This document shows, piece after piece, positions 1 through 64,000 of a stretch of 64,000 bases of DNA. The stretch is from an uncultured virus (IMG/VR IMGVR_UViG_2061766007_000036) (lineage: Duplodnaviria > Heunggongvirae > Uroviricota > Caudoviricetes): the IMG/VR virus record IMGVR_UViG_2061766007_000036; one strand, 5' to 3'. The position numbers and the translations under genes were made by a program. Position 1 is the stretch's first letter. Each line of letters begins with the position of its first letter. The notes below the pieces were generated by a model that saw nothing but the letters and a program-made list of their open reading frames with translations, had not been told where the DNA came from and made no database searches.

Positions 1-203
1 TTGACGTATTCTTTCTTTTCCTGTCCTCTGCCCGGGCCGTAGAAAATCATCTCGGCGGCTTCCACCACAATCCACACGGTTTCTTTCACCTGTTCATAGG
101 TGGAATCAGACATCTTTCTGCGAAGGAACGGGATAAGGAATCCCGCTATCACTCCGAAAATAACAAGAATCACACCTGCGAAAATGGGAGTAAGGTCAAT
201 CAT
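1..203 (-). CDS. Holin, LL-H-like (3' end runs off window)
   Basis: Own translation MIDLTPIFAGVILVIFGVIAGFLIPFLRRK...VVEAAEMIFYGPGRGQEKKEYV: N-terminal TM helix and VxAAE...GxGxEKK pattern. GAGGAGG RBS at 213-219. Not in the ORF track. Confidence 0.75.
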   Translation of the reverse strand, partial: MIDLTPIFAGVILVIFGVIAGFLIPFLRRKMSDSTYEQVKETVWIVVEAAEMIFYGPGRGQEKKEYV

Positions 204-438
204 TGGAATCATCCTCCTCAGAATCATTTATCGGCTCTATGCCGTTCTTTTCGTTGTACTCTTTGCGTATGTATGCCACTATACAGCCTAAGAAGGTCGT
301 CACAGCCGCTATCGTCGCCGCCACAGCTTCCGTATAGGGCCACCCCCAAATGTTGCCTAAAGCCACGTACAGAGCCCCAAGAGCGGGCAGTAGCATTGAC
401 TGAAACATACGCAGTATCTCGTATGCCTTGTTGCTCAT
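196..438 (-). CDS. Holin, Dp-1-like
   Basis: 80 aa, two hydrophobic segments, MSNKxYExL...LPAL...TFLG pattern, directly after endolysin. Confidence 0.8.
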   Translation of the reverse strand: MSNKAYEILRMFQSMLLPALGALYVALGNIWGWPYTEAVAATIAAVTTFLGCIVAYIRKEYNEKNGIEPINDSEEDDSND

Positions 439-1646
439 TTCTTCAGCATCTCGTTCACTTTTGCCTGTACTTCAGAGTAGTTGTACCCTGCTTCCGTCAG
501 TCTCTTCTTCCGCTCGTCTCCGTTGCCCCATTTACCGTCAATCACTTCTTTGGCGAGCTCGGCAACGGTCTTCTTCACAGCGGAAGTGCCCGAAGCGATA
601 TCAGAGACGTTCACCCATCCCGTGACCTGCTTCGGTACGCCTACCCGTGACAGAGCGTTGGTGACTCGTACACGGTTGTTTTCCACAGAGGCAGACCACA
701 GATAGTACGTGCCGGAAATACGGCTTGAAGCGACGGCGGACGTGCTCGAATAGTACAGTGCCATATTAGAGGCTTTAATAGCCTGCCCCGCCGTCAGTTT
801 CTTGGTATCGTTAATCTGCTGAGCACTCGGAGAATTAATCCACCCTGTTATCTGCCCTTTTACTCCGACACGTGCTTTGGAATTGGTGATTCTTACTCTT
901 CCGTTGGTGATAGAAGAATCCCAATAGTAATACGTGCCCGTGATATAGGAAGATACGGTCGAAGTCGTGGAAGACGCATACAGAGGCGCTCTGACAAGGG
1001 AAACAGAGTTTCCTGCGATGTTGGGTGTTGTGGAAGGCTTTTCAGCAGGCTTCTCTGCGGGAGTTTCAACGGGTTTCTCTACGGGCTTCTCAGCGGGAGC
1101 AGACGGTGTCGCCCCTTTCTTCTTCAGTTTGAGAAATGCCACAAGAGCGTTGCAGTAGAGCTGAGCGATTTTATCCTTGTTGTTGAGGATAGTCTTGGCA
1201 TCGGACGTGTTGTCATGGAACCCGCATTCGCCAATCACAGACGGCATAGCGGGCTTATAGCAGTCAATAAGTTTGGACGACTGTCTGAGCCCACGGTTTG
1301 CAAAAAGCGTTTTCAGCTCATTGAGAAGCGTCTGAGCGAGTTCCTTGGTTCGTGCACCCTTAGCAGGGTCGTAATAGACTTCTACGCCGTGAGCACCTGC
1401 GTTCGCAACGCCGGCGGCATTGGAATGCATGGCGATATAAACGTCGGCTCCCCACGCTTTCGCCTCTTCTGCACGTGTAGAAAGATTCGCCGTTACTTTC
1501 GCCATTTTCGTCTCGCAGTCATACTCTGCAAGCAGTTTCTGAAGGCGAGTTGCGATATCATTCCAAACAGCACCCTCGTTCGTGTTCCCCGTGATGAATT
1601 TGTTGGCATTCTGATTACTCGGTGATAAATAGATTTTTGCACTCAT
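435..1646 (-). CDS. Endolysin: N-acetylmuramoyl-L-alanine amidase (Amidase_3), two SH3-like repeats, C-terminal CW_7 (Cpl-7) domain
   Basis: IYLSPS..., E, HSNA, VIGECGFHDN motifs; PAEK/PVEK linker; two ...TYY.W....N.RVR.TN...RVG...Q.TGW.N repeats; AKEVIDGKWGNGDERKKRL. Confidence 0.9.
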   Translation of the reverse strand: MSAKIYLSPSNQNANKFITGNTNEGAVWNDIATRLQKLLAEYDCETKMAKVTANLSTRAEEAKAWGADVYIAMHSNAAGVANAGAHGVEVYYDPAKGARTKELAQTLLNELKTLFANRGLRQSSKLIDCYKPAMPSVIGECGFHDNTSDAKTILNNKDKIAQLYCNALVAFLKLKKKGATPSAPAEKPVEKPVETPAEKPAEKPSTTPNIAGNSVSLVRAPLYASSTTSTVSSYITGTYYYWDSSITNGRVRITNSKARVGVKGQITGWINSPSAQQINDTKKLTAGQAIKASNMALYYSSTSAVASSRISGTYYLWSASVENNRVRVTNALSRVGVPKQVTGWVNVSDIASGTSAVKKTVAELAKEVIDGKWGNGDERKKRLTEAGYNYSEVQAKVNEMLKK

Positions 1647-1665
1647 ATTAGTTCCTCCTTATAAC

Positions 1666-1687
1666 AAAAAAGACGGCATAAGCCGTC
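1666..1687 (-). terminator. Intrinsic terminator-like hairpin upstream of endolysin
   Basis: GACGGC-TTAT-GCCGTC followed by TTTTTT on minus strand. Confidence 0.6.
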
Positions 1688-1750
1688 ACGTCCTCCTCTT
1701 GGAGGGAGAGGCGGGGAATNNNNNNNNNNNNNNNNNNNNNNNNNNNNNNN

Positions 1751-2153
1751 NNNATTCGGTTACTTCAACCCATCCCGCAACTCCGGGCTCGAACACGTTG
1801 TAATCCATCGTGCTCTCCCACAATTTTCCGTTATGATAGACTCTGTCGCCCTTCATATACGGGTTTGTAGACTCGGGCTGTTCCCACTCTCCGATTTCAG
1901 TATCATCCTGTCCTGCAAGAACCTTCGCATACAGGCTGACCGTCACGTCGGGCGGATATGCCTCATGACTTGTGTGTAACTGAAGCGATTTGTACAGTTC
2001 ATTATTATATCGGAATTTAAATCCAAGAGGATATTCCTTCCCCTCTTCCCACTCGGGGTACATAAGAGGGTTCGCTATCGCAATTTCGTCAGAAACGCCC
2101 TGCATTGCGTTTGACAGCACATTACGCAACTGCCGTGCTCGTGCTTCTGTCAT
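1751..2153 (-). CDS. Small protein with ChtBD3/CBM5-12-like aromatic motifs (stop probably inside gap 1720-1753)
   Basis: WEEGKEY..G..F.YNNELYK and WEQP...PYMKGDRVYHNGKLWES...N..EPG..GW. Confidence 0.65.
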
Positions 2154-2371
2154 ATCTCTCCCCCCGTTATGATAGCGAGAGCCTCTTCTGCTGTGAGTTC
2201 TCCGCCATCTGTGATAATATCGCCCTCGGTATAAGTCCTATTGAACTCAGCGGGGTCATTTGCCTCTATCCACTGTTGACCTTCTCGGCATACGTAGCGA
2301 TTTGCGTCAGACCATGTGCGGGTAAACTCACGCCCGTCGTGCTCGTTTATATAGTGTTCTGTTCTAATCAT
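2150..2371 (-). CDS. Hypothetical phage protein (tail-fibre-cluster associated)
   Basis: 73-aa ORF overlapping next gene start, RBS present. Confidence 0.7.
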   Translation of the reverse strand: MIRTEHYINEHDGREFTRTWSDANRYVCREGQQWIEANDPAEFNRTYTEGDIITDGGELTAEEALAIITGGEI

Positions 2372-2377
2372 GTGCCA

Positions 2378-3700
2378 TCACCCCTTCACATAGTGAGTAT
2401 TCGGGTCAAACACTGATGTTAAGTCCGTCTGCTCAACCCATGAGCCGTTGACCTTTTTATAAACCTTGCTTGCCACAACCCACGAACCATTACGTTTGAA
2501 ATAAATGATTGCTGTAGGAGCAGATGCAGTAAACACAACCGTGTGGTCTGTCAGGATGTTTGTCAGCGTATAAGTGTATATTTTCCCGCTAACGGTGTAA
2601 GTGACAGACAGAGATACGCCGTAGATATAGACGAACCTGTGCGTGCTTGAAGCGTTATTTGTGGCGGTCAGATACAGCCGTGCGTTTGACAATTCTGAGG
2701 TCGTCCACGAACCTACAGACAGGTTGTACTCTGTCCGTGCGACATCAGTTGCAGACGATACCCACGTTGTTGCAGAGCCTTTCGCCGTGCTCCCTGCGTA
2801 CATTTGCACAGACGAAGTGAATCCACTTGACGAGTTGTTGCGTGAAAATTGCAGAGCAACTGTTGCGCTCACAGACTGAAGCGTCGCCCCAGTTGGAAGA
2901 GTCACTGGAATGTCCAAATAGCATGTTCCAGTTGTTCTTCCACCATTTATCTCTAAAGTAGCATAGGTATCACTGTCGGAATCCGTGTATGCATTGGTAA
3001 TGTTGGATACGGTAAAGTTGCTTGTTGTATTGCCAGACGGAACATAGACCGTGGAACCAGTTGTTGACTCTACCAACTGTGAAGTTACATCTATGTTGTT
3101 GTCGGTAACATTTGGTTTTGTTGTCCCTACATATTTTATTGCGAGACTACTTCCCTCAAGTACTGTCTGTGTACCTGTTGGTGTTGTGTTCCCCGTGATA
3201 CTCACTGTATGGTAGACTGGTACGGTATATGTGACTTCTATCTCCGCACCATAAATGTAAACATACGATGCTGTGTTTCTGCTTGACCTACGGCAGTTGA
3301 TACGGATACCAAAATCAGAACCATACCCTTTCAATGTATCCCAATCTACCGTTGTGTTTGTAAAAGTCTTAACAGTGGCAGAAGTTGTCAGAGCCGTCGT
3401 ACTTCCACAAGCCGTCACTTGAGTAGTACCATCGTAACAATAGATTGTACTCGTGTTACCACCAGAGTGATACCCTTTCAATTTAATCGTGATGTCGCTA
3501 ACTATCGCATTTGATGGCACAGCGTCGAAATTGAATCCACGGATATATATGTAGTATGATGTAGTGCTTGTCCTGCTATTATTAACAGTTGCGTAGGTTG
3601 TGCTATCCGTATTAGCATACATATTAGATGCACTACTGACGGATAAATAATTTGTATTGGAAAGATAATAGGTACTTGGGACTAATCTAATAGTTGCCAT
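2378..3700 (-). CDS. Ser/Thr-rich beta-sandwich adhesin/tail appendage with two tandem related domains
   Basis: Internal repeat VPS...SN.Y..TDS.TYAT...VYIYG....VTYT occurs twice; C-terminal K.NGSWV repeat. Confidence 0.65.
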   Translation of the reverse strand: MATIRLVPSTYYLSNTNYLSVSSASNMYANTDSTTYATVNNSRTSTTSYYIYIRGFNFDAVPSNAIVSDITIKLKGYHSGGNTSTIYCYDGTTQVTACGSTTALTTSATVKTFTNTTVDWDTLKGYGSDFGIRINCRRSSRNTASYVYIYGAEIEVTYTVPVYHTVSITGNTTPTGTQTVLEGSSLAIKYVGTTKPNVTDNNIDVTSQLVESTTGSTVYVPSGNTTSNFTVSNITNAYTDSDSDTYATLEINGGRTTGTCYLDIPVTLPTGATLQSVSATVALQFSRNNSSSGFTSSVQMYAGSTAKGSATTWVSSATDVARTEYNLSVGSWTTSELSNARLYLTATNNASSTHRFVYIYGVSLSVTYTVSGKIYTYTLTNILTDHTVVFTASAPTAIIYFKRNGSWVVASKVYKKVNGSWVEQTDLTSVFDPNTHYVKG

Positions 3701-3712
3701 AGAAAAGCCCCC

Positions 3713-5131
3713 TTACGTCTGCAAATAAATGTCTCCGTCGACTCCAGTAGAAGACGACGGAGCGGACGAGCCATCGTAGATAGTGGAATATGGAACGGCG
3801 ACGACAACAGAGGCAAGATTTGTTACATTAACTGTCTGATTACTCGTAATCGTCTGTGAACCACTTACTAACTCAGAAGCGCTTACGGTAACCGCTGTTC
3901 CTGTTTTCGTAGACCCAGTAATATACCCCGTCGTGTTAGTAACAGACGGGGTTATGCTTATCTGATGATTACTGACTGTTCCTTTCGTTGCGGTAGGCGT
4001 ACCCGCTGTTCCGCTTGGCATAGCAGATACAGTAATAGCACCTGTGCAATATGTTCCTGCATCCACCGCTGTCTGCTGAGACGTGGAGGGCGTTACCGTT
4101 TTAGCCGCCTGTGTAGTAACAGAAGCGGTAAGGCTGACAGAAGAATTGCCCGCTGTACCGCTTGATACATATCCCGCTGTCACAGAAGGAGTAACTGAAA
4201 CCGTCTTGCTGAGCGTCAGCGTGTTCGTACCCGCTGTAACAGTGGCTGAAGTCCCACTAATACTCGCAGGAGCCGTTGCGGAGCCCGTAGNNNNNNNNNN
4301 GCAATTCCGTTAGGAGACCCAATATCAAGCAATGTTAATTGCTTACAAGCAGTCGAAGCACTTGGAGAACCAAAAGCCTGTGGAAAATTACTCGCTGTTG
4401 CTAAATAAGGGAAGTGAGCCGTTTGCAATGACATTGGATGTGAAGACGAACCATTAAAACATTTACTGCCAAGGTTTGTTATAATTCCGTTGCAAGTTAT
4501 TGTTGTCAAATTTTCACAATCTTGAAATGCAGATGTACCTATTGATGTTATAGTGCTTGGCAATGTTGTCAATGCCAAGTTGTGACAGCCGTAAAACGCA
4601 AACATTCCTATTGATGTTACAGAACTTGGCAAAGCAGTAATTGCAAGTGTATCATAACTATAAAACGCATACGCTCCAATTGTTGTCAAATCGCTTGGCA
4701 GAGTTGGTGTAGCACTCGTCCTCGCAATCACAGCCTTAAAATTGGGGTCACTTGCGCCTGTTACATTAACATACACACCCGAATACACTTTCCCNNNNNN
4801 NNNNGTAGTATCCTGCGGGTGCTGTAACCGTCGCTCCGCTTGCCGTGAGGTCTGCGGAAGACTCCCTTAAAATCCCACTTCCTACATACGTAGAGCTGAT
4901 TGCTCCAACGCTTACGCTTGAAAGATATTTTCCCGTATCGGGAGTGATTGTCTGCGCAGTCTCAGACGGCGTAGCCGACTTCGTCTGCGTTTGTACGGAA
5001 AACTCTCCTTCCACAGGAAGCCCAGCATTGTCATGGGCGGTGTTACCGATAAGGAGGGTGTTCGATTTAACGGAGTCTTGCGTGAGGTCGATTTGCGTAA
5101 CCCCGTTTAGGATTATTTTTGAAAACGCCAT
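3713..5131 (-). CDS. Tail-associated repeat protein; true CDS probably 5131-4805 joined to 4290-3713 with a foreign contig in between
   Basis: N-terminal KIILNGVTQIDLTQD motif; TPS..AQT repeats; C-terminal GSSAPSSSTGVDGDIYLQT; two 10-N gaps. Confidence 0.55.
4301..4794 (-). CDS. Internal fragment of a BspA-type leucine-rich repeat protein (probably misplaced contig)
   Basis: LPSSVTSIGMFAFYGC / LPSTITSIGTSAFQDC repeats; fits the 508-N gap at 8352-8859 in frame. Confidence 0.7.
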
Positions 5132-5145
5132 TGTATCCCTCCTTT

Positions 5146-6846
5146 TTATTCACCTACCATATAGGAAGCGTATGTAGACCAGTTTGTTGCGGTCTGATAT
5201 GCGGAAAGCGAAATGGCAGGGACGTAAATTTTGCAACCAGATGGTATTCCAACAAATGCGTTTGAGCCTATTGTTGGAGGCGTAACGCTTTTAAAATGGT
5301 ATTCCTCCATAGCATAGGAATAGGCAAATGCCGAACTCCCAATGGAAGTTACCGATGATGGAATTGTAATCTTTCTAAGCGTGTACATTTGATAGATAGC
5401 ATTATTCCCTATAGAAGTGACACTATTCGGGATACTTATATTGCGTAAATCGTAGCAACTGTATAGTACATTGTTATTTAAAGTTGTTACTCCGTTTGGT
5501 ATGCTTATTTCTCCCAAACTACGGCAAGAAGAAAATGCAGAAATACCTATACTCACAACTCCACTTGGAATTGCTACAGATTTCAACGAATGACAATTCT
5601 GAAATGCATAGTCTGCAATGCTTGTAACACTACTAGGTATGTCTATGGATGACAGTCTATTACATGCAGAGAATGCATAGGTTCCAATGCTTGTAGCGCC
5701 ATTTGGTATCTTTATAGAGTAAAGGCTAGTACATCCGGTAAATGTATAGCTTGCCATGCTCGTAACATTTTTTGGCAACGTTATTGACTGTAATGATGAA
5801 CAGTCATAAAACGTATAAGAGTTAATGGCAGTTATACTATCTGGAAGGGAAACGTGCTTCAAAGCACGACAGGCACGTATTGCGTTGCCTCCTAGCGACG
5901 TGACCTCTGAAGATATTGTTATAGACCTAAGCACAGTGCAGTTTTGGAAAGCTGCTCCCTCGATACTTGTTATACTAAATGGGGTCGAAACAGTTTTTAA
6001 AGCCCCACAATCGTCAAAACAACCTGACCCAATAGTTGTATTATTGGAAGGTATTGTCGCTGACTCAAGCGAGCCACAGTTTTGGAACAAGTAATTTCCC
6101 ATACTTGTAATATACGACGGAATAGTTATGGTTCGCAACGCATAGCAATAGACAAACGAACCATATGCAAGTTCTACGTTTGTCCCCAACCTAACAGCAA
6201 CTGCTATATTAGAGTATTCTCTGCTATTCTGCCCGCTTTTGTCTTTTGGAGAAAATAGTGCAGGATAAGAATTACTACCGGAACGAAATGCAATCTGTCC
6301 GTTGCTCGTGTCTATAGTAATCGTGTAGTCCCCAGTGGAATAATATGAATGCAAAACATATTTCTGATTTTGAGTACTGGTTCCTGTAACACTATCAGAA
6401 CGACCGTCACCCCAATTTATAACTACTGTTCCACTTATGGCTATAGTAAGATATGGGGATAAATAATTTGCGTCCACAAGGTGTACATCAATCTCTGTCT
6501 TTCCAGAAGATGTGACGTACATTTGTCCGACGGTTATTTCCCCATCTGGCATATAAGTCAATTGAGTTTTAATCTGTTCTAGAGTCCAATTCCACCCTTG
6601 TGATGTCAGCCCTTCGTGTGATGGATTCGGAGGCAGTGATGTTAAGGACATTGCCACTTCTGATGTGTATGAAGCAACTAATTCACCGTTGAAGTCAATA
6701 AAATTCACTTGTTTCCACTCTTTTGGAATTCCATCAACCGCATCAATCATATCGTCGACTTTCAATGGTAACGGTATGCCGCTCTTTGCTGAAATGCTCG
6801 TTGCAAGGTTGTCTAATTTAGTCCTTTCAATTCCTACATTAGCCAA
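5146..6846 (-). CDS. BspA-type leucine-rich repeat (LRR_5) protein
   Basis: About 13 repeats of IP..VTSI...AF..C..L..; C-terminal IYVP...SAYQTATNWSTYA. Confidence 0.9.
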   Translation of the reverse strand: MANVGIERTKLDNLATSISAKSGIPLPLKVDDMIDAVDGIPKEWKQVNFIDFNGELVASYTSEVAMSLTSLPPNPSHEGLTSQGWNWTLEQIKTQLTYMPDGEITVGQMYVTSSGKTEIDVHLVDANYLSPYLTIAISGTVVINWGDGRSDSVTGTSTQNQKYVLHSYYSTGDYTITIDTSNGQIAFRSGSNSYPALFSPKDKSGQNSREYSNIAVAVRLGTNVELAYGSFVYCYALRTITIPSYITSMGNYLFQNCGSLESATIPSNNTTIGSGCFDDCGALKTVSTPFSITSIEGAAFQNCTVLRSITISSEVTSLGGNAIRACRALKHVSLPDSITAINSYTFYDCSSLQSITLPKNVTSMASYTFTGCTSLYSIKIPNGATSIGTYAFSACNRLSSIDIPSSVTSIADYAFQNCHSLKSVAIPSGVVSIGISAFSSCRSLGEISIPNGVTTLNNNVLYSCYDLRNISIPNSVTSIGNNAIYQMYTLRKITIPSSVTSIGSSAFAYSYAMEEYHFKSVTPPTIGSNAFVGIPSGCKIYVPAISLSAYQTATNWSTYASYMVGE

Positions 6847-7252
6847 GGTCTATCACCTCGTCTTTCGTTTCAAACCACTCTTGTATGAGATATTTAAAGT
6901 AGTTTGGGCGTTCTTTCGCCCGTTCCATACATACCTCATACGGAGTGTCAATATAAATTATCTTGTCCGCATTAATCCGTTCTGCCTCTCCCTTTACCTT
7001 CTTTGCTGTGTTTGCGATAGATGTGACGAAAGCATTATTCCATCCGCCTCTTCTATCTCTTATAATATCCAATAGAGATTCTCTTATCATCATAGACACA
7101 TCGTATACATACAAATTATTATCATGCGCATCATGGTTGCTGATTGCTTCGAACAATAAATCTGGGTCGCAGACAATGTCATCATCTCCAACCATATTTG
7201 ATATATATGTGCTTTTCCCGCTGCAAGGGGGCCCGTAAACTAAGTAAACCAT
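6839..7252 (-). CDS. Small P-loop kinase/ATPase (AAA_33-like)
   Basis: Walker A GPPCSGKST; IYIDTPYEVCMERAKER lid motif. Confidence 0.8.
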   Translation of the reverse strand: MVYLVYGPPCSGKSTYISNMVGDDDIVCDPDLLFEAISNHDAHDNNLYVYDVSMMIRESLLDIIRDRRGGWNNAFVTSIANTAKKVKGEAERINADKIIYIDTPYEVCMERAKERPNYFKYLIQEWFETKDEVIDLG

Positions 7253-7690
7253 TTATGAATTGAAATCTGGTGTCGTATCAACAGTCACATAACTATTGCC
7301 GACGTAATATTTTTTCACGAATCTCATATAAAACTCTATGCCATCTGCTTCAAATACTGCTACACACGGCCGATAAACCGGTCCAGCATAGTTAACAGAA
7401 ATCCAGTCGCACATCATTCTATAACTATCATAATATCTATAGACGCTTTTGACTTGAAAAAAACCATCATCATAATCGTTTTCGTTGGGATGGCGGGAGC
7501 ATCTAACATATACAGGAACCCCATTATTTAGTGCATCATATATTTGCCCATATGTCTTGTCTGTTTGAAGCCACCCGACATTTATTATGTCAACAATTAG
7601 TATGTTGCCTGCCACGCCCTGCTCCAATTTATTCAACTTAGTGGAGGTAATAACGTCTCCACTCTGCCAAGTTGTTGGTGTATAACTCAT
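7253..7690 (-). CDS. Hypothetical virion-associated protein
   Basis: N-terminal Y.PTTW..GD.IT..KLN.LEQG motif common at the start of phage appendage proteins. Confidence 0.6.
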   Translation of the reverse strand: MSYTPTTWQSGDVITSTKLNKLEQGVAGNILIVDIINVGWLQTDKTYGQIYDALNNGVPVYVRCSRHPNENDYDDGFFQVKSVYRYYDSYRMMCDWISVNYAGPVYRPCVAVFEADGIEFYMRFVKKYYVGNSYVTVDTTPDFNS

Positions 7691-7701
7691 ATTATTTCCT
7701 C

Positions 7702-8091
7702 CTATCTAAGTACAGCAGAATCCACTTCTCCGTAACCAACATACGGCGCAATTTCGGGATTCGTTCCATAGTAATAATCATTGCCATCGGGGGTAGAACC
7801 GCCAGACACATTAACAGTAACAGCATCATATACTGTACCATCCGGTGCAGTATAAGTTCCATTTTGAGTTACAGACAAAGAATCTATCGTTATTTCATCT
7901 TCAGACATTATTTCACGAATAGTTCCCCCGGCTACATCCGTAGTGTCTTTAATATATACACTACCTCCACCACCTGTAACATCTGTGATGGTGACGTTGT
8001 CTTCCATATACTTCCCGGCGGTGAGAAGATATTTTGTTCCGTTCTCTATGGTGGTGAGGGTAGAACCTTTATATGTTACTGTTGTAGACAT
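7702..8091 (-). CDS. Hypothetical tail-associated protein
   Basis: LSVTQNGTYTAP.G..Y..VTVNV repeat unit; start placed at ATG 8091 after GGTG RBS. Confidence 0.6.
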   Translation of the reverse strand: MSTTVTYKGSTLTTIENGTKYLLTAGKYMEDNVTITDVTGGGGSVYIKDTTDVAGGTIREIMSEDEITIDSLSVTQNGTYTAPDGTVYDAVTVNVSGGSTPDGNDYYYGTNPEIAPYVGYGEVDSAVLR

Positions 8092-8104
8092 ATCATTCAC
8101 CACC

Positions 8105-9442
8105 TTACAATTCATATATGCTATTTTCAATAGCAGAAAATGTTAGTGTACCGGCATCATATAGTGTTTTCCAGTTTGTCGCCGTTTGATACGAAGAAAT
8201 TAACGATGACGGCACATATACAGTTCCAGTTAACCCACCTTCTCCACGGAACGGAGTGTATCCAAAAGCACTAACATTAGCAAGTGAACAAACAGATGTT
8301 CGCCGTATTATTAGTGTTTGCAACTTACTGCAATAATTAAATGCTCCGGCANNNNNNNNNNNNNNNNNNNNNNNNNNNNNNNNNNNNNNNNNNNNNNNNN
8401 NNNNNNNNNNNNNNNNNNNNNNNNNNNNNNNNNNNNNNNNNNNNNNNNNNNNNNNNNNNNNNNNNNNNNNNNNNNNNNNNNNNNNNNNNNNNNNNNNNNN
8501 NNNNNNNNNNNNNNNNNNNNNNNNNNNNNNNNNNNNNNNNNNNNNNNNNNNNNNNNNNNNNNNNNNNNNNNNNNNNNNNNNNNNNNNNNNNNNNNNNNNN
8601 NNNNNNNNNNNNNNNNNNNNNNNNNNNNNNNNNNNNNNNNNNNNNNNNNNNNNNNNNNNNNNNNNNNNNNNNNNNNNNNNNNNNNNNNNNNNNNNNNNNN
8701 NNNNNNNNNNNNNNNNNNNNNNNNNNNNNNNNNNNNNNNNNNNNNNNNNNNNNNNNNNNNNNNNNNNNNNNNNNNNNNNNNNNNNNNNNNNNNNNNNNNN
8801 NNNNNNNNNNNNNNNNNNNNNNNNNNNNNNNNNNNNNNNNNNNNNNNNNNNNNNNNNNNTCCCATTTTGCGTTAATGTCGGAAACTCGTAAATGTCTGCG
8901 GTGTCCGGGGTGGAAAGCGTTCCATTCGGATAGTATGTAAATTCTGCGACAGGAAAACCATAGGCATCAACTGTTCTGCATATTATGTTTGGGGTTTGTG
9001 CTTCCCAATCGTCTATATCCATTGCGCAAGCATTGCTATACTCAAAATATTCTCCGGGGTTTTCTTCGTCTTCGTCAAATTCTATAAATTTTGCAGAACC
9101 CTGATTTCCTCCGTCAAAGTAAGCCAATGTTTCCGCATAGGTCATACTGCAAGAAAATGATTCAAGGTCAGAATTTGAGTCATATCTTGCCGTAAACACG
9201 GGGATGCCTACACCACCGCCACCACCGCCCCCGTCTGGGGACAGGACAAGGTAGCCGTCTTGGTCTTGGGTGATACCGCCAGTACCACCGCCGCCTGATG
9301 CAGTACCTTGCACCCGTTCGCCTGTGGGCAAGTGGAAATACTTCCCCTGTGCGACATCTGCTTGCGTGGCGGTATCCTGTGACAAGTCAATCAGGGTTGA
9401 ATTTCCATATACAACCTTGTTTACATAGGGATTTGAAGCCAT
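8105..9442 (-). CDS. Tail-associated protein with C-terminal BspA-type LRR (508-N gap inside)
   Basis: N-terminal NKVVYGNSTLIDLSQDT; C-terminal AF.YC..L...TVYVPSSLISSYQTATNW; in frame across gap. Confidence 0.7.
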   Translation of the reverse strand: MASNPYVNKVVYGNSTLIDLSQDTATQADVAQGKYFHLPTGERVQGTASGGGGTGGITQDQDGYLVLSPDGGGGGGGVGIPVFTARYDSNSDLESFSCSMTYAETLAYFDGGNQGSAKFIEFDEDEENPGEYFEYSNACAMDIDDWEAQTPNIICRTVDAYGFPVAEFTYYPNGTLSTPDTADIYEFPTLTQNGXXXXXXXXXXXXXXXXXXXXXXXXXXXXXXXXXXXXXXXXXXXXXXXXXXXXXXXXXXXXXXXXXXXXXXXXXXXXXXXXXXXXXXXXXXXXXXXXXXXXXXXXXXXXXXXXXXXXXXXXXXXXXXXXXXXXXXXXXXXXXXXXXXXXXXXXXXXXXXXXXXXXXXXXXXAGAFNYCSKLQTLIIRRTSVCSLANVSAFGYTPFRGEGGLTGTVYVPSSLISSYQTATNWKTLYDAGTLTFSAIENSIYEL

Positions 9443-9447
9443 TCAAA

Positions 9448-10035
9448 TCACCCCGCAATCGTCGCCGTTTTTCCTCCAGCGGAATTGTCGGTTTCCACAT
9501 ACGAAATTGCCGCAACATTCGCCTGTGAGATGTAGTCGTATCCCGTCGGCGGCAGAATGGTCTGCGCCGAGGTGGACGGCGTGATGTTGACCGCCGTGGC
9601 GCTGATGCTTTCGCCCGAATATGTGCCGGTAACTCCGAGGATCTCCACGCCGCTTTTGATGTTCCCGGCGATAATCTTGTTCTGCTCCGCGCTGGCGATG
9701 GAAACTTTGCCCGACCCGTCGTGATAACCGGCGGCGATTGTGTACTGCTGTGACTTGGTGCTGATAGTGCCGGTCACCGCGCCGTTATTCGGCATCGTGC
9801 CTGTGAGTTCTGCCCCGCGTGCGTGGGCGGTCTTCCCGGCGAGGATTTCAGACGCGGCAGCGGTATCGTCGCTAGTGTCAGAATCGTAAGTGCAAGTGCC
9901 GGTGATGGTCGCGCCGCTCTTATCGTGAGCGGTAGAACCGGAGAGAAGATGCGCGGCGTCTACGGTATCGCCGGTAAGGTCGATAAGAGTAGAGCCGCCG
10001 AAGATTACTTTGTTGATGTACTGATTGTTAGCCAT
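9448..10035 (-). CDS. Tail-associated protein, paralogous N-terminus to 9442 and 5131 genes
   Basis: NKVIFGGSTLIDLTGDT; TGTMPNNG...I..GYHDGSG...NIK.GV.ILGVTGT. Confidence 0.75.
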   Translation of the reverse strand: MANNQYINKVIFGGSTLIDLTGDTVDAAHLLSGSTAHDKSGATITGTCTYDSDTSDDTAAASEILAGKTAHARGAELTGTMPNNGAVTGTISTKSQQYTIAAGYHDGSGKVSIASAEQNKIIAGNIKSGVEILGVTGTYSGESISATAVNITPSTSAQTILPPTGYDYISQANVAAISYVETDNSAGGKTATIAG

Positions 10036-10037
10036 TG

Positions 10038-10313
10038 TTATACCTCCGAAGCAATGTAGGCGGTTAAGCCGTCAAAAAGGTTACTGGTTTCGTAGTACGG
10101 CACCTCAAAGACCGTGACATCGTTCAGCATCAGCAGGCCGTTGGTCGGCAGGACCTGATCCTGATGTGCCTTCGGGGTGACTTCGTACTCGCCGGTGTAG
10201 GGTACTGCCGTGCCGGAGCCAAGGGAAAGTGTTCCTCTCAAACCGCCGACAGGAGAGAGAGTACCCTTAAGACCACCCACTGCTGAAAGTCTGCCAGTTA
10301 ACTTGCCGTCCAT
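10038..10313 (-). CDS. Hypothetical tail-associated protein
   Basis: G.LS.VGGL repeats; Y.GEYEVTPKA...PYYETSN; coupled to neighbours. Confidence 0.65.
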   Translation of the reverse strand: MDGKLTGRLSAVGGLKGTLSPVGGLRGTLSLGSGTAVPYTGEYEVTPKAHQDQVLPTNGLLMLNDVTVFEVPYYETSNLFDGLTAYIASEV

Positions 10314-10648
10314 TAATCAGCCTCCCAGCGCAGCTCTATCTTGGCCTCCGCGATGAAGGTGTCCACCACGCCGTTGGCCTTGGTCAGCTCGATGTCGTAC
10401 CCGTACTCTCCGAGCGGAAGGTTCTCCGTGTCTTCCGGCTGGAGCGTGACGACGAGGGTGCTGTTGGGGATCTCCTTGTACAGCAGGATCTGGCCGCAGC
10501 TGTCCTTGTTCATGCTCTTCATAGCGAAGCGGATGCGGTCGCCCTCCTGCACCTCATAGGGATCTCCGGAGGCGTCGAAGATCTCCACCTGCGCCTGCAT
10601 GGTGTCTCCCCTCGTCATGGAGATCCTGTTCCCGTTAATCTTTACCAT
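10313..10648 (-). CDS. BppU-like baseplate upper/adaptor protein
   Basis: MTRGDT...PEDT..LP.G.Y.YD motif; homologous to 27048-27386. Confidence 0.65.
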   Translation of the reverse strand: MVKINGNRISMTRGDTMQAQVEIFDASGDPYEVQEGDRIRFAMKSMNKDSCGQILLYKEIPNSTLVVTLQPEDTENLPLGEYGYDIELTKANGVVDTFIAEAKIELRWEAD

Positions 10649-10650
10649 TG

Positions 10651-10902
10651 TTACCGCCCCCTCTCAAGTTCTGTCAATCGGTGATCGAGGGAGTTTACCC
10701 TTTCCTCTATCACCGGGATGCGTGATGCGAAATCATTGTGCCTTTTGACCTCATCGGTCATTGTTGTGATCTTCTGTTCCTGGACCGCCAGCTTGGTGGT
10801 GATCTCGCTCCTGGTCTTCGCGTTGGTTGAGATGACGGTGATGATGGTCACCAAGATGGTCGCCGCTCCGCTGATGAGGGCGGCTATGACTGCGCTGTTC
10901 AT
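10651..10902 (-). CDS. Small membrane protein with coiled coil (holin/hemolysin-like)
   Basis: N-terminal TM helix, EVKRHNDFASRIPVIEE. Confidence 0.6.
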   Translation of the reverse strand: MNSAVIAALISGAATILVTIITVISTNAKTRSEITTKLAVQEQKITTMTDEVKRHNDFASRIPVIEERVNSLDHRLTELERGR

Positions 10903-10915
10903 ATACTCGCCCCCT

Positions 10916-12991
10916 TTATAGTTGTGTCCATGCGTTCCATGCGCTGACGTATGTCCGCACCCACGTTTTCGTGCCGTCGTACAGCGTGTATCTCTGCATA
11001 AAGAAATTATCAGTTGCCTTTATAATCTCCATAAATCCTGCCGCCCCGGCCTGTGGATAATGGTTTGCCGTAGTCGCTCTGCTCCCCTGTGCTTGATAGT
11101 AGTGACCGGCATTTGTAACGCTGTTAAGGTCTTCGTTCACAAGTTGCTTTAACCCAAACACACAGTTCCACGCTGACCACGCTCCGTTATAGTAGTCACG
11201 AATCCAAATACTGCTTGAATCATATGCGGTGTATCGTTGTAAGACATAGGCATTGTCTGAAAGAGGAATAACCTCAAGGTATCCGGCTAAAGTAACGGGA
11301 TAGTTCCTTGCCGTAGTAGCGTTGGCACTCCACTTCTGCGTGTAGCACCCAAAGCTCGTGTAGTTGTTCAGATCTCCTGAACCAAGGTCAAGGGCTTGAG
11401 ATATAGCTGTCTTTATCCAAGTGATTGTTCCTGTTCCGTTGAGGTCAGTTCCTACCCACAGGACATTTGACGAGCCAACATACAAATAATATTTGGCGGT
11501 ATTGATTGTGAAGCCAAGCCACCGCCCGTATGGCTCTGAAGTCGGGACATTCGGCAAAGATGTCTGGCTCCCCCACTGCATAGGGACTCCGTTGTTGTAC
11601 ATATACCAATCCGGGGCGATCGTCACGCCTTTTATCACTTCCGCCAACTGCCCGAACGCGACGGCGGGCAAATCCACATTGATATTCATCGGCACGGCTT
11701 CCGGAGAGACAAAGGTAGTATAAGTTGCCGTCATTCCGAGAGTGTCAACGAGATTTGCCACGAGCGTGTGAGATGACTGCGTTGATACGTTCTCGATATA
11801 GGTCACTCTTGTGCCGGATGTGAAGCCTGCGTAGCTGTCCTTCTGAACGCCATCCAATTTGAGCGTGTACGTTGAGGTCTGACCACCGTAGGTGGTGATG
11901 GGAGCCGTAACCTTAATGTTCGGCCCGTTGTCCGAAGCCACAAAACCACTGCCCGTCCCCGTGCCTCTTTGGTAGGACAACGAAAGGGTCGGCGGATTGT
12001 ACACGGACGCGGCGTAAAGAGTGAACGTGTAAGTCCTCGCCCCTACCGTTGTCCCGTTGCTTGATGTCCTCGTCCATATGTCTATATATCCGGTTATTGA
12101 ACTCTTTCCCACCATCTGCAAGTACAGAGAAGCGGGCGGTGTCCACGAGAACGAGGTAGAGCCGCCAGAGGAAATGTCGCGAATCGTTGCCTCTGCTGTT
12201 CCAACTCGATAAACAATAGAATCATAAAATGATGTGTTGTTCCTCGTGATTTGAATTGTTCCGGCTGTTCCAACCGTGAACGAAGACGGCAAGGTCAGCG
12301 TGGACGGTGCGTAGCCATTCAGCGTGAATGTATAGGTCTGCGTGCCCACTGTGGTCGTGCCGCTCTTGGTTGTGACGGTGATCGTGCCGGTCTTGCTCGT
12401 AGCTCCGCCCATCTGCGAGTACAGAGTGACGGCAGGTGTCCAGCTGAACGATGTAGATCCTCCGCTTGAGATGGTCGTGATCGTGCCACTCGCACTGCCG
12501 ACGGAATAGGCGACTGTGTCTGTAAATGAGCTGTCGTACCGTGTGATTGAAATACTACCGCTTGTCCCGATAGTGAACCCAGACGACGGCAGAGAAAGCA
12601 CTGACCCCGCTGGAGATACCGGGAGGCTGTAGGTGTACGTCTGCGACCTGCTGGAGCCGTCTCCGGAGTAGATCTTGATGACCAGCGAAGTCGTGCCGGT
12701 GGTCTTGGCCACGCTGAACGAGGAGGAGTGGTAGTAGACCTGTCCCGCGCTCCAGTTGCCGGGTGATGCGTTCTTCACCGTGGTCTTCGTGACCTTCGCC
12801 ACGCCGTCCAGAGAGAGGTCGAGGTAAATGGGGTATCCGAAGTATCTGCCGTAGTTGTTCGTCAGAGCCTGGAAGTCTACGTTGACCGTGTAGACCATGT
12901 TCGCTCCGCTCCGGCTTGCCGTGTAGGAGACATCGAAGTATATCGCGGGGGTCTCTGTCCCCCATCTGACGCTTGTCGCGAGTGTTGCCAT
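10916..12991 (-). CDS. Tail fibre/receptor-binding protein (DUF859-like N-part, tandem Ig-like repeat, two pyocin-knob-like domains)
   Basis: Position after Tal; duplicated SSGGSTSFSWTP unit; DLN.....G.Y.Q....AT....YP...AG.LE....QRYT.YD...W repeats. Confidence 0.75.
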   Translation of the reverse strand: MATLATSVRWGTETPAIYFDVSYTASRSGANMVYTVNVDFQALTNNYGRYFGYPIYLDLSLDGVAKVTKTTVKNASPGNWSAGQVYYHSSSFSVAKTTGTTSLVIKIYSGDGSSRSQTYTYSLPVSPAGSVLSLPSSGFTIGTSGSISITRYDSSFTDTVAYSVGSASGTITTISSGGSTSFSWTPAVTLYSQMGGATSKTGTITVTTKSGTTTVGTQTYTFTLNGYAPSTLTLPSSFTVGTAGTIQITRNNTSFYDSIVYRVGTAEATIRDISSGGSTSFSWTPPASLYLQMVGKSSITGYIDIWTRTSSNGTTVGARTYTFTLYAASVYNPPTLSLSYQRGTGTGSGFVASDNGPNIKVTAPITTYGGQTSTYTLKLDGVQKDSYAGFTSGTRVTYIENVSTQSSHTLVANLVDTLGMTATYTTFVSPEAVPMNINVDLPAVAFGQLAEVIKGVTIAPDWYMYNNGVPMQWGSQTSLPNVPTSEPYGRWLGFTINTAKYYLYVGSSNVLWVGTDLNGTGTITWIKTAISQALDLGSGDLNNYTSFGCYTQKWSANATTARNYPVTLAGYLEVIPLSDNAYVLQRYTAYDSSSIWIRDYYNGAWSAWNCVFGLKQLVNEDLNSVTNAGHYYQAQGSRATTANHYPQAGAAGFMEIIKATDNFFMQRYTLYDGTKTWVRTYVSAWNAWTQL

Positions 12992-13003
12992 TTGTCTCCC
13001 TCC

Positions 13004-14716
13004 TTACGATGATGCCTTGACGAAGCTCACAGAGCCGTTCGGCTGGCTGACCAGTTCGAGGTTGCCCAGCTGGAAGGACTGCAGTTCCGTGAGTCGGAAG
13101 CTGTTGTTGTTCCAATAGGCGAGTTCATTTCCGCCGGTGTCGCAGAACGAGATGCGGTCGCTCATCTGCTTCAGCACGATGCCGTTGGAACTTGAGCCGA
13201 TGCGAACGACCGGAGAGCCGCCCTCGAACGAGATGTGAAAATAATCGTCCAGGTTGTTCCCGTTCAGCGCAAAATACTGGGCGTTCATCTCAAGGATGCC
13301 GTTGTCCAAATCCAAGTTGAACGACTCGCCGTCAGCCGACTGGATAGTGCCGGCTCGCAGGTGCGCCGCTGTGACGAAGTTTGCCAGCAGGCCGTCCTGC
13401 AGGGTCGCGCCCATGACATAGTCGCCGTTGTATCCGCTCTGGGATACCGCCCAGCCCAGGTAATTGAACCGCCAGACGATGACGGCCTCCTCCGGGTTCG
13501 GTGAGTCTGCTATGTACAGCTCGTCCGGCATCCCGTCGCCGTTCGTATCTACCAGTCTCACAGCTCCCCCGTGCACGCCCATCATGGCCTGCGACAGCAT
13601 GGTGCTTATCTGCTCGACCAGGCTGGCGGTGGGCTTGTCTTCTATTTCCTTTGCCTGAGCCGCCACGATGGCCGCCAGGCTCGTTTTCACTCTGCCGAGT
13701 GTGACTGATTCGTATCTTTCCTTCAGGCAGTCATAGACGAACGCCACGGCTCTCGCGGTAGCATCCACGCCAAGCTCTGGAAACTGCACTGTCACGGTGT
13801 CTCCCAGCTGCACGGACTCCAGTAGGCCGACATCCTTGTATTCCTCTGTCTGCCACAGCGGGACGAAGTTGACGGTGAGGCTGACCTCCGGGACGCCGAG
13901 GTTGTTCGTGGCGATGTAGTTCTCCGCCGCAGTCCGGAGGGAGTCCTCCGTCGGCGGTTCCTGGAATCTGTCCGTCAGATCCAGCGAGAGCACCCGGTCG
14001 TAGGCCGTGGTCACGCCGACCTCTATCGTCTTCTCCGGCAGGGTCACGAGGATGCCGTTCGTGATGTCGTAGTAGTATGGAAATACATCGGTATAGACCG
14101 CCGCACAGTTCTCCTCCTGCTTCAGGTCCTTGAGGTTCTTTCCGTAGCGGATGGTCACGCCCCGGTCTGTTCCGAGATGGTTCTCCAGCGTGACGGAGAA
14201 GTTATCGAAGTCGTACTCGCCGCCGAATACATCCAGCAGGGAGCCTTCCTGCCCGGCCATGAGCGACCAGATGGCATCCGGGTGCCTCACGTTGAACGTA
14301 GCAGCAGTGTCCCTGGTCGTGGAAAACGAGAACGGGCACTCTGGCGTGGCGTGGTCTGTGATGCCGCTCAACGCCGTTGCTATGGACAGCGCCGTGAACG
14401 GTTCAACAACATAGCCCGCCATGTCATAGGAGATGTGGCGGGCGTTTATTGTTACGATGCCCTTCATGGGCTTGCCTATCCGGTACACCCGGAACAGTTG
14501 CGGGCCGGTTATCTGATCAGGCTCAACCAGCAGGAGTGACCGGAGCGCGATGGAGTCGTAGAACTGACCGCTCCGAGGATACTGCATGGTCAGTTCGTAC
14601 ATCCCGTTGATTTCCCGCTCTACCTTGCAGGAGATACAGTCTGAAAGCCTTCCTATCCCGATAGATCCGGAGGCCGGGGCGGTGGTCAGTCCGTCTGCAA
14701 ACAGTGCAGGGGTCAT
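13004..14716 (-). CDS. Tail spike/Tal (prophage tail endopeptidase-like)
   Basis: G.LSDC.SC.V.RE.NG.YEL.M.YP; QLFR.Y; YGKNL.DL.QE; V.LGDTV. Confidence 0.85.
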   Translation of the reverse strand: MTPALFADGLTTAPASGSIGIGRLSDCISCKVEREINGMYELTMQYPRSGQFYDSIALRSLLLVEPDQITGPQLFRVYRIGKPMKGIVTINARHISYDMAGYVVEPFTALSIATALSGITDHATPECPFSFSTTRDTAATFNVRHPDAIWSLMAGQEGSLLDVFGGEYDFDNFSVTLENHLGTDRGVTIRYGKNLKDLKQEENCAAVYTDVFPYYYDITNGILVTLPEKTIEVGVTTAYDRVLSLDLTDRFQEPPTEDSLRTAAENYIATNNLGVPEVSLTVNFVPLWQTEEYKDVGLLESVQLGDTVTVQFPELGVDATARAVAFVYDCLKERYESVTLGRVKTSLAAIVAAQAKEIEDKPTASLVEQISTMLSQAMMGVHGGAVRLVDTNGDGMPDELYIADSPNPEEAVIVWRFNYLGWAVSQSGYNGDYVMGATLQDGLLANFVTAAHLRAGTIQSADGESFNLDLDNGILEMNAQYFALNGNNLDDYFHISFEGGSPVVRIGSSSNGIVLKQMSDRISFCDTGGNELAYWNNNSFRLTELQSFQLGNLELVSQPNGSVSFVKASS

Positions 14717-15447
14717 AGCGTCCACCACCTCGGCATGATCTGTACGCTGGAGATGTTTCCGGTGTATGCCACCGTATTGCTCCCCGGCTTCAGGAAGGGG
14801 AAGTCACTGTCCAGAGTGATCTTTCCGTTCTGGCTCAGCTTCACGTTGGAGGATATTCTGTATGCGTTCTGCGTCTCGCAGTCGATGTACAGAGGAGTTC
14901 CTTCCGCGCCGGTGATGGTTATCGTCCTTCCGTTCACCGTCACCGTTCCGTTCCTCGTTGTGGAGGAGAAGGCGATCTGGATCAGCGGGAGAGCATTGAA
15001 CTTCGTCGGGTTGCTGATCGTGCCGTTGTTTGCGACGGTGGTGTAGCTCTGGCCGCTGTCAAGGTAGAACTGAGGATAGCAGTCAAAAAGTATTTCAAAG
15101 GCCCCGGACTGGTTCTGCACGCCCTGCTGTGGTTCAAAGCCTTCTGCAAATCTTGCCAGCCGGAAGCCGTCCGAGTGATAGCTGTCCCGGAGTACCAGGT
15201 ATCCGAGCTTTGACAGCATCGCTGCCTTGAACGCTCCGAAGTCGGGAGCGAAGTTGCCCCACATGAACCCCTGGTACTTGATCGGGACGTTGATGTATCT
15301 TCCGTTGTCCAGCGTCAGCGTTCCGTTCCTTCCTGGTATCTCAATGACGTCGACGTCTCTCTCCGGCGCTCTGAAAGTTTCGCCGCCCAGGATGATCACG
15401 TCGTAGTCTCTTGTGTCTATATCGTCAAAAACAAAGTATCCGTTCAT
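14713..15447 (-). CDS. Distal tail protein (Dit)
   Basis: PERD....IPGRNG.L; F.C.PQ; L.PG.N...; PRWWTL; follows TMP. Confidence 0.85.
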   Translation of the reverse strand: MNGYFVFDDIDTRDYDVIILGGETFRAPERDVDVIEIPGRNGTLTLDNGRYINVPIKYQGFMWGNFAPDFGAFKAAMLSKLGYLVLRDSYHSDGFRLARFAEGFEPQQGVQNQSGAFEILFDCYPQFYLDSGQSYTTVANNGTISNPTKFNALPLIQIAFSSTTRNGTVTVNGRTITITGAEGTPLYIDCETQNAYRISSNVKLSQNGKITLDSDFPFLKPGSNTVAYTGNISSVQIMPRWWTL

Positions 15448-17387
15448 GCCAGTGCAGCCTCCCTCCGCTGGATCTCAAAGGACAGCCGCTCTGCGACCGC
15501 TGTCGCCAGCTCGTCCACATCCTGGCCGGGCGATCCGTTCACGGTGATGCTGATGTCGTAGGTGCTGTTGCCTCTGCTGTTGGTGCCGCCCACCAGGAAG
15601 TCGCTGTGCACGCCCAGCTCGGAGCTGAAGCCCCGCGTGGTCATTGATGTGATGTCATCAATGGCGTTGGTGATGGGCCTCGTGTTCCCCTCGATACCTT
15701 TGGCAAGGCCGGCGTCCAGCATCTCTCCGAAGTAGGCCATCTCCTTGGAAGGAGAACCGATGCCGAAGATCTTCTTGATGCCGTTCAGAATGGACTTTCC
15801 GAAGCCCTTTATCTTATCGAGCACCCACTGCGTAGCGTTGGAGATACCGTTCCACAGGCCCTTGACCAGATCCAAGCCGGCCTGCGTGACCTTGGCAAAT
15901 CCTTCGCGGATCTTCTGCGGGATGCTCGTTACAAATGTGACCACCTTCTGGATGATCTTCGTGAACCACTGGGAGATGGACTGCCAGATGTTCGAGAAGA
16001 ACTGTCCGACCGCGTTCAGCACGTTCGAGCGGATCTCGTTGTACTTGACCCAGATGTTCGTGAAAAAGCCAACGACCTTTTGAATGATGTTGCTGAACCA
16101 CTGGCCGATGCTTGACCAGATGCCGCTGAACCACTGACCGATGGACGAAAATGTCCCGCTCAGCCACGGCCAGATCGTGTCCTTCCACAGGCCACTGAGA
16201 AGTTCGTACAGCGTTACCGCTATCACCTTTATGCACTCCCAGATCGCCGACAGCAAAAGTGGAAGATTCTTGATCAGCGCGATGCCGATGTCTACGATGC
16301 CTTGGATGATGGGTGGAATCACCGCTGGCAGGATCTCCGGCAGGGCGGCTGCCAGAGCGTTGACCAGGTCGACCGCCGTCTGCACGACGATCGGGATGAT
16401 TGCCGGAAGCATCCCCGCCAGCTGCTGGGCCAGTGTCACCATCGTGCTCAGAAGCACCGGCAGGATGTCCGTGACGAGCATCGGTGCCAACTGCGTGAGG
16501 ATCTCTCCAACCGCCGGGATCAGGTTCGTCAGGACCGTCTGGAGCATCGGGACGATATTACCGGCGAATCCAAGCACGGACTCTGTGAAGCTCTGGATCA
16601 CGCCGGAGATGTCCTCTCCTGTGGTCATGGCTGTGAGCAGATTCGTCCACGAGGACTTCATGGATGCCAGGGAGCCGGATACCGTGCTCGCCGCTTCCTC
16701 TGCCGTCGTGCCGGTGATGCCCATCTCCGTCTGGATGACGTGGATGGCTTCCGCCACGTCGGAGAAGTTCGAGATGTCGTACTTGACGCCGGAGAGCTTC
16801 GAGGCGTCCTCCAGGAGCCTGACCATCTCTTCCCTCGTGCCGCCGTATCCGAGCTTGAGGTTGTCGAGCATGGTGTAGTTCTGCTTCGCGAATCCAGAGT
16901 AGGCGTTCTGGATGCTCTCCATCGAGGAGCCCATCTTGTTCGCGTTGTCTGCCATGTCGACGATGATCTGGTCGGATAGATCTGCCGCTCTTCCGATGTG
17001 CCCCTCTGTCTTCGTCAGGGAGGCGTTCAATGCAGCGGAGAAGCCCATGACCGTCTCCATGTACTCGTTCGCGCTCAGGCCGGCCGTCTTGTATGCATTT
17101 GCCGCATTCTGCTGGACGTCATACGTTAGGTCCTCGAACATGGTCTCAATACCGCCGACCAGCTGCTCGTAGTTCGCTCCCTCCGAGATGGCCGACTTGA
17201 TGACCTTCCCAATGCCGGCCGCGATGATGATCGTCTTGATTGCTTTTCCGAAACTATGCCCGGATTTTTCTCCGGCTTCCTTACCGGCTTTTTCTGGCTC
17301 GTCTCCAAGCGCCTCGCCGATCTTACCCTTAATGCCCTGAGCAGACGGGACGATCTGCACATACGCTTTCGCCAATTCTGTAGCCAC
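15444..17387 (-). CDS. Tape measure protein (647 aa)
   Basis: KAYVQIVPS; FAKQNYTMLDNLKLGYGGT; 11-residue W/F repeats; GI.SPS. Confidence 0.92.
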   Translation of the reverse strand: MATELAKAYVQIVPSAQGIKGKIGEALGDEPEKAGKEAGEKSGHSFGKAIKTIIIAAGIGKVIKSAISEGANYEQLVGGIETMFEDLTYDVQQNAANAYKTAGLSANEYMETVMGFSAALNASLTKTEGHIGRAADLSDQIIVDMADNANKMGSSMESIQNAYSGFAKQNYTMLDNLKLGYGGTREEMVRLLEDASKLSGVKYDISNFSDVAEAIHVIQTEMGITGTTAEEAASTVSGSLASMKSSWTNLLTAMTTGEDISGVIQSFTESVLGFAGNIVPMLQTVLTNLIPAVGEILTQLAPMLVTDILPVLLSTMVTLAQQLAGMLPAIIPIVVQTAVDLVNALAAALPEILPAVIPPIIQGIVDIGIALIKNLPLLLSAIWECIKVIAVTLYELLSGLWKDTIWPWLSGTFSSIGQWFSGIWSSIGQWFSNIIQKVVGFFTNIWVKYNEIRSNVLNAVGQFFSNIWQSISQWFTKIIQKVVTFVTSIPQKIREGFAKVTQAGLDLVKGLWNGISNATQWVLDKIKGFGKSILNGIKKIFGIGSPSKEMAYFGEMLDAGLAKGIEGNTRPITNAIDDITSMTTRGFSSELGVHSDFLVGGTNSRGNSTYDISITVNGSPGQDVDELATAVAERLSFEIQRREAALA

Positions 17388-17750
17388 TTACTCACCTCCG
17401 GTAAGTCTTGAAAATTCGGCGTCAAAGTCTGCCGCCGATCTATATGCGTTTACCTTGTCTTCTTCATGCCCTTGCAGTAGCTTCTCCGCGATGCTTTCCG
17501 GCCGGTTCCTGTTGTGTCTGGCGTCTTTACTGTTCGCCCACAGTTGGAGTCCCAGCCTGTCCGCTATGGCCGCCAGGAACAGCGTGTCAAGCGGCACGCT
17601 CATTTCCTGGAGCTTCATCTTGATCCTGGAGTCATCCCGCAGACCGCAAGCGAGCACTGCGGCCCTTCCGGGTGGCAGTGCTCGATAGTCATAGATGCGG
17701 TAAGTCTCCGCCATGTCGCAGACCAGCGAGTCATCGTCGGTCGTGATCAT
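17388..17750 (-). CDS. Tail assembly chaperone, downstream (gpT-like, DUF5361-like) part
   Basis: CD.AETY.IYD...GLRDDSRIK; reachable by -1 frameshift from upstream gene. Confidence 0.75.
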   Translation of the reverse strand: MITTDDDSLVCDMAETYRIYDYRALPPGRAAVLACGLRDDSRIKMKLQEMSVPLDTLFLAAIADRLGLQLWANSKDARHNRNRPESIAEKLLQGHEEDKVNAYRSAADFDAEFSRLTGGE

Positions 17751-17764
17751 GCCCGCAAGGGCGA

Positions 17765-17776
17765 TTATTTTTTTTC
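17765..17776 (-). other. -1 ribosomal frameshift slippery site (A AAA AAA)
   Basis: 8 A run; -1 frame reads I-I-A-L-A-G-M into ORF 17750 without a stop. Confidence 0.75.
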
Positions 17777-18022
17777 GGCTGTCTTGAGGGCGTTGAAGAT
17801 CTCCACCAGGAACCCGCTCATGTCTTCGACTGTGCAGGCTCCGGTCTTCTCTCTCTGGTAGGCCACGAGTGCCTTTTTCTGCTCTTCGCCGAGGATGGCG
17901 TTGAACAGGGCCGGCAGCTTCGTGGAGTTCCCGTTGTCGATCTCGCAGATCGTCTCCACGACTTCCCAGTCGTGCAGAGCGTTCTCATCGACCGTCAGCT
18001 CGAATCCGTTGGTCAGCGTCAT
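17765..18022 (-). CDS. Tail assembly chaperone (gpG-like)
   Basis: Between tail tube and TMP; ends in GAA AAA AAA TAA. Confidence 0.75.
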   Translation of the reverse strand: MTLTNGFELTVDENALHDWEVVETICEIDNGNSTKLPALFNAILGEEQKKALVAYQREKTGACTVEDMSGFLVEIFNALKTAEKK

Positions 18023-18035
18023 GACTTACTCCTCC

Positions 18036-18587
18036 TTAGCCCTTGATGTACTCGTAATGAGTAACGCCGGAGCTGTTGGGGAACGCGGTCACGGTGATCT
18101 CGTAGCCGATGGCTTCACCGTCAGCATAGGTCACTTCGCCGATCTCGGAGATCGACCCGTTCGGGATCACGACCCGCTTCGCCACGTTGTTCCGGAGCAC
18201 CATGTCGATGACCCATGCGTGCGCTTCAGGCTCGGCAGCCTTGGCGTTCACGGTGTAGCCACTGGACAGGGACGTGCCGGTCACGTTGCTCGCGCCGAAA
18301 ACGACCTTCAGCACTTCGATGTTCAGGGCCTCAATCAGGGTGAACGTGAAGGTGTCGGTCTTGCCGGTCATCAGGTTGAGGACGGTATCGCCGCCCCACG
18401 CCTTGATCTCATCGTTCTCCGGCGTGTTGTTGTTCGTCAGGCCGTCCTCGGAGATGTATCCGAGAGCGGTGAAGCCGGTCAGCGTCCCGCCGGTCGAGGT
18501 CGGGAGAGTCGCCGTGGTAGCGCCCACGGAAACAGCACCGCCGACAGCAGGCTTCGCGGCGCTGACGTTAGCAACAGTCTGTGCCAT
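18036..18587 (-). CDS. Major tail tube protein
   Basis: LGYISEDGL; IKAWGGD.V; F..TLIE; GYE.T.TA.P. Confidence 0.88.
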   Translation of the reverse strand: MAQTVANVSAAKPAVGGAVSVGATTATLPTSTGGTLTGFTALGYISEDGLTNNNTPENDEIKAWGGDTVLNLMTGKTDTFTFTLIEALNIEVLKVVFGASNVTGTSLSSGYTVNAKAAEPEAHAWVIDMVLRNNVAKRVVIPNGSISEIGEVTYADGEAIGYEITVTAFPNSSGVTHYEYIKG

Positions 18588-18600
18588 GTGTTTTTCCTCC

Positions 18601-18933
18601 TTAGTATGTCAGATCGTACACCGCCTGGTAGCGGTACCGTTTCACGGATGTGTCCGTGTAGTTGTAATCGGAGTTCAGCCTTGCTCTGAACACGTTCTCC
18701 GTGTCGGCCATGGTGTCCATCGCCGCTTTCACTGTCTCGTTCAGCTCAGCTGCCCCCGCCATTGACGGCGAGTAAGACTGGATCGCGAAGGTTGCTCTAT
18801 CGATCCTGTTGTCCCGGCCTGAGCCGGTCTTCTCCAATAGAACAAAACTACCCGGCATCTCCTCCGGCATCTCCATGTACACGGGGACGTCCAGCTGAGA
18901 CTCCAGGTAGTGCAGAACTGTCAGCTCGATCAC
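18601..18933 (-). CDS. Tail terminator/completion protein
   Basis: EKTGS; A.QSY; NSDYN.TD...K.YRYQAV; position before tail tube. Confidence 0.75.
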   Translation of the reverse strand: MIELTVLHYLESQLDVPVYMEMPEEMPGSFVLLEKTGSGRDNRIDRATFAIQSYSPSMAGAAELNETVKAAMDTMADTENVFRARLNSDYNYTDTSVKRYRYQAVYDLTY

Positions 18934-19170
18934 TTATCTCACCGCCTTAAGTAGTGAATTGTTTTTGAGGTTGTCCCTCATGGCCTCGTCTGTCGAGGCA
19001 AAGACGCCGGCGTTCGCACGGTTCCGTCCGACATAGATGTCGGTCTCGTATCCGTCACCGGCGGCGCTGGCGATTTCCGAGGCCCGCTCAGCGAGGAGGC
19101 TCTGCATCTCTGCACTGCGGAGCATGGCCCGCACTCCGGCGGAGATGAGCTCGATCTTAGTCTTCGCCAT
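18934..19170 (-). CDS. Neck protein (HK97 gp10-like position)
   Basis: LRSAEMQ...RA...DNLKNN.LLKAV. Confidence 0.65.
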   Translation of the reverse strand: MAKTKIELISAGVRAMLRSAEMQSLLAERASEIASAAGDGYETDIYVGRNRANAGVFASTDEAMRDNLKNNSLLKAVR

Positions 19171-19498
19171 TGAACCTCTCCACCTTGACCTTCCTGTTCC
19201 AGCTGAGCGGAATCAGCTCCTCCTGGCCTTCCTCCGGATAACCGATGGTACGCCAGTCTTCGCCGAAGAAGCTCACATGGGCGTTCACCCAGTTGTGTGA
19301 GTCTCCCTTCGGGATGCCCAGCTGATACACGGCCCGCTTGCCGGTGAGGTTCATCTCAGAGATGACGTCCTCGGTGCTCACGGGCGCGATCAGCACGTTT
19401 CCGACTTCAACCGGTATCTCTGTATAGGTCGGCCGGTTGAAGCTGTCCGTGCCGGTCTGCGTGCGCTCATAGAGTGTTACAGTTCGTCCCCTCAGCAT
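19157..19498 (-). CDS. Head closure (stopper) protein
   Basis: G.D.FN.P; V.NVL.AP; L.IPK...W; WNRKV.VER. Confidence 0.75.
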   Translation of the reverse strand: MLRGRTVTLYERTQTGTDSFNRPTYTEIPVEVGNVLIAPVSTEDVISEMNLTGKRAVYQLGIPKGDSHNWVNAHVSFFGEDWRTIGYPEEGQEELIPLSWNRKVKVERFNGED

Positions 19499-19868
19499 GC
19501 GGCCACCCCCTCTCGAGCGGGTTGCCAGCTCCGATCTTGTCTCCGAGGCCGAGCAGTCGTTTCTCAGCCTTCGACAGATAGAGCTCGCCGTTTGCTCCGG
19601 AGCCGAACGTCCAGGACTGGCTGTATCCGAGAGCCGCCTGGCTGCCCTGCGTAGCTCCGACCGGGACTCCGAGTTCCATGCTGCTGTCCAGCACTCGTAT
19701 GACCATGCGGCAGCTGACGATCTTCGCTGCGTCCGTAGACGCCCACGGTGCGGCAGTGTCGATCATGACTGCTGCATCTTCGAGCAGCACTTCGCACTGT
19801 GTCGCTTCTCCTTCGCTGAGCGTCCTGGTCATCCTCGCCTGAACGTCTTCTACTGTCGCATAGCTCAT
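19467..19868 (-). CDS. Head-to-tail adaptor (Gp19/Gp15/Gp42-like)
   Basis: YAT.EDV.AR...LL.DA..; V.C.MV.R; YSQSWT...G.LYL.K.EK..LG. Confidence 0.8.
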   Translation of the reverse strand: MSYATVEDVQARMTRTLSEGEATQCEVLLEDAAVMIDTAAPWASTDAAKIVSCRMVIRVLDSSMELGVPVGATQGSQAALGYSQSWTFGSGANGELYLSKAEKRLLGLGDKIGAGNPLERGWPHAEGTNCNTL

Positions 19869-19870
19869 GA

Positions 19871-20014
19871 TCAGGACTCCTTTTTCTTCGTGGTTTTCTT
19901 CTTGGGAGCCTCAGCGGCCGGAGCGTGTCCGGCCGCTTTGTACTTCTCCACAAGATCCTCCGGGACTTCCATGCGGACTCCCGTCACGTTATGGATCATT
20001 GTGACGTGCTTCAT
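19871..20014 (-). CDS. Small basic post-capsid protein (47 aa)
   Basis: Own translation MKHVTMIHNVTGVRMEVPEDLVEKYKAAGH...KKKTTKKKES; start overlaps capsid stop (TGATG). Confidence 0.6.
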   Translation of the reverse strand: MKHVTMIHNVTGVRMEVPEDLVEKYKAAGHAPAAEAPKKKTTKKKES

Positions 20015-20925
20015 CAGGTGGTCGGGATCGCTCCGGTCAGCAGGTTGAAGCAGTCGGTGTCAGCGCGGAAGCCGACCTCGATCTCCGCACGGACGGCGAC
20101 CATGTTCTGCTGCCACAGGTTGATCTGGGTGGCGCTGGTGCCGCTTCCGACGGTGAGGGTCGCGGTGTCGGAGACGGAGATCTCCACGCCGTTGACCGTT
20201 CCGAAGAAGGCCTTGCTCCAGTCGCCGGCGACGCCGACCACAGCGGGCGTGCCGGAAGAGCCGGCCGTTCCTGCCTTGTAGATGTTCTTGTTGATCGCCA
20301 CGGGAACGCCGAGGACTCTGTCCACGACGCCTTCGGTCGCGGATGCCAGGAACAGGGGACGGCCATCACCATCGACGGCGGTCAGCAGCAGGCCACGGCC
20401 CTGAGCACCCAGAGCGAGGCCGTCCATGACGCCACCCTGTGCAGCGATGTTGGCGTCGGCCGTAACGATGCCGAGATAAGTGCCGTTGTTGGCGTTGAGG
20501 ATGCTCACCTTCGTGCAGTTCGCGAAGGTGTCGAAGTTGCTCGCAGAGGGAGCGTTGGTGGCCCCGACGACGGTGCTGTCGAACACGCCGGCCAGAGCGG
20601 ACGGCAGACGCTCCACGAGAGCATCGTAGAGCCCGGGGATGTCACGGACGAACTCCTTGGAGAAGGTCTCGATGACGGCGATCTTGAACGCCTGCATCAG
20701 CTTGGTCGCCGGGGTGGCGTTGCTGACGGGCTTCGCGGCGGTCTCGCTGACCCACGCGGCGCTGGGGTCGTTGGTGATCACAGGGATCGTCACGCCACGG
20801 CCGGGCAGAGGGATGTGATGAGCCAGTCTCATGATGGCGGAGTCCTGTTTGATCTTCTGCAGGATCTCGCTGGCGATGTCGGAAGGCAGCGCCATGGAAT
20901 TGGTGGTTCTGTTGATGTCAGCCAT
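20014..20925 (-). CDS. Major capsid protein (HK97 fold)
   Basis: LP...ASEI; P.AAWV.E...KP; GDWS; NLWQQN.VAVRAE.E.GF. Confidence 0.92.
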   Translation of the reverse strand: MADINRTTNSMALPSDIASEILQKIKQDSAIMRLAHHIPLPGRGVTIPVITNDPSAAWVSETAAKPVSNATPATKLMQAFKIAVIETFSKEFVRDIPGLYDALVERLPSALAGVFDSTVVGATNAPSASNFDTFANCTKVSILNANNGTYLGIVTADANIAAQGGVMDGLALGAQGRGLLLTAVDGDGRPLFLASATEGVVDRVLGVPVAINKNIYKAGTAGSSGTPAVVGVAGDWSKAFFGTVNGVEISVSDTATLTVGSGTSATQINLWQQNMVAVRAEIEVGFRADTDCFNLLTGAIPTT

Positions 20926-20939
20926 TTTCAAATCTCCTT

Positions 20940-21407
20940 CTATTTGATGTTTGCCTCGTACCAGTCTTTGAACTGGTCACGGGTCGACCCACCGACGGGA
21001 GCGTGATGCTCTCCTCCGTCGTGGGTGTCGGGATAGGGTGCGGCCGTTCCCTTGAACTTGAGGATCGCTTCGGCCTGAACCTTGCAGGCTTCTTCCGTCT
21101 CCCCTGTCAGCAGGGATGCCGGCACGCCGGTTTCTGCGGCCACCTTGTCACGGGCGTCCCGTGCGGCGGTCGCTTTCGCCATCTCATCGAGCTGTGCCTT
21201 GTACTGGCTGGCCAGCTCCTGAGCTTTCTGCAGTTCTGTTTTTCCCGCCTCCTGCGCGGCGTCGAATTGTGCGGCCTTGGCTTTCAGCTCTTCGTAGTCC
21301 GCATACTTGCCCCGTTCTCTGCTCAGCCTGTCCGCCACGATGGCGTTCAGCTCAGCCTGGGTGAAGGTCTTTTCCGTTTCCTGTTCCTGATTCACAGTTT
21401 CTGCCAT
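20940..21407 (-). CDS. Capsid scaffolding protein (DUF4355-like)
   Basis: KTFTQ.E.NAIV..RL.RE..KY.DY..LK.KA; GVP..LL.G..EE. Confidence 0.85.
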   Translation of the reverse strand: MAETVNQEQETEKTFTQAELNAIVADRLSRERGKYADYEELKAKAAQFDAAQEAGKTELQKAQELASQYKAQLDEMAKATAARDARDKVAAETGVPASLLTGETEEACKVQAEAILKFKGTAAPYPDTHDGGEHHAPVGGSTRDQFKDWYEANIK

Positions 21408-21461
21408 TTTGTTTCTCCTCCGCTTTCGCGTAAATTTCCGGCTTAGCCAGCCGTGGGCATG

Positions 21462-21485
21462 AAAAAAGCACGATTGCTCGTGCTT
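21462..21485 (-). terminator. Intrinsic terminator-like hairpin after glycosyltransferase-like gene
   Basis: AAGCACGA-GCAA-TCGTGCTT then TTTT. Confidence 0.7.
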
Positions 21486-21488
21486 GAA

Positions 21489-22136
21489 TCATTGATTGTT
21501 AAGTTTTCGCTCCAGCTCGTCCACCAGATCCGGGTCTGGGAAATACGCCGCCCGGTTCACCTGGGCGAGCCGTGCCTGGTTGATCAGAGTCCCGCCGATG
21601 AGGTAGTCGATATGATCCACGAGGTTCGGCTTGAGGTTTAGCACCCGGAGATCCTTCTGGTCTTCGCAATACTTGGCGAAGAACCAGTCGTCATGCTTCT
21701 TGTCCACATACTGGGAGCCGTACTGCTTTGCGCCCACGTTGTCGAACCACTCCAGGAAGCCGGCGGCGAGGTCGTTCGGTATCCTTATGCACGGGAACGA
21801 GTACCAAGCTAAGAACGCCGGCACCCGTCCGTGCGTCTCCGGGTACTTGCCGAAGTTCTTGCAGTGGAACCCGCAGACAAGCCCCTCGTCGTTCTCTCTC
21901 GTCAGTTCCGCGAACTGCCGGCAGATGATCACATCATCCTGCAAATGCCACACGCCGCCCGGCTGTGAGGCGCAGGCCCTCATGCTCGCGATGAACGCCG
22001 GAAGGTTCCCCTCCTGCTTCTCATCGTTCCAGACGATGATCTCCTCGTCCGTGATGCCCTGAGCCTTCATGGATGGGACGAGGTACTTCTCCACATACCA
22101 CATCCGAGGCGGGCAGGCGTGTATCATGTATTTCAT
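21489..22136 (-). CDS. Putative GT-A glycosyltransferase-like protein
   Basis: Hydrophobic strand + HLQDDV; DDW; PNLVDHID pattern resembling GT25/GT2-like enzymes. Confidence 0.5.
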   Translation of the reverse strand: MKYMIHACPPRMWYVEKYLVPSMKAQGITDEEIIVWNDEKQEGNLPAFIASMRACASQPGGVWHLQDDVIICRQFAELTRENDEGLVCGFHCKNFGKYPETHGRVPAFLAWYSFPCIRIPNDLAAGFLEWFDNVGAKQYGSQYVDKKHDDWFFAKYCEDQKDLRVLNLKPNLVDHIDYLIGGTLINQARLAQVNRAAYFPDPDLVDELERKLNNQ

Positions 22137-22885
22137 GGCTCATACAGCTCCGACTCTTCTGCTCTCCTGGCGTATGCTTCCCGCTTCTGCTCGTTGATTC
22201 TGTCCTTGTCTTCCTCGTAGAACTCGCGCCTCATGGCGTTGATCTTGTCCTTCGGCGTGTCACCGTCCGCCTCGTCGTACATCTTCTTGTACTTGTCCGG
22301 GTCATAGCCGGCATACCTGGTCTCGGTGTCGAATCTCACCGCGTACTGGCAGTCGCAGTTGCTGTGGATGTGCTCCGCGTGCCCATTCTTGATGGACTTC
22401 TTGCTGGCGTACTGCCAGCCCCTCGATGCGAGAGTGAGACAGAAGGCACAGGTGTCTCCGGACGGTATCCAGGCAAACTGTGCGCCGTCACGGATGGCGT
22501 TCTGCATCGTCGTGTCGGCGGCGGCTCGCTTGACCATGCGGCCGACGACGTCCGGGATCGTGCTCGGCGATTCCTCTCCGACCGCTTTCATCGCGGCAGC
22601 CGTCTCGCCGTAGGTGGCGGTCTCTGCAGGGATAGCAGACTCAAACGCCATCCGCTCCGGAGAAAACATCGCCCAGTATGCAGCCATATCGTCGTACATG
22701 ATGCAGGCAAGCTCTGCGGCCGCTTCTCCGAACTGAGTCTCAAGCGAGTAGGCGTAGGCGATAAGCTTGTCGTTCACTTCATAGCCGTGGTCCCAGACAT
22801 ACTGCTGCATCAGCTCCGCCGCTCTTCGTGAGATTTGGCTGAGCCTGTCTCGGTATCTTGCCCACTCGGCGGCAGTTATGACCAT
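22133..22885 (-). CDS. Minor head protein (head morphogenesis, Cys/His motif)
   Basis: AW.P.G.TCAFC..LASRGW; HSNCDC; follows portal. Confidence 0.8.
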   Translation of the reverse strand: MVITAAEWARYRDRLSQISRRAAELMQQYVWDHGYEVNDKLIAYAYSLETQFGEAAAELACIMYDDMAAYWAMFSPERMAFESAIPAETATYGETAAAMKAVGEESPSTIPDVVGRMVKRAAADTTMQNAIRDGAQFAWIPSGDTCAFCLTLASRGWQYASKKSIKNGHAEHIHSNCDCQYAVRFDTETRYAGYDPDKYKKMYDEADGDTPKDKINAMRREFYEEDKDRINEQKREAYARRAEESELYEP

Positions 22886-22891
22886 GTTCTA

Positions 22892-24280
22892 TCAGCTCCC
22901 GAACTCCATCTCCAGGAAGCTCAGGCCTCTGGCCCGGACCTCCTGCGCTTTGATCCTACGGATGTCTGCCTGGTCGAAGCCCAGCATCTCCAGATACACG
23001 TCGGTGTTGCCGAAGGTCGGCCGGCTCGTGGCGATCTTCACCGCCGCGTCCGCTGTCACGCTGACGGACGGCATGGCAGGATTCTTGAAGTGTGCGGAGA
23101 TGTCCTTCTCCTCGTCCGCCAGCTCGTCCATCCTCACGTTCCTGGCGATGGCCTGTGCCATCTGGGAGATCGTGTACAGCGCATCGCCGTTGCCGGTGTT
23201 CAGCTGCTCGGCCAGAAGCACCAGTGTCTGGGATTGTGCCAGGATCGCATCCGAGCTCGTGGGGTTGGCGTCATTCACGACTCCCACATCGGTGACGGTC
23301 AGGCCCGTGGCGGCGCTGAACTGCGTAGACAGCACCCGCATCATGGCCACATGAGGCTCGATTGTGCCCTGCGGCAGCTGACCGAAGGTCGGCTTCTCGC
23401 CGGTCTCTGGGTTCGTCGTGGCCGCCAGCAGTGAGCCCACATAGGTCTTGAACTTCTGGTCAACGATGGCGGCGTACTGGTCATCCGTCACGCCCAGGAT
23501 GTACTTCTGAGGAGACGTGGAAAACTCCAGGCCGATGGTGGCGTTTGCCACAGTGCGAACGTAGCCCTGGATGAGTCTCCGCACCGGCTCTTTCAGTCTG
23601 GATCTGCCGAAGGGCTTCGCCGAGGTGGCATTCCAGATCAGAGGCTCCATCATTGGCCGGCCCAGGCTGTGCGGATACCTGGTGGCGTACCACCGGTCGT
23701 ACTGGTCGCGCCGGATCTCGATGACTGCGTAGTCTGTGTGCAGCTGAACGACCGCCGGCTTCCAGGTCTTATCGGTCTCGTCCCTCTTCTGGTCGATAAT
23801 GACAAGCCCTGCGGCGATCCGCTGCTTCTCGCCGTCCCAGAGGGCCGAGGCCGTCTCAGGAGAGTGCCAGCGGATGCGGCATCCGTACACCGGATCTCTG
23901 CTCAGCGTGGCAAAGGTGCACCCGTACTTCAGCTCGTCCCGGCACGCCTTCATGTACTCTGCGCGGAGCCTGTTCGCGTTCATGATCTTCGTCATCAGCT
24001 CCGCGTCCTCGCCGGAGCGCCCGACGAAGCCGTCGAACATACTCCGGGCCGCCAGAACGTCCACGGCCTTTTCGCCCCATGCACAGCCGACCTCCAGCTT
24101 CATGAAGGAGTGCGGCAGTGCCAGGCCGAGGTTGACCTCGCCGAGCGTGACGTGCCCTTCGTAGTAACGGCGCTTCCTCTTGTTCGCTCCGAGGTGGTGG
24201 TTGTAGGTCGCCACCAGCTTGGAGACCAGTTCAGCTTCCTCCGGCGTGAGGCCGGTCGCGTTTGCCATGTTTTCTAACAC
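22892..24280 (-). CDS. Portal protein (SPP1 gp6-like)
   Basis: YYEG; PFGRSR; EF...PQ....G; NP.S..AI; follows TerL. Confidence 0.88.
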   Translation of the reverse strand: MLENMANATGLTPEEAELVSKLVATYNHHLGANKRKRRYYEGHVTLGEVNLGLALPHSFMKLEVGCAWGEKAVDVLAARSMFDGFVGRSGEDAELMTKIMNANRLRAEYMKACRDELKYGCTFATLSRDPVYGCRIRWHSPETASALWDGEKQRIAAGLVIIDQKRDETDKTWKPAVVQLHTDYAVIEIRRDQYDRWYATRYPHSLGRPMMEPLIWNATSAKPFGRSRLKEPVRRLIQGYVRTVANATIGLEFSTSPQKYILGVTDDQYAAIVDQKFKTYVGSLLAATTNPETGEKPTFGQLPQGTIEPHVAMMRVLSTQFSAATGLTVTDVGVVNDANPTSSDAILAQSQTLVLLAEQLNTGNGDALYTISQMAQAIARNVRMDELADEEKDISAHFKNPAMPSVSVTADAAVKIATSRPTFGNTDVYLEMLGFDQADIRRIKAQEVRARGLSFLEMEFGS

Positions 24281-24284
24281 TTGA

Positions 24285-25682
24285 TCACCCTATTCTCATT
24301 TGTCGCGTCGGATCGCGCTTTGTGTTTCTCGCGCCCCAGAGTGCGAGGGCGCAGGCTTCTATTGGCGCGGAATCCTGGCCACCAAATGCCCACCCGCCTG
24401 CCAATGACCTCTTGACTGCAGTTGTCGCTGATTGGTCCAGCGCCGCCTGCGGTTTATACCATGTCACGGACTTCTCATTTATCTCGTTCGTCAGCTGGCC
24501 AACACTGGCCACCATGTCGCGGGCACTCGGCCTGATCACGGAGTTCTTCGCCTTCCATGTGTCCGCTATCCTGTCCACCAGAACGTCCACGCCGTTCCGG
24601 CCGTCTATCACCACGCAGCTGGCCTTGCTGTATCTCTCGTTCAGCCAGTCGGCCAGCCACCGGGTTCCCATTCCTGTCGGCTTCCTCTCGATCAGAGAGA
24701 TCCTTGCCTTCCCTTCCGGCGGGCACACAGCTCCGCACAGGCAGACCTCAGATCCGTCAGCCGAGAACTTGATCCCGTACGCCGTCTTGCCTTCAGGCTT
24801 CAGCTCATCGCTGGCGCAGGCCGCCCAGGCTTCCTTGTCCAGGGCATACTCGACCTTTTCCACAGCTATCGGTGACCACCAGCCGAGCCGCTCCCTGGCG
24901 AAGGTATCTGCATCCATCTGCTCCACTTCGCCCTCGATGGTCGAGAGCAGAATCCGCCGGCCGAGCGCCGGATTGGCGGCGACCCATCTCGCAGGGTCTT
25001 TAACGTCCCCGATCTCCGGCACGGAGAACTCAAACCACGCTGTCCGCTTCGAGTCCTTCGCCTTCTCCCTGACGCCCCGAAACACTGTGCCGGTCGCCGT
25101 CGGATCTGGCGGAGTTCCCACATAGACCACCTGCGGGTTCAAGCTCGCCGAGATTGCCGGCAGGAACGACGCCTGCTGGTTCTCGTCAAGCTCCTGAGCC
25201 TCGTCGAAAATTAGCAGATCTCCGTGCTGGCCTCGGCCGCCGTTCCTCGTTCTCGCCAGGAACTTCACCCTGGCTCCGCTCTTCAGGATGATCTGCTCGC
25301 GTCCGATGGCGGTCTTGATCTCCGCCACATACGGCCGCACCTTCGGATGCTCAAAAAAGTCGCGCATCTCCTCGAAGGTTTCTGTGGCCGTCTTCTGGAG
25401 GTGCGCGGTATATATCACCTGTTCGTTGAACAGGATCATGCCTGGCTCCATTCTCCCCTGCACGAGCAAGGTCTTTCCGTTCTGCCTCGGTACGCTTCCG
25501 CCGCACACCGGGCTGGCCCATCGTCCGCCGGGCGTCCTTCCGAGCCAGTCATCCAGGACGTCCATCTGCCACGGGTCGAGTCTGATCCCGCCGGCACGAA
25601 GTACCGCACAGGCATCCGGCCCATCAGTCGTCAGGTATTGCGGTACGATTCGGACGGACGGCTCCTGGCTCCCCATGAGCAT
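24285..25682 (-). CDS. terL: Terminase large subunit
   Basis: PRQNGKT Walker A; GRG...DLLIFDEAQ Walker B; GTPP; NPALG; RERLG.W. Confidence 0.95.
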   Translation of the reverse strand: MLMGSQEPSVRIVPQYLTTDGPDACAVLRAGGIRLDPWQMDVLDDWLGRTPGGRWASPVCGGSVPRQNGKTLLVQGRMEPGMILFNEQVIYTAHLQKTATETFEEMRDFFEHPKVRPYVAEIKTAIGREQIILKSGARVKFLARTRNGGRGQHGDLLIFDEAQELDENQQASFLPAISASLNPQVVYVGTPPDPTATGTVFRGVREKAKDSKRTAWFEFSVPEIGDVKDPARWVAANPALGRRILLSTIEGEVEQMDADTFARERLGWWSPIAVEKVEYALDKEAWAACASDELKPEGKTAYGIKFSADGSEVCLCGAVCPPEGKARISLIERKPTGMGTRWLADWLNERYSKASCVVIDGRNGVDVLVDRIADTWKAKNSVIRPSARDMVASVGQLTNEINEKSVTWYKPQAALDQSATTAVKRSLAGGWAFGGQDSAPIEACALALWGARNTKRDPTRQMRIG

Positions 25683-25863
25683 CTCGCAGGGCGATAATAT
25701 TGCCGATCTCGTCGTTGTTGTCATGATGTCCTTCTATCTCCTCGATTTCCCGGATCGTGTCCCGGTACTGCTTCGCCAGGGCAGGCAGCGCCCGGCTGTC
25801 AGCGTCCTCCATGCTGGCATATAGGCGTGCTTCGAGTTCCTTCAGCTTGTCCAACCGGGCCAT
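25624..25863 (-). CDS. terS: Terminase small subunit (putative)
   Basis: Short helical ORF (L.ALAKQYR.TI.EI) overlapping terL start; GAGGAG RBS. Confidence 0.65.
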   Translation of the reverse strand: MARLDKLKELEARLYASMEDADSRALPALAKQYRDTIREIEEIEGHHDNNDEIGNIIALRDAHGEPGAVRPNRTAIPDD

Positions 25864-25906
25864 CCAAAAACTCCTCTCGTGTAAATCGGCGCTGGTNNNN
25901 NNNNNN

Positions 25907-26395
25907 ATAGGTCGTGCTCGGAGTCACATTGATGGTCGGCTGAGTCATGCTCATCGTAGCGTCAGCACCAATGACAGAATCAGTGGTCGGATTAGCAAAC
26001 CCTGTAACAACAGCCGTGGTCTGCTTATTCAGAGCAACGCCCGTTACCACATCCGCAAGGCTTACCTGCGTGTCTCCGATTTTCTCCCATGCTTTAGAGC
26101 CCGTCGTGCCAACAGGAACGTACTCGTCATACACATCGAGGACTTCCGTCTGTGTGGAAGAGCGGACAAGGTAGAAAGCACCCGCCTGTGCGTCCTCAGC
26201 GCTCATTGTGCCCGTGTATGTAGTGCTACTGTATGTAACAACTACTCCCGCAGGAATATTCGCTATAACGGGCGTAGAAGAGCCGTCCCACGCAATGATG
26301 AAGGAAACGCCTCCCGAAATCATTTCTCGGGCAGTTGCGTCCTTAATGTCATATGTATTACCCGAAGGCAATGTGATTTTACTTATTTCAGCCAT
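25907..26395 (-). CDS. Tail-associated protein of phage B (3' truncated by gap)
   Basis: TYDIKD..AR; YDEY.....WEKIG.T motif; open into gap. Confidence 0.65.
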
Positions 26396-26410
26396 TTGAA
26401 AACCTCCCCT

Positions 26411-26794
26411 TTAATTTCGGTTTAAAATAAGCGTTTCGTCCGACAATTCGCCGTGGATAATATCCTCGGAATCGTCACAATTGAGTTTGTTGTTCCAAAA
26501 GAGTTTCTCTGCGAGAGTCGTGTGGACTTCTTGGTTACGAATATGCTCCAACAGCATTTCTCGTGTGGAATCGTCCACAAAAGCAAGGTCTTGCACGTAG
26601 GCGTTTCCTGTGCCAATCTTAATATTCGGTATATTAACCGTCTTTTCCACCGTTTCGCCGTACTCTTCTACGGTATAGGTTTTTACCTCGTAGTCGTCGT
26701 AGATAATGACCTCGCCCGGAAGCGGAATGAAGCCTACAGCCGCATTCCAATTTGCCGTGGTATCGTGCTTTGACTGAATTCTTGCCTCTACCAC
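26411..26794 (-). CDS. Fibre-type N-terminal domain protein (hyaluronate-lyase/Mtd N-terminal-like)
   Basis: RIQ.KHDT.ANW....FIP..GE.IIY; KIG.G...V.DL.F; H.T.AEK.FWNNK. Confidence 0.6.
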   Translation of the reverse strand: MVEARIQSKHDTTANWNAAVGFIPLPGEVIIYDDYEVKTYTVEEYGETVEKTVNIPNIKIGTGNAYVQDLAFVDDSTREMLLEHIRNQEVHTTLAEKLFWNNKLNCDDSEDIIHGELSDETLILNRN

Positions 26795-27058
26795 TCAAAT
26801 CACCTCCGTAGAAGTTCCGCAATAAATAAGAGAGATGTCTGACTCGCTGATTTTAGCGTCCAGTTCATCTCTCAAATTTGTTATTGCCTCAATCGGGTGC
26901 TGATTCGGCTTGTCTCTGTTATGGAGTTTCGTGTGGTCGTTGATATAGATGACGCTCTCAAGTTCTGCGGCAATTTCGCCGTCTGATTCGATAACTCCGA
27001 TAACTTCACCGTCAGACTCTACAACGCCAACGAGCTCAGCATAAGGTTCACTCGGCAT
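26795..27058 (-). CDS. Hypothetical tail-associated protein
   Basis: DH..L.NRD...QHPI.AI..L...L motif of trimeric fibre proteins. Confidence 0.6.
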   Translation of the reverse strand: MPSEPYAELVGVVESDGEVIGVIESDGEIAAELESVIYINDHTKLHNRDKPNQHPIEAITNLRDELDAKISESDISLIYCGTSTEVI

Positions 27059-27386
27059 CGTACGTGTCCTCCTCTCCCAACGTGAAAGAGGACGGCTTGA
27101 CAATCGTTTTTACCCCGATATCTTGGAAAGTAGCCTGCACGTCGTAAGAATACTTCCCCCACGGGATTCCGTTCGTATCTTCCGGTTCAAAATGGAAGAC
27201 AGCCTTCCCCTCATTTTCACCGAAATCCGTAATTACCATGTGAAGCAGTACTTGCGATGATTTTGGGGCTTTCCTCATCGTGAGTTCGATAATATCCCCA
27301 GGAACAAAAGGTCTGCTCGGAACGTATACCGTGAGTTGTTCCGTGTCCCCTCTCGTCATCTTGCAACTCCATCCCGTTACAACCAT
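27048..27386 (-). CDS. BppU-like baseplate upper/adaptor protein
   Basis: MTRGDT...PEDT...P.GKY.YDVQ; homologous to 10313-10648. Confidence 0.65.
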   Translation of the reverse strand: MVVTGWSCKMTRGDTEQLTVYVPSRPFVPGDIIELTMRKAPKSSQVLLHMVITDFGENEGKAVFHFEPEDTNGIPWGKYSYDVQATFQDIGVKTIVKPSSFTLGEEDTYDAE

Positions 27387-27398
27387 TCTCTCACCCCC

Positions 27399-29963
27399 TT
27401 ACCACCAAATAATATTAATACTCACGCCATTCGCTGTTTGCGTAGAACTTTGGACTAATCGTACTGTATTGGCTGCTGTAGGAACAGCAGCTGCTACACT
27501 CCACGCAGTACCTGTCAGAGAAGAGGTTGCTACTCTTTGAGCAATTACATGGGAACTTGTCGTTACTCCACTTACGGTAACTGATGCAACTCCACTCGAA
27601 TTAAAGTCCGCAGAAACTGTGGCTGTGTGTATCCCCGTTGTCGTTGGGTCAGTTCCGCTATATACTACAGGAAATATTTTTTTCCATGCGCTCCATGTAC
27701 TGTTGTAGTAATGTCGAATGAATATAGCAGAAGTATTATATGTTGTATACCGTTGGACATACCGAGTTGATACAGATGAATCATAAAAACACTCTAAAAA
27801 CCCAGAATTATTTGATGGAAAATTTTTAGTCGTTATTAATGAGGAATTATCATAAACATTGTCATATATCCTGTATCCACGAACTTTTAATGAATCAGCG
27901 TTCAAATCCGGAACGGCATCTGCACTTCCCCATACTATTACATCTGTTGGGAAAATCCTTTTCCATTCACTCCAAGCAGCAGCGCTATCTGAACTTCCAT
28001 AATAATCTCTAATATACACATAATTCGAGTCATATGTTGTAAATCGCTGTAATTTATATCTTGCATATGTAGGACTTGGAAAAACTTCAAGATACCCTGC
28101 ATAATTCCCTACAGGATAGTGTCTTGCAGTAGTCGCATTTTGAGATACATGCTGTATATATACTCCTGGCAAAGTACAATCATTTAAATCTTCTGTAGAA
28201 AGACTTGTTCTCCTTCGAAAAGCGTCTGCAAACAAGCCCTTCATTGAATTACCTAAAACTTGTACATCTCCATCAAGAGATGTCCCGGAATTCATTAGAG
28301 ATAGACGATTTGTTTGTGTAGAATAAAGCATCACACTCTGTTGCCTCGCTGTATCCCATATTCCCAAACTCGTCTGTGATTCCGGATTTCCTCCGTAAAT
28401 AGTAGTGTTGTGATAATAAGTAGAATCTGTTGCGTTTTTATAACGAATACTGCGTTCTGTTAGTTGGTCTCCGTTGTCAAACACTACATTTGTATTGTGG
28501 CTGAAAGTGCTCTTATCCCATCCCCAAGCAGGTTTATTTGCGGATGTTCTTCCATACACGACTTTGTTGCCTGTAATCGTGTCATGAACGGTAATTCTTA
28601 CTTCAAGAGACCTGTCCAAAGCAACATTACTTGTATAGAAGTATTTAGTGTATGAATTGCCGGAAAAAGTTGCATCTGTAACAGTTGTCGGGCTTGACCA
28701 CGTGCCGTCTGGATAGTAGTGCCCCTCAAACATTATCGTTAGCGTATTTGTATATGTGCTATTGTCTTCTTTAAGTATTGTTGGTGTTGCCGTTCCTGTT
28801 ACAATCGTTTTTATTCTTCTCGTCGTATCTGTAATATTATCCTCGCTAAACGAAAGCGACACAGACGGTTCAATATAATCTCTGACTGGAACGGTCGTTG
28901 TAACTGCCTGTGCATTTGAATATCCTCTTGAGTCCGTTGCGACGACCGAGTATGAGCCAACAACAGCATTCGGTATATCCACAAAGCCACTTGTAGTTCC
29001 ACTCGAAAACGTATACGACTTCGAACCTCCACTATAGGTAATCGTCGCAGTTTTCATCGTAGCGCCTGTCGATGGCGAACAAGAGAACGTAACCCGTGCA
29101 GTAGACTTCCCCTTTATGATAAGTGCTCCGCCGGACGAGTTCCACGGTAGCGAGGTCGCCTTTACCGTAACCGAACTCACAGACAAATTATTAGGGGCTG
29201 AAACAGTAAACGAGGTTGAACTTGTTCCAATTGCGTTTGTTCGCCCAGAATCAGAATACGTTGTACACGTTACGGTACATGTTCCTGTCTTTGCGTTTGG
29301 AATTGTGCTTCCTGCGTAAGTGGAGTTTGTACCAGAGTATGTCTCTGTCAATGATGTCGTATGTGTGACGTTTTGTGTCCTTGTGGACTGCCCACTAAAC
29401 GCAAATGATAGCGTATGATAAAACGATGTGGCCGCCTTGGTAATTGTGATTGTAGAAGGGTTTCCAATAGAAACGTTTGTGGCGGAAACGGTTGACGCTC
29501 TTGGAATTCTCGTCAGTGAAATTGTTTCAGTCCACGTGCTCGCAGGATATGTCCCTTTTGAAAGCGATGAAGCAGAACTCGAGTTGTAATAAATCGAACC
29601 GCCAACAGTGATATCTTTCGTGCCATCTGAGTTGTGCGTTACCGTTGTCGTGTAAGATACGTTGTAGTTGACTCCACTGCTCTCGTAAGTAATCAAATGT
29701 GGCGACGGCGAACTACTGGTGTTCCGAAAATCCAAATCCGCCTTTGAACTGCTGATAACCTGCGTTCCATTGACGTTCAGTTTTACTGTATTGTTATTGT
29801 CTAAGTTATACGCACCGTTTTGCTGTGTAGATACCGTGTACATCTTCACGGTAATGGTGGTCGTGTTATTAGCTACGCTCTGCGAGTCTTCCGTAACAAC
29901 AATTCTCAGATTGTACTGATTGTTGCTACCGAATGTTGCCGAATTCTTTGTAAATGTTGCCAT
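27399..29963 (-). CDS. Tail fibre/receptor-binding protein (DUF859-like, two pyocin-knob-like domains)
   Basis: V.HNSDGTK; L.RIPRAS; VATDSRG; knob repeats DLN...G.Y...YP...GYLEV...QR.TTY..W. Confidence 0.8.
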   Translation of the reverse strand: MATFTKNSATFGSNNQYNLRIVVTEDSQSVANNTTTITVKMYTVSTQQNGAYNLDNNNTVKLNVNGTQVISSSKADLDFRNTSSSPSPHLITYESSGVNYNVSYTTTVTHNSDGTKDITVGGSIYYNSSSASSLSKGTYPASTWTETISLTRIPRASTVSATNVSIGNPSTITITKAATSFYHTLSFAFSGQSTRTQNVTHTTSLTETYSGTNSTYAGSTIPNAKTGTCTVTCTTYSDSGRTNAIGTSSTSFTVSAPNNLSVSSVTVKATSLPWNSSGGALIIKGKSTARVTFSCSPSTGATMKTATITYSGGSKSYTFSSGTTSGFVDIPNAVVGSYSVVATDSRGYSNAQAVTTTVPVRDYIEPSVSLSFSEDNITDTTRRIKTIVTGTATPTILKEDNSTYTNTLTIMFEGHYYPDGTWSSPTTVTDATFSGNSYTKYFYTSNVALDRSLEVRITVHDTITGNKVVYGRTSANKPAWGWDKSTFSHNTNVVFDNGDQLTERSIRYKNATDSTYYHNTTIYGGNPESQTSLGIWDTARQQSVMLYSTQTNRLSLMNSGTSLDGDVQVLGNSMKGLFADAFRRRTSLSTEDLNDCTLPGVYIQHVSQNATTARHYPVGNYAGYLEVFPSPTYARYKLQRFTTYDSNYVYIRDYYGSSDSAAAWSEWKRIFPTDVIVWGSADAVPDLNADSLKVRGYRIYDNVYDNSSLITTKNFPSNNSGFLECFYDSSVSTRYVQRYTTYNTSAIFIRHYYNSTWSAWKKIFPVVYSGTDPTTTGIHTATVSADFNSSGVASVTVSGVTTSSHVIAQRVATSSLTGTAWSVAAAVPTAANTVRLVQSSTQTANGVSINIIWW

Positions 29964-29977
29964 TCAATCACTCTCCA

Positions 29978-32479
29978 TTATCCGCCAACGTAGAAGCATC
30001 CCATATAGGTTGAACTAACATTCGGGTCTTTTTTGAACTTCCAATCCCCTATAGTGAACTCCGTTTCTACTGTCGCATTGTCCATGACCACGCCTTGATA
30101 TGTAACAGTAAGCAAGTCTATGTCGTAATCTCCTGTTGTATCATTTCTTCCCTTGATTGTCATACCTGTTTCGTCAAGGGTGTTTTGCAGGTCACCAACA
30201 CTACTTGTTATCTTCAGTCCATCGTCGTCAAAGGTATAATGATTCCCTGTTTCGACTTTAGATACTCCGTGTGCTTCCAAGTTGCCAACATAGTTTTCAA
30301 GTGTGCTTCCGGTCGTTGCGATATTTACAGAACCTGCGTTCATCGTAATGGATGGTTCGTGGTCGGGATAAGGCTCATAAACACCGTTATGCTCTCCAAC
30401 GACCCATCCTGTATCTATATCAAATACGACGGTGTCGGTGGCTTGGTTTATTATCGTAAGTCTTCCCGCTTTAATCCAATCAGCAAGGACATAATTAGAG
30501 GAGATAATATCCATGATGGCATTTCCGCTTGCGCTAAACCCATATTTGTATTCTCCGTTTACGCCATCGTTGGAAATACCAATGCCTTTAGCATTAATTT
30601 TGAAAACCGTCTCGGAAACGTCCAAGTCTGACTTGTCATGAAGATACCAAGTGTATGCACCCATCGCATCTTCTTTCGTCGTGCTATAAAAACCATATGA
30701 ATTCAGAAGTGCGCTTTGGAACTCTTCTTCAACACGCTCTCTTTCCGACTGCTCTCGCTCAAGACCTCCTTGCAGTCCGCTTACATCGTCTTGGATGCCG
30801 GATATATCTCCCTGTAGTCCATCAACATCGTCCTGTACAGTTTGAATATCTTGGCTTGTCTGAGAAATGCTTCCCTGCAACTGAACAATCTGAGAAGCAG
30901 AGGAATTTAGTGCAAGTCCAACTCTCGTCGGTGTGTTTGCCGTATTAGCGAGTTTGGTAACTCCGTTTAACGTGTAATCAATGTTCGTTAGGACGCTTAC
31001 GTACTCAGTTCCGATAACATCGTAGAACCTTATCGTATCCATGTATTCAGCGAACGGAAAATTCTTTATTTCCCCACTAAATATGCGGAACTGATTTGAC
31101 CCTATAGCGCTGTATATATCCCGTACATTCTGTTCAGCGTCTTTTGTCACTCCGGAATCATAGGTTTCGTTCCCAATTGAAGAAATAAGCGGATTCGTAA
31201 GGACAATAACATACCCGTCGGTTCCCGCCATCACTTCTTCTTTGTCCACAACGGTTTTTACACCTGTGACATAGACATTAACCAAGGAAGTGTCCAAATT
31301 AAACCAATCGATAATGGCAAAAGACTTGTTGTCATACGGTGTCCTAACTGTCGCTTGGCTCCCCGTCTTCAGCGTTGAAACTATCAGATATGTAGCCGTA
31401 TCTGGCACGGTAATATAAAACCTTCCCGTACCATATGTCGCTCCAACTCTGTACAAAGTCCCGCTTGTGGTCGTTGAACTCGATGTCTGAAATTGGAACT
31501 TGTCGTCGGAATTGATTTCCAAATATTCTCCTGCTCGAACCGAGTAGGCTGACAGTTTATAGGAACTGTTACTTGAACGATATCCCGTGTCGAGCAGTCT
31601 GTAATTGCTTGTCGTCGAATATACCGTTTTGGATGTGGATTCGTACGACGGAATCATAGAATACTGCTTGATAGTTACTTCGTATCTTGCGTTGGATGAA
31701 TTATATTCATAAACGACATTTCCGCCGACCATCATCGCCAAATATCCGATAAGTTCTCGGCATGTCATTAGTTTTTCCGAGTTGTATTTCCAATACTTGT
31801 TCGTGTTTCTAAGTAGCGTAACGGAACTTGCGTTATAGTTAAGTCCCGCAGTTGTGCACGCATCTTTAAACCATTCTGAAATATAGGTTTCAATCCCTTC
31901 ATATGCGTCATTCGGATAATACGCTTTGTCTGTTCTGTAGAGTTCATCCATAGCATTGATGACTACTACATTTCCATAGTCCGCATCTTGAAAAACATAG
32001 AAGTTGCCTTCCTGCACCGCAGAGTCCACAACAGCAGTGCCGTTCTTCATCAGAACAAGTCTAACGTTAAAAGTCGCCCCATAATAGTCGACGATGTCGT
32101 TGTCTGCTTTGGAACTTGCTACTCTGTTTGTAAAACTGATGTCGGGTGCGGACGCTTTCTGATTGGTAATAAAATAAGCTCTCAGCCCTCCGTATGTGGT
32201 AAAAGGTCTCGGCTGTGCCACTCCGTTGTCGTTGTAGTACTGTCCATTAATCAGTTCAAACGTGAGCGCTCTGCTCATAACCTGTCCTATCGGAAGCCCT
32301 TTTGATGTAGAACCGCTCGATATCGTGTTATTACTGCTTACAGTAAACTCTGTAGGTGTAAGGCACAACTGCGTACGTGTGGATGCGTTGCCATCATTTA
32401 GAATCATCGTTGCGTACATTACGTACACAGCACCGTCATTCATTGCGTTTCGGGCAAATCCATATTCACTGCTTTTCAC
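29978..32479 (-). CDS. Tail tip/baseplate hub protein
   Basis: 833 aa between Dit-like gene and fibre; coiled coil; WIKAG.L motif. Confidence 0.65.
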   Translation of the reverse strand: MKSSEYGFARNAMNDGAVYVMYATMILNDGNASTRTQLCLTPTEFTVSSNNTISSGSTSKGLPIGQVMSRALTFELINGQYYNDNGVAQPRPFTTYGGLRAYFITNQKASAPDISFTNRVASSKADNDIVDYYGATFNVRLVLMKNGTAVVDSAVQEGNFYVFQDADYGNVVVINAMDELYRTDKAYYPNDAYEGIETYISEWFKDACTTAGLNYNASSVTLLRNTNKYWKYNSEKLMTCRELIGYLAMMVGGNVVYEYNSSNARYEVTIKQYSMIPSYESTSKTVYSTTSNYRLLDTGYRSSNSSYKLSAYSVRAGEYLEINSDDKFQFQTSSSTTTSGTLYRVGATYGTGRFYITVPDTATYLIVSTLKTGSQATVRTPYDNKSFAIIDWFNLDTSLVNVYVTGVKTVVDKEEVMAGTDGYVIVLTNPLISSIGNETYDSGVTKDAEQNVRDIYSAIGSNQFRIFSGEIKNFPFAEYMDTIRFYDVIGTEYVSVLTNIDYTLNGVTKLANTANTPTRVGLALNSSASQIVQLQGSISQTSQDIQTVQDDVDGLQGDISGIQDDVSGLQGGLEREQSERERVEEEFQSALLNSYGFYSTTKEDAMGAYTWYLHDKSDLDVSETVFKINAKGIGISNDGVNGEYKYGFSASGNAIMDIISSNYVLADWIKAGRLTIINQATDTVVFDIDTGWVVGEHNGVYEPYPDHEPSITMNAGSVNIATTGSTLENYVGNLEAHGVSKVETGNHYTFDDDGLKITSSVGDLQNTLDETGMTIKGRNDTTGDYDIDLLTVTYQGVVMDNATVETEFTIGDWKFKKDPNVSSTYMGCFYVGG

Positions 32480-32496
32480 AAGGTCTCCCTCCTAAC

Positions 32497-32524
32497 AAAA
32501 AACAGGGGGCATTGCGCCCCCTGT
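32497..32524 (-). terminator. Intrinsic terminator
   Basis: ACAGGGGGC-GCAAT-GCCCCCTGT then TTTTT. Confidence 0.75.
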
Positions 32525-32823
32525 CAAACTATGGGCAAATTATTGACAGCCTGCATAATGTTGTCTAGATAGCCGTTTCCTTTCAAGTCATCATGGTAAA
32601 TCTGATGCGTCTGAATAAGGTCTTCCAATGCATCAGAACTGATTTGCCCTGCGGCTATGTATTTCTTGCCCTCTCTTTTTATATCGTTGTACAAGATTTG
32701 ACGCAGTCCCTTCATGATGGACTTTTCGTCATCTTTCTTCCTGTTGATAAGTGTAAATATGCCGTTTACTAAAGCAGAAAGCGCTCCGCTCGACAGTATT
32801 GCTATAACAATTGTAGTTATCAT
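32524..32823 (-). CDS. Small membrane protein of the type usually found in lysis cassettes
   Basis: N-terminal TM helix; G.I....LE.....YH..L.GNG......V..LP. Confidence 0.6.
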   Translation of the reverse strand: MITTIVIAILSSGALSALVNGIFTLINRKKDDEKSIMKGLRQILYNDIKREGKKYIAAGQISSDALEDLIQTHQIYHDDLKGNGYLDNIMQAVNNLPIV

Positions 32824-32840
32824 AGAATCACCTTCTGCGA

Positions 32841-33440
32841 TTAGAAATAGTCAGACAACTTCAAAACGGGATACCCGTCTGTGGTCGTGCTTTTCTTCGT
32901 TGGAGTCATCGAATTGACCGCAGTTACTATCGGAGACGTTGTGCTTCCGCTGTAAGTTGCGTTAACAACCAACACATACTCGTCTGAGCTCGCTGTAGTC
33001 GCTGAGGACGTGTTTGACACCACAGGATGTACTCCCGTGAAGTTGAACGAAAGTTCCGTCATACGCTCACTGGATGCCTGTATCGTGCCAATCTGCAACG
33101 AGCCCTTGCCAACGTATGTCTTTACTACTACCCAATGTCCAAAATAAGGGGAATACAGGAAAGCCTCAAAGTTATGACCGTTCAGAATGATTTTTAGGAT
33201 TTCCGAAGAGTCCGCAGATGAAACATCTGTCGCCTTGTAACTGTACTGCTCGACGGTAAACATTGGAAATGCTTCCAAAGAACCCGCCTGCACACGTTTC
33301 GTGTCTTCTTGATAGGTCGATTCGAAACTGTACTGTATTCCCTCGTCCGGCTGCAGAATTGCGTGCCATGAAGTGTCGCTTCCGCTTAAAGCACGGAACA
33401 TTACTATGTTCTGTGACGCTCTAAAATTACCTGTTGCCAT
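32841..33440 (-). CDS. Distal-tail-like protein
   Basis: Directly after TMP; QPD...Y.F..TY..D..R...G; PMFTVEQ; LSFN.TG..P. Confidence 0.6.
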   Translation of the reverse strand: MATGNFRASQNIVMFRALSGSDTSWHAILQPDEGIQYSFESTYQEDTKRVQAGSLEAFPMFTVEQYSYKATDVSSADSSEILKIILNGHNFEAFLYSPYFGHWVVVKTYVGKGSLQIGTIQASSERMTELSFNFTGVHPVVSNTSSATTASSDEYVLVVNATYSGSTTSPIVTAVNSMTPTKKSTTTDGYPVLKLSDYF

Positions 33441-33451
33441 AGAATCACCTC

Positions 33452-33472
33452 AAAAGGGGGCTTTCGCCCCCT
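33452..33472 (-). terminator. Intrinsic terminator-like hairpin after TMP
   Basis: AGGGGGC-GAAA-GCCCCCT then TTT. Confidence 0.65.
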
Positions 33473-33473
33473 G

Positions 33474-36400
33474 TTACAGCATAAACGGGTTTTCGCCCGT
33501 CCGTAGCTGACGCATCTCTGCTTCGTCTATCATCTCTTCAAATAGCGTTCTTCTGTTCAACTGAGCAACGAACTGATAACTTCCGCCCTTGGATGCCGTA
33601 CCCAATTCCTCACGCATAATCTCTCTGATAAGGCTTTCGGGGGCTTCCAAGTTCCTGCCACGTGACTGGTCGCCGAGCATTGCCAAGAACGGAGCGTTCG
33701 GAGGAATAACAGCACCTGCGGCAAGAGCAGACACTGAGAATCCGCTCACCTGCATCAGATACGGAAGTTTGGTCGTATTCGGAAGGCTGTTGATTCCTGT
33801 ACGAATGGAATTGAACGTGCTTGCGAACTTGTTAGCCACGCTAATCATCTTGCTGATGAACGAGTTCATTACGGTAATGGCATCGTTCAACGGAGCTTTG
33901 ATTCTTCCGCCCATACCGGAAAGTCCGCTTGCGATATTAGCGGGAATATCAGCAAACGCTTTCTTAGCCGCTTCCGCAACGCTGTTGAAGAACTCTGTAA
34001 TCGGGTTAAACTCCGTTTTCATTCCTTCCAACAGACCCTGCATGATGTATCCGCCGTATTCCGACATGACTGTAGACGGAGAATTGATTCCAAGGAGTGA
34101 GCAAAGCGTTTCTCCGATGGAATCCCACATGGAGTTGAGTTCCTCTTCGTCCCATTCGCCTTCCATTCCCATGAATAGCCCTTTGACGATATTTACACCG
34201 TTATCGCCCATGAGCTGTTCCATTGTAAGTCCGTTCCGCTGAGCATCTGCCTCCATCTGAGCCAACTTGTCCGACAACACAGTCGGAAGTTCTCCATATT
34301 TTTGAGAAACTTCATCGACGTTTTTATTGTTGTCCTGTGCCCACAATGCGATTGCATCTTGCATCAATTGTGCCTTGTCAGATGTCGTCCGTGCCATATA
34401 TTCGAGCACGGTTATTACTTGCCCGTCAGACGTTCTTACTTTGTCGTTCCATCGAACAATATTGTTTTCAGAGTCTGTGTAATCCTTGTGAGACAAAATT
34501 GCATTTTTAAATGCGTCTGGTTCTTTGTTCTTATAGTTCTCGATTAACTTATCGTTTACTTCTATTACATCTCCAGTTGCATCTTTAATCATCACACAAG
34601 AATCGACAAGTTTGTTCTCTGAATCAATGAGTCTTCCTTGCGCATCCAACATCACCATCACTTGCTTGCCGGATTCATCGACAGCCTCTCCGTAGTTTTT
34701 CCAAGCATCATTCGCTAAAACTACCGATTCTGTGCTCGCATCTGTACCTTCTTTTGCCACCGCCGTCCACTCTCTTACATTCTGCTCGTAGACCTTCCCG
34801 TCTTCCGTATACTGTACGAGTGAAGTATTGGCAACAGTCCACGCCTCGTCCAAAGTGGCAAGTTTTTCCGTTTCGTCCGCAATTGCTTGGTCGACGACAT
34901 TGTTGTTGCTTTGAAGAATCTGAATAAATCCTTCCTGTGCATTTGAATAACTGCTTAACGATAGGCCGCAACTTTTTAAATACTGCTCATACTCATACAT
35001 CGTCCGCATTGCTTCTTCTTCTGTTATTTTGCCATTATGAAGTTGCTCAGAAACATTTTTCGCTCCGACCTTTATCATTTCGAAGTTTTGAATCATGTTC
35101 CTATGCTTTGCGGCTTCGTCGTCAATTCGATTTACTTCCTGCTGAGCTTTTATGATGTCCCTATAATTCTCGACCAAAACGTCGTGCATGGCTTCGACTT
35201 TAGCCGTTTGAAGCATTTTGTCTATCAACAGGTTCAACTCATCTCTGCACGAATGAATCTCTCCTTTTGCCGACATTATGCTTCCTGTAGCAGTGTCGAA
35301 ATACAGCCCCAACTCATTATAGTTTTCGTCTCCCAAATACTTTTTCATTGTATCAAGAGCCGTATTAATATTGTTCAGTTCTTGTACTGTGACACCATCG
35401 GACGTATTAATTGACAGAAGTCCTTCCAACTGTTCTTTTACAATTGTAAAATCAACATCCACCGACTCTACTTTGCCTGTTATTTTCAAGTTAATATCTT
35501 CAATCAAGTCTATTGTCGAAAGAGCGTCGTCAATCATTTTTTGGGTTTTTTCCTTGAAATCTTTGATGCCAGAAGATAGTTCTTTTTCAGCCTGTTCTTT
35601 TGCGTTGATTGAAATTGTAGTAATAGTCAAAAGCGCAACAGCCGTAAGTATCAAACTCCATCCGCCTGTTGGCACAGCGAGCAGAACGCCAAGAGCACCA
35701 ATTGCCCCTGCTATTATTGTGGCTAATTGTTCCCCAAATGATGCACCGGCATTTTTTTCTGCTCCTAACGCTATAGATGTAGCAAGCATCATTATCCCGA
35801 GTCCAACAGTAATAATGCCTGCCGTTGGATTGAAGATGAACAGTTTGCCTCCTGCTGTTGCCATTATTGCTCCAAGTGCACCTATCAGAACTGTCCAAAT
35901 CGTATTTCCGTCAATTCCAAATTGAGCGCCAATATCCTTTATTTCCAACCAAATTTTAGGTATTACGATTTTTATTCCATCGAAAAGACCTTTTCCTGTT
36001 TTTGCTATTGCTTTTACAAATTCTTCTTCAAACTCAAAGAACGCATCTAACATTGCACTAAAGTCCATCGACCCGATAAATTTAGCAATAGATTTCCCAA
36101 TTTCGTCCCAATCCGCTTTTTGCAATATTGACGTTAGCGACTTGAAAAACTTCGTAACGCCTTCAGAAACAGCCTTTGTGAGTTTCTTCGTGTCAAGAGT
36201 TTCAACCGCAGAGATAATTGCATCCAATACTCCGCCAAGGATTGACCCTCCCGCATCTATAGTAGACGAAATAAGCCTCCCCCAAGGAATCTTGTTGATT
36301 CCTTCCGCAATCTTCTGTCCAAGACTGTCCCAATCAAATTTTTCCATGCTCGATGTAAGCGTTTCAAGTCCATCAACTATTTTGGCTCCGAGCTCGTCCC

Positions 36401-38930
36401 AATTTGTTTCAGATGCAACATCTCCAACAACGCTCAATGCTCCTGTTACTACGTTCCCTATTAGACGAGCAATTCCGTGAATGTCTATATGGCTTATTGC
36501 GGAAGAGATGGTTCTTGTTATAGCGTCAGACAAATCCTGCCATGAAAGATTATCGAAAAACCCATTGAGAAGTGAAGTGAGCACGTTCTTTTTCTGTACC
36601 AAAAACTCACCAAGTTCTTCCCATTTTCCGCTTTGAAGAATTGCATTAACTGTAGTAGACAAACCGCTTCCGAGTTTTCCCCACTCGATGTTATCTAACA
36701 GTGTGTTAATAAATATAAGCACCTTGTTCATTTTATCTGCGAGCTTTTCTCCGATGCTTTGCCACGGGATTTGGTCTATTGCCGCATTGATTCTTTCGGC
36801 AATAGCTCTCGCAATTTCAGCAGGGTCTCTCATCATTTCTTCTGGTGTATCTACCCACTCGAACATATCTTCGGGCTTGGTTGTGTCTCCACCACCGCCA
36901 CCGCCTCCACCGTTGTCGTCTTGCCACAGATGGATTTCGTCTAAACTTGAGAGGTTGTTCGCCGCTTTCTTCGCAGACCCACCAACATTATCTAAACTCT
37001 TTGCGTAGTTGTCGTTTATCTTCGTTGCCCTAATCCATTTTGGAGCTCCTGTGAGATACGCAATAAACATTGCCAACTTTTGCATGGCGGCTATGATTGC
37101 GTTTATCATAGGAACTATGTATTGAGGTATAACGATATTAATCAGCGGAGCAAAGGCGGCTATTACTTGGTTTTTTAATTGCGTAAACGAGTTCTTTAAC
37201 ATTGAGATAGAATTATTTACCGAAGTAACTCCTTCTCCAAACGCATCATCAAACTGCACCAAATTCCTAATTGCCTGTTTAACAGCAGTGCGAATGCGTC
37301 GGAACAACGTAAACATTCCTCGTAAACCAAGCGTATATCTGAGAAGCCTTTTAAAACTCCTTGTTGCTTCTTCCCCTGTATGCTTCAACCTAGCAATAAG
37401 TTGCTTTATTCCGCCTATTCCGGCTTTAACAGCGTTAACAACGCCCTTCCCTATCGCTATCTGCAAACGAACCAATGCAGAACCTGCTCTAAGTGCAACA
37501 CTTGCCAAAGTTCTCAGCGCCTTGCTAAGGGATTCCACCACTGCCGCTGTCCCTTCCAATCGGTTGGCTTTTGCGTCTTCCTTCTTGCTTGCTTCGCTCT
37601 CTTTCTCGGCTTCTTTTTTCTCTTTCAGTTTTTCAATATAATTTTGGATAGCGTCTCCGATATTAGCGTATTTGACAACTTCTGCGTTTTTCTTTGCATC
37701 AGCGTTTGCTTCTGCCTCATCTCTCTTTGGCGACAGTTCATCACGTTTTTTCTTCAACTTTTCGAGTTCGGCTTCCGCTTGTTTTCTCTCTTCCACAATT
37801 TTGCTTATATTGCTTCTCGTTTTTTCAATTGCGCCCATTTTTGTCATGCCGCCCATCGGGCTGATTTTATCAGTCTCAAGACCACGAAGTATGTTTTTTT
37901 GGGATTTCTCCTTGGCGTTAAGTTCCTCTATCTTTCTCGCTTGATTTTCATACGCCTTATTAACACTGCGTATTTGTTTCTCCAATTCATTGGCATCTTT
38001 TGATGCTTTATCGGTTGCTTCAATAGTCCCTTTAAATGACGAAACAGTCCCAGCTAACGCACTCGCTCCTTCTTCTTGTAGTGTGCTAAGTGCTCGCACC
38101 ATTTCGTCTATGTTTTGCTTAATATTTTCAACAGTATGGTCGAACGCCTCTTGATTGAAAATGCCTTCTTCGTCGACCACATTTTCTTTGTCAAATGCCT
38201 TAGACAATTCTTGTAATATGTTGTCTGCTGTGTATTCGATTTTTTCTGCTGTTCCTTCTTCTACAACGTCATTTGCGGTAACAGGCTCGCTGTTTTTGAC
38301 TTCGTCTTTTGCCTGCTCAACGCTATCCGCCATATTTTGTGTTGCATCTTCTATTTTTATTGCGTTTTCCTCAGTGTTTTGAACTTCTGCATCGGACACA
38401 ATTTCCGGGTGTTCACTTAAATCTTCTCTGTATCTTTCAAACGCTTCGTCGGTAGATTGCGCTTTCATATCTCCCAACGATTCTCTGCTAACTCTAAAAT
38501 CCTTAACAAATGCAGACTCGCCCTGTCTAAACAAAGCATCTTCCTGCATGCGGGCTTCTTTTATTACTTCCGTTAATTCTAACAGTTTTTCGATATATCC
38601 CTCTATTGCATATTTGTTATCGAAAAGAGTTTTTCCGCCTTCAAGGTCACCCATCGGCCCACTTTTTGTTGCGTTCATAACTCCTTCAATTGACTTGGCA
38701 ATAGATTTAATATTTCCATAAAACTGTTTTGCGCTCCGCTCGTATGTTGCAAACTCTTTTTCAGCAGAGTCCACGGACAGAGGGTGTGCATCCACGCCAA
38801 GTTTGCTAAACGCTATTACTTTCTTTTCGAGTTTGTCAAACAATGCCGTGATGTTAGCGATATTCTTTTCCGCCTGTGAAACATCACAGTCCAATCTCAG
38901 GTCAAGCTCTCCGTCTTTAGCCAACAACAT
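33474..38930 (-). CDS. Tape measure protein (1818 aa)
   Basis: Long helical protein with central hydrophobic segments, W-spaced repeats, GI.SPS, LA.GAVIPPN..FLA.LGDQ..G.N.EAPE. Confidence 0.92.
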   Translation of the reverse strand: MLLAKDGELDLRLDCDVSQAEKNIANITALFDKLEKKVIAFSKLGVDAHPLSVDSAEKEFATYERSAKQFYGNIKSIAKSIEGVMNATKSGPMGDLEGGKTLFDNKYAIEGYIEKLLELTEVIKEARMQEDALFRQGESAFVKDFRVSRESLGDMKAQSTDEAFERYREDLSEHPEIVSDAEVQNTEENAIKIEDATQNMADSVEQAKDEVKNSEPVTANDVVEEGTAEKIEYTADNILQELSKAFDKENVVDEEGIFNQEAFDHTVENIKQNIDEMVRALSTLQEEGASALAGTVSSFKGTIEATDKASKDANELEKQIRSVNKAYENQARKIEELNAKEKSQKNILRGLETDKISPMGGMTKMGAIEKTRSNISKIVEERKQAEAELEKLKKKRDELSPKRDEAEANADAKKNAEVVKYANIGDAIQNYIEKLKEKKEAEKESEASKKEDAKANRLEGTAAVVESLSKALRTLASVALRAGSALVRLQIAIGKGVVNAVKAGIGGIKQLIARLKHTGEEATRSFKRLLRYTLGLRGMFTLFRRIRTAVKQAIRNLVQFDDAFGEGVTSVNNSISMLKNSFTQLKNQVIAAFAPLINIVIPQYIVPMINAIIAAMQKLAMFIAYLTGAPKWIRATKINDNYAKSLDNVGGSAKKAANNLSSLDEIHLWQDDNGGGGGGGGDTTKPEDMFEWVDTPEEMMRDPAEIARAIAERINAAIDQIPWQSIGEKLADKMNKVLIFINTLLDNIEWGKLGSGLSTTVNAILQSGKWEELGEFLVQKKNVLTSLLNGFFDNLSWQDLSDAITRTISSAISHIDIHGIARLIGNVVTGALSVVGDVASETNWDELGAKIVDGLETLTSSMEKFDWDSLGQKIAEGINKIPWGRLISSTIDAGGSILGGVLDAIISAVETLDTKKLTKAVSEGVTKFFKSLTSILQKADWDEIGKSIAKFIGSMDFSAMLDAFFEFEEEFVKAIAKTGKGLFDGIKIVIPKIWLEIKDIGAQFGIDGNTIWTVLIGALGAIMATAGGKLFIFNPTAGIITVGLGIMMLATSIALGAEKNAGASFGEQLATIIAGAIGALGVLLAVPTGGWSLILTAVALLTITTISINAKEQAEKELSSGIKDFKEKTQKMIDDALSTIDLIEDINLKITGKVESVDVDFTIVKEQLEGLLSINTSDGVTVQELNNINTALDTMKKYLGDENYNELGLYFDTATGSIMSAKGEIHSCRDELNLLIDKMLQTAKVEAMHDVLVENYRDIIKAQQEVNRIDDEAAKHRNMIQNFEMIKVGAKNVSEQLHNGKITEEEAMRTMYEYEQYLKSCGLSLSSYSNAQEGFIQILQSNNNVVDQAIADETEKLATLDEAWTVANTSLVQYTEDGKVYEQNVREWTAVAKEGTDASTESVVLANDAWKNYGEAVDESGKQVMVMLDAQGRLIDSENKLVDSCVMIKDATGDVIEVNDKLIENYKNKEPDAFKNAILSHKDYTDSENNIVRWNDKVRTSDGQVITVLEYMARTTSDKAQLMQDAIALWAQDNNKNVDEVSQKYGELPTVLSDKLAQMEADAQRNGLTMEQLMGDNGVNIVKGLFMGMEGEWDEEELNSMWDSIGETLCSLLGINSPSTVMSEYGGYIMQGLLEGMKTEFNPITEFFNSVAEAAKKAFADIPANIASGLSGMGGRIKAPLNDAITVMNSFISKMISVANKFASTFNSIRTGINSLPNTTKLPYLMQVSGFSVSALAAGAVIPPNAPFLAMLGDQSRGRNLEAPESLIREIMREELGTASKGGSYQFVAQLNRRTLFEEMIDEAEMRQLRTGENPFML

Positions 38931-38969
38931 TCACCCCTTTATTTCAAAAGAGGTGCTGTTACGCTACCT

Positions 38970-39566
38970 CTATTTTTTCGATTTAAACCCAAACATCTTC
39001 CGCAGTTCTTCCTTGTTTGCATCGGAGATGTGGGACTTCTTTCCTAAATCAATAAGGTCACGGTTTTCTGCGTAGAATTCCTGCTCGTATTTCTCCAATT
39101 TCTTGTTCTTGGCTTTCTTCTGACGGATGCTTACTACATTGCTAAATAAGGATTCCCTTATCTCCATATAAGCACCCATGAACGTCCACCAATGCAGGAA
39201 ATCATCGCTCCGTATTTCTTTCCCGAGAACAGAATTAACAGCCGGTATGATAAGAGGCGCATCCTGTTCCCAATCCATAAGTCGTGGCTTTTTCTTGCCG
39301 TTTTTGTCCGTTGCGGAATTACCGCAGTCAATAAATTCGGCGCATTTTTTTGCCGCTTCAGCCCAATGTTCTTCGGGGATGATGTCCAATCCGTCGTGCT
39401 CGTCGTCGCCATAAAGCAAGCCGATGGCTATTAACTGTTTCTCATCATCCTCGTAATTTGGGTCGTTATAGGTCGCAAGGATTTCCAGTATGTTCCGAAA
39501 ATCCGCCCTAATAGGATAGCCCGTGCCACCTATTTCAAGCGACACGGGCAATCTCCAAACATTCAT
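38970..39566 (-). CDS. Gp15-family (A118-like) tail assembly chaperone
   Basis: Y.I..DFR; DW.QDA..I; LHWW.F; VSIR. Confidence 0.8.
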   Translation of the reverse strand: MNVWRLPVSLEIGGTGYPIRADFRNILEILATYNDPNYEDDEKQLIAIGLLYGDDEHDGLDIIPEEHWAEAAKKCAEFIDCGNSATDKNGKKKPRLMDWEQDAPLIIPAVNSVLGKEIRSDDFLHWWTFMGAYMEIRESLFSNVVSIRQKKAKNKKLEKYEQEFYAENRDLIDLGKKSHISDANKEELRKMFGFKSKK

Positions 39567-39997
39567 TATTTACCTTTTTTATTGGCGACAGCTTTCTTAA
39601 CTTTGGAGAGTTTCTTCTCCACACGAACCTTTGTCACCTTCTCCATGAGGTTAGCAAATCCTTCGAGGACGACCTCGTAGAAGAAGTCTCCGTTTTCGAC
39701 CACGGTGAGAGCACCGCATTTGCTGAACAGAACTTCTGACACGTCGTATCCGAAAAGGACATCGAACTGCTCGGCAATATCCTTTGCGAGCTTGTCATAT
39801 TCTGCAATTCTCTCGTCTTCTGAAGCATCTTCGCTCAGTTTAATATTGTTGAAAAAGTCAACGACTTTGTCGTATCTGCTCAGAATATTAGAGTCCAACG
39901 GGTTAAAGTAGAACTTTCCAAGTTCACGCCCCGTTTTGTCTTTCACAGGCACTTCAATAGCACCAGTGTCGACTACGAGTTCATAAGTGTTAGCCAT
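39566..39997 (-). CDS. Tail assembly chaperone
   Basis: Position after tail tube; F.FNP.D..I..RY. Confidence 0.7.
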   Translation of the reverse strand: MANTYELVVDTGAIEVPVKDKTGRELGKFYFNPLDSNILSRYDKVVDFFNNIKLSEDASEDERIAEYDKLAKDIAEQFDVLFGYDVSEVLFSKCGALTVVENGDFFYEVVLEGFANLMEKVTKVRVEKKLSKVKKAVANKKGK

Positions 39998-40034
39998 ATA
40001 TACAATCTCCCTCCAAAGTTAAGTAAACGCTTAA

Positions 40035-40586
40035 TTAAGCCTTCGTAAAGACAGGTACGTAGTTGGACGCACGGTCGCCCGTCAGAGTAACACTACCCTT
40101 GACACGGTCGCCGTTCTCCATGATGGTGAACGGGATGTTCACGCCATCGGTAGCGTTTCCGCCGTAGGAACTCGGCTTAACAACGACTTCGCTCACATAC
40201 GCAAGATGCGATGTGGCGGTAGTATCCTCAACGAGGACTTCGAGCATCAGAGCACGGCAGTCATCGTTCTTTTTCCTGTCAAGAGCGATATCACGCAGAA
40301 TCTTGTACAGGCTGGAAGACGGGTCGGCATAGAAGGGCTCCGCAGAAATAGACGGAGTGTAGCCGTTGTCCTTTACCTTGGTCTGACCAAGGATGTTTTT
40401 GAACTGACTTGTGTCGGTGTTCAGCTCAACGTTCATTTCCTCGATGTCGTCGCCGATGACTTCCCACGTGGAAGCGGAACTCGTGGTCACGTCCGTAATC
40501 TTCTTGTGGGTGAAGGAAGGGTTGGTGGACTCAGCACCAAGTACGTCGAGGTAATGAATAAGAGCTTCTCTTTCAAGAATAGCCAT
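40035..40586 (-). CDS. Major tail tube protein
   Basis: G.DIEEM..ELN; KNILG; GY.P; SYGG...G..IPF; G.R.KG. Confidence 0.8.
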   Translation of the reverse strand: MAILEREALIHYLDVLGAESTNPSFTHKKITDVTTSSASTWEVIGDDIEEMNVELNTDTSQFKNILGQTKVKDNGYTPSISAEPFYADPSSSLYKILRDIALDRKKNDDCRALMLEVLVEDTTATSHLAYVSEVVVKPSSYGGNATDGVNIPFTIMENGDRVKGSVTLTGDRASNYVPVFTKA

Positions 40587-40601
40587 AATTGTTTTCCTCC
40601 A

Positions 40602-41111
40602 TTACATGTTGATTCTTGTTCGCTGAAATTCGTATTTATATTTCAGCACCATATATATCGTCCAATCTTCCGATTGGTTCTGATTTACAGCCTCCAAATA
40701 AGTGGGGGTCGAGCGGTCGATAGAGATTATCTTTCGGTCGCCGCTCAGTGCAGGGTATCTGTCCAACTGACACTGAACCCCATTGACGGAGACCACTTCA
40801 CCTTCGAGCCAACGACCAAGGGCATCGAGCCACTCCTTTACGGATGCTCTCCTGTCTTCCGACAAGTCCATCCCCCTGTACGTAACCGTGAACGGATATT
40901 GGCAAACTCTCCTTACCTTCCCGATGATGCTCGTCTTTTCGCTCTTGACTACAGCACCGCTCGTAGGAAGCAGTATAATGCCCGATTCTGCGTCCACAGT
41001 GGCAAAGGTTATATCATCATACTGAAGCGCAGGAAACGTGTTCAAAAGTTCTCTGAGAGCCTCTGTGATAGCCTCATAGCCTTCCACGTCATATACGACT
41101 TCTTCGCTCAT
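40602..41111 (-). CDS. Tail terminator/completion protein
   Basis: YD.EGY..IT.AL..LLN.FP; C.YPF...YR; LG.WLE; YP.L. Confidence 0.6.
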   Translation of the reverse strand: MSEEVVYDVEGYEAITEALRELLNTFPALQYDDITFATVDAESGIILLPTSGAVVKSEKTSIIGKVRRVCQYPFTVTYRGMDLSEDRRASVKEWLDALGRWLEGEVVSVNGVQCQLDRYPALSGDRKIISIDRSTPTYLEAVNQNQSEDWTIYMVLKYKYEFQRTRINM

Positions 41112-41410
41112 TTGAAATCACCTACGCTTTTTCTGAAATCCTCTAGCCATTTATCTTGATAAATCTGAATAAACTTCTCAAAGAAGTCCTTCGAAGTGGA
41201 AGGAGAAGAGCGTTTAACGGCGGAGTGTTCTTTCTCTTCGCCGTCTTTTTTTCCCTTCTTCTCGCTTCTTCGTGCCTTATCACGATATATAGCCAAATCG
41301 GTTCGCATCTGCCTCTCGGTTTCCGCCTGTGCCCGTTCTATGCTCTTCTCTATTTCGCTGAAACGGATGTTGGCTCGTACGTTTTTACTGTGTTTCACGT
41401 AATCCCGCAT
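41108..41410 (-). CDS. Neck/minor capsid-like protein, apparently shortened
   Basis: AQ....QM..D...Y start and P....FFE......KW end, with a charged low-complexity middle. Confidence 0.45.
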   Translation of the reverse strand: MRDYVKHSKNVRANIRFSEIEKSIERAQAETERQMRTDLAIYRDKARRSEKKGKKDGEEKEHSAVKRSSPSTSKDFFEKFIQIYQDKWLEDFRKSVGDFK

Positions 41411-41871
41411 TACCTACCACCTATTTCGAAATGAGGAAGAACCGTATACAAGGCTACATGAGAAACAGCATAGACGTGGTCGTACTTTTTCCTCATATAT
41501 TGGTAAAAACCGTTCGGCATGTACTCGGAATCCTTCGCTCCGTTGTATTCGTCGTAATCTCCGTAAACAAAGAAATCGAAGTCGCTTCCGCTCTTCAAAC
41601 TGAAACTGTCGGAAATCGCATCTGCTTCATTCCACGCCTTCGGAGTGAGGTACTCTTTCCCACTCACAAAAACAGTTCCATCGCTTTCCGGTTCTGTCCG
41701 CACGACCAATCGTACGTTGTCTCCGGTCTGCTCTCTCGCCTGTGCATTTACTGTCTCAGCGACGGTTGCGGTGAAGGAAGTTCCTTCCATTACAGTCGCA
41801 TACCAAACGGTATCGGAGCCTTCTTTCTTCCTGCTGAACACGGTAACCGTCTTATCATACACAGCCCTCAC
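41410..41871 (-). CDS. Head closure protein
   Basis: YDKT.T.F; Y..PK.W; DFF..G; PHFEI.G. Confidence 0.65.
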   Translation of the reverse strand: MRAVYDKTVTVFSRKKEGSDTVWYATVMEGTSFTATVAETVNAQAREQTGDNVRLVVRTEPESDGTVFVSGKEYLTPKAWNEADAISDSFSLKSGSDFDFFVYGDYDEYNGAKDSEYMPNGFYQYMRKKYDHVYAVSHVALYTVLPHFEIGGR

Positions 41872-42262
41872 CTCTTGCGTGAATCGGTACTATGACCATC
41901 TTTCTGAGGCGTAGAAACTGCATACCGTATTTCGTCAAGGAATATTCCGCATCCGCATTGGCGACGTTGGCGAAGTTGTTATCAAAGGCTATATTAGTCG
42001 TTCCATCAGAGATTGATTTCAGACCAAAGGAAGCGCCTCCGACCCACATTCTCGAAATATCTCCGCCCGCATCCCCGTCGTCCTTAACATTGCCAACGGC
42101 GAGCTGATGACAAACCAGTAACGCTATCGCACGTTCATACAGATTGCCGAACTGTTTTCTGCTCACCATAGGACGCACGAATTCTATCCACTCTTCCAAC
42201 GTTTCGTCAGAAATGTCGGTGAACTCAGAGCCTATCAGTCTGATGCATTCAATCGCCGTCAT
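41855..42262 (-). CDS. DUF4054-like head-tail adaptor
   Basis: EF....D; FG..Y..A.ALL..H; T.YG.QF..L. Confidence 0.75.
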   Translation of the reverse strand: MTAIECIRLIGSEFTDISDETLEEWIEFVRPMVSRKQFGNLYERAIALLVCHQLAVGNVKDDGDAGGDISRMWVGGASFGLKSISDGTTNIAFDNNFANVANADAEYSLTKYGMQFLRLRKMVIVPIHARGEGCV

Positions 42263-42294
42263 AGGCTTTCTCTCCTTAAAGAAAGGAACGCACG

Positions 42295-42597
42295 TTACTC
42301 TGTGTCAGCCTCTTCCACCGCTTCTTTCGGCTTCCTGGGAGCCCGTTTTACGGGCTTTTTCTCTTCGGCGGTATCATTGCCCTCTTCGGCAGAAACGGTC
42401 TCTTCGACCGCTTTCTTAGCCTTAGGAGGTCTCTTGTCAGCGGTTGCCTTGAGGAATCCTTTTTCTACGAGGACTTTCACTGCGGGGGTATCGCCTACTT
42501 CCTTGGGGAATTCAGCGGAATCTCCGTTCATACCATCGGGCATGAGAATTGTCGGGCCTACGCCAATAACCTTGGCGGTCATATTTTTGAGCAACAT
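42295..42597 (-). CDS. Small post-capsid hypothetical protein
   Basis: GGAGG RBS; K/E-rich tail; follows capsid gene. Confidence 0.65.
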   Translation of the reverse strand: MLLKNMTAKVIGVGPTILMPDGMNGDSAEFPKEVGDTPAVKVLVEKGFLKATADKRPPKAKKAVEETVSAEEGNDTAEEKKPVKRAPRKPKEAVEEADTE

Positions 42598-42676
42598 ATA
42601 CGTTCCCTCCATAATTAAATGATGAAATAGCGAAGGGGAGGTTACCCTCCCCTTCTTTTAGTTTTAACAGGTGTAC

Positions 42677-43706
42677 TTACGATACGCCAATCGCAATCAG
42701 AGCGGACAGCGGGTAGTACACAATGACACCGGCGGTACGGGCTTCGCAGGGAACCGTGGTCTCGAGGTTGTGCACCTGCAGCGGGTACTGATAGAACGGC
42801 ATCGGGTTCTCGAGCGTCAGCTTCATGGGGTCGTTCTTGAACAGGAACGCAACACCAGAACCGTTGGAAGCCGCCGCATAGGGGTTGGTCTCCACGGAGT
42901 CGTTGTCGAGCTCGGCGGCGGAGATGATGTTCTTCAGATAGGGGCTGTGCTCCAGAACGAAGTCCTTCACCGTGATGGTGGTGTCGGGAATCCGACGGGT
43001 GGCGATGTCCATAAAGACCTCGGCGGGCAGGCACAGAGTGTCGGGTCTCTCCACGTTCTTCGTGGTACGAGCGACCTGCTTCTGCATTCCGTTGATGTCG
43101 GCGAGAATCTCGTCGGCAGTCTTTTCCGTCNNNNNNNNNNNNNNNNNNNNNNGCCGAAATGGTGAACAGAGGAATATTCTGCTGAGCAGACAGAACGCCG
43201 AGCAGGCCGGACTCGTCATCGCCTCTCCACGCAATCTTGTTGGTGGCGTTGTCGATGCTGTAACGGGCGGACTCAGCCTTGCGAGCGTCGAGGCTCTTGT
43301 TGGCGAGACGGGAAGCACGCATCTCCTGCGCAGAATAGCCATAGGAAGCACCGATGGACTTCACAAGGGCATAAGAGGGCTTACCCACAACGTCAGCCCG
43401 AGGCAGGTCGGTGCTGTAGTTGTCGATAATCTTCGCAATACCCTGCTTGTCGTAGGTGTAGTAGGTAATGCTCTCAGCACCGGGGTCAGCCTCGGAGCTG
43501 ATGGGGAAAAGGTTCAGAGCCGTAAACTCGGGATACTCTACGTCATAGCTCTTGCTCTTGACGTAGTCGAGCTCACGGGCGAAGAACACGGAAGCGTCCT
43601 CGGCACTGTCGAAACGGGTGCCGGCGCTTGCCATAATAGCGGCAGGGATGGAAGAATTCTTCAGAGTCCTTGCCTCAGTGCTATCAAAATGAGTATGCTT
43701 TTTCAT
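42677..43706 (-). CDS. Major capsid protein, DUF2184/encapsulin-like (frame break at gap 43131-43152 is an assembly artefact)
   Basis: FARELDY; DLPR.D; Y.YS.QE.RA; RPDTL.LP; GVIVYYP.S. Confidence 0.88.
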
Positions 43707-43744
43707 CTAGGTTGTCCTCCTTGTATTTTTCTCTTCTCTGTCGC

Positions 43745-44236
43745 TTACGCATTCTTCAGAATGAGCATAGCAACGCCGTTGGTGTCGACCTCGCTACCGA
43801 AGATAGCGGGAACCGCATCACCATCGGTGCTCGTGGGGCTGAAGAAACCGGCCTCATCACCGCTGTAAACGACGTAGGCGGCATCGCCGAACTTCGGGGT
43901 CTTGCCGGTCTTGACACGAACATAGACACGCCCCCAACGCATAACGCCGATGGCGGTCTTGTTCAGAATCTCGAGGTCGCCGTTGCGGTCGTTCTCACGG
44001 GTGCGGTTGTTCACGGTCACACCGAGGAACTTCTGAGAAGTGGCGGACGGTTTCATAATGGCACCGGGGTGAGCCACGGTGTCGCTGTCCACGTAGGTCG
44101 TAACGCCGATACCAAACAGCATCACATTGTCAGCGGCGCTGTTGATATAGGTGTTGATTTCGTAGGGAGCGAGGTCATAAATGCCGCCTGCGCAACCCCT
44201 AACAGTGTCAAATTTGTAAGTAGTCTGTGCACTCAT
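43745..44236 (-). CDS. Capsid decoration/cement protein
   Basis: MSAQT.Y...AG...D; FG.GV; FLGV; V.R.GRV.V; directly before DUF2184 capsid. Confidence 0.7.
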   Translation of the reverse strand: MSAQTTYKFDTVRGCAGGIYDLAPYEINTYINSAADNVMLFGIGVTTYVDSDTVAHPGAIMKPSATSQKFLGVTVNNRTRENDRNGDLEILNKTAIGVMRWGRVYVRVKTGKTPKFGDAAYVVYSGDEAGFFSPTSTDGDAVPAIFGSEVDTNGVAMLILKNA

Positions 44237-44250
44237 TGAGTTTTTCCTCC

Positions 44251-45894
44251 TTAGTTTTTATGCTGACGGCGAATCATGCGCTCTCTTGCGCTCTCTGCCG
44301 AATCAGTAGGTGTTTTGTCCGCAGAGTCCTTGTTGAACATCTGCTTTCTCTGAGAAGAAACGCCATCGCTTTTCTTCTCGTTCAGAGCCTCGACAGCACA
44401 GTCATAAGCCGCATCGATGTACGTATCAGACTTGCCATCCAGTCTCACATTGGGCTTCACTGCCTTGATGACCTTCTCCTTGGCATCACGGAGTTCCATG
44501 TACTCCAATCCGTCAAGGTTCAGTTCACGACCAAGCAGTCCGAGAGTTACTCTCTCACGAATCTCGTCTGCGGAATCGGTATGAATCGGCTTTTCTTCCT
44601 CTTCTTCCTCTTCCTCAAAGGCGAACTCATCCTCATCGAATTCCTGTTCTTCGAACGGGATTTCCTCTTCTTCCTCTACTACTTCTTCCTCAGCGTCGGT
44701 AGTAGGCTCTTCCTCCTCGACGGGCTCCTCTTCAACGACCTCTTCCTCTTCGATTTCCTCTTCAACAGGAATGTCGTCTTCGTCCTCGAGCAGGATTTCC
44801 TCTTCCTTCTCCTCCTCTTCCACGGGCACTTCCTCGTCGGCAGAATCGAAGTCCATCTTGGCAAGCAGTGTGTCGATGATATCAATATACATATCGATAT
44901 CCTCATCCTGCGACGCAATCTGAACCATCGCCTCTTTGCCGTTCTTGGGGTCGCCTGCGGAATCTCTCTTGTGCCTGCGCTCACGCAGGAACTCCATCTT
45001 GCCTTCGACAGTATCGGGCACTTCGATTTCCTCTTCAGCGTCCGCTTCGGTCTCCTCGGGCTCCTCAACAGGTTCCTCGACAACTTCCTCTTCGACGACT
45101 TCCTCCTCGACGGGCTCCTCAGCGGGCTCCTCGGCAGGAACTTCCTCGACGGCTTCTTTGACGACTTCCTCTTCAGCGTCCTTCTCGACTTCGGCGGGCT
45201 CTTCTACAGGCTCTTCGGTGTCTTCCATCTCGGCTCTCTTCGCTTTGTACTCAGCAATAGCCTGTTCCAGTTCCTCATCGCTGAGAACGCTGTCGGCACG
45301 GCGAGCACTCTTGAGATTTTTCACAGCCTTTCCTCCTCTTAGAATGGTTATAGAGTCACGACTATCTACATTCAGCCGTGCCTGCTCACCTGCTCTCGCC
45401 TGTCTGACAAGAGCAAGATGATTGATACGAATATTGCGCTGTACGGCATCGTAATGAACACCGTTCCACGTTCCGCCTGTCTCATCCAAGTCGAGATTGT
45501 AACCAAGGGAAAGTTCCTTCAATCCTCGCTCTTTCATGGCGTTAACATCGTGGATAATAATATCCGCTTTAACATCATTTCCCGAGCGAACTCCCTCAGA
45601 CAGAATCGTGCCAATTTGGTTTTCAGCGACATTTTCTTTCGTGATTAGCCCTGCTTCATGCGTAATGATAATGGGCTTGCCTTTGTACGAGGCTAAGCTC
45701 TCCGGGCTGAACACTTCCTGCGGTAACCGCAGTTCCCTTCTAATGCTTCCGTCCGGGTTCCTATACTCAAAGATACCCGTCGTAGTCAGAACAGGCTTGT
45801 CTTCCAAATACCCTTCATCTGTGAAAGATGCCCTCGTGATGGGCATACTGTCGAGCCGTATCACATTTTTCAGCACAGGTGTCGTAGTAATCAT
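44251..45894 (-). CDS. DUF2213-like prohead protease/scaffold with long acidic region
   Basis: EGYL...GIF.Y...RELR.P.EVF..ESL.S..GKP....H; ELS.GY; Q.NI..NH.ALV..ARAG. Confidence 0.88.
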   Translation of the reverse strand: MITTTPVLKNVIRLDSMPITRASFTDEGYLEDKPVLTTTGIFEYRNPDGSIRRELRLPQEVFSPESLASYKGKPIIITHEAGLITKENVAENQIGTILSEGVRSGNDVKADIIIHDVNAMKERGLKELSLGYNLDLDETGGTWNGVHYDAVQRNIRINHLALVRQARAGEQARLNVDSRDSITILRGGKAVKNLKSARRADSVLSDEELEQAIAEYKAKRAEMEDTEEPVEEPAEVEKDAEEEVVKEAVEEVPAEEPAEEPVEEEVVEEEVVEEPVEEPEETEADAEEEIEVPDTVEGKMEFLRERRHKRDSAGDPKNGKEAMVQIASQDEDIDMYIDIIDTLLAKMDFDSADEEVPVEEEEKEEEILLEDEDDIPVEEEIEEEEVVEEEPVEEEEPTTDAEEEVVEEEEEIPFEEQEFDEDEFAFEEEEEEEEKPIHTDSADEIRERVTLGLLGRELNLDGLEYMELRDAKEKVIKAVKPNVRLDGKSDTYIDAAYDCAVEALNEKKSDGVSSQRKQMFNKDSADKTPTDSAESARERMIRRQHKN

Positions 45895-45919
45895 CCCCCT
45901 TTCCGAAAAAAATATATAT

Positions 45920-45944
45920 AAAAAGCAGGTCTTTCGACCCGCTT
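45920..45944 (-). terminator. Intrinsic terminator after 46011-46379
   Basis: AAGCGGGTC-GAAA-GACCTGCTT then T-rich tract. Confidence 0.7.
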
Positions 45945-46010
45945 GTTATATTCCAAAACAAAAAGCGTCACTCTTCTGAGCAACGCTTCTTGCCTTAGTG
46001 TAGTATTAAA

Positions 46011-46379
46011 TTACTTCCAAAACCCTCCGGTCTTGGCGAGAGCAATATACTGCTCTTCGTTCTTTACCCAATCGTTTTCGTCATCTTCCGCCATCTTTTC
46101 ACGTTCTTCTCCGCAGTCTTTGTACCGTCCGCTTTCCGGTTCTTTCCTCAGCCGTGCTGTAGCATCTCTCACAACTTCAGAAGGAAGTTCTTCCATGTCT
46201 ACGACCTCAAAGCGTCCGCTGTAATCCAACGGGTTGAACGCTTCGAGAAACGTAGGCCACAGAAGCACCATGCCCTCTTCTCCGACTGGTACTTCAGCGT
46301 AAATCCCGTTTTCTAACTGGAAATACACTTTTCCACGGTTGCCGTCCAAGTTGGCTCCAATAATTCTCTTGCTCTTCAT
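46011..46379 (-). CDS. Small acidic protein with own promoter; candidate immunity partner of 46459-48501
   Basis: AAGGAGG RBS, consensus promoter upstream, terminator downstream. Confidence 0.7.
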   Translation of the reverse strand: MKSKRIIGANLDGNRGKVYFQLENGIYAEVPVGEEGMVLLWPTFLEAFNPLDYSGRFEVVDMEELPSEVVRDATARLRKEPESGRYKDCGEEREKMAEDDENDWVKNEEQYIALAKTGGFWK

Positions 46380-46412
46380 TTACAGTTCCTCCTTCCCTTT
46401 TTATTCAGCTCT

Positions 46413-46441
46413 ATTATACCACAAATTGCCGAATATGTCAA
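46413..46441 (-). promoter_or_regulatory. sigmaA/70 consensus promoter with extended -10
   Basis: TTGACA (46441-46436), 17 nt, TATAAT (46418-46413), preceded by TGTGG. Confidence 0.85.
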
Positions 46442-46458
46442 CAGATATTTTGTAACAA

Positions 46459-48501
46459 TCAGTAATTCCTAATTATTCTAATACCCGCTTCGAGCAATTT
46501 TCTATATGATTCAGCACTAAGCGTATTATACGCTTCTTTGGAATGGAAATATACCGCTGTTGCGTCATGGTATGTAATCGTTCCATGATATTGGAGTTCG
46601 AGGTAACCCGTGCCAAAGCGTCTGTAGAAATCATCTACGCTTTTTATTTCGCCTCTTGCAAGCGCTTTGATTCCTTCAGCAGAGGAACTTCTGCACCATC
46701 CTGTAGATATCAGTCCGTGGTAGGTCGGATGGCTTCCATCAAGTCCAGGAACCATACTTCTTCCGTGAACAGGCCCCAAGGAGTCTAATGCGGTATAAGA
46801 AACTCTCCCGTCGAGACGTTCTTTGTCAAACGTGAATGTAACCCCACGATATCCGCCGTATCCGCTCAGTTCTTTGCGCTCTATTTTTTCCTGTGAGTTT
46901 AAATGACCGTACTTTTCCATACTTGCAGAGCGTGCTCTCGGTGGTGTACCAAAACCATTCTCAGACATCTCTCTTCGACTGCTCCAATCATGGCTTCCGT
47001 GACCCGTTTTCGTCTCGATACCGTTTTTGAAACGTTCTGCAACAATGTCGTTAACAACACTCGAAGGAGAGTCCATACTCAGTTCATTTCCTTCGATTAG
47101 CGCCTTTAGACTCTCGTTGGCACGTTCCAAAGTTTCTTCAGTAATTCCGTTATCACGAAGAAACGACTGTGTTCTGCTCTCTCGCATAAACTCGTCTCTT
47201 CGTTCATCGTACTTTGAAGTCATTGTAACAGGAGTCGCTGTTTCGTGCGGATGAAGTTCGTTGTTAATCTGTCGAAGAGAATCCCGATTAGCTTCCATTT
47301 CTTTTTCAATCTGTAAGCGAAGTGCTTCTCTTTCCGCTTCAGACATTGGAGTGGAATCCAATCTGTTCAGCATGTCTTCCATATCTTTAAGATTCGGGTC
47401 TTTCTCTACAAGTTTTGCCCCTTCCTTAGCACGCTCTTCGATTGCCACTTTTTCTCGTGCGATTCTCTCTTCTTCTGCTTTGCGTCGTAATTCCTCTTCT
47501 CTTGCTTTACGCTCTGCTTCCCGTTTCTCTCGCTCCTCTCTCTCTTTTCGTTCACGCTCTGCTTTTTCTCGTTCTCTTACTTCTTTTTCCGCCTTCCAAG
47601 TCTCTTTGTCCTTGAACTCTCCATCTTTGGGGGCATCAACAGACTCTGCTTTGCCAGTGGCAATCAGATGCGCAAGTCCTCCGGATTTGCCAGAGAAGTT
47701 CTCTGTCGGCTTGTCAGAATACCTTCCCTTGATATCTCCGCCCTCTTTCATAAACTTAGCGTCTTTATACTCGGGCGTTGTTATCTTCGTTCCCTCGGGC
47801 ATCCGCTCAATTAGTTCTTCTGCCTCTTTGTGGGCTTCTGTAGCCGATATTTCTCCTCTTGCGGCTCTATCGGCAATATCTTTTATTTCTTCTTTAATCC
47901 TATCCGATGTGCTTTTTACCGCACTCGTCTTTGACTCTTCTGTCTTCTTTTCCGCTTCTCTACGTGTTTCTGCGGCTTTTCGTGCTTCTTCCGCTTTTCG
48001 TGCTTCTTCAGCCTTCCGAGCCGTTTCCTTTCGTTCTTCCTCTCTTTTTCTGTACTCTTCTACTCTTCTTGCCCGTTCTTCTGTCTCTTTTTTTCTTGCT
48101 TCTTCCCGCTCTTTCTTGCGAGTCTCTTCAGCTTTCTTCTTTTCACGGGATTCTTTGGCTTTGGCGCTCTTTGTTTCCTTGCCCATCTTTTCCGCTTTCT
48201 TAGCGGCTTCTCTTATATCCGCTTTCGTCCCTGTGCGTTTCGCTTCTGTGGCTCTTTTCGCAAGATAATCATATCCTTTCTTAGAGCCCTGCCCACGGAA
48301 GATAGCCATACTGTCTTTGACATTCATTCCCGTCTCGGAATGATAAATTTCCCACGCCTCTGACGGTGTGCATTTATCGGGCAGGTCAATCCCCGCCTCT
48401 TCGCAAAGGTAATAAGGAAGGTGAAGAGAAGCGTCTCCACCATCCATATGCGAAACCAACCGTCTGCGTCGTCTGTCTTTGTATTGTGATATTTTGTCCA
48501 T
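46459..48501 (-). CDS. Leader-bearing putative virion cargo; charged coiled coil plus C-terminal DUF3626-like (ADP-ribosyltransferase-like) domain
   Basis: YKDRRRRRL leader; C-terminal RFK..IET.T..G...R...FG...KYG.L...YG...RVSYT..DS...YLELQYHG. Confidence 0.55.
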   Translation of the reverse strand: MDKISQYKDRRRRRLVSHMDGGDASLHLPYYLCEEAGIDLPDKCTPSEAWEIYHSETGMNVKDSMAIFRGQGSKKGYDYLAKRATEAKRTGTKADIREAAKKAEKMGKETKSAKAKESREKKKAEETRKKEREEARKKETEERARRVEEYRKREEERKETARKAEEARKAEEARKAAETRREAEKKTEESKTSAVKSTSDRIKEEIKDIADRAARGEISATEAHKEAEELIERMPEGTKITTPEYKDAKFMKEGGDIKGRYSDKPTENFSGKSGGLAHLIATGKAESVDAPKDGEFKDKETWKAEKEVREREKAERERKEREEREKREAERKAREEELRRKAEEERIAREKVAIEERAKEGAKLVEKDPNLKDMEDMLNRLDSTPMSEAEREALRLQIEKEMEANRDSLRQINNELHPHETATPVTMTSKYDERRDEFMRESRTQSFLRDNGITEETLERANESLKALIEGNELSMDSPSSVVNDIVAERFKNGIETKTGHGSHDWSSRREMSENGFGTPPRARSASMEKYGHLNSQEKIERKELSGYGGYRGVTFTFDKERLDGRVSYTALDSLGPVHGRSMVPGLDGSHPTYHGLISTGWCRSSSAEGIKALARGEIKSVDDFYRRFGTGYLELQYHGTITYHDATAVYFHSKEAYNTLSAESYRKLLEAGIRIIRNY

Positions 48502-48518
48502 TTAATCACCACACAGAA

Positions 48519-48544
48519 AGAGGGCTACCTTTCGGTAACCCTCT
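48519..48544 (-). terminator. Hairpin/terminator after 48559-48927
   Basis: AGAGGGTTACC-GAAA-GGTAGCCCTCT then TTCT. Confidence 0.6.
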
Positions 48545-48558
48545 CAGTAATCGGTTTA

Positions 48559-48927
48559 TTACTCGTCGTCTTCTGCGAACGCAATCCTCCACCGCAGATA
48601 CTTCTCATCGTCCTGCGTATCCTGCATAACAGTTCTGAGGCGCTCGCTCAGTTTCACGTCAAGTCCGTACCGCTTCTTGAGGTCTTCCTCAAGTTCCTCA
48701 ACACTTCTGTCTCTGAAGTAGTTTTCGGGAACAGCCGTTGCAATTGACAGGTCACTGTCTTCGGGAGTAATCGTGAACATTACCTTCTCGTAAATGTCCT
48801 TCTCCTCGTCTGTCATCTGCTTCCACTGTTCTCTGTGCCTCTTGTGGAGCTCCTGGTCGGCGAAGTCGAAACTCACCTTCGAGTCATCATAAGGCTCTTT
48901 CATCTTAAAAACATCAATTTCTGCCAT
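48559..48927 (-). CDS. Small acidic protein; candidate partner of 48943-49677
   Basis: AAGGAGG RBS within 15-nt gap; D/E-rich. Confidence 0.7.
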   Translation of the reverse strand: MAEIDVFKMKEPYDDSKVSFDFADQELHKRHREQWKQMTDEEKDIYEKVMFTITPEDSDLSIATAVPENYFRDRSVEELEEDLKKRYGLDVKLSERLRTVMQDTQDDEKYLRWRIAFAEDDE

Positions 48928-48942
48928 ATCGGTTCTTCCTCC

Positions 48943-49677
48943 TTATCTGTATCCTTTTCTGAGAAGTCTGTCTTTCGCTTCTTTTGTGGTTCTTCCGTGA
49001 TATACATTCCTCATGCTCGTGCTCTTTCCTCGCTTCTTGTCTCCCATGATATCCTTGCTTGCGGTCTTATTAAGGGATTTAACAGAAGCGGTGCTCTGTG
49101 CCATCTTCATAGCGTGGTTGTAGTACGCAGAGCCCTTCGTCATCTTTCCTTCTTTAACCATGCGGTCGATGACATCCTTGTTCCACGCCGTCTTGCGGTC
49201 AAGAGCTCTTTCTGCGCCCTTTTCTGAGCCCGTCATCTTGTTGAGTGTGTCGGTAATACGGCGAACCTCGTATCTGTCCTTATCCGCCTTTGCCTGCTCC
49301 AACCGCTGTTTCAGACCGTCATGCCATCCTTCGGGAATCTTCCGTCCGTGAGAATCAAGGATGTAATTTCCCTTGTCATCCTTCTTCCACAGTTTGTTCC
49401 CGAACTCGTCAACCGTCTGATGCCCGTTAATAATCTGAGCACGAGAAGTATACTTGGGAGCATTTCCCGACGTTCCTTTTGTTCCCGCTTTAAATCGGTC
49501 GTTCTCGATGCGGTAGGCGTTTCCACCGCCGGGAGCAGAGCCTCCTCGCACACCGGGAACACCTACGTGCCCCCAATGCCCGGAGCCAGGCCCTCCGTCT
49601 TTCCTTGGGGCTTCTTTGCTGTCAAGTCTCGCCTGTCTGCGTTTGTGATAGGCGATAATTACTTTCTTTTCGTCCAT
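48943..49677 (-). CDS. Leader-bearing basic putative virion cargo protein
   Basis: YHKRRQARLD leader; DGGPGSGHWGHVGVPGVRGGS motif; GGAGGAG RBS. Confidence 0.65.
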   Translation of the reverse strand: MDEKKVIIAYHKRRQARLDSKEAPRKDGGPGSGHWGHVGVPGVRGGSAPGGGNAYRIENDRFKAGTKGTSGNAPKYTSRAQIINGHQTVDEFGNKLWKKDDKGNYILDSHGRKIPEGWHDGLKQRLEQAKADKDRYEVRRITDTLNKMTGSEKGAERALDRKTAWNKDVIDRMVKEGKMTKGSAYYNHAMKMAQSTASVKSLNKTASKDIMGDKKRGKSTSMRNVYHGRTTKEAKDRLLRKGYR

Positions 49678-49736
49678 ATAGTCTCCTCCATAAGTTATCT
49701 TTTTTGCACGATAACGCTGAAGGGACTGTTTCCGTT

Positions 49737-50564
49737 TTAACTTGTAGCGTTATCGCCGTAATACCTGTTTACTATCGTTTTTAGCACTGAATCAAGGTGC
49801 TTTAGTGCTCCATCATGAAGTTCCTGCGGAACGCCGTAGAAGTATTCTGCAACGCCGCCCGCAATTGCGCCTGTCGTATCGCAGTCACCGCCAATGTACA
49901 CGCAGTTCCTTATCGCATCTTCGAAGCTCTCGCTCTCGAAGAAACACACAAGAGCCTGTGGCACGCTGTACGGAGCCCATTCTCTAAACTCGGTGTCTCC
50001 TATTGCCTTCTTGTACGTTCTGCGCAAGTCTTCTACATGCATGTCAGCAATCTCGGGGTAATACCTTTCCTCAATCATCTTGCGAATCTGTTCTTTGGTA
50101 TGACCTTTCTTTGCGTACCAACACGCCATTGCCGTGGCTTCCGCCGCCTTCAACCCTTCGGGGTGGTCGTGGGAAATGACCGTCATGTCGTGCACCATCT
50201 TCTTGAGTTCTTTCACACTGTTCGCATATCTCGCAACAGGCGAAATCCTCATCGCCGCCCCGTTCCCCAAACTGTTCAACGACTGTGGGTCTTCCGCAAA
50301 AATCCATCGAAAGAATCTCGCTCCGTACCCGCAATAAGGGTAACACTGTCCAACAGCCTGCATCGTCTGAATCGTTTTCTCCTGCAAGTCGCTGTAGTCA
50401 CCATCAGCATTCATCAGTGTCATCGCCACGGCACACGTCATCACAGTATCATCCGTAAAATTGTGTCCCTTGCCGAAGAACTTGAAGTCTTTCTTCCGCC
50501 TGTTGTTGAACTCATACTTGCTTCCCGCAATGTCTCCAATAATCGCTCCTATCAAATGCATCAT
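49737..50564 (-). CDS. ADP-ribosylglycohydrolase (ARH/DraG family)
   Basis: GAIIGDIAGS; FTDDTVMT; GNGAAMRISP; SH.HPEG; GGDCDT.GAIAG. Confidence 0.93.
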   Translation of the reverse strand: MMHLIGAIIGDIAGSKYEFNNRRKKDFKFFGKGHNFTDDTVMTCAVAMTLMNADGDYSDLQEKTIQTMQAVGQCYPYCGYGARFFRWIFAEDPQSLNSLGNGAAMRISPVARYANSVKELKKMVHDMTVISHDHPEGLKAAEATAMACWYAKKGHTKEQIRKMIEERYYPEIADMHVEDLRRTYKKAIGDTEFREWAPYSVPQALVCFFESESFEDAIRNCVYIGGDCDTTGAIAGGVAEYFYGVPQELHDGALKHLDSVLKTIVNRYYGDNATS

Positions 50565-50589
50565 CTTCCTTTCTCAGTTCGTCCTCTAT

Positions 50590-50618
50590 ATTATAACATA
50601 TGTTGACAGAGTTGTCAA
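50590..50618 (-). promoter_or_regulatory. sigmaA/70 consensus promoter for ARH gene, with palindrome GTTGACA-N4-TGTCAAC over -35
   Basis: TTGACA (50618-50613), 17 nt, TATAAT (50595-50590), TG at extended -10. Confidence 0.85.
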
Positions 50619-50627
50619 CCGTGTTCT

Positions 50628-50876
50628 TTATCTATTCTTCTTTCTCCACTCTTCCAAGTACTTGTTCAAGTCATCTGGCTTCGGGTATGCCGTCCCAAAC
50701 TTCTCGTATAACTCTCTGTGAAAATTCAGACTGAACAGGTTTTCCCCGTTCTCGTCCGGGTTTTCTTCGTCCATAGAAATGTCCATCCACCCGCACACGG
50801 GGCAGTCTCCGTTGCTGTTGTGGTATTTAAACTCATGTTTCCCACATACCGGGCATTTGTGTCTTCTCTCTATCAT
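50628..50876 (-). CDS. CPCC-like cysteine-rich protein; candidate immunity partner
   Basis: CPVCG...CPVCGW...NP....G.N..SLN; ATGA overlap with upstream toxin-like gene. Confidence 0.75.
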   Translation of the reverse strand: MIERRHKCPVCGKHEFKYHNSNGDCPVCGWMDISMDEENPDENGENLFSLNFHRELYEKFGTAYPKPDDLNKYLEEWRKKNR

Positions 50877-51571
50877 TTTTTCTTCTTTCCTCCTTTTCCT
50901 CCGCTTCCTCCGCTTTTCTTAACACGTCCGTCGTCGCCCTTGTCCTCTTCCAATTTGTCCTTGTAATACTGCATTGCCAACGGTAACCAATTCTTATTAA
51001 TCCCTTTTGACGGGTCTCGAGAATCCTTCAAATACTTTGCCTGCATTCCTGTTGCAATCTTCATTCCTGGATATCCTTTTGCAAAGAAGCCTGTAGTCGT
51101 GTCGAATCTCACTACGCCGGTCACTTCGTGTCCCCACAAATCCGCTTTGAACGTGTATCCCCATATCTTGGGACTTGTGGGTTGCTGAAGAAAGTCATCG
51201 ACAGCCTTCGCATATTCTTCCTTGCTCATACCCTCGAATATGGGTTCGTGCTGTGCGTGTATGCCGTAGTGTTCGTCCTCTAAATACCTGTTCGCAAACC
51301 CAACGCAAGACGGATTGGCTCCTCGTGGGGTAATCTGCATTCCTTCTTGCGGATGTTTTTCGGTTTCTCCGTTCTTCTGTTCCTCTTCACGCTTTTCTTT
51401 GTTCTCTGCTTGTTCGCTGTCTGGAACCTCGCCAAACTGCCCGTTCTTTTCACGAGGTTGGCTGTCGTTGTAATCCAACCTCATCTGCCTGCGTTTGCGA
51501 TAGGCTTCTACTATAGCATAATCACGGAGCCTTTGCTTTACTCGTTCCTTGTATCTTTCGACTATTCCCAT
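50873..51571 (-). CDS. Leader-bearing cargo with RNase-toxin-like C-terminal domain
   Basis: Leader twice; QPR..NGQFGE; GF.....H...H....EEY...DFL..P...GY...VRFD..T..F..G.P...I.T...YY. Confidence 0.55.
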   Translation of the reverse strand: MGIVERYKERVKQRLRDYAIVEAYRKRRQMRLDYNDSQPREKNGQFGEVPDSEQAENKEKREEEQKNGETEKHPQEGMQITPRGANPSCVGFANRYLEDEHYGIHAQHEPIFEGMSKEEYAKAVDDFLQQPTSPKIWGYTFKADLWGHEVTGVVRFDTTTGFFAKGYPGMKIATGMQAKYLKDSRDPSKGINKNWLPLAMQYYKDKLEEDKGDDGRVKKSGGSGGKGGKKKK

Positions 51572-51704
51572 TTCTCACAAAATCTCCTTGCTCAGATTTT
51601 GCCATATCTCCAATTGTCGTTATCTCTCCGACGAATTTCCCTTCAATCCACGCTTCCGCCTTCCCATTCTTCTCGTTTCTTCTAATTTCTACCATTGGAT
51701 TCAC
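51522..51704 (-). CDS. Small protein coupled to ART-like gene; candidate partner
   Basis: Start overlaps stop of 51701 gene; EAW..GK.VGEI.T.GD. Confidence 0.5.
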   Translation of the reverse strand: MNPMVEIRRNEKNGKAEAWIEGKFVGEITTIGDMAKSEQGDFVRNGNSRKIQGTSKAKAP

Positions 51705-52663
51705 GGCTCCTTGAAGATTACCTTTGTTCTGTTTAAAACGATAATGTAATTGGACGACTCAACGTGAATGGCATCATATCCTAGTAACGTGGCTGAAACT
51801 CCAACGTCTCCTTTCATCCCCCGTTCACGCATCTCTCTTCCAATCTCATTGTACGTACCTATTTTTGCGTCTGCGCTCATTGTAAATGTCTCAATGTGCG
51901 ACTTGGCTCCACTAAAGGAATACTTGATAGACTCCGCTGTTGTCCTAAGTTCTTTCATTCCTTCGTTGCCAAGTTCTCTTTTTACTACAGATATCTCCTC
52001 TTTACTCGGATGCCCAAGTCCGACTTGCGATTGCAGAAAAGAACGAACAGCCCGCTCTTTGTCTCCGCTTAGTCCCTTGTTTTTAATATATGATTCCACC
52101 ATACGAGATTTTTCTTCGTCGGAAGCATATTGTCCTCCGCTTTTCTTCCCATTTAGAATCATGTAATCTCTGATTTCGTTCTTTATACCGTCGCTCAGAT
52201 TCCCGTTCATGTCAACGCATCCATACATCCCTTGCCCGTAGGCAGAACCGCCTTCTGAACAATCGACATACCATTTTCCGTCGTATAATTCTCTACGGTA
52301 TGCGTCCAACGTTTCTTGGTCTGCCGCAGAATATGTTCTCTGCGCAACGAGCCCCTTCCCGCCGTTTGCTTCTTTTACGGCATCCTCAAATTCTTTTGCC
52401 GAAACAACCTTCGGCTTCCCGTCGAACCCTTGCGCATTAATTGCGTCGTCTATCGCAAAAGAGAACTCGTCGCTCCTCCTTTGCCACGTGCTTGATATGT
52501 CCTTCCCTTGAGCGACCGTTCCTTCTCTCGCTCCGTCTTTTTCGCTGTCAGCAACCTCCCCAAACCTTCCGTTCTCGTCTCTAGGTTGGTCTGGAGAGTA
52601 GTCTTTATTGAAACTAGAGAGTCTCTTTTCTCGCCTTTCTCTATATCTTTCGACTATACCCAT
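51701..52663 (-). CDS. Leader-bearing cargo with ADP-ribosyltransferase-like domain
   Basis: MGIVERYRERREKRL leader; QPRDENGRF; GFDG.P.VV...QRT...G..YGQGMY...LGYDAI.V...Y..VLNRT. Confidence 0.6.
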   Translation of the reverse strand: MGIVERYRERREKRLSSFNKDYSPDQPRDENGRFGEVADSEKDGAREGTVAQGKDISSTWQRRSDEFSFAIDDAINAQGFDGKPKVVSAKEFEDAVKEANGGKGLVAQRTYSAADQETLDAYRRELYDGKWYVDCSEGGSAYGQGMYGCVDMNGNLSDGIKNEIRDYMILNGKKSGGQYASDEEKSRMVESYIKNKGLSGDKERAVRSFLQSQVGLGHPSKEEISVVKRELGNEGMKELRTTAESIKYSFSGAKSHIETFTMSADAKIGTYNEIGREMRERGMKGDVGVSATLLGYDAIHVESSNYIIVLNRTKVIFKEP

Positions 52664-52690
52664 TATACCACATTCCTTACCATATGTCAA
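52662..52690 (-). promoter_or_regulatory. sigmaA/70 consensus promoter overlapping the ATG of the 51701-52663 gene
   Basis: TTGACA (52690-52685), 17 nt, TATAAT (52667-52662), preceded by TGTGG; TGTCAA-N6-TTGACA inverted repeat at 52685-52702. Confidence 0.75.
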
Positions 52691-52704
52691 CAGAGATTGA
52701 CAGA

Positions 52705-54842
52705 TTATTTATCTAATCTGTACTTCCCGTCGGGCTTGGCTTTCAGTCCATTAAACCGTTTGTTAAGCAGTTTCCCGTTCAGAACGCCGATGCTGTAGGC
52801 AAACGGTCTGAACATCTTATCCTGCCCGAGGTAAGCGAGCTGTTTCTGTGTTAAGAACTGAGCGGCACTCATTTCGAGCGTTCCGTTGCCCGCTACGCAC
52901 TGCGGTCTTCCATCGAACTTCGTGCAAAGGTAAATATAAGGGGCGTTGCCGTTAGGCTCTTTCTCTCCTCTTCCAAGGTAGATAAGTTCCTTCGGTCGAA
53001 TATTGAATTCCTCTTCCGTCTCACGGAAAGCGGCTTCTCTCGGAGTCTCTCCTTCTTCAACCATTCCTCCCGGCCCNNNNNNNNNNNNNNNNNNNNNNNN
53101 NNNNNATCCGTCCTCGTTTAATAACGAGAACTCCCACAGATTCTCTCGGCTTGGCTTTATCGTCCCCTATCTTCTCTTCTGTCCTCAGATTCGATTTAAC
53201 GGGCTTTTCTTCCACCAAGGCATCTTCATTCTCTTCCTCGGAATATTCTCCCTCGGGTCGTTTGGTGGCTTCTGGTGCGTTAGAAGGCGTTCCTCCAATG
53301 TCTCCTTCGACTTCTTCGGGAGCACCATCGGGAGCGTCGATTGGAGCAGCTGCTTCCATCGCCTCTGCGGGAGCGGGCATACCGCCCGTTGCGCCCGTGC
53401 CTAACATCCCACCGCCCTGCTGTGGCGTAAACGGAGGCTTGCCGTCGGGGAACAGTTCCTCGGGCGTGTAGTTGTTGAGAACAGACTCAACGTCAAACTG
53501 CTCGCTCGAAGCAAGAGCCTCACGAATTTCGTTGTTGTCAATAGCCCCCATAGAAGCATAAAGCCCTGCGGTATCCGCACGGACTTTTTCCACGTTGGCT
53601 CTCACGAGTTCAACGTTCAGTGCCTCTTCTTCAGTCAGAGACCATAGCGGGTTGAAGACGATTTTGATTTTCGGAATGTGCTCAATTTCGCCCGTTGCCA
53701 ATCCCGCTTGGAATATGATAGAGAGCAGATAACGAAGGTTGGCTTTCACCATTCTTCTCTGAATCCGCTCCACGTAGTTGTACCAGTTCTCAAGGTCGGA
53801 CTTTCCTGTGGCATTCATGCCCGCAGGAGAACGTCCGAAAAGAATCGTCTGAGGAATCGATGTGATTGCACTCAGATAATTGCAGGTAGAATCAAGAACC
53901 TGTGAAACGCCCGTGAATGAGAATGTTCTGAAATCGAATTCTTCACCGTCGTGGTCTACAACGACCGTGTTAAGAAGTCCCCGTGACATGTCGATTGTCT
54001 CGAGACGTTTCAGAACTCTGTCCTCGCCCTGTTCCGTAGCCAACTCAAGGGCAAGGTCTTTCATCTTGTAAACAGGCTGTACGGAGCGGTCAAGCATCTT
54101 TACGGCGCTTCCGCTTGCAATCTCTGTATCACGAATCGCTCGGTGCACTCTGATATATTCGGGAATGCCCCACATCTGATACAGACTGCTCGTCGTGTTC
54201 TCGGGCAGTGCTCCGTTCCTAAAAACGAGGCATCTGCTGTCGTGCACTCTGAACGTTCCATAGCGGGAAGTGATGTCGTAAAACTCGGGCATACCAAGCC
54301 GGGAACCCTGTGTTCTGAACGGGTCGTTCGGCGAGTAGTTGTACATCGACAGATAGTCGGGCTGAACCATACTGCGGTCATACACACGAATGTCGTCGAT
54401 AGATTTGATGTTCTTCCAATCCAACGGTTTCGACAGGTCGTCGTTCCCGTCATTGATGAGCATTACGGCAACGGAGCCACCATAAAGGCGAGCCCATTNN
54501 NNNNNNNNNNNNNNNNNNNNNNNCTTCCCATTCAAGTTCGTCAAGCGCCTCTTTGTAGAAGTCGATTGTCTTCTTGTTCGTAATGCCCTCGAGTTCGAAT
54601 CCGTTCTTTAGCGCTTCCTCAGCGGGCGTGTCAATTATCTTGGCAAACAGCCCATTGGATTCATAGTACGTAGACAGCGTGGAGTCCTCTACGATGGGTT
54701 CTCCCGCATACTGGTAATGCTCTGTGATGTCTCTATCGGTTCCGTACTTGCTTAGCAGGTTGTAATAGCCGTCAGCACGGTACGGTCTAATCGCTTTCTT
54801 GGCATTCGCCTCAACGATTTCTTGGAAGTTACTCTCAGCCAC
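52705..54842 (-). CDS. DUF1073-type portal protein with C-terminal Nudix hydrolase (one gene across two short gaps, inferred)
   Basis: Y..NGL..KIID.PAEE; WARLYGG; G.PE.Y; LFGRSPAGMNATG.SD..N.Y; then VGVLVI [gap] GGMVEEGETPREAAFRETEEEF Nudix box. Confidence 0.8.
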
Positions 54843-54867
54843 CTGTTCACCCCCACGTAAAAAATCG

Positions 54868-55269
54868 TCAGCGCTTATCTACCCACTTGAGATACTCGTT
54901 GACGATTTGTTTAACGGTATAATAATGTTTTGGCTTTCGCCATATTCTCTCTCCGCTCGTGTATATGCTCCTCACATTACAGTCTGACAGATAAACGCTT
55001 TTCTGCTTATCTGTCTCGTGATGTTCTGCAACAACCGCCATTGCGGATTTCCCTCTTTTCCCGAAATCTTTCACCATTCTTTCAATGGCGACTTTCTGTC
55101 CAAGAGGAAGTTCTTTCTCCCCGTATTTGACTTCGACAATAATGTAGGCTCTGTTCCTGTATTCCAACAGAGCGTCCAAGTCAGTGAACGTCGTTCCTTT
55201 GTATTCTATTCCTCGGAAGTCGATTATCTGACTTGCCCGTTCCGGATGAAGAATCGCATCGTCCATCAT
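54868..55269 (-). CDS. PD-(D/E)XK-like nuclease-fold protein
   Basis: TD.D.LLE....IIVEVK......GQ..A.ER pattern. Confidence 0.55.
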   Translation of the reverse strand: MMDDAILHPERASQIIDFRGIEYKGTTFTDLDALLEYRNRAYIIVEVKYGEKELPLGQKVAIERMVKDFGKRGKSAMAVVAEHHETDKQKSVYLSDCNVRSIYTSGERIWRKPKHYYTVKQIVNEYLKWVDKR

Positions 55270-56666
55270 AGCATGTTGGCAAGGCTGAACCTTGTGCGTG
55301 TCTCAATCTCAGCAAATCCGTTTGCGGAAGCGTCGACCATATCCTTGAATTTCCCTTCGGGGAAGTTCTCCAACTGAGTAAGGTACATCTCATTCCACGG
55401 GGCAATCAGAATGTCGAAGTTTCCTGCCTGCCACTGCGCCGCCATCGGTTCTGCACGGGATTCCTTGGAACCCGACTCGGGTACTGCTCTAATGGCATAA
55501 CCCGACAGTTCCTTAATGTACGTCTGTGCCTGTTCTTTTCCCGCCTGCCCCGGGTCTTGCGGAATGCGAATCATAACCTTGTTCCCGAAACGCAGACGGT
55601 CAAGTTCTGCGGTCATCTTAATCGTCTTTCTGACATCTGATGCCGCCATCTGTCTGTTTATAACATCAGCGACAACATACCGACCGTTTTTCCTTTTCCC
55701 CATCAAAACACCTGCTGTATATGCAGGGTCTCCTGCGGATGTCTTTTCCGTTGCGGCTAAGTCCCAACAGCGTACCCACACGAGCACGTCGTCGGGGATG
55801 AGGCGGATGTAATTCCCTACCTGTTCTTTCTTGAAGAACATTCCCGCCGCTTGCTTTATTTTCCAGTTTCCATAGAGCAGTCGTTCACGCTCAATAATCG
55901 GAAGCGCTTTAAGGTTGGCAAGGTAAGACGGGTTTGTCTTCATCAGAATCTCGTTGTCCTGCAAAGTGGCGCACACAAACGTAGCGGAACGAGGTTCCGC
56001 TCTTTCTTCGGGCGTTACAAGATTGAACTGTTCCCACAATTCCTGTTTTGTGTTTGCCCAATACAGCGTCTCGTCTCTCCGAATGAAATAACGGAGTTTT
56101 CCGCTTCTCTCGGGGATGGGATATCCTGTATCTTGGTCAATCCACCACTCTATGAACTCTGCCACCCACGAATCAGCGTCGGGGTTGCAGGTCGCTCTAA
56201 CAAACGGTTTAACACCGCATGTGGAACGGTTACGGGAGAGCATATAGAAGAACTGCTGTGATGTGAAATGCGTTAATTCGTCGTATAACAGTCCGCAAAT
56301 CTGAGCACCTTGGTAGCTCTGCAACTCTTCATCTCGCTCGATGTGTTTGAAGTTAATCTTGCTGACCAACTTCCCGTTAGCGTCAGAGAACGACCACTCG
56401 CCTTTTGAGGCTTTGTAAAGCGCTCCCTTGATTCCGCTGTACATCTCAAAGGACGTATCGTAAAGACCGCCCTGTGCAAAAATCTGATTGTAGTTCTTAC
56501 GGAATATCGTGCATGAGTAGCCCGGAACGTTCTTATATCTCAACGCCGCCAACAGCAACGCATAGGTTTTTCCCGCTCCTGCGGCTCCTCCGTAGATGAC
56601 GATATCACCGGGTGATGCAAGGAACCGTTCCTGTGCCCCTTTCTGAGGTCTAAGTACGGTCGCCAT
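55266..56666 (-). CDS. terL: Terminase large subunit (Terminase_6-like)
   Basis: YGGAAGAGKT; YDELTHF; ATCNPD; WDLAAT; PQDPGQAGK; FP.G..KDMVDA. Confidence 0.95.
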   Translation of the reverse strand: MATVLRPQKGAQERFLASPGDIVIYGGAAGAGKTYALLLAALRYKNVPGYSCTIFRKNYNQIFAQGGLYDTSFEMYSGIKGALYKASKGEWSFSDANGKLVSKINFKHIERDEELQSYQGAQICGLLYDELTHFTSQQFFYMLSRNRSTCGVKPFVRATCNPDADSWVAEFIEWWIDQDTGYPIPERSGKLRYFIRRDETLYWANTKQELWEQFNLVTPEERAEPRSATFVCATLQDNEILMKTNPSYLANLKALPIIERERLLYGNWKIKQAAGMFFKKEQVGNYIRLIPDDVLVWVRCWDLAATEKTSAGDPAYTAGVLMGKRKNGRYVVADVINRQMAASDVRKTIKMTAELDRLRFGNKVMIRIPQDPGQAGKEQAQTYIKELSGYAIRAVPESGSKESRAEPMAAQWQAGNFDILIAPWNEMYLTQLENFPEGKFKDMVDASANGFAEIETRTRFSLANML

Positions 56667-56671
56667 TTAAA

Positions 56672-57244
56672 TCACCCCTTCTGAGATTCTGCTTCTACTG
56701 TGGTAGGTTCCATCACAGTTACGTATTCGACTTCCTCTTCCTTTTCCTTTGTAGCCTCTTCAAACTCTTTGTTGAGGTCTTCGATATCTGTTTCCGTCTC
56801 AACGGCGGGGAGATAAATCATGACATCGTCGGAACTCTCGTTCTCCACGTCGATTCCCGTCGCCTGTTTCATCTTCATTTCGAGTTCTTTTACCCTAATC
56901 TGAAGTTCCACGTTCTTCTGCTTAATCATCGCCATAGATTCGGCTTCCTTGCGATTCTCTTCGGGGTCGTATCCCGAAATCTTCATTAGGCGGTCGAGCG
57001 CATCCAAGTTTCCGTCCATCGCAAGCAGATAGAGTTTTACCATCAGCCCGTTCATATAGGTGCTGTCGTCTTCCTCGTATCCAAGTTTCTCCATCTGCTG
57101 TTTGATGCTTCCCGTAGCCGCCATCTGCATCAGCATCGCAGCTGCCTCTCTCGCATCACGCTTATTGCGCCTAACAGTTCCCGACTTGTATCCGCCCTTG
57201 GAGCCGTTCGCCTTTGCGTTTTCTTTCGTAAAGTTCCTTGGCAT
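56672..57244 (-). CDS. terS: Terminase small subunit (putative)
   Basis: A...G.KGG..SG..RR.K.. N-terminal motif; immediately upstream of terL. Confidence 0.7.
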   Translation of the reverse strand: MPRNFTKENAKANGSKGGYKSGTVRRNKRDAREAAAMLMQMAATGSIKQQMEKLGYEEDDSTYMNGLMVKLYLLAMDGNLDALDRLMKISGYDPEENRKEAESMAMIKQKNVELQIRVKELEMKMKQATGIDVENESSDDVMIYLPAVETETDIEDLNKEFEEATKEKEEEVEYVTVMEPTTVEAESQKG

Positions 57245-57263
57245 TAAATCACCCTTTAATAAG

Positions 57264-57290
57264 AAAAAAGGGAACCTCTCGGCTCCCTTT
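57264..57290 (-). terminator. Terminator-like hairpin in late-operon leader
   Basis: AAAGGGAGCC-GAGA-GGTTCCCTTT then TTTCTT. Confidence 0.6.
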
Positions 57291-57330
57291 CGTTGCTTAC
57301 ATATTCACTCGGATACTCCGTCCATCATAT

Positions 57331-57404
57331 ATGATACCACACATATCAGACCAATCCAATGTCATTTGCTGTCATTCTGCGTCACTATGCGTCACACGAT
57401 GTCA
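57331..57404 (-). promoter_or_regulatory. Putative late promoter: extended -10 (TGTGGTATCAT) with five upstream TGAC repeats at 10-bp phase
   Basis: GTCA on + strand at 57361, 57371, 57381, 57391 and 57401; -10 at 57336-57331; no consensus -35. Confidence 0.7.
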
Positions 57405-57733
57405 GTTTTTCCTATTTCGTGCCATCCTAACACTGTAAGAACGTACCCTCTTATTACAGGAACCGTTCTTTTTCTCTCTCCGTCAACGACCATAAAATTG
57501 TCATCTCTGACCCTCATCCAATCGGAACTGAGCAAGCTGTGCGACTTCAGCCTCTGTACGCAGTTGTTCAGTCTATTCTTGTCAAGGGGATATCCTTTTT
57601 CTGCACATCTTTCGGAAATCTTGTCGAGAACAGCCACTTTTCCCGAATCATATTCTCCGATAATATCAGCAATCGACTCCATAAACACTCGGTCATCGAC
57701 TGCGTTGCGTTCTTTGTCCGTTTTCCTTGCCAT
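57392..57733 (-). CDS. Hypothetical, possibly winged-helix late activator
   Basis: Last gene before late promoter; helix-helix-strand pattern ending Y.LT..G. Confidence 0.45.
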   Translation of the reverse strand: MARKTDKERNAVDDRVFMESIADIIGEYDSGKVAVLDKISERCAEKGYPLDKNRLNNCVQRLKSHSLLSSDWMRVRDDNFMVVDGERKRTVPVIRGYVLTVLGWHEIGKTDIV

Positions 57734-57735
57734 AT

Positions 57736-58155
57736 TTACCTCCCTGTACTTCCGAATCCGTTGTTTCCACGTTCTGTCTCATAGAACTGCGTGACAATCT
57801 TCGGTTCGCACAGCAGACAACTTGAAACGATGAGCTGAATCACCTTGTCCCCACGCTCGAACGTGTAGTCCTCATTTCCGAGATTGTAAAGTTTCACGAT
57901 AATCGACCCTGTATATCCGGAGTCAATGACTCCCGTTCCGATGATATCGTGCTTTACGTTCAGTCCGCTTTTCGCCTCGAGTTTCCCGACGTAGTACTTC
58001 GGTATCTCGATATGAACGCCAGTGTCTATCACGGCACTTCCGTGCGCTTTTACAGTTACTTTCACGGGGGTTCTAAGGTCAAACCCCGCATCGAACAGAT
58101 GTGCTCTTTCCGGGGCGTATGCGCCCTCGTCGAGCATTACGTTGATTGTCAGCAT
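57736..58155 (-). CDS. dut: Trimeric dUTPase
   Basis: AGFDL; KSGL; GVIDSGYTG; KVIQL; ERG.NGFGSTG. Confidence 0.95.
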   Translation of the reverse strand: MLTINVMLDEGAYAPERAHLFDAGFDLRTPVKVTVKAHGSAVIDTGVHIEIPKYYVGKLEAKSGLNVKHDIIGTGVIDSGYTGSIIVKLYNLGNEDYTFERGDKVIQLIVSSCLLCEPKIVTQFYETERGNNGFGSTGR

Positions 58156-58174
58156 TCTTCGCCCTCCAAATCCA

Positions 58175-58339
58175 TTAACTCTCTTCCGTGTATTCGTCGC
58201 AGAGTTCGGGGACGCAGATATCCCCTGTGTCGTCGAAATTATACAGCGGACAGCTCCGCAAGAACAGAGGATTTTTGTCTTCCCATTTGCACTTCGCTGT
58301 ATCGGGAAGACAGTAGATTTTGATGCCGTCTTTCGTCAT
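58175..58339 (-). CDS. Small Cys-rich hypothetical (54 aa)
   Basis: Own translation MTKDGIKIYCLPDTAKC...CPLY...C.PELCDEY; TAATG overlap. Confidence 0.5.
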   Translation of the reverse strand: MTKDGIKIYCLPDTAKCKWEDKNPLFLRSCPLYNFDDTGDICVPELCDEYTEES

Positions 58340-58662
58340 TACGTCCATCTCTGCACCTCTCTCAGTCTTTTTGTGAATTCATTGTACGCTTCCGCTTTCG
58401 TCATGTACTTGTGACTTACTTGGCTGAAGACCGTTCCATCGTCTTGCAGAAAATACATCATCCGCCCGTAAAAGGCAATAGAGAGAGTCAAGAACATCTC
58501 GAAGCCTTCTTGCTCGTAATCGCTCGGACGTGGTCTCCGTTTTACAACTCGTACCGCAGTAGGCATCTGTTTAATCAAGTTGATTACCCCACGCCTTTCG
58601 TATAGGACAGCATCGTTTGTCCTCACTTCCTCAAGCATTTTGTCTGCGTCAATTAGTCGCAT
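58339..58662 (-). CDS. MRLIDAD-family small protein
   Basis: MRLIDADKML...MPTAV. Confidence 0.65.
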   Translation of the reverse strand: MRLIDADKMLEEVRTNDAVLYERRGVINLIKQMPTAVRVVKRRPRPSDYEQEGFEMFLTLSIAFYGRMMYFLQDDGTVFSQVSHKYMTKAEAYNEFTKRLREVQRWT

Positions 58663-58794
58663 TTCTCTTCTCCTATTCTGTCCCTTTTGTCCGCTTCTTT
58701 CCACGTCTGATACAGAGCGTATGCCACGGGGTTGTACACCCATTCCTTTTCGAGAGCCTTCGTGTACTCTTCCACGAGCATCTCCATCGCCTTA

Positions 58795-59187
58795 TTAAAC
58801 GTCATCTTTATCCTCCGCCTTTTCTGTGTCCTCTTCTCTCCCCAAGACCACTATCATCCATTTGATGTCGTCCTGCGATGTCCAAGTGTCTTTAAAAACT
58901 CTCTTTATTCCCCACGATTTATCTGTCACTTTGAAGACTTTCGTGTCGTAAACCGTTATCTCTCTTACGGGGTCTAAGAAGTTGAACACTTCCGTTATGT
59001 TGTGCCTAACAATCTGTGGGTGCTCTCCTTTTCTCCTGTTCCACGCTTTGACAGCATCACGCTTCGTTGCATACAGATGGTCTTGGTTGATACTGCACTT
59101 TGTGCACTTCACAAAATACCTGCGGTCTCCGCAGTCATCTATTGTTGCTTCACTTCCGCAGAACGGGCACTCTCTCAACTCAGCCAT
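58795..59187 (-). CDS. Lar-family (restriction alleviation-like) zinc finger protein
   Basis: ELRECPFCG.EA...CTKC...A..AWNRR. Confidence 0.75.
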   Translation of the reverse strand: MAELRECPFCGSEATIDDCGDRRYFVKCTKCSINQDHLYATKRDAVKAWNRRKGEHPQIVRHNITEVFNFLDPVREITVYDTKVFKVTDKSWGIKRVFKDTWTSQDDIKWMIVVLGREEDTEKAEDKDDV

Positions 59188-59455
59188 CTTTTCTTTCTCC
59201 TTGCGAGCAATAATCCTCGGGTACGGGGCGATACGAGTGTACTCGACAGACATAATGATGCCCCATCTCAGTCGTTACCATACACTTGGACATGTCGTAC
59301 CACTTGCAATCCTTGCATCTGACTACCTGCACATAGTCTGCTTTTTCTAACCATTTTGTGACTGAAAACTGGTTGTACTTCGGGTTGATACAAGCCGTTG
59401 ACATACAGTAGCCGTAGGATGTTTTGTTGTTGCATACATACGGGCAAGTGTTCAT
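59180..59455 (-). CDS. Small Cys-rich protein (VVRCKDC...YCS.GERK module)
   Basis: Module shared across the array. Confidence 0.6.
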   Translation of the reverse strand: MNTCPYVCNNKTSYGYCMSTACINPKYNQFSVTKWLEKADYVQVVRCKDCKWYDMSKCMVTTEMGHHYVCRVHSYRPVPEDYCSQGERKDG

Positions 59456-59643
59456 TCTTCTTTCCTTTCTCCCCGATGGCAGAATCCATCATCATTATTT
59501 GATATCACGCAGTCTAATGTAATCATCCAGTCGTTGTTGTTTTTCCAGTAGTACTTGCACTCCCGACACCGCACCAGTTCTCCCACGATTTCTTGCTTTG
59601 TGGCTAAACCGCAGTCTGTTTCTCGCACTATGTATTCACTCAT
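59452..59643 (-). CDS. Small Cys-rich protein (MSEYIV...LVRC module)
   Basis: 5' end repeated at 62675-62747. Confidence 0.65.
   Translation of the reverse strand: MSEYIVRETDCGLATKQEIVGELVRCRECKYYWKNNNDWMITLDCVISNNDDGFCHRGERKEE
59571..59643. repeat. 73-bp direct repeat, copy 1
   Basis: Matches 62675-62747 with 4 synonymous mismatches. Confidence 0.9.
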
Positions 59644-59890
59644 CTTCTACCTCCTCTTTCAGCCAGTCGAGCCAACGCTCCGAAGATGCGTTTAGTGGCG
59701 AATTGTCCCACCAGTACAAATGCTCCGCCAGTTCTTCGTCCGTCATAGCCCGGATGCGGTCGCCGTTGGTGATGGGCTTCCCACAACCTCCGTTGCTCTT
59801 GCATCCACCCGGCGCATCGTAGTCATCACATCCACGGCAAGGGTTGATGTCAAGTCCAATTTCGCCATAGCCGAATCTGTCTGCCATCAC
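59636..59890 (-). CDS. Hypothetical small phage protein
   Basis: C..C...C; TNGDRIRAMTDEELA...WL..E. Confidence 0.65.
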   Translation of the reverse strand: MMADRFGYGEIGLDINPCRGCDDYDAPGGCKSNGGCGKPITNGDRIRAMTDEELAEHLYWWDNSPLNASSERWLDWLKEEVEDE

Positions 59891-60162
59891 TCACCCTCCT
59901 CTGCCGGGATGACGGTTGGAGCATTGCGGACATAGGACGCATATACAATCGGCAGACGCCCACCATCCCGGAGTAGTAAAACTTCGTGTTGCATCAACGC
60001 ATCTCGCTCAATCAAGTCCCCATGCGGCGGGACGGGAACGGCTTCCCAAACTCTTCCCATATCCCCAACATATTCCGCAACATGACCGTTGGGGTATAGC
60101 GTTATCACCATCTTTCCATATTGCTCTGACGGCATCTCCATGCCCTTAATCAGTATGCTCAT
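59887..60162 (-). CDS. Hypothetical small phage protein
   Basis: MSILIKGMEMP...HGDLI.RDAL...APTVIPA. Confidence 0.65.
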   Translation of the reverse strand: MSILIKGMEMPSEQYGKMVITLYPNGHVAEYVGDMGRVWEAVPVPPHGDLIERDALMQHEVLLLRDGGRLPIVYASYVRNAPTVIPAEEGE

Positions 60163-60589
60163 CGTCTACCTCCTTCGGCGGCTCTGGTAACGGCATCCAA
60201 TGGGTGACTTCGATTGCGTCATCCATCTCGTCAAATCCCCATTCGCCGTACTCTGCGAGATAGTCCTGCACAACCGTACTCCACCAATACCATTTTCTAC
60301 GGTAGTACACTCCTGTCGCTGTCTGTGGCTTATCCTTAATGTGCTGATAGTAAATACTTGGGCTGTGATTTACCCATGTGATATTCACAGCCGTACCTTC
60401 TTCCGGCAACCGCTCCGTCACGGTAATCCAAGCAGGAACGGCATCTATGGTGGGTGCTTTTTCAATTTCTTTCAATATGCCCTCTTTAAGTATTTCCGCT
60501 AATTCTGCAATTTCACCGCCAAACAACGAAAGAAATGCCGTTTGATGTATGACATCGGCTTTCATATCGTCAGCATCGATTAACCGCAT
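60146..60589 (-). CDS. MRLIDAD-family protein with DUF551-like C-terminus
   Basis: W..VTERLPE...VTHWMPLPEPP. Confidence 0.75.
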   Translation of the reverse strand: MRLIDADDMKADVIHQTAFLSLFGGEIAELAEILKEGILKEIEKAPTIDAVPAWITVTERLPEEGTAVNITWVNHSPSIYYQHIKDKPQTATGVYYRRKWYWWSTVVQDYLAEYGEWGFDEMDDAIEVTHWMPLPEPPKEVDDEHTD

Positions 60590-60855
60590 TACTCATCATC
60601 CCCCAATACCGCATCGATAATGCTTGTAGGAATTACGGGCGGGCTCCACTTCACAAATGAAGTACCTGCCCATCCGCAGGATTTGCAGAAATAACCGAAC
60701 TGCGGAGGATATGACGTAAGAACGACATTGCTCATAAATATGTTTTCCCCGCAGTTAGGACATTCTATTGTCGTCTCTCCTTCCAAACGAGGAACGACGA
60801 ACTCCCTGTTGTTAAAGTCATTCCACTTCATTGTCTTTCCTTTCTCATCTGCCAA
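60589..60855 (-). CDS. Small zinc-ribbon protein
   Basis: CPNCG...LTSYPPQ..Y.C..CGW. Confidence 0.65.
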   Translation of the reverse strand: MADEKGKTMKWNDFNNREFVVPRLEGETTIECPNCGENIFMSNVVLTSYPPQFGYFCKSCGWAGTSFVKWSPPVIPTSIIDAVLGDDE

Positions 60856-61156
60856 ACACGTTAAGCGTTGCCCGTTTCACCGCAGAAATAAGTTCTTCCG
60901 CATCTACCGTGTACCGTTCTCCTTTGACTTCCAATTCAACCTTTTTGCTATCACTCCAAGCATTGTGGATTCTTATCCTTGGCTGTGATGGTTTTGAGTA
61001 ATCTTCAATCTCGCAAGTTACTGTCATAGTCTGTCCTTGTCCTTTCTGTGTAGTTGCAATGGTAGGAGCATCAGCAATCTGTTTCGCATCAACATATCCA
61101 TATGCCCCATCCGCCATTGCCTCGGCTAAAAGAGCATCGGCATCAATTAGTCTCAT
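60845..61156 (-). CDS. MRLIDAD-family small protein
   Basis: MRLIDADALL...DAPTI; start reassigned to ATG 61156. Confidence 0.65.
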   Translation of the reverse strand: MRLIDADALLAEAMADGAYGYVDAKQIADAPTIATTQKGQGQTMTVTCEIEDYSKPSQPRIRIHNAWSDSKKVELEVKGERYTVDAEELISAVKRATLNVFGR

Positions 61157-61463
61157 CGTCTTTCCTCCACCCATTTGAGCAGAAATCTGCCACTGCCATT
61201 TTCCACTGCCTGTTGTTCTTTTGGCATCTTCCATACCACGATATTGATGCGGGAGTCTCTTTGTCTGGCTTAAAAAACTCACATTCTCCGCACAGCACAA
61301 CAGGTACGGAGTTTATAGAATCTTCCAATGCTTGTGCCGCATCGACCATCGGAACAAGTCGACCTGTTTTATCTGTCCTGCACCTTTCTTCATACGGACA
61401 GTCAGAGCAATCTTTGTCATTGTCAACGCAAGTCCTCAACGCTTTAATCAACGCTTCGTACAT
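61143..61463 (-). CDS. Small Cys-rich protein
   Basis: LIKALR.C...C.DCPY...VPVVLC.EC...FCS.G.RK. Confidence 0.65.
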   Translation of the reverse strand: MYEALIKALRTCVDNDKDCSDCPYEERCRTDKTGRLVPMVDAAQALEDSINSVPVVLCGECEFFKPDKETPASISWYGRCQKNNRQWKMAVADFCSNGWRKDDETN

Positions 61464-61752
61464 CGTCTTTCCTTTCTCTCATGTCAGCACCGCAGTTGGG
61501 GCAGTATTGGTATGTTCCGTCTAAACACTCAAGAGTATTTCCGTAAGCGTGAAAAAAACATTCAGAACAATGATAGCCCTCGTCATCCCATATCCAATTC
61601 CCATGCTTCCGCTCTGGTTCCACGTCATCGCATTCCTCTATTCCATCGCACAGGTATCTGTAGATTGACTCCGCAATCTTTTCGTCATTGAACAGCTCTC
61701 GGCACTTGATGTTAAGCCCACGCCTTGCGTCTACCAGTTTAATTGCTATCAT
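61444..61752 (-). CDS. Small zinc-ribbon protein (KHG.W...YCPNCGA.M module)
   Basis: HGNW...CSEC...YCPNCGADM. Confidence 0.65.
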   Translation of the reverse strand: MIAIKLVDARRGLNIKCRELFNDEKIAESIYRYLCDGIEECDDVEPERKHGNWIWDDEGYHCSECFFHAYGNTLECLDGTYQYCPNCGADMRERKDDVRSVD

Positions 61753-62072
61753 CCTTGCACCTCCATCCTTGCTCCGCAGTTTGGGCAGTACGGCATTATT
61801 TTCAGCATCCGTTCTAATGGACAATTCTGCGTCCACCACAATTCAGACCATAAATGGTTACAGGACGAACATCGGTATAACCCTCCGTCATCTATCCACT
61901 TCCCATGCTTCACAGGTGCGGCATCAATGGTGGGCGCAGTTTTGAAGTGGCAAATAGCATCATTCCATGTTACAAACGCCCCTCTGCTTCCCGTAAACAT
62001 CTGTTCTTTTTCTCTTTTATCAAACAATTCTTGAAGCGTGTTCATAAGAGCGTCAGCGTCAATCAGTCTCAT
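61749..62072 (-). CDS. MRLIDAD-family protein with zinc ribbon
   Basis: MRLIDADAL...APTIDA.PVKHGKW...YCPNCGARM. Confidence 0.7.
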   Translation of the reverse strand: MRLIDADALMNTLQELFDKREKEQMFTGSRGAFVTWNDAICHFKTAPTIDAAPVKHGKWIDDGGLYRCSSCNHLWSELWWTQNCPLERMLKIMPYCPNCGARMEVQG

Positions 62073-62304
62073 CGTTTTTCCTTTCTCCCCCGGCACAGTA
62101 GAAGTTTCCGTAATTCCAAGTCTCGCCGGTATAGTGGCAAAGGTACATAGTGCTATCTTCTTCCCACTCCGCAAACTTACAATCCCGACATCGTACAACA
62201 GGAACGGCATCAATGGTTGGTGCATGGTCTATATCACTTAACCAAACGCACCAAAAAGGGTCATCACACTGCTCTCTTAATGCGTCCGCATCAATCAGCC
62301 TCAT
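62059..62304 (-). CDS. MRLIDAD-family protein
   Basis: MRLIDADAL...APTIDAVPVVRCRDC...YCAGGERK. Confidence 0.7.
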   Translation of the reverse strand: MRLIDADALREQCDDPFWCVWLSDIDHAPTIDAVPVVRCRDCKFAEWEEDSTMYLCHYTGETWNYGNFYCAGGERKNDETD

Positions 62305-62536
62305 CGCCTCTCCTTTCTCCGCTCTTACAAAACCAATCGTTATGAACCCATCCACCAACGATTGCACGACAGTAAACCATTCCCGGTTCTTCGTCTATGT
62401 GCCAACGGCAGTCCTTGCACCGCACCACAGGGACGGCATCTATGGTTGGTGCGTGTTCAACCTCTATTGCTATTTCTGTAGCACTCAAAGCATATCCTGT
62501 CCATTTTGGCAAAGCATCCGCATCAATCAGTCTCAT
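62291..62536 (-). CDS. MRLIDAD-family protein
   Basis: MRLIDADAL...APTIDAVPVVRCKDC...FCKSGERR. Confidence 0.7.
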   Translation of the reverse strand: MRLIDADALPKWTGYALSATEIAIEVEHAPTIDAVPVVRCKDCRWHIDEEPGMVYCRAIVGGWVHNDWFCKSGERRGDEAD

Positions 62537-62747
62537 TGGTTCTCCTTTCTCCGTCTGCACAGTACCAATTCTGATGTCGTGTTCCATATAATTCACACCA
62601 TCGGTCGTTATTTAACATTTTTGGTTGTATCCATTTTTCGTTGTATGGCTTGGAAAAAACGCAATCCTTGCATCGCACCAGTTCTCCCACAATCTCCTGC
62701 TTTGTGGCTAAACCGCAGTCTGTTTCCCGCACTATGTATTCACTCAT
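62523..62747 (-). CDS. Small Cys-rich protein (MSEYIV...LVRC module)
   Basis: N-terminal 26 aa identical to 59452-59643. Confidence 0.65.
   Translation of the reverse strand: MSEYIVRETDCGLATKQEIVGELVRCKDCVFSKPYNEKWIQPKMLNNDRWCELYGTRHQNWYCADGERRTNETD
62675..62747. repeat. 73-bp direct repeat, copy 2
   Basis: Matches 59571-59643. Confidence 0.9.
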
Positions 62748-62899
62748 CGTCTTTCTCCCCTTGCACAGTACCATTCTCCTGTTGGGTACATACCATACGC
62801 ATCGCATCTGCCTTGCAGACTTGCTTCTTGCTTTGTCCACCATCTGCAATCCTTGCACCGCACCACTTGTACATAATCACCCGTCAAACCGCCATTGAT
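62744..62899 (-). CDS. 3' part of Cys-rich array gene (5' end in gap)
   Basis: DYVQVVRCKDC...YCARGERR. Confidence 0.55.
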   Translation of the reverse strand: MNGGLTGDYVQVVRCKDCRWWTKQEASLQGRCDAYGMYPTGEWYCARGERR

Positions 62900-63216
62900 N
62901 NNNNNNNNNNNNNNNNNNNNNNNNNNNNNNNNNNNNNNNNNNNNNNNNNNNNNNNNNNNNNNNNNNNNNNNNNNNNNNNNNNNNNNNNNNNNNNNNNNNN
63001 NNNNNNNNNNNNNNNNNNNNNNNNNNNNNNNNNNNNNNNNNNNNNNNNNNNNNNNNNNNNNNNNNNNNNNNNNNNNNNNNNNNNNNNNNNNNNNNNNNNN
63101 NNNNNNNNNNNNNNNNNNNNNNNNNNNNNNNNNNNNNNNNNNNNNNNNNNNNNNNNNNNNNNNNNNNNNNNNNNNNNNNNNNNNNNNNNNNNNNNNNNNN
63201 NNNNNNNNNNNNNNNN

Positions 63217-63369
63217 AGGAATCCACCTCGGCTCTGCGGATGGCAAGTAGTCAAGAATACGCTCCACTTCATCCGCTGTAGTCTGCCCGCTTTCATCCCA
63301 GACAAGGCATTCATCAAATTCCTGATGCACCGCATCAATCGCCGTCTGGCGGCTGATTAAATCACTCAT
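63217..63369 (-). CDS. 5' part of DLISRQ-type array gene (3' end in gap)
   Basis: MSDLISRQTAIDAV...LPSAEPRWIP. Confidence 0.55.
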
Positions 63370-63622
63370 TCGTTCTCCTCCCATCAGCGCAGAAATAATT
63401 ATTTCGCTTATAGCAATGGTTCAACGTGCAGTACATTTCTCTATCGTCTGAACAAGAGTTTGCCATCTTGCACTCCTTACACCGCACAACCTCAACGGCA
63501 TCTATGGTTGGCAACCGCTCTAATGCTTTGACCAAATCGCTCCTATCTTTTGGAGTTAAATAACATCCCATATACATCGCGTCAATCGCCGCCTGTCGGC
63601 TGATTAAATCAATCAGTCTCAT
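63362..63622 (-). CDS. Hybrid MRLID/DLISRQ-type array gene
   Basis: MRLIDLISRQAAIDA...LPTIDAVEVVRCKEC...FCADGRR. Confidence 0.65.
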   Translation of the reverse strand: MRLIDLISRQAAIDAMYMGCYLTPKDRSDLVKALERLPTIDAVEVVRCKECKMANSCSDDREMYCTLNHCYKRNNYFCADGRRTNE

Positions 63623-63935
63623 TCCACGCCTCCATCTCCTTGATCTTCCGGAGCAGCCGTTCCGTCTCCTCTGCCGGCACAGGTTCGCTCCATGCGTCCT
63701 TCTGCTTCTTCTGTGCCACGGCCTTCTTGTCTTCCTTCCGAGGGTAGACGGTGCGCCACTTCCGCTCCGCGCTTCTTCTGATCGCTGGCAGCCACTCCGC
63801 CCGAGGAAACTCCAGCCGGAGCTTGTCCAGGATCTCTCCCTGTTCTTTCGGCGAAAGCGGTGACCCGCTGCCAGCCATCTCCGACTGCCAAGTGAGGATG
63901 GCATCCGTCAAGTCCTGGTCATCCTGATTCATCAC
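63609..63935 (-). CDS. Hypothetical protein
   Basis: 108-aa ORF overlapping next start; AIRRS....W..VYP. Confidence 0.5.
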   Translation of the reverse strand: MMNQDDQDLTDAILTWQSEMAGSGSPLSPKEQGEILDKLRLEFPRAEWLPAIRRSAERKWRTVYPRKEDKKAVAQKKQKDAWSEPVPAEETERLLRKIKEMEAWNETD

Positions 63936-64000
63936 AAAAGCGGAGAACGGATCTCGCGCGCGCGTGTCTGCAAGATTGACAGTACTGTCTATCTTTCTCT

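What the first reader, a model, noticed from the sequence alone, without database searches (positions are those of the whole stretch)
46459..52663. Four head-module genes share an N-terminal YxxRRxxRL...[RHN]xD leader but carry unrelated C-terminal domains: candidate capsid-loading system
Seen: the N-termini are ISQYKDRRRRRLVSHMDGG (48501), IIAYHKRRQARLDS..RKDGG (49677), VERYKERVKQRL..VEAYRKRRQMRLDY (51571, motif twice) and VERYRERREKRLSSFNKDY (52663). The 51571 and 52663 leaders are similar at DNA level (ATGGG.ATAGTCGAAAGATA; QPR..NG.FGEV.DSE). Downstream sequences are unrelated. All four genes lie between portal and the DUF2213 protease/scaffold. Known: T4 internal proteins use a short cleavable capsid-targeting sequence, and MuF-type head proteins carry polymorphic toxin domains. 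Inference: this basic leader is a portable prohead-targeting signal that lets stand-alone effectors be packaged and injected, without a MuF carrier.
Basis: partly seen in the sequence, partly recalled or inferred. Interest (0 to 1): 0.92.

Follow-up and report, generated by a model that had tools for sequence, protein, structure and literature searches.

The report
Shared address tag on phage-head cargo
Four unrelated proteins encoded beside the head-assembly genes of a gut phage start with the same short arginine-rich helix, which resembles a helix in the phage's own scaffold-protease family and probably directs them into the capsid for delivery with the DNA.

Summary
Four minus-strand genes between the portal and the DUF2213 protease-scaffold begin with h-x-x-Y-[KR]-x-R-R-x-x-R-L. 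There are five copies, and a profile of the helix finds no other match in the window.

The leader has two parts:
- **Helix.** It is specific to a small clade of FP_Brigit-like phages. Ten of 72 related head modules carry 1-4 such genes, always upstream of the protease, on many different C-terminal domains. The same helix sits just after the protease domain in most DUF2213 proteins of leader-free relatives.
- **Junction.** QPRxxNGxFGEV in P3 and P4, and GPGSGHWGHxGxPGxxGGS in P2, are general inter-domain motifs of phage polyvalent proteins and of portal-fused effectors.

In leader-bearing phages the scaffold copy of the helix is degenerate and the scaffold tail is very acidic (net -48 to -92). 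The C-domains of P4 and P1 occur elsewhere fused to MuF proteins, and that of P3 fused to a portal.

Best reading (about 0.55): a scaffold-derived docking helix loads stand-alone effectors into the prohead, like the capsid-targeting signals of T4 and P1. Packaging, cleavage and injection are inferred, not shown. MuF absence is only partly linked: 5 of 9 threshold-scored leader modules keep MuF.

The parts
51701..52663 (-). P4, 320 aa. Leader helix aa 4-18, junction DYSPDQPRDENGRFGEV aa 21-37, then a C-domain aa ~50-320 that is common at the C-terminus of MuF proteins and may have an ART-like fold.
   Evidence: 190 homologues of aa 50-320 at E<=1e-3; by my count 83 of the 120 listed carry PF04233. 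AF2 model pLDDT 86. VIA-align Z 5-6 to ADP-ribosyltransferase folds.
52529..52663 (-). P4 leader (aa 1-45): arginine-rich helix plus QPR junction.
   Evidence: (26.1 bits). A 91% identical leader stands on the unrelated JAB-like protein P0002.
50873..51571 (-). P3, 232 aa. Two tandem helix copies, junction RLDYNDSQPREKNGQFGEV, and a C-domain that is fused to the portal in other phages.
   Evidence: phrog_15528 'portal protein' positions 643-789 of 794, E 1.2e-14. C-terminal end of the FP_Brigit portal, 32% identity, E 3e-7.
51425..51571 (-). P3 leader (aa 1-49), helix duplicated.
   Evidence: 21.2 and 24.6 bits..
48943..49677 (-). P2, 244 aa, net charge +26. Helix, then the junction KDGGPGSGHWGHVGVPGVRGGS, then a C-domain with no relatives found.
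   Evidence: 22.8 bits. The junction equals the portal-fusion linker of L001 and L003. No homologues of the C-domain.
49525..49677 (-). P2 leader (aa 1-51).
46459..48501 (-). P1, 680 aa. Helix, HMDGG, a long K/E-rich middle part, and a C-domain (aa ~440-680) that is related to the C-terminal end of lactococcal and streptococcal minor head (MuF-like) proteins.
   Evidence: 18.0 bits. tblastn gave 8 phage records, E 1e-9 to 1e-19; in TP901-1 the match lies at the C-terminal end of ORF33 'minor head protein'. The Atlas gives DUF3626 as a lead only.
48436..48501 (-). P1 leader (aa 1-22).
44251..45894 (-). DUF2213 head-maturation protease fused to a scaffold-like tail, 547 aa. The tail (aa 181-547) is 36.5% D+E, net charge -91.
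   Evidence: PF09979, E 9.6e-34. phrog_530, E 1.5e-79. Charge. Model: beta-rich domain 20-165, isolated helix 206-224, disordered acidic stretches, helical C-terminal part.
45223..45279 (-). Post-protease helix of the scaffold-protease (DEELEQAIAEYKAKRAEME, aa 206-224). It is the degenerate counterpart of the AIEEYKARRAQRL helix of leader-free relatives and the presumed source of the cargo leader.
   Evidence: (window copy -1.1 bits; 30 of 53 other scaffolds score 10 bits or more).
52705..54842 (-). Portal (Phage_portal_3/DUF1073 type) with a Nudix domain at its end. The reading frame is interrupted by masked bases at 54499-54523 and 53077-53105.
   Evidence: Relatives encode portal-Nudix as one protein.
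49737..50564 (-). ADP-ribosylglycohydrolase, no leader. Possibly an antidote for an ADP-ribosylating cargo (inference).
   Evidence: PF03747, E 6.6e-35. phrog_6572.
50628..50876 (-). Cys-rich CPCC zinc-ribbon protein, no leader.
   Evidence: PF14206, E 1.1e-9.
48559..48927 (-). 122-aa ORF, no leader, function unknown.
   Evidence: weak phrog_22556 only.
46011..46379 (-). 122-aa ORF, no leader, function unknown.
55266..56666 (-). Large terminase.
42642..44236 (-). Cement protein (43745-44236) and major capsid protein (42642-43706, frame broken by masked bases 43131-43152).

Best explanation
P1-P4 are capsid-internal cargo proteins, and at least some are effector enzymes. Each carries a two-part N-terminal tag.

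Part 1 is an arginine-rich amphipathic helix, h-x-x-[YF]-[KR]-x-R-R-x-x-R-[LI], followed by [RK]-h-D. It is a copy of the helix that sits just after the protease domain in most DUF2213 scaffold-protease proteins of this phage family. I infer that it docks the cargo into the assembling prohead core. It would do so through whatever partner that scaffold helix normally binds: the unusually acidic scaffold tail, the portal or the coat.

Part 2 is a junction motif (QPRxxxGxF, GPGSG..GHxGxPGxxGGS or another type). The same motifs separate domains in portal-fused effectors and in polyvalent proteins. I infer that this is where the cargo domain is freed or held flexibly, so that it can leave with the DNA.

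Shown: the motif, its portability, its restriction to head modules, its likeness to the scaffold helix, and the carrier-fused relatives of three C-domains.

Inferred: binding, packaging, cleavage and injection.
For: 1. Five helix copies stand at four N-termini within 6.2 kb, and no other profile hit above 4.7 bits occurs in the window.
2. The leader is portable. P0002 has a 91% identical leader on a JAB-like domain. Among 72 distinct related head modules, 9 carry 1-4 ORFs with the helix within the first 60 residues of the stop-to-stop ORF. All lie upstream of the protease. A tenth module, L157, has a variant below threshold. Six of these modules (L103/L104, L106, L115, L147, L161, L177) were not used to build the profile.
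3. The tagged proteins are diverse. They include two ADPrib_exo_Tox ADP-ribosyltransferases (E 3e-28 and 1.5e-29) and proteins of 941-1329 aa.
4. The profile was built from leaders only, yet it hits 22 DUF2213 proteins internally at 10 bits or more, just after the protease domain. An example is KAIEEYKARRAQRLAAKAD at 23 bits. The reversed database gave 0 hits at 8 bits or more.
5. Leader ORFs and an intact scaffold helix never occur together: 0 of 9 leader modules against 27 of 63 others score 10 bits or more. Scaffold tail net charge is -48 to -92 in leader modules. In the others it is -5 to -43, with one at -75, and that one is L157 with the variant leader.
6. The C-domains are carrier-fused elsewhere: P4 to MuF, P1 to the TP901-1 ORF33 type minor head protein, P3 to the FP_Brigit portal through the junction RMDFNEADHPRDENGQFAEG.
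7. The same junction links an unrelated HK97-type portal to an ART domain in L010.
8. Genes in the block that would be expected to stay in the producing cell (ADP-ribosylglycohydrolase, CPCC) lack the leader.
9. Precedent exists. N-terminal capsid-targeting signals are described for T4 IPIII and P1 DarB (PMC9024508, passages read).
Against: - There are no virion proteomics, no processing data and no binding test for any leader-bearing phage. The nearest isolate, FP_Brigit (63% protease identity), has no leader genes.
- The leader modules form one or two clades on the protease tree: 1 change, support 77/85, with two starred subclades. The links with acidic tails, the degenerate scaffold helix and MuF loss therefore rest on one or two evolutionary events, not on 9-10 independent ones.
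- The helix also occurs inside large leader proteins (L026 residue 462, L044 residue 394). It occurs at the C-terminal end of two ORFs (L115 117 aa, L157 671 aa). It is therefore not strictly an N-terminal signal.
- AF2 gives the P4 helix only pLDDT ~50.
- Junction motifs occur beside four different portal families and at least two protease families (S77, DUF2213). That argues against a single prohead protease reading them.
- P2's C-domain has no known carrier-fused relative.
Confidence: 0.55

Rival explanations
1. The helix plus [RK]-h-D is only the recognition or cleavage site of the DUF2213 protease. It marks where the scaffold-protease cuts itself and where cargo polyproteins are cut, and it plays no part in recruiting proteins to the prohead.
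For: The motif stands at a domain boundary in the scaffold-protease, flanked by disordered linkers. It also stands at internal domain boundaries of the 941-1329 aa leader proteins.
Against: A cleavage site at residues 1-20 of a stand-alone protein would only remove a short peptide, which has no evident use unless that peptide did something first. Tandem duplication of the helix occurs in 6 of 19 leader proteins; that suits avidity better than cleavage. In leader phages the scaffold's own copy is degenerate, which is odd if it were the enzyme's self-processing site. This reading can hold together with targeting, as for the T4 signal.
Confidence: 0.15
2. The arginine-rich helix binds nucleic acid. 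Either the proteins ride into the capsid on the DNA, as basic internal proteins do, or they act on RNA or DNA in the cell without being packaged.
For: The helix is strongly basic: net +3 to +4 in the first 20 residues. P2 as a whole is +26.
Against: The same helix occurs in scaffold-protease proteins, which are expected to leave before DNA enters. Its Y, RR, R and L positions and the following [RK]-h-D are conserved, not only its charge. P4 is net -5 and P1 net +1 overall. The link with acidic scaffold tails points to a protein partner.
Confidence: 0.1
3. The shared 5' ends are cassette boundaries. Homologous stretches let C-terminal modules be swapped by recombination, as in polymorphic toxin loci. 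On this view the peptide is a passenger, or a remnant of a duplicated scaffold segment.
For: The P3 and P4 leaders are alike at the DNA level. The leader proteins of relatives form a mosaic of partial similarities. P0002 has the P4 leader on another domain.
Against: P1 and P2 share the motif only at the protein level, with conserved key residues and different codons. That shows selection on the peptide. The motif is kept in 10 modules with protease N-domain identities down to about 71%. This reading explains the spread of the tag, not why it is retained, and it is compatible with the main reading.
Confidence: 0.07

Closest known systems
T4 capsid targeting sequence of internal proteins IPI-III and Alt (Mullaney and Black 1996, cited in PMC9024508; reviews listed, listing only)
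   Same: A short N-terminal peptide is shared by several otherwise unrelated head-internal proteins, including an ADP-ribosyltransferase. In T4 it loads them into the prohead core and is removed by the prohead protease. The proteins are then injected with the DNA.
   Different: No sequence relation is evident. Here the tag is a 15-18 residue arginine-rich helix, often duplicated, that resembles a helix of a DUF2213 scaffold-protease fusion. The head module is of another type (DUF1073 portal, DUF2213, DUF2184 coat). Cleavage and targeting are not shown here.
P1 DarB N-terminal packaging signal (PMC9024508; abstract and passages of sections 3.3-3.4 read)
   Same: In P1 the N-terminal 30 residues suffice to send a reporter into the capsid, and the cargo is an anti-defence enzyme.
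   Different: P1 has one signal on one very large protein with a stepwise Dar assembly. Here a family of 1-4 small to large proteins per phage share one tag.
MuF polymorphic toxins (Jamet et al. 2017, PMC5576092; passages read)
   Same: Variable C-terminal toxin or effector domains are encoded next to the portal gene. The P4 and P1 C-domains are homologous to domains carried on MuF proteins.
   Different: P1-P4 have no MuF domain. The window and 3 further leader modules, plus L157, lack a MuF gene altogether, while 5 leader modules keep one.
Phage polyvalent proteins and portal- or MuF-fused effectors (Iyer et al. 2017, PMC5512222; abstract and passages read)
   Same: The domain repertoire is the same: ART, Nudix, JAB/RadC-like, zincin-like. 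The genomic setting among virion genes is the same. The junction motifs of P2-P4 are the ones that separate domains in such proteins.
   Different: Here the domains are unbundled into separate genes, each with its own tag. The passages I searched in that paper do not mention the junction motifs or an N-terminal tag. Its supplementary files on an FTP site were not seen.
Targeting of the HK97 protease into proheads by a terminal segment (Duda, Oh and Hendrix 2013; seen only as reference 35 in PMC9024508, content recalled, paper not held)
   Same: A short segment of a maturation protease acts as an encapsidation signal.
   Different: That is a different protease family and a different position in the protein. 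I know of no report that cargo proteins copy that segment.

Membership tests
T4-type capsid-targeting-sequence cargo | Short N-terminal peptide shared by several unrelated proteins encoded with the head genes | tested here: met
T4-type capsid-targeting-sequence cargo | Peptide is sufficient and necessary for loading into proheads | not testable with these tools
   Needs reporter fusions and deletions.
T4-type capsid-targeting-sequence cargo | Peptide is removed by the prohead protease at a consensus site | not testable with these tools
   A conserved [RK]-h-D follows the helix, but no cleavage data exist.
T4-type capsid-targeting-sequence cargo | Sequence relation to the T4 signal | tested here: inconclusive
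   tblastn of P4 found no match in 50,697 phage records. A peptide this short would not be found that way in any case.
MuF polymorphic toxins | N-terminal MuF domain (PF04233, PF06152 or relatives) | tested here: not met
   No Pfam family for P1-P4 at E<=0.01, and none of these at E<=5. tblastn with a relative's MuF protein found nothing in the window. phmmer found none at 1e-5.
MuF polymorphic toxins | Variable C-terminal domain of a kind carried by MuF proteins | tested here: met
   P4. P1. Not shown for P2 or P3.
Polyvalent proteins (Iyer et al. 2017) | Two or more effector domains in one polypeptide | tested here: not met
   P2, P3 and P4 have one domain after the leader. P1 has a long K/E-rich part and one C-domain. 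Larger leader proteins of relatives (941-1329 aa) may qualify.
Polyvalent proteins (Iyer et al. 2017) | Encoded among virion genes and sharing the inter-domain junction motifs | tested here: met
Portal-fused effectors | Portal domain in the same polypeptide | tested here: not met
   P1-P4 are separate ORFs with their own starts. Only the Nudix part adjoins the portal.
ADP-ribosyltransferase superfamily (P4 C-domain) | ART fold | tested here: inconclusive
   VIA-align Z 4-6 to many ART-fold chains (diphtheria toxin catalytic domain, MbcT, ParT, RES, PARPs), all below the Z 8 caution line. Foldseek found nothing at E<=1e-3. The Atlas gives ART-PolyVal as a weak lead.
ADP-ribosyltransferase superfamily (P4 C-domain) | Catalytic motif (R-S-E or H-Y-E) | not tested
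   Invariant R109, Y111, Y147 and E258 were noted in the alignment but were not mapped on the fold.
DUF2213 head-maturation protease | Match to PF09979 above the gathering score | tested here: met
   117.2 bits against a cut-off of 22. phrog_530, E 1.5e-79. Protease activity itself is an annotation and was not tested.

The most novel reading that the evidence does not exclude
Phage head cargo is addressed by a two-layer code.

The first layer is a lineage-specific docking helix that the cargo genes copied from the scaffold-protease. The scaffold's own copy then decays and its tail becomes strongly acidic, handing the docking site over to the cargo.

The second layer is a set of near-universal junction peptides, above all K-Y-S-P-D-Q-P-R-D-x-x-G-R-[FW]-G-x-G-G-G. 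This peptide stands 2-8 times per protein between the domains of polyvalent proteins. It occurs beside at least four portal families and two protease families, so it would be read by something common to all of them. Candidates are self-cleavage, a host factor, or the portal channel during ejection.

If so, any protein could be loaded into, and released from, such capsids by adding about 45 residues.
Probability: 0.25. Interest if true: 0.85.

Novelty: new variant of a known kind. Interest (0 to 1): 0.72.

Why it matters
Capsid-targeting signals have been shown by experiment only in a few model phages, T4 and P1. How the many MuF-, portal- and polyvalent-type effectors of uncultured phages reach the capsid and leave it is open.

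This locus offers three things:
- A compact tag, recognisable by sequence, with a candidate origin in the scaffold-protease helix.
- A natural comparison, since sister phages carry the same domains fused to the portal or to MuF.
- A concrete prediction: a basic helix pairs with an acidic scaffold, and leader genes and an intact scaffold helix exclude each other.

The tag would allow packaged effectors of gut phages to be listed from sequence alone. It could also serve to load proteins into capsids. The widespread junction peptides seen on the way appear undescribed in the texts I could search.

Tried and rejected
- **Chance or low complexity:** rejected.
- **Secretion signal:** the leader has no hydrophobic stretch after the arginines (read from the sequences), so I did not pursue Sec or Tat.
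- **Word-indexed search with the P4 leader:** only 2 proteins, so too insensitive.
- **P4 against the phage collection by tblastn:** no match.
- **Sequence search of solved structures with P4 and P1:** nothing meaningful.
- **Foldseek of the P4 model:** nothing at E<=1e-3.
- **Pfam at E<=5 on P1-P4:** no credible family.
- **P2 C-domain:** no relative in phages and none among longer proteins.
- **A junction motif at the MuF-to-domain joint of P4's relatives:** 0 of 62. The junction is therefore not needed for MuF fusions.
- **Complex prediction of leader with the DUF2213 protein:** The partner of the helix therefore stays open.
- **AF2 model of the DUF2213 protein alone:** shows the helix as an isolated element, but no coordinates were available to look for contacts.
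- **Whole genome of the window:** not held.
- **Literature:** 'DQPRD' anywhere gave 0 papers. 'QPRD' with 'phage' gave 16 papers, none relevant by title (listing only). 'DUF2213' gave 7 papers, none on mechanism by title or abstract start (listing only). PMC5512222 holds no 'linker' or 'interdomain', and its 'cleavage', 'junction' and 'motif' passages do not describe these peptides. PMC5576092 holds no 'linker', 'cleav' or 'conserved motif'. Supplements of both papers were not seen.
- **Earlier notes of this scan:** none for this genome or by sequence.

Full report
**What is in the window.** All relevant genes lie on the minus strand. In order they are:
- large terminase (55266-56666);
- portal of the Phage_portal_3/DUF1073 type (53057-54842), adjoined by a Nudix domain (52705-53064);
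- P4 (51701-52663, 320 aa);
- P3 (50873-51571, 232 aa);
- a CPCC zinc-ribbon protein (50628-50876);
- an ADP-ribosylglycohydrolase (49737-50564);
- P2 (48943-49677, 244 aa);
- a 122-aa ORF;
- P1 (46459-48501, 680 aa);
- a second 122-aa ORF;
- the DUF2213 protease-scaffold protein (44251-45894, 547 aa);
- a cement protein and the major capsid protein.

Masked bases interrupt the portal, the portal-Nudix joint and the capsid gene. The nearest isolated phage is Faecalibacterium phage FP_Brigit, with 63% identity in the protease domain and the same head-module order.

Y7, R10, R14 and L15 are invariant. P3 carries the motif twice. The P3 and P4 leaders are also alike as DNA. A loose pattern found the five copies and two other six-frame hits in 64 kb. 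An 18-residue profile built from 24 helix copies scored the window's five copies at 18-26 bits, and nothing else in the window exceeded 4.7 bits. The reversed six-frame database of 1.43 million residues gave no hit of 8 bits or more, against 67 forward. After the leaders the four proteins are unrelated by BLASTP. None matches a Pfam family.

**The leader has two parts.** The second part is a general junction, not something specific to these proteins. I searched a profile of the P3/P4 leader (49 positions) against 1.84 billion representative proteins.
- It found 144 proteins at E<=1e-3.
- Only four match over the whole leader: P4 and P3 themselves; P0002, a 232-aa protein with a 91% identical leader on an unrelated JAB-like domain; and P0148, which is P3-like.
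- All the others match only the stretch K-Y-S-P-D-Q-P-R-D-x-x-G-R-[FW]-G-x-G-G-G.
- Of 142 proteins examined, 135 have two to eight copies. Median spacing is 235 residues. The first copy lies within the first 70 residues in 89 of 140.
- Pfam on 66 of them gave the repertoire of phage polyvalent proteins: ADP-ribosyltransferases of several families, Zeta toxin, ParB-like nucleases, GNAT, 2H phosphoesterases, InPase, topoisomerase IB, SprT-like peptidases, MuF and an XkdF-type protease.
- None of 85 motif copies in 29 of these proteins lies inside a Pfam match.

The same junction joins an HK97-type portal to an ADPrib_exo_Tox domain in L010. It also joins the Nudix and P3-like domains of the FP_Brigit portal, as RMDFNEADHPRDENGQFAEG.

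P2 carries another junction, DGGPGSGHWGHVGVPGVRGGS. This one links the domains of the 851-1137 aa portal fusions of close relatives. It recurs, once or twice per protein, after short N-terminal helices or between domains, next to Mu-type and T4-type portals.

**Three of the four C-terminal domains are carried by virion anchors elsewhere.**
- P4 residues 50-320 have 190 relatives at E<=1e-3. By my count 83 of the 120 listed are 410-560 aa proteins with a MuF domain (PF04233), and 2 have PF06152. A minority are stand-alone proteins without the leader.
- The P4 model (pLDDT 86) has a helix at 4-18, a disordered stretch to about residue 60, and a domain with modest likeness (Z 5-6) to ADP-ribosyltransferase folds and to a cyanophage pre-ejectosome chain. 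That is a lead only.
- P1 residues 440-680 match the C-terminal end of 'minor head proteins' of lactococcal and streptococcal phages, for example TP901-1 ORF33.
- P3 matches the end of a 'portal protein' family (phrog_15528) and of the FP_Brigit portal.
- P2 has no relatives.

**The first part, the helix, belongs to one lineage and comes from the scaffold-protease.** I fetched head modules related by the DUF2213 protease domain: 80 loci from viral contigs and 80 from metagenome contigs. Some were the same contigs twice.

I kept modules with a whole scaffold and at least 5 kb upstream, and removed duplicates. That left 72 distinct modules.
- Nine, the window included, have one to four ORFs with the helix (10 bits or more) within the first 60 residues of the stop-to-stop ORF. 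All of these ORFs lie upstream of the protease.
- A tenth module, L157, has a variant leader below that score, followed by an LHPRGKGGKF junction.
- Six leader loci (L103/L104, L106, L115, L147, L161, L177) were not used to build the profile.
- The tagged proteins range from 214 to 1329 aa. They include two clear ADP-ribosyltransferases and form a mosaic of partly shared modules.
- Six of 19 have the helix in tandem.
- After the helix comes [RK]-h-D and then one of several junctions. One of these is a W-[IV]-T-[IV]-x-G-x-H-[VI]-x-[IL]-D-x-x-G module, which MAFFT places over the HPRDENGRF motif.

The profile was built from leaders only. Even so, it hit 22 DUF2213 proteins internally at 10 bits or more, always just after the protease domain. 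The stretch L-S-P-E-E-L-x-x-A-I-E-x-Y-K-A-R-R-A-x-R-[LIM] is conserved through most of the family. In the AF2 model of the window's protein the corresponding segment (residues 206-224) is an isolated helix between disordered linkers.

**A reciprocal pattern.**
- No leader module has a scaffold helix of 10 bits or more: 0 of 9, and the window's copy scores -1.1. Among the others, 27 of 63 do.
- The scaffold tails of leader modules have net charges of -48 to -92, and the window is the extreme. The others run from -5 to -43, except L157 at -75, which on inspection carries the variant leader.
- A MuF gene is present in 62 of 63 leader-free modules but in only 5 of 9 leader modules. The window, L034, L037, L161 and also L157 lack one.

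These links are striking but not independent. On a tree of the protease domain the leader modules form two well-supported subclades that may be one clade (1 change, support 77/85).

**How it most likely works.**

Shown:
- a conserved, portable helix at the start of unrelated proteins encoded only in the head module;
- its likeness to a helix of the protein that builds and then digests the prohead core;
- junction peptides shared with covalently anchored effectors;
- effector-type domains whose relatives ride on MuF or the portal.

Inferred:
- The helix docks the proteins to the prohead core through the partner of the scaffold helix. The very acidic tail is the obvious candidate for a helix with four to five arginines.
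- The protease then clears the scaffold, and the junction lets the domain be released or move freely.
- The proteins leave with the DNA, as shown for T4 internal proteins and Alt and for P1 DarB (PMC9024508, passages read).
- The ADP-ribosylglycohydrolase without a leader would fit an antidote that stays in the producing cell.

**Points against, and rivals.**
- There are no particle or cleavage data.
- The helix is sometimes internal or C-terminal, so it behaves as a docking motif rather than a strict N-terminal signal.
- The junctions occur with different portal and protease families. A single prohead protease can hardly be their reader.

The rivals are a pure protease site, nucleic-acid binding, and a recombination boundary. 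Each explains part of the data. None explains why the tag stands at the very start of single-domain proteins, why it is duplicated, and why it is exclusive with the scaffold's own copy.

**Comparison with what is known.** The system works like the T4 and P1 capsid-targeting signals. It shares domains and junctions with MuF toxins (PMC5576092) and polyvalent proteins (PMC5512222). It is not a member of the MuF or portal-fusion classes, because the defining carrier domain was tested and is absent.

In the texts I could search I found no description of the helix, of its relation to DUF2213 proteins, or of the junction peptides. The supplements of the two key papers were not seen.

Two earlier notes of this scan on other phages describe a 'header tag' before cargo modules and [RK]xD linkers on a portal. 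They agree in kind, but they are unchecked AI notes and not independent evidence.

**Verdict.** This is a new variant of a known kind, with interest about 0.72.

Noticed in passing
window 10916-25724, with 10-N runs at 4291-4300, 4795-4804 and 25897-25906: The window looks like joined contigs. The stretch at 57-61% G+C (about 10-26 kb) encodes a second, unrelated siphovirus-type structural module: terminase 24285-25724, portal 22892-24280, protease 22133-22885, capsid 20014-20931, tape measure 15444-17387, Dit 14713-15447 and tail proteins. The FP_Brigit-like phage with the finding begins after the 10-N run at 25897-25906.
   Followed up: partly
window 53077-53105 and 52705-53064: The first Nudix strands are read in the portal frame and the Nudix box in another frame, across a 29-base masked run. 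Relatives encode portal-Nudix as one protein. Whether the window has a real frameshift cannot be told.
   Followed up: partly
proteins P0123-P0263; loci L010, L012, L024: The peptide K-Y-S-P-D-Q-P-R-D-x-x-G-R-[FW]-G-x-G-G-G stands 2-8 times per protein, always between Pfam domains, in polyvalent proteins of 105-3849 aa. It also joins portals to effector domains. What reads it is unknown, and I found no description of it.
   Followed up: partly
loci L013-L022; L001, L003, L041-L057: A second junction peptide, G-G-P-G-S-G-[HN]-W-G-H-x-G-R-x-G-x-R-G-G-S, occurs after short N-terminal helices (there acidic, not basic) or up to four times inside portal fusions of up to 1905 aa. It is found next to Mu-type, T4-type and DUF1073 portals.
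   Followed up: partly
L026:7077-9899, L034:5743-6927, L037:5561-6514, L044:5881-8832: A third module follows the helix in relatives: D-W-[IV]-T-[IV]-x-G-T-H-V-[LM]-[IV]-D-[DE]-x-G. MAFFT aligns it over the HPRDENGRF junction, so the two may be versions of one element.
   Followed up: no
L001:4133-7540, residues 1002-1015: The short Pfam family DUF7211 (PF23847, 25 positions) matches Y-G-V-P-G-M-K-W-G-E-H-K-G inside a portal fusion (E 0.0046, below its cut-off). It may be a fourth junction type.
   Followed up: no
L115:4387-4737 and L157:531-2543: The arginine-rich helix stands at the C-terminal end of a 117-aa ORF just before the protease gene and of a 671-aa ORF before the portal gene. The tag is therefore not always N-terminal.
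   Followed up: no
window 49737-50564: An ADP-ribosylglycohydrolase without a leader lies among the tagged genes, two genes downstream of P4, whose fold may be ART-like. This could be an enzyme-antidote pair.
   Followed up: no
L013:1392-5168 and L022:189-3863: Intein and homing-endonuclease domains interrupt large head-module proteins (a T4-type portal in L022) in the T4-like contigs that carry the GPGSG junction.
   Followed up: no
window 44251-45353 (residues 181-547 of the DUF2213 protein): The scaffold tail has 36.5% Asp+Glu and net charge -91. That is the most acidic of 72 related modules, with two long poly-acidic stretches predicted as disordered.
   Followed up: yes
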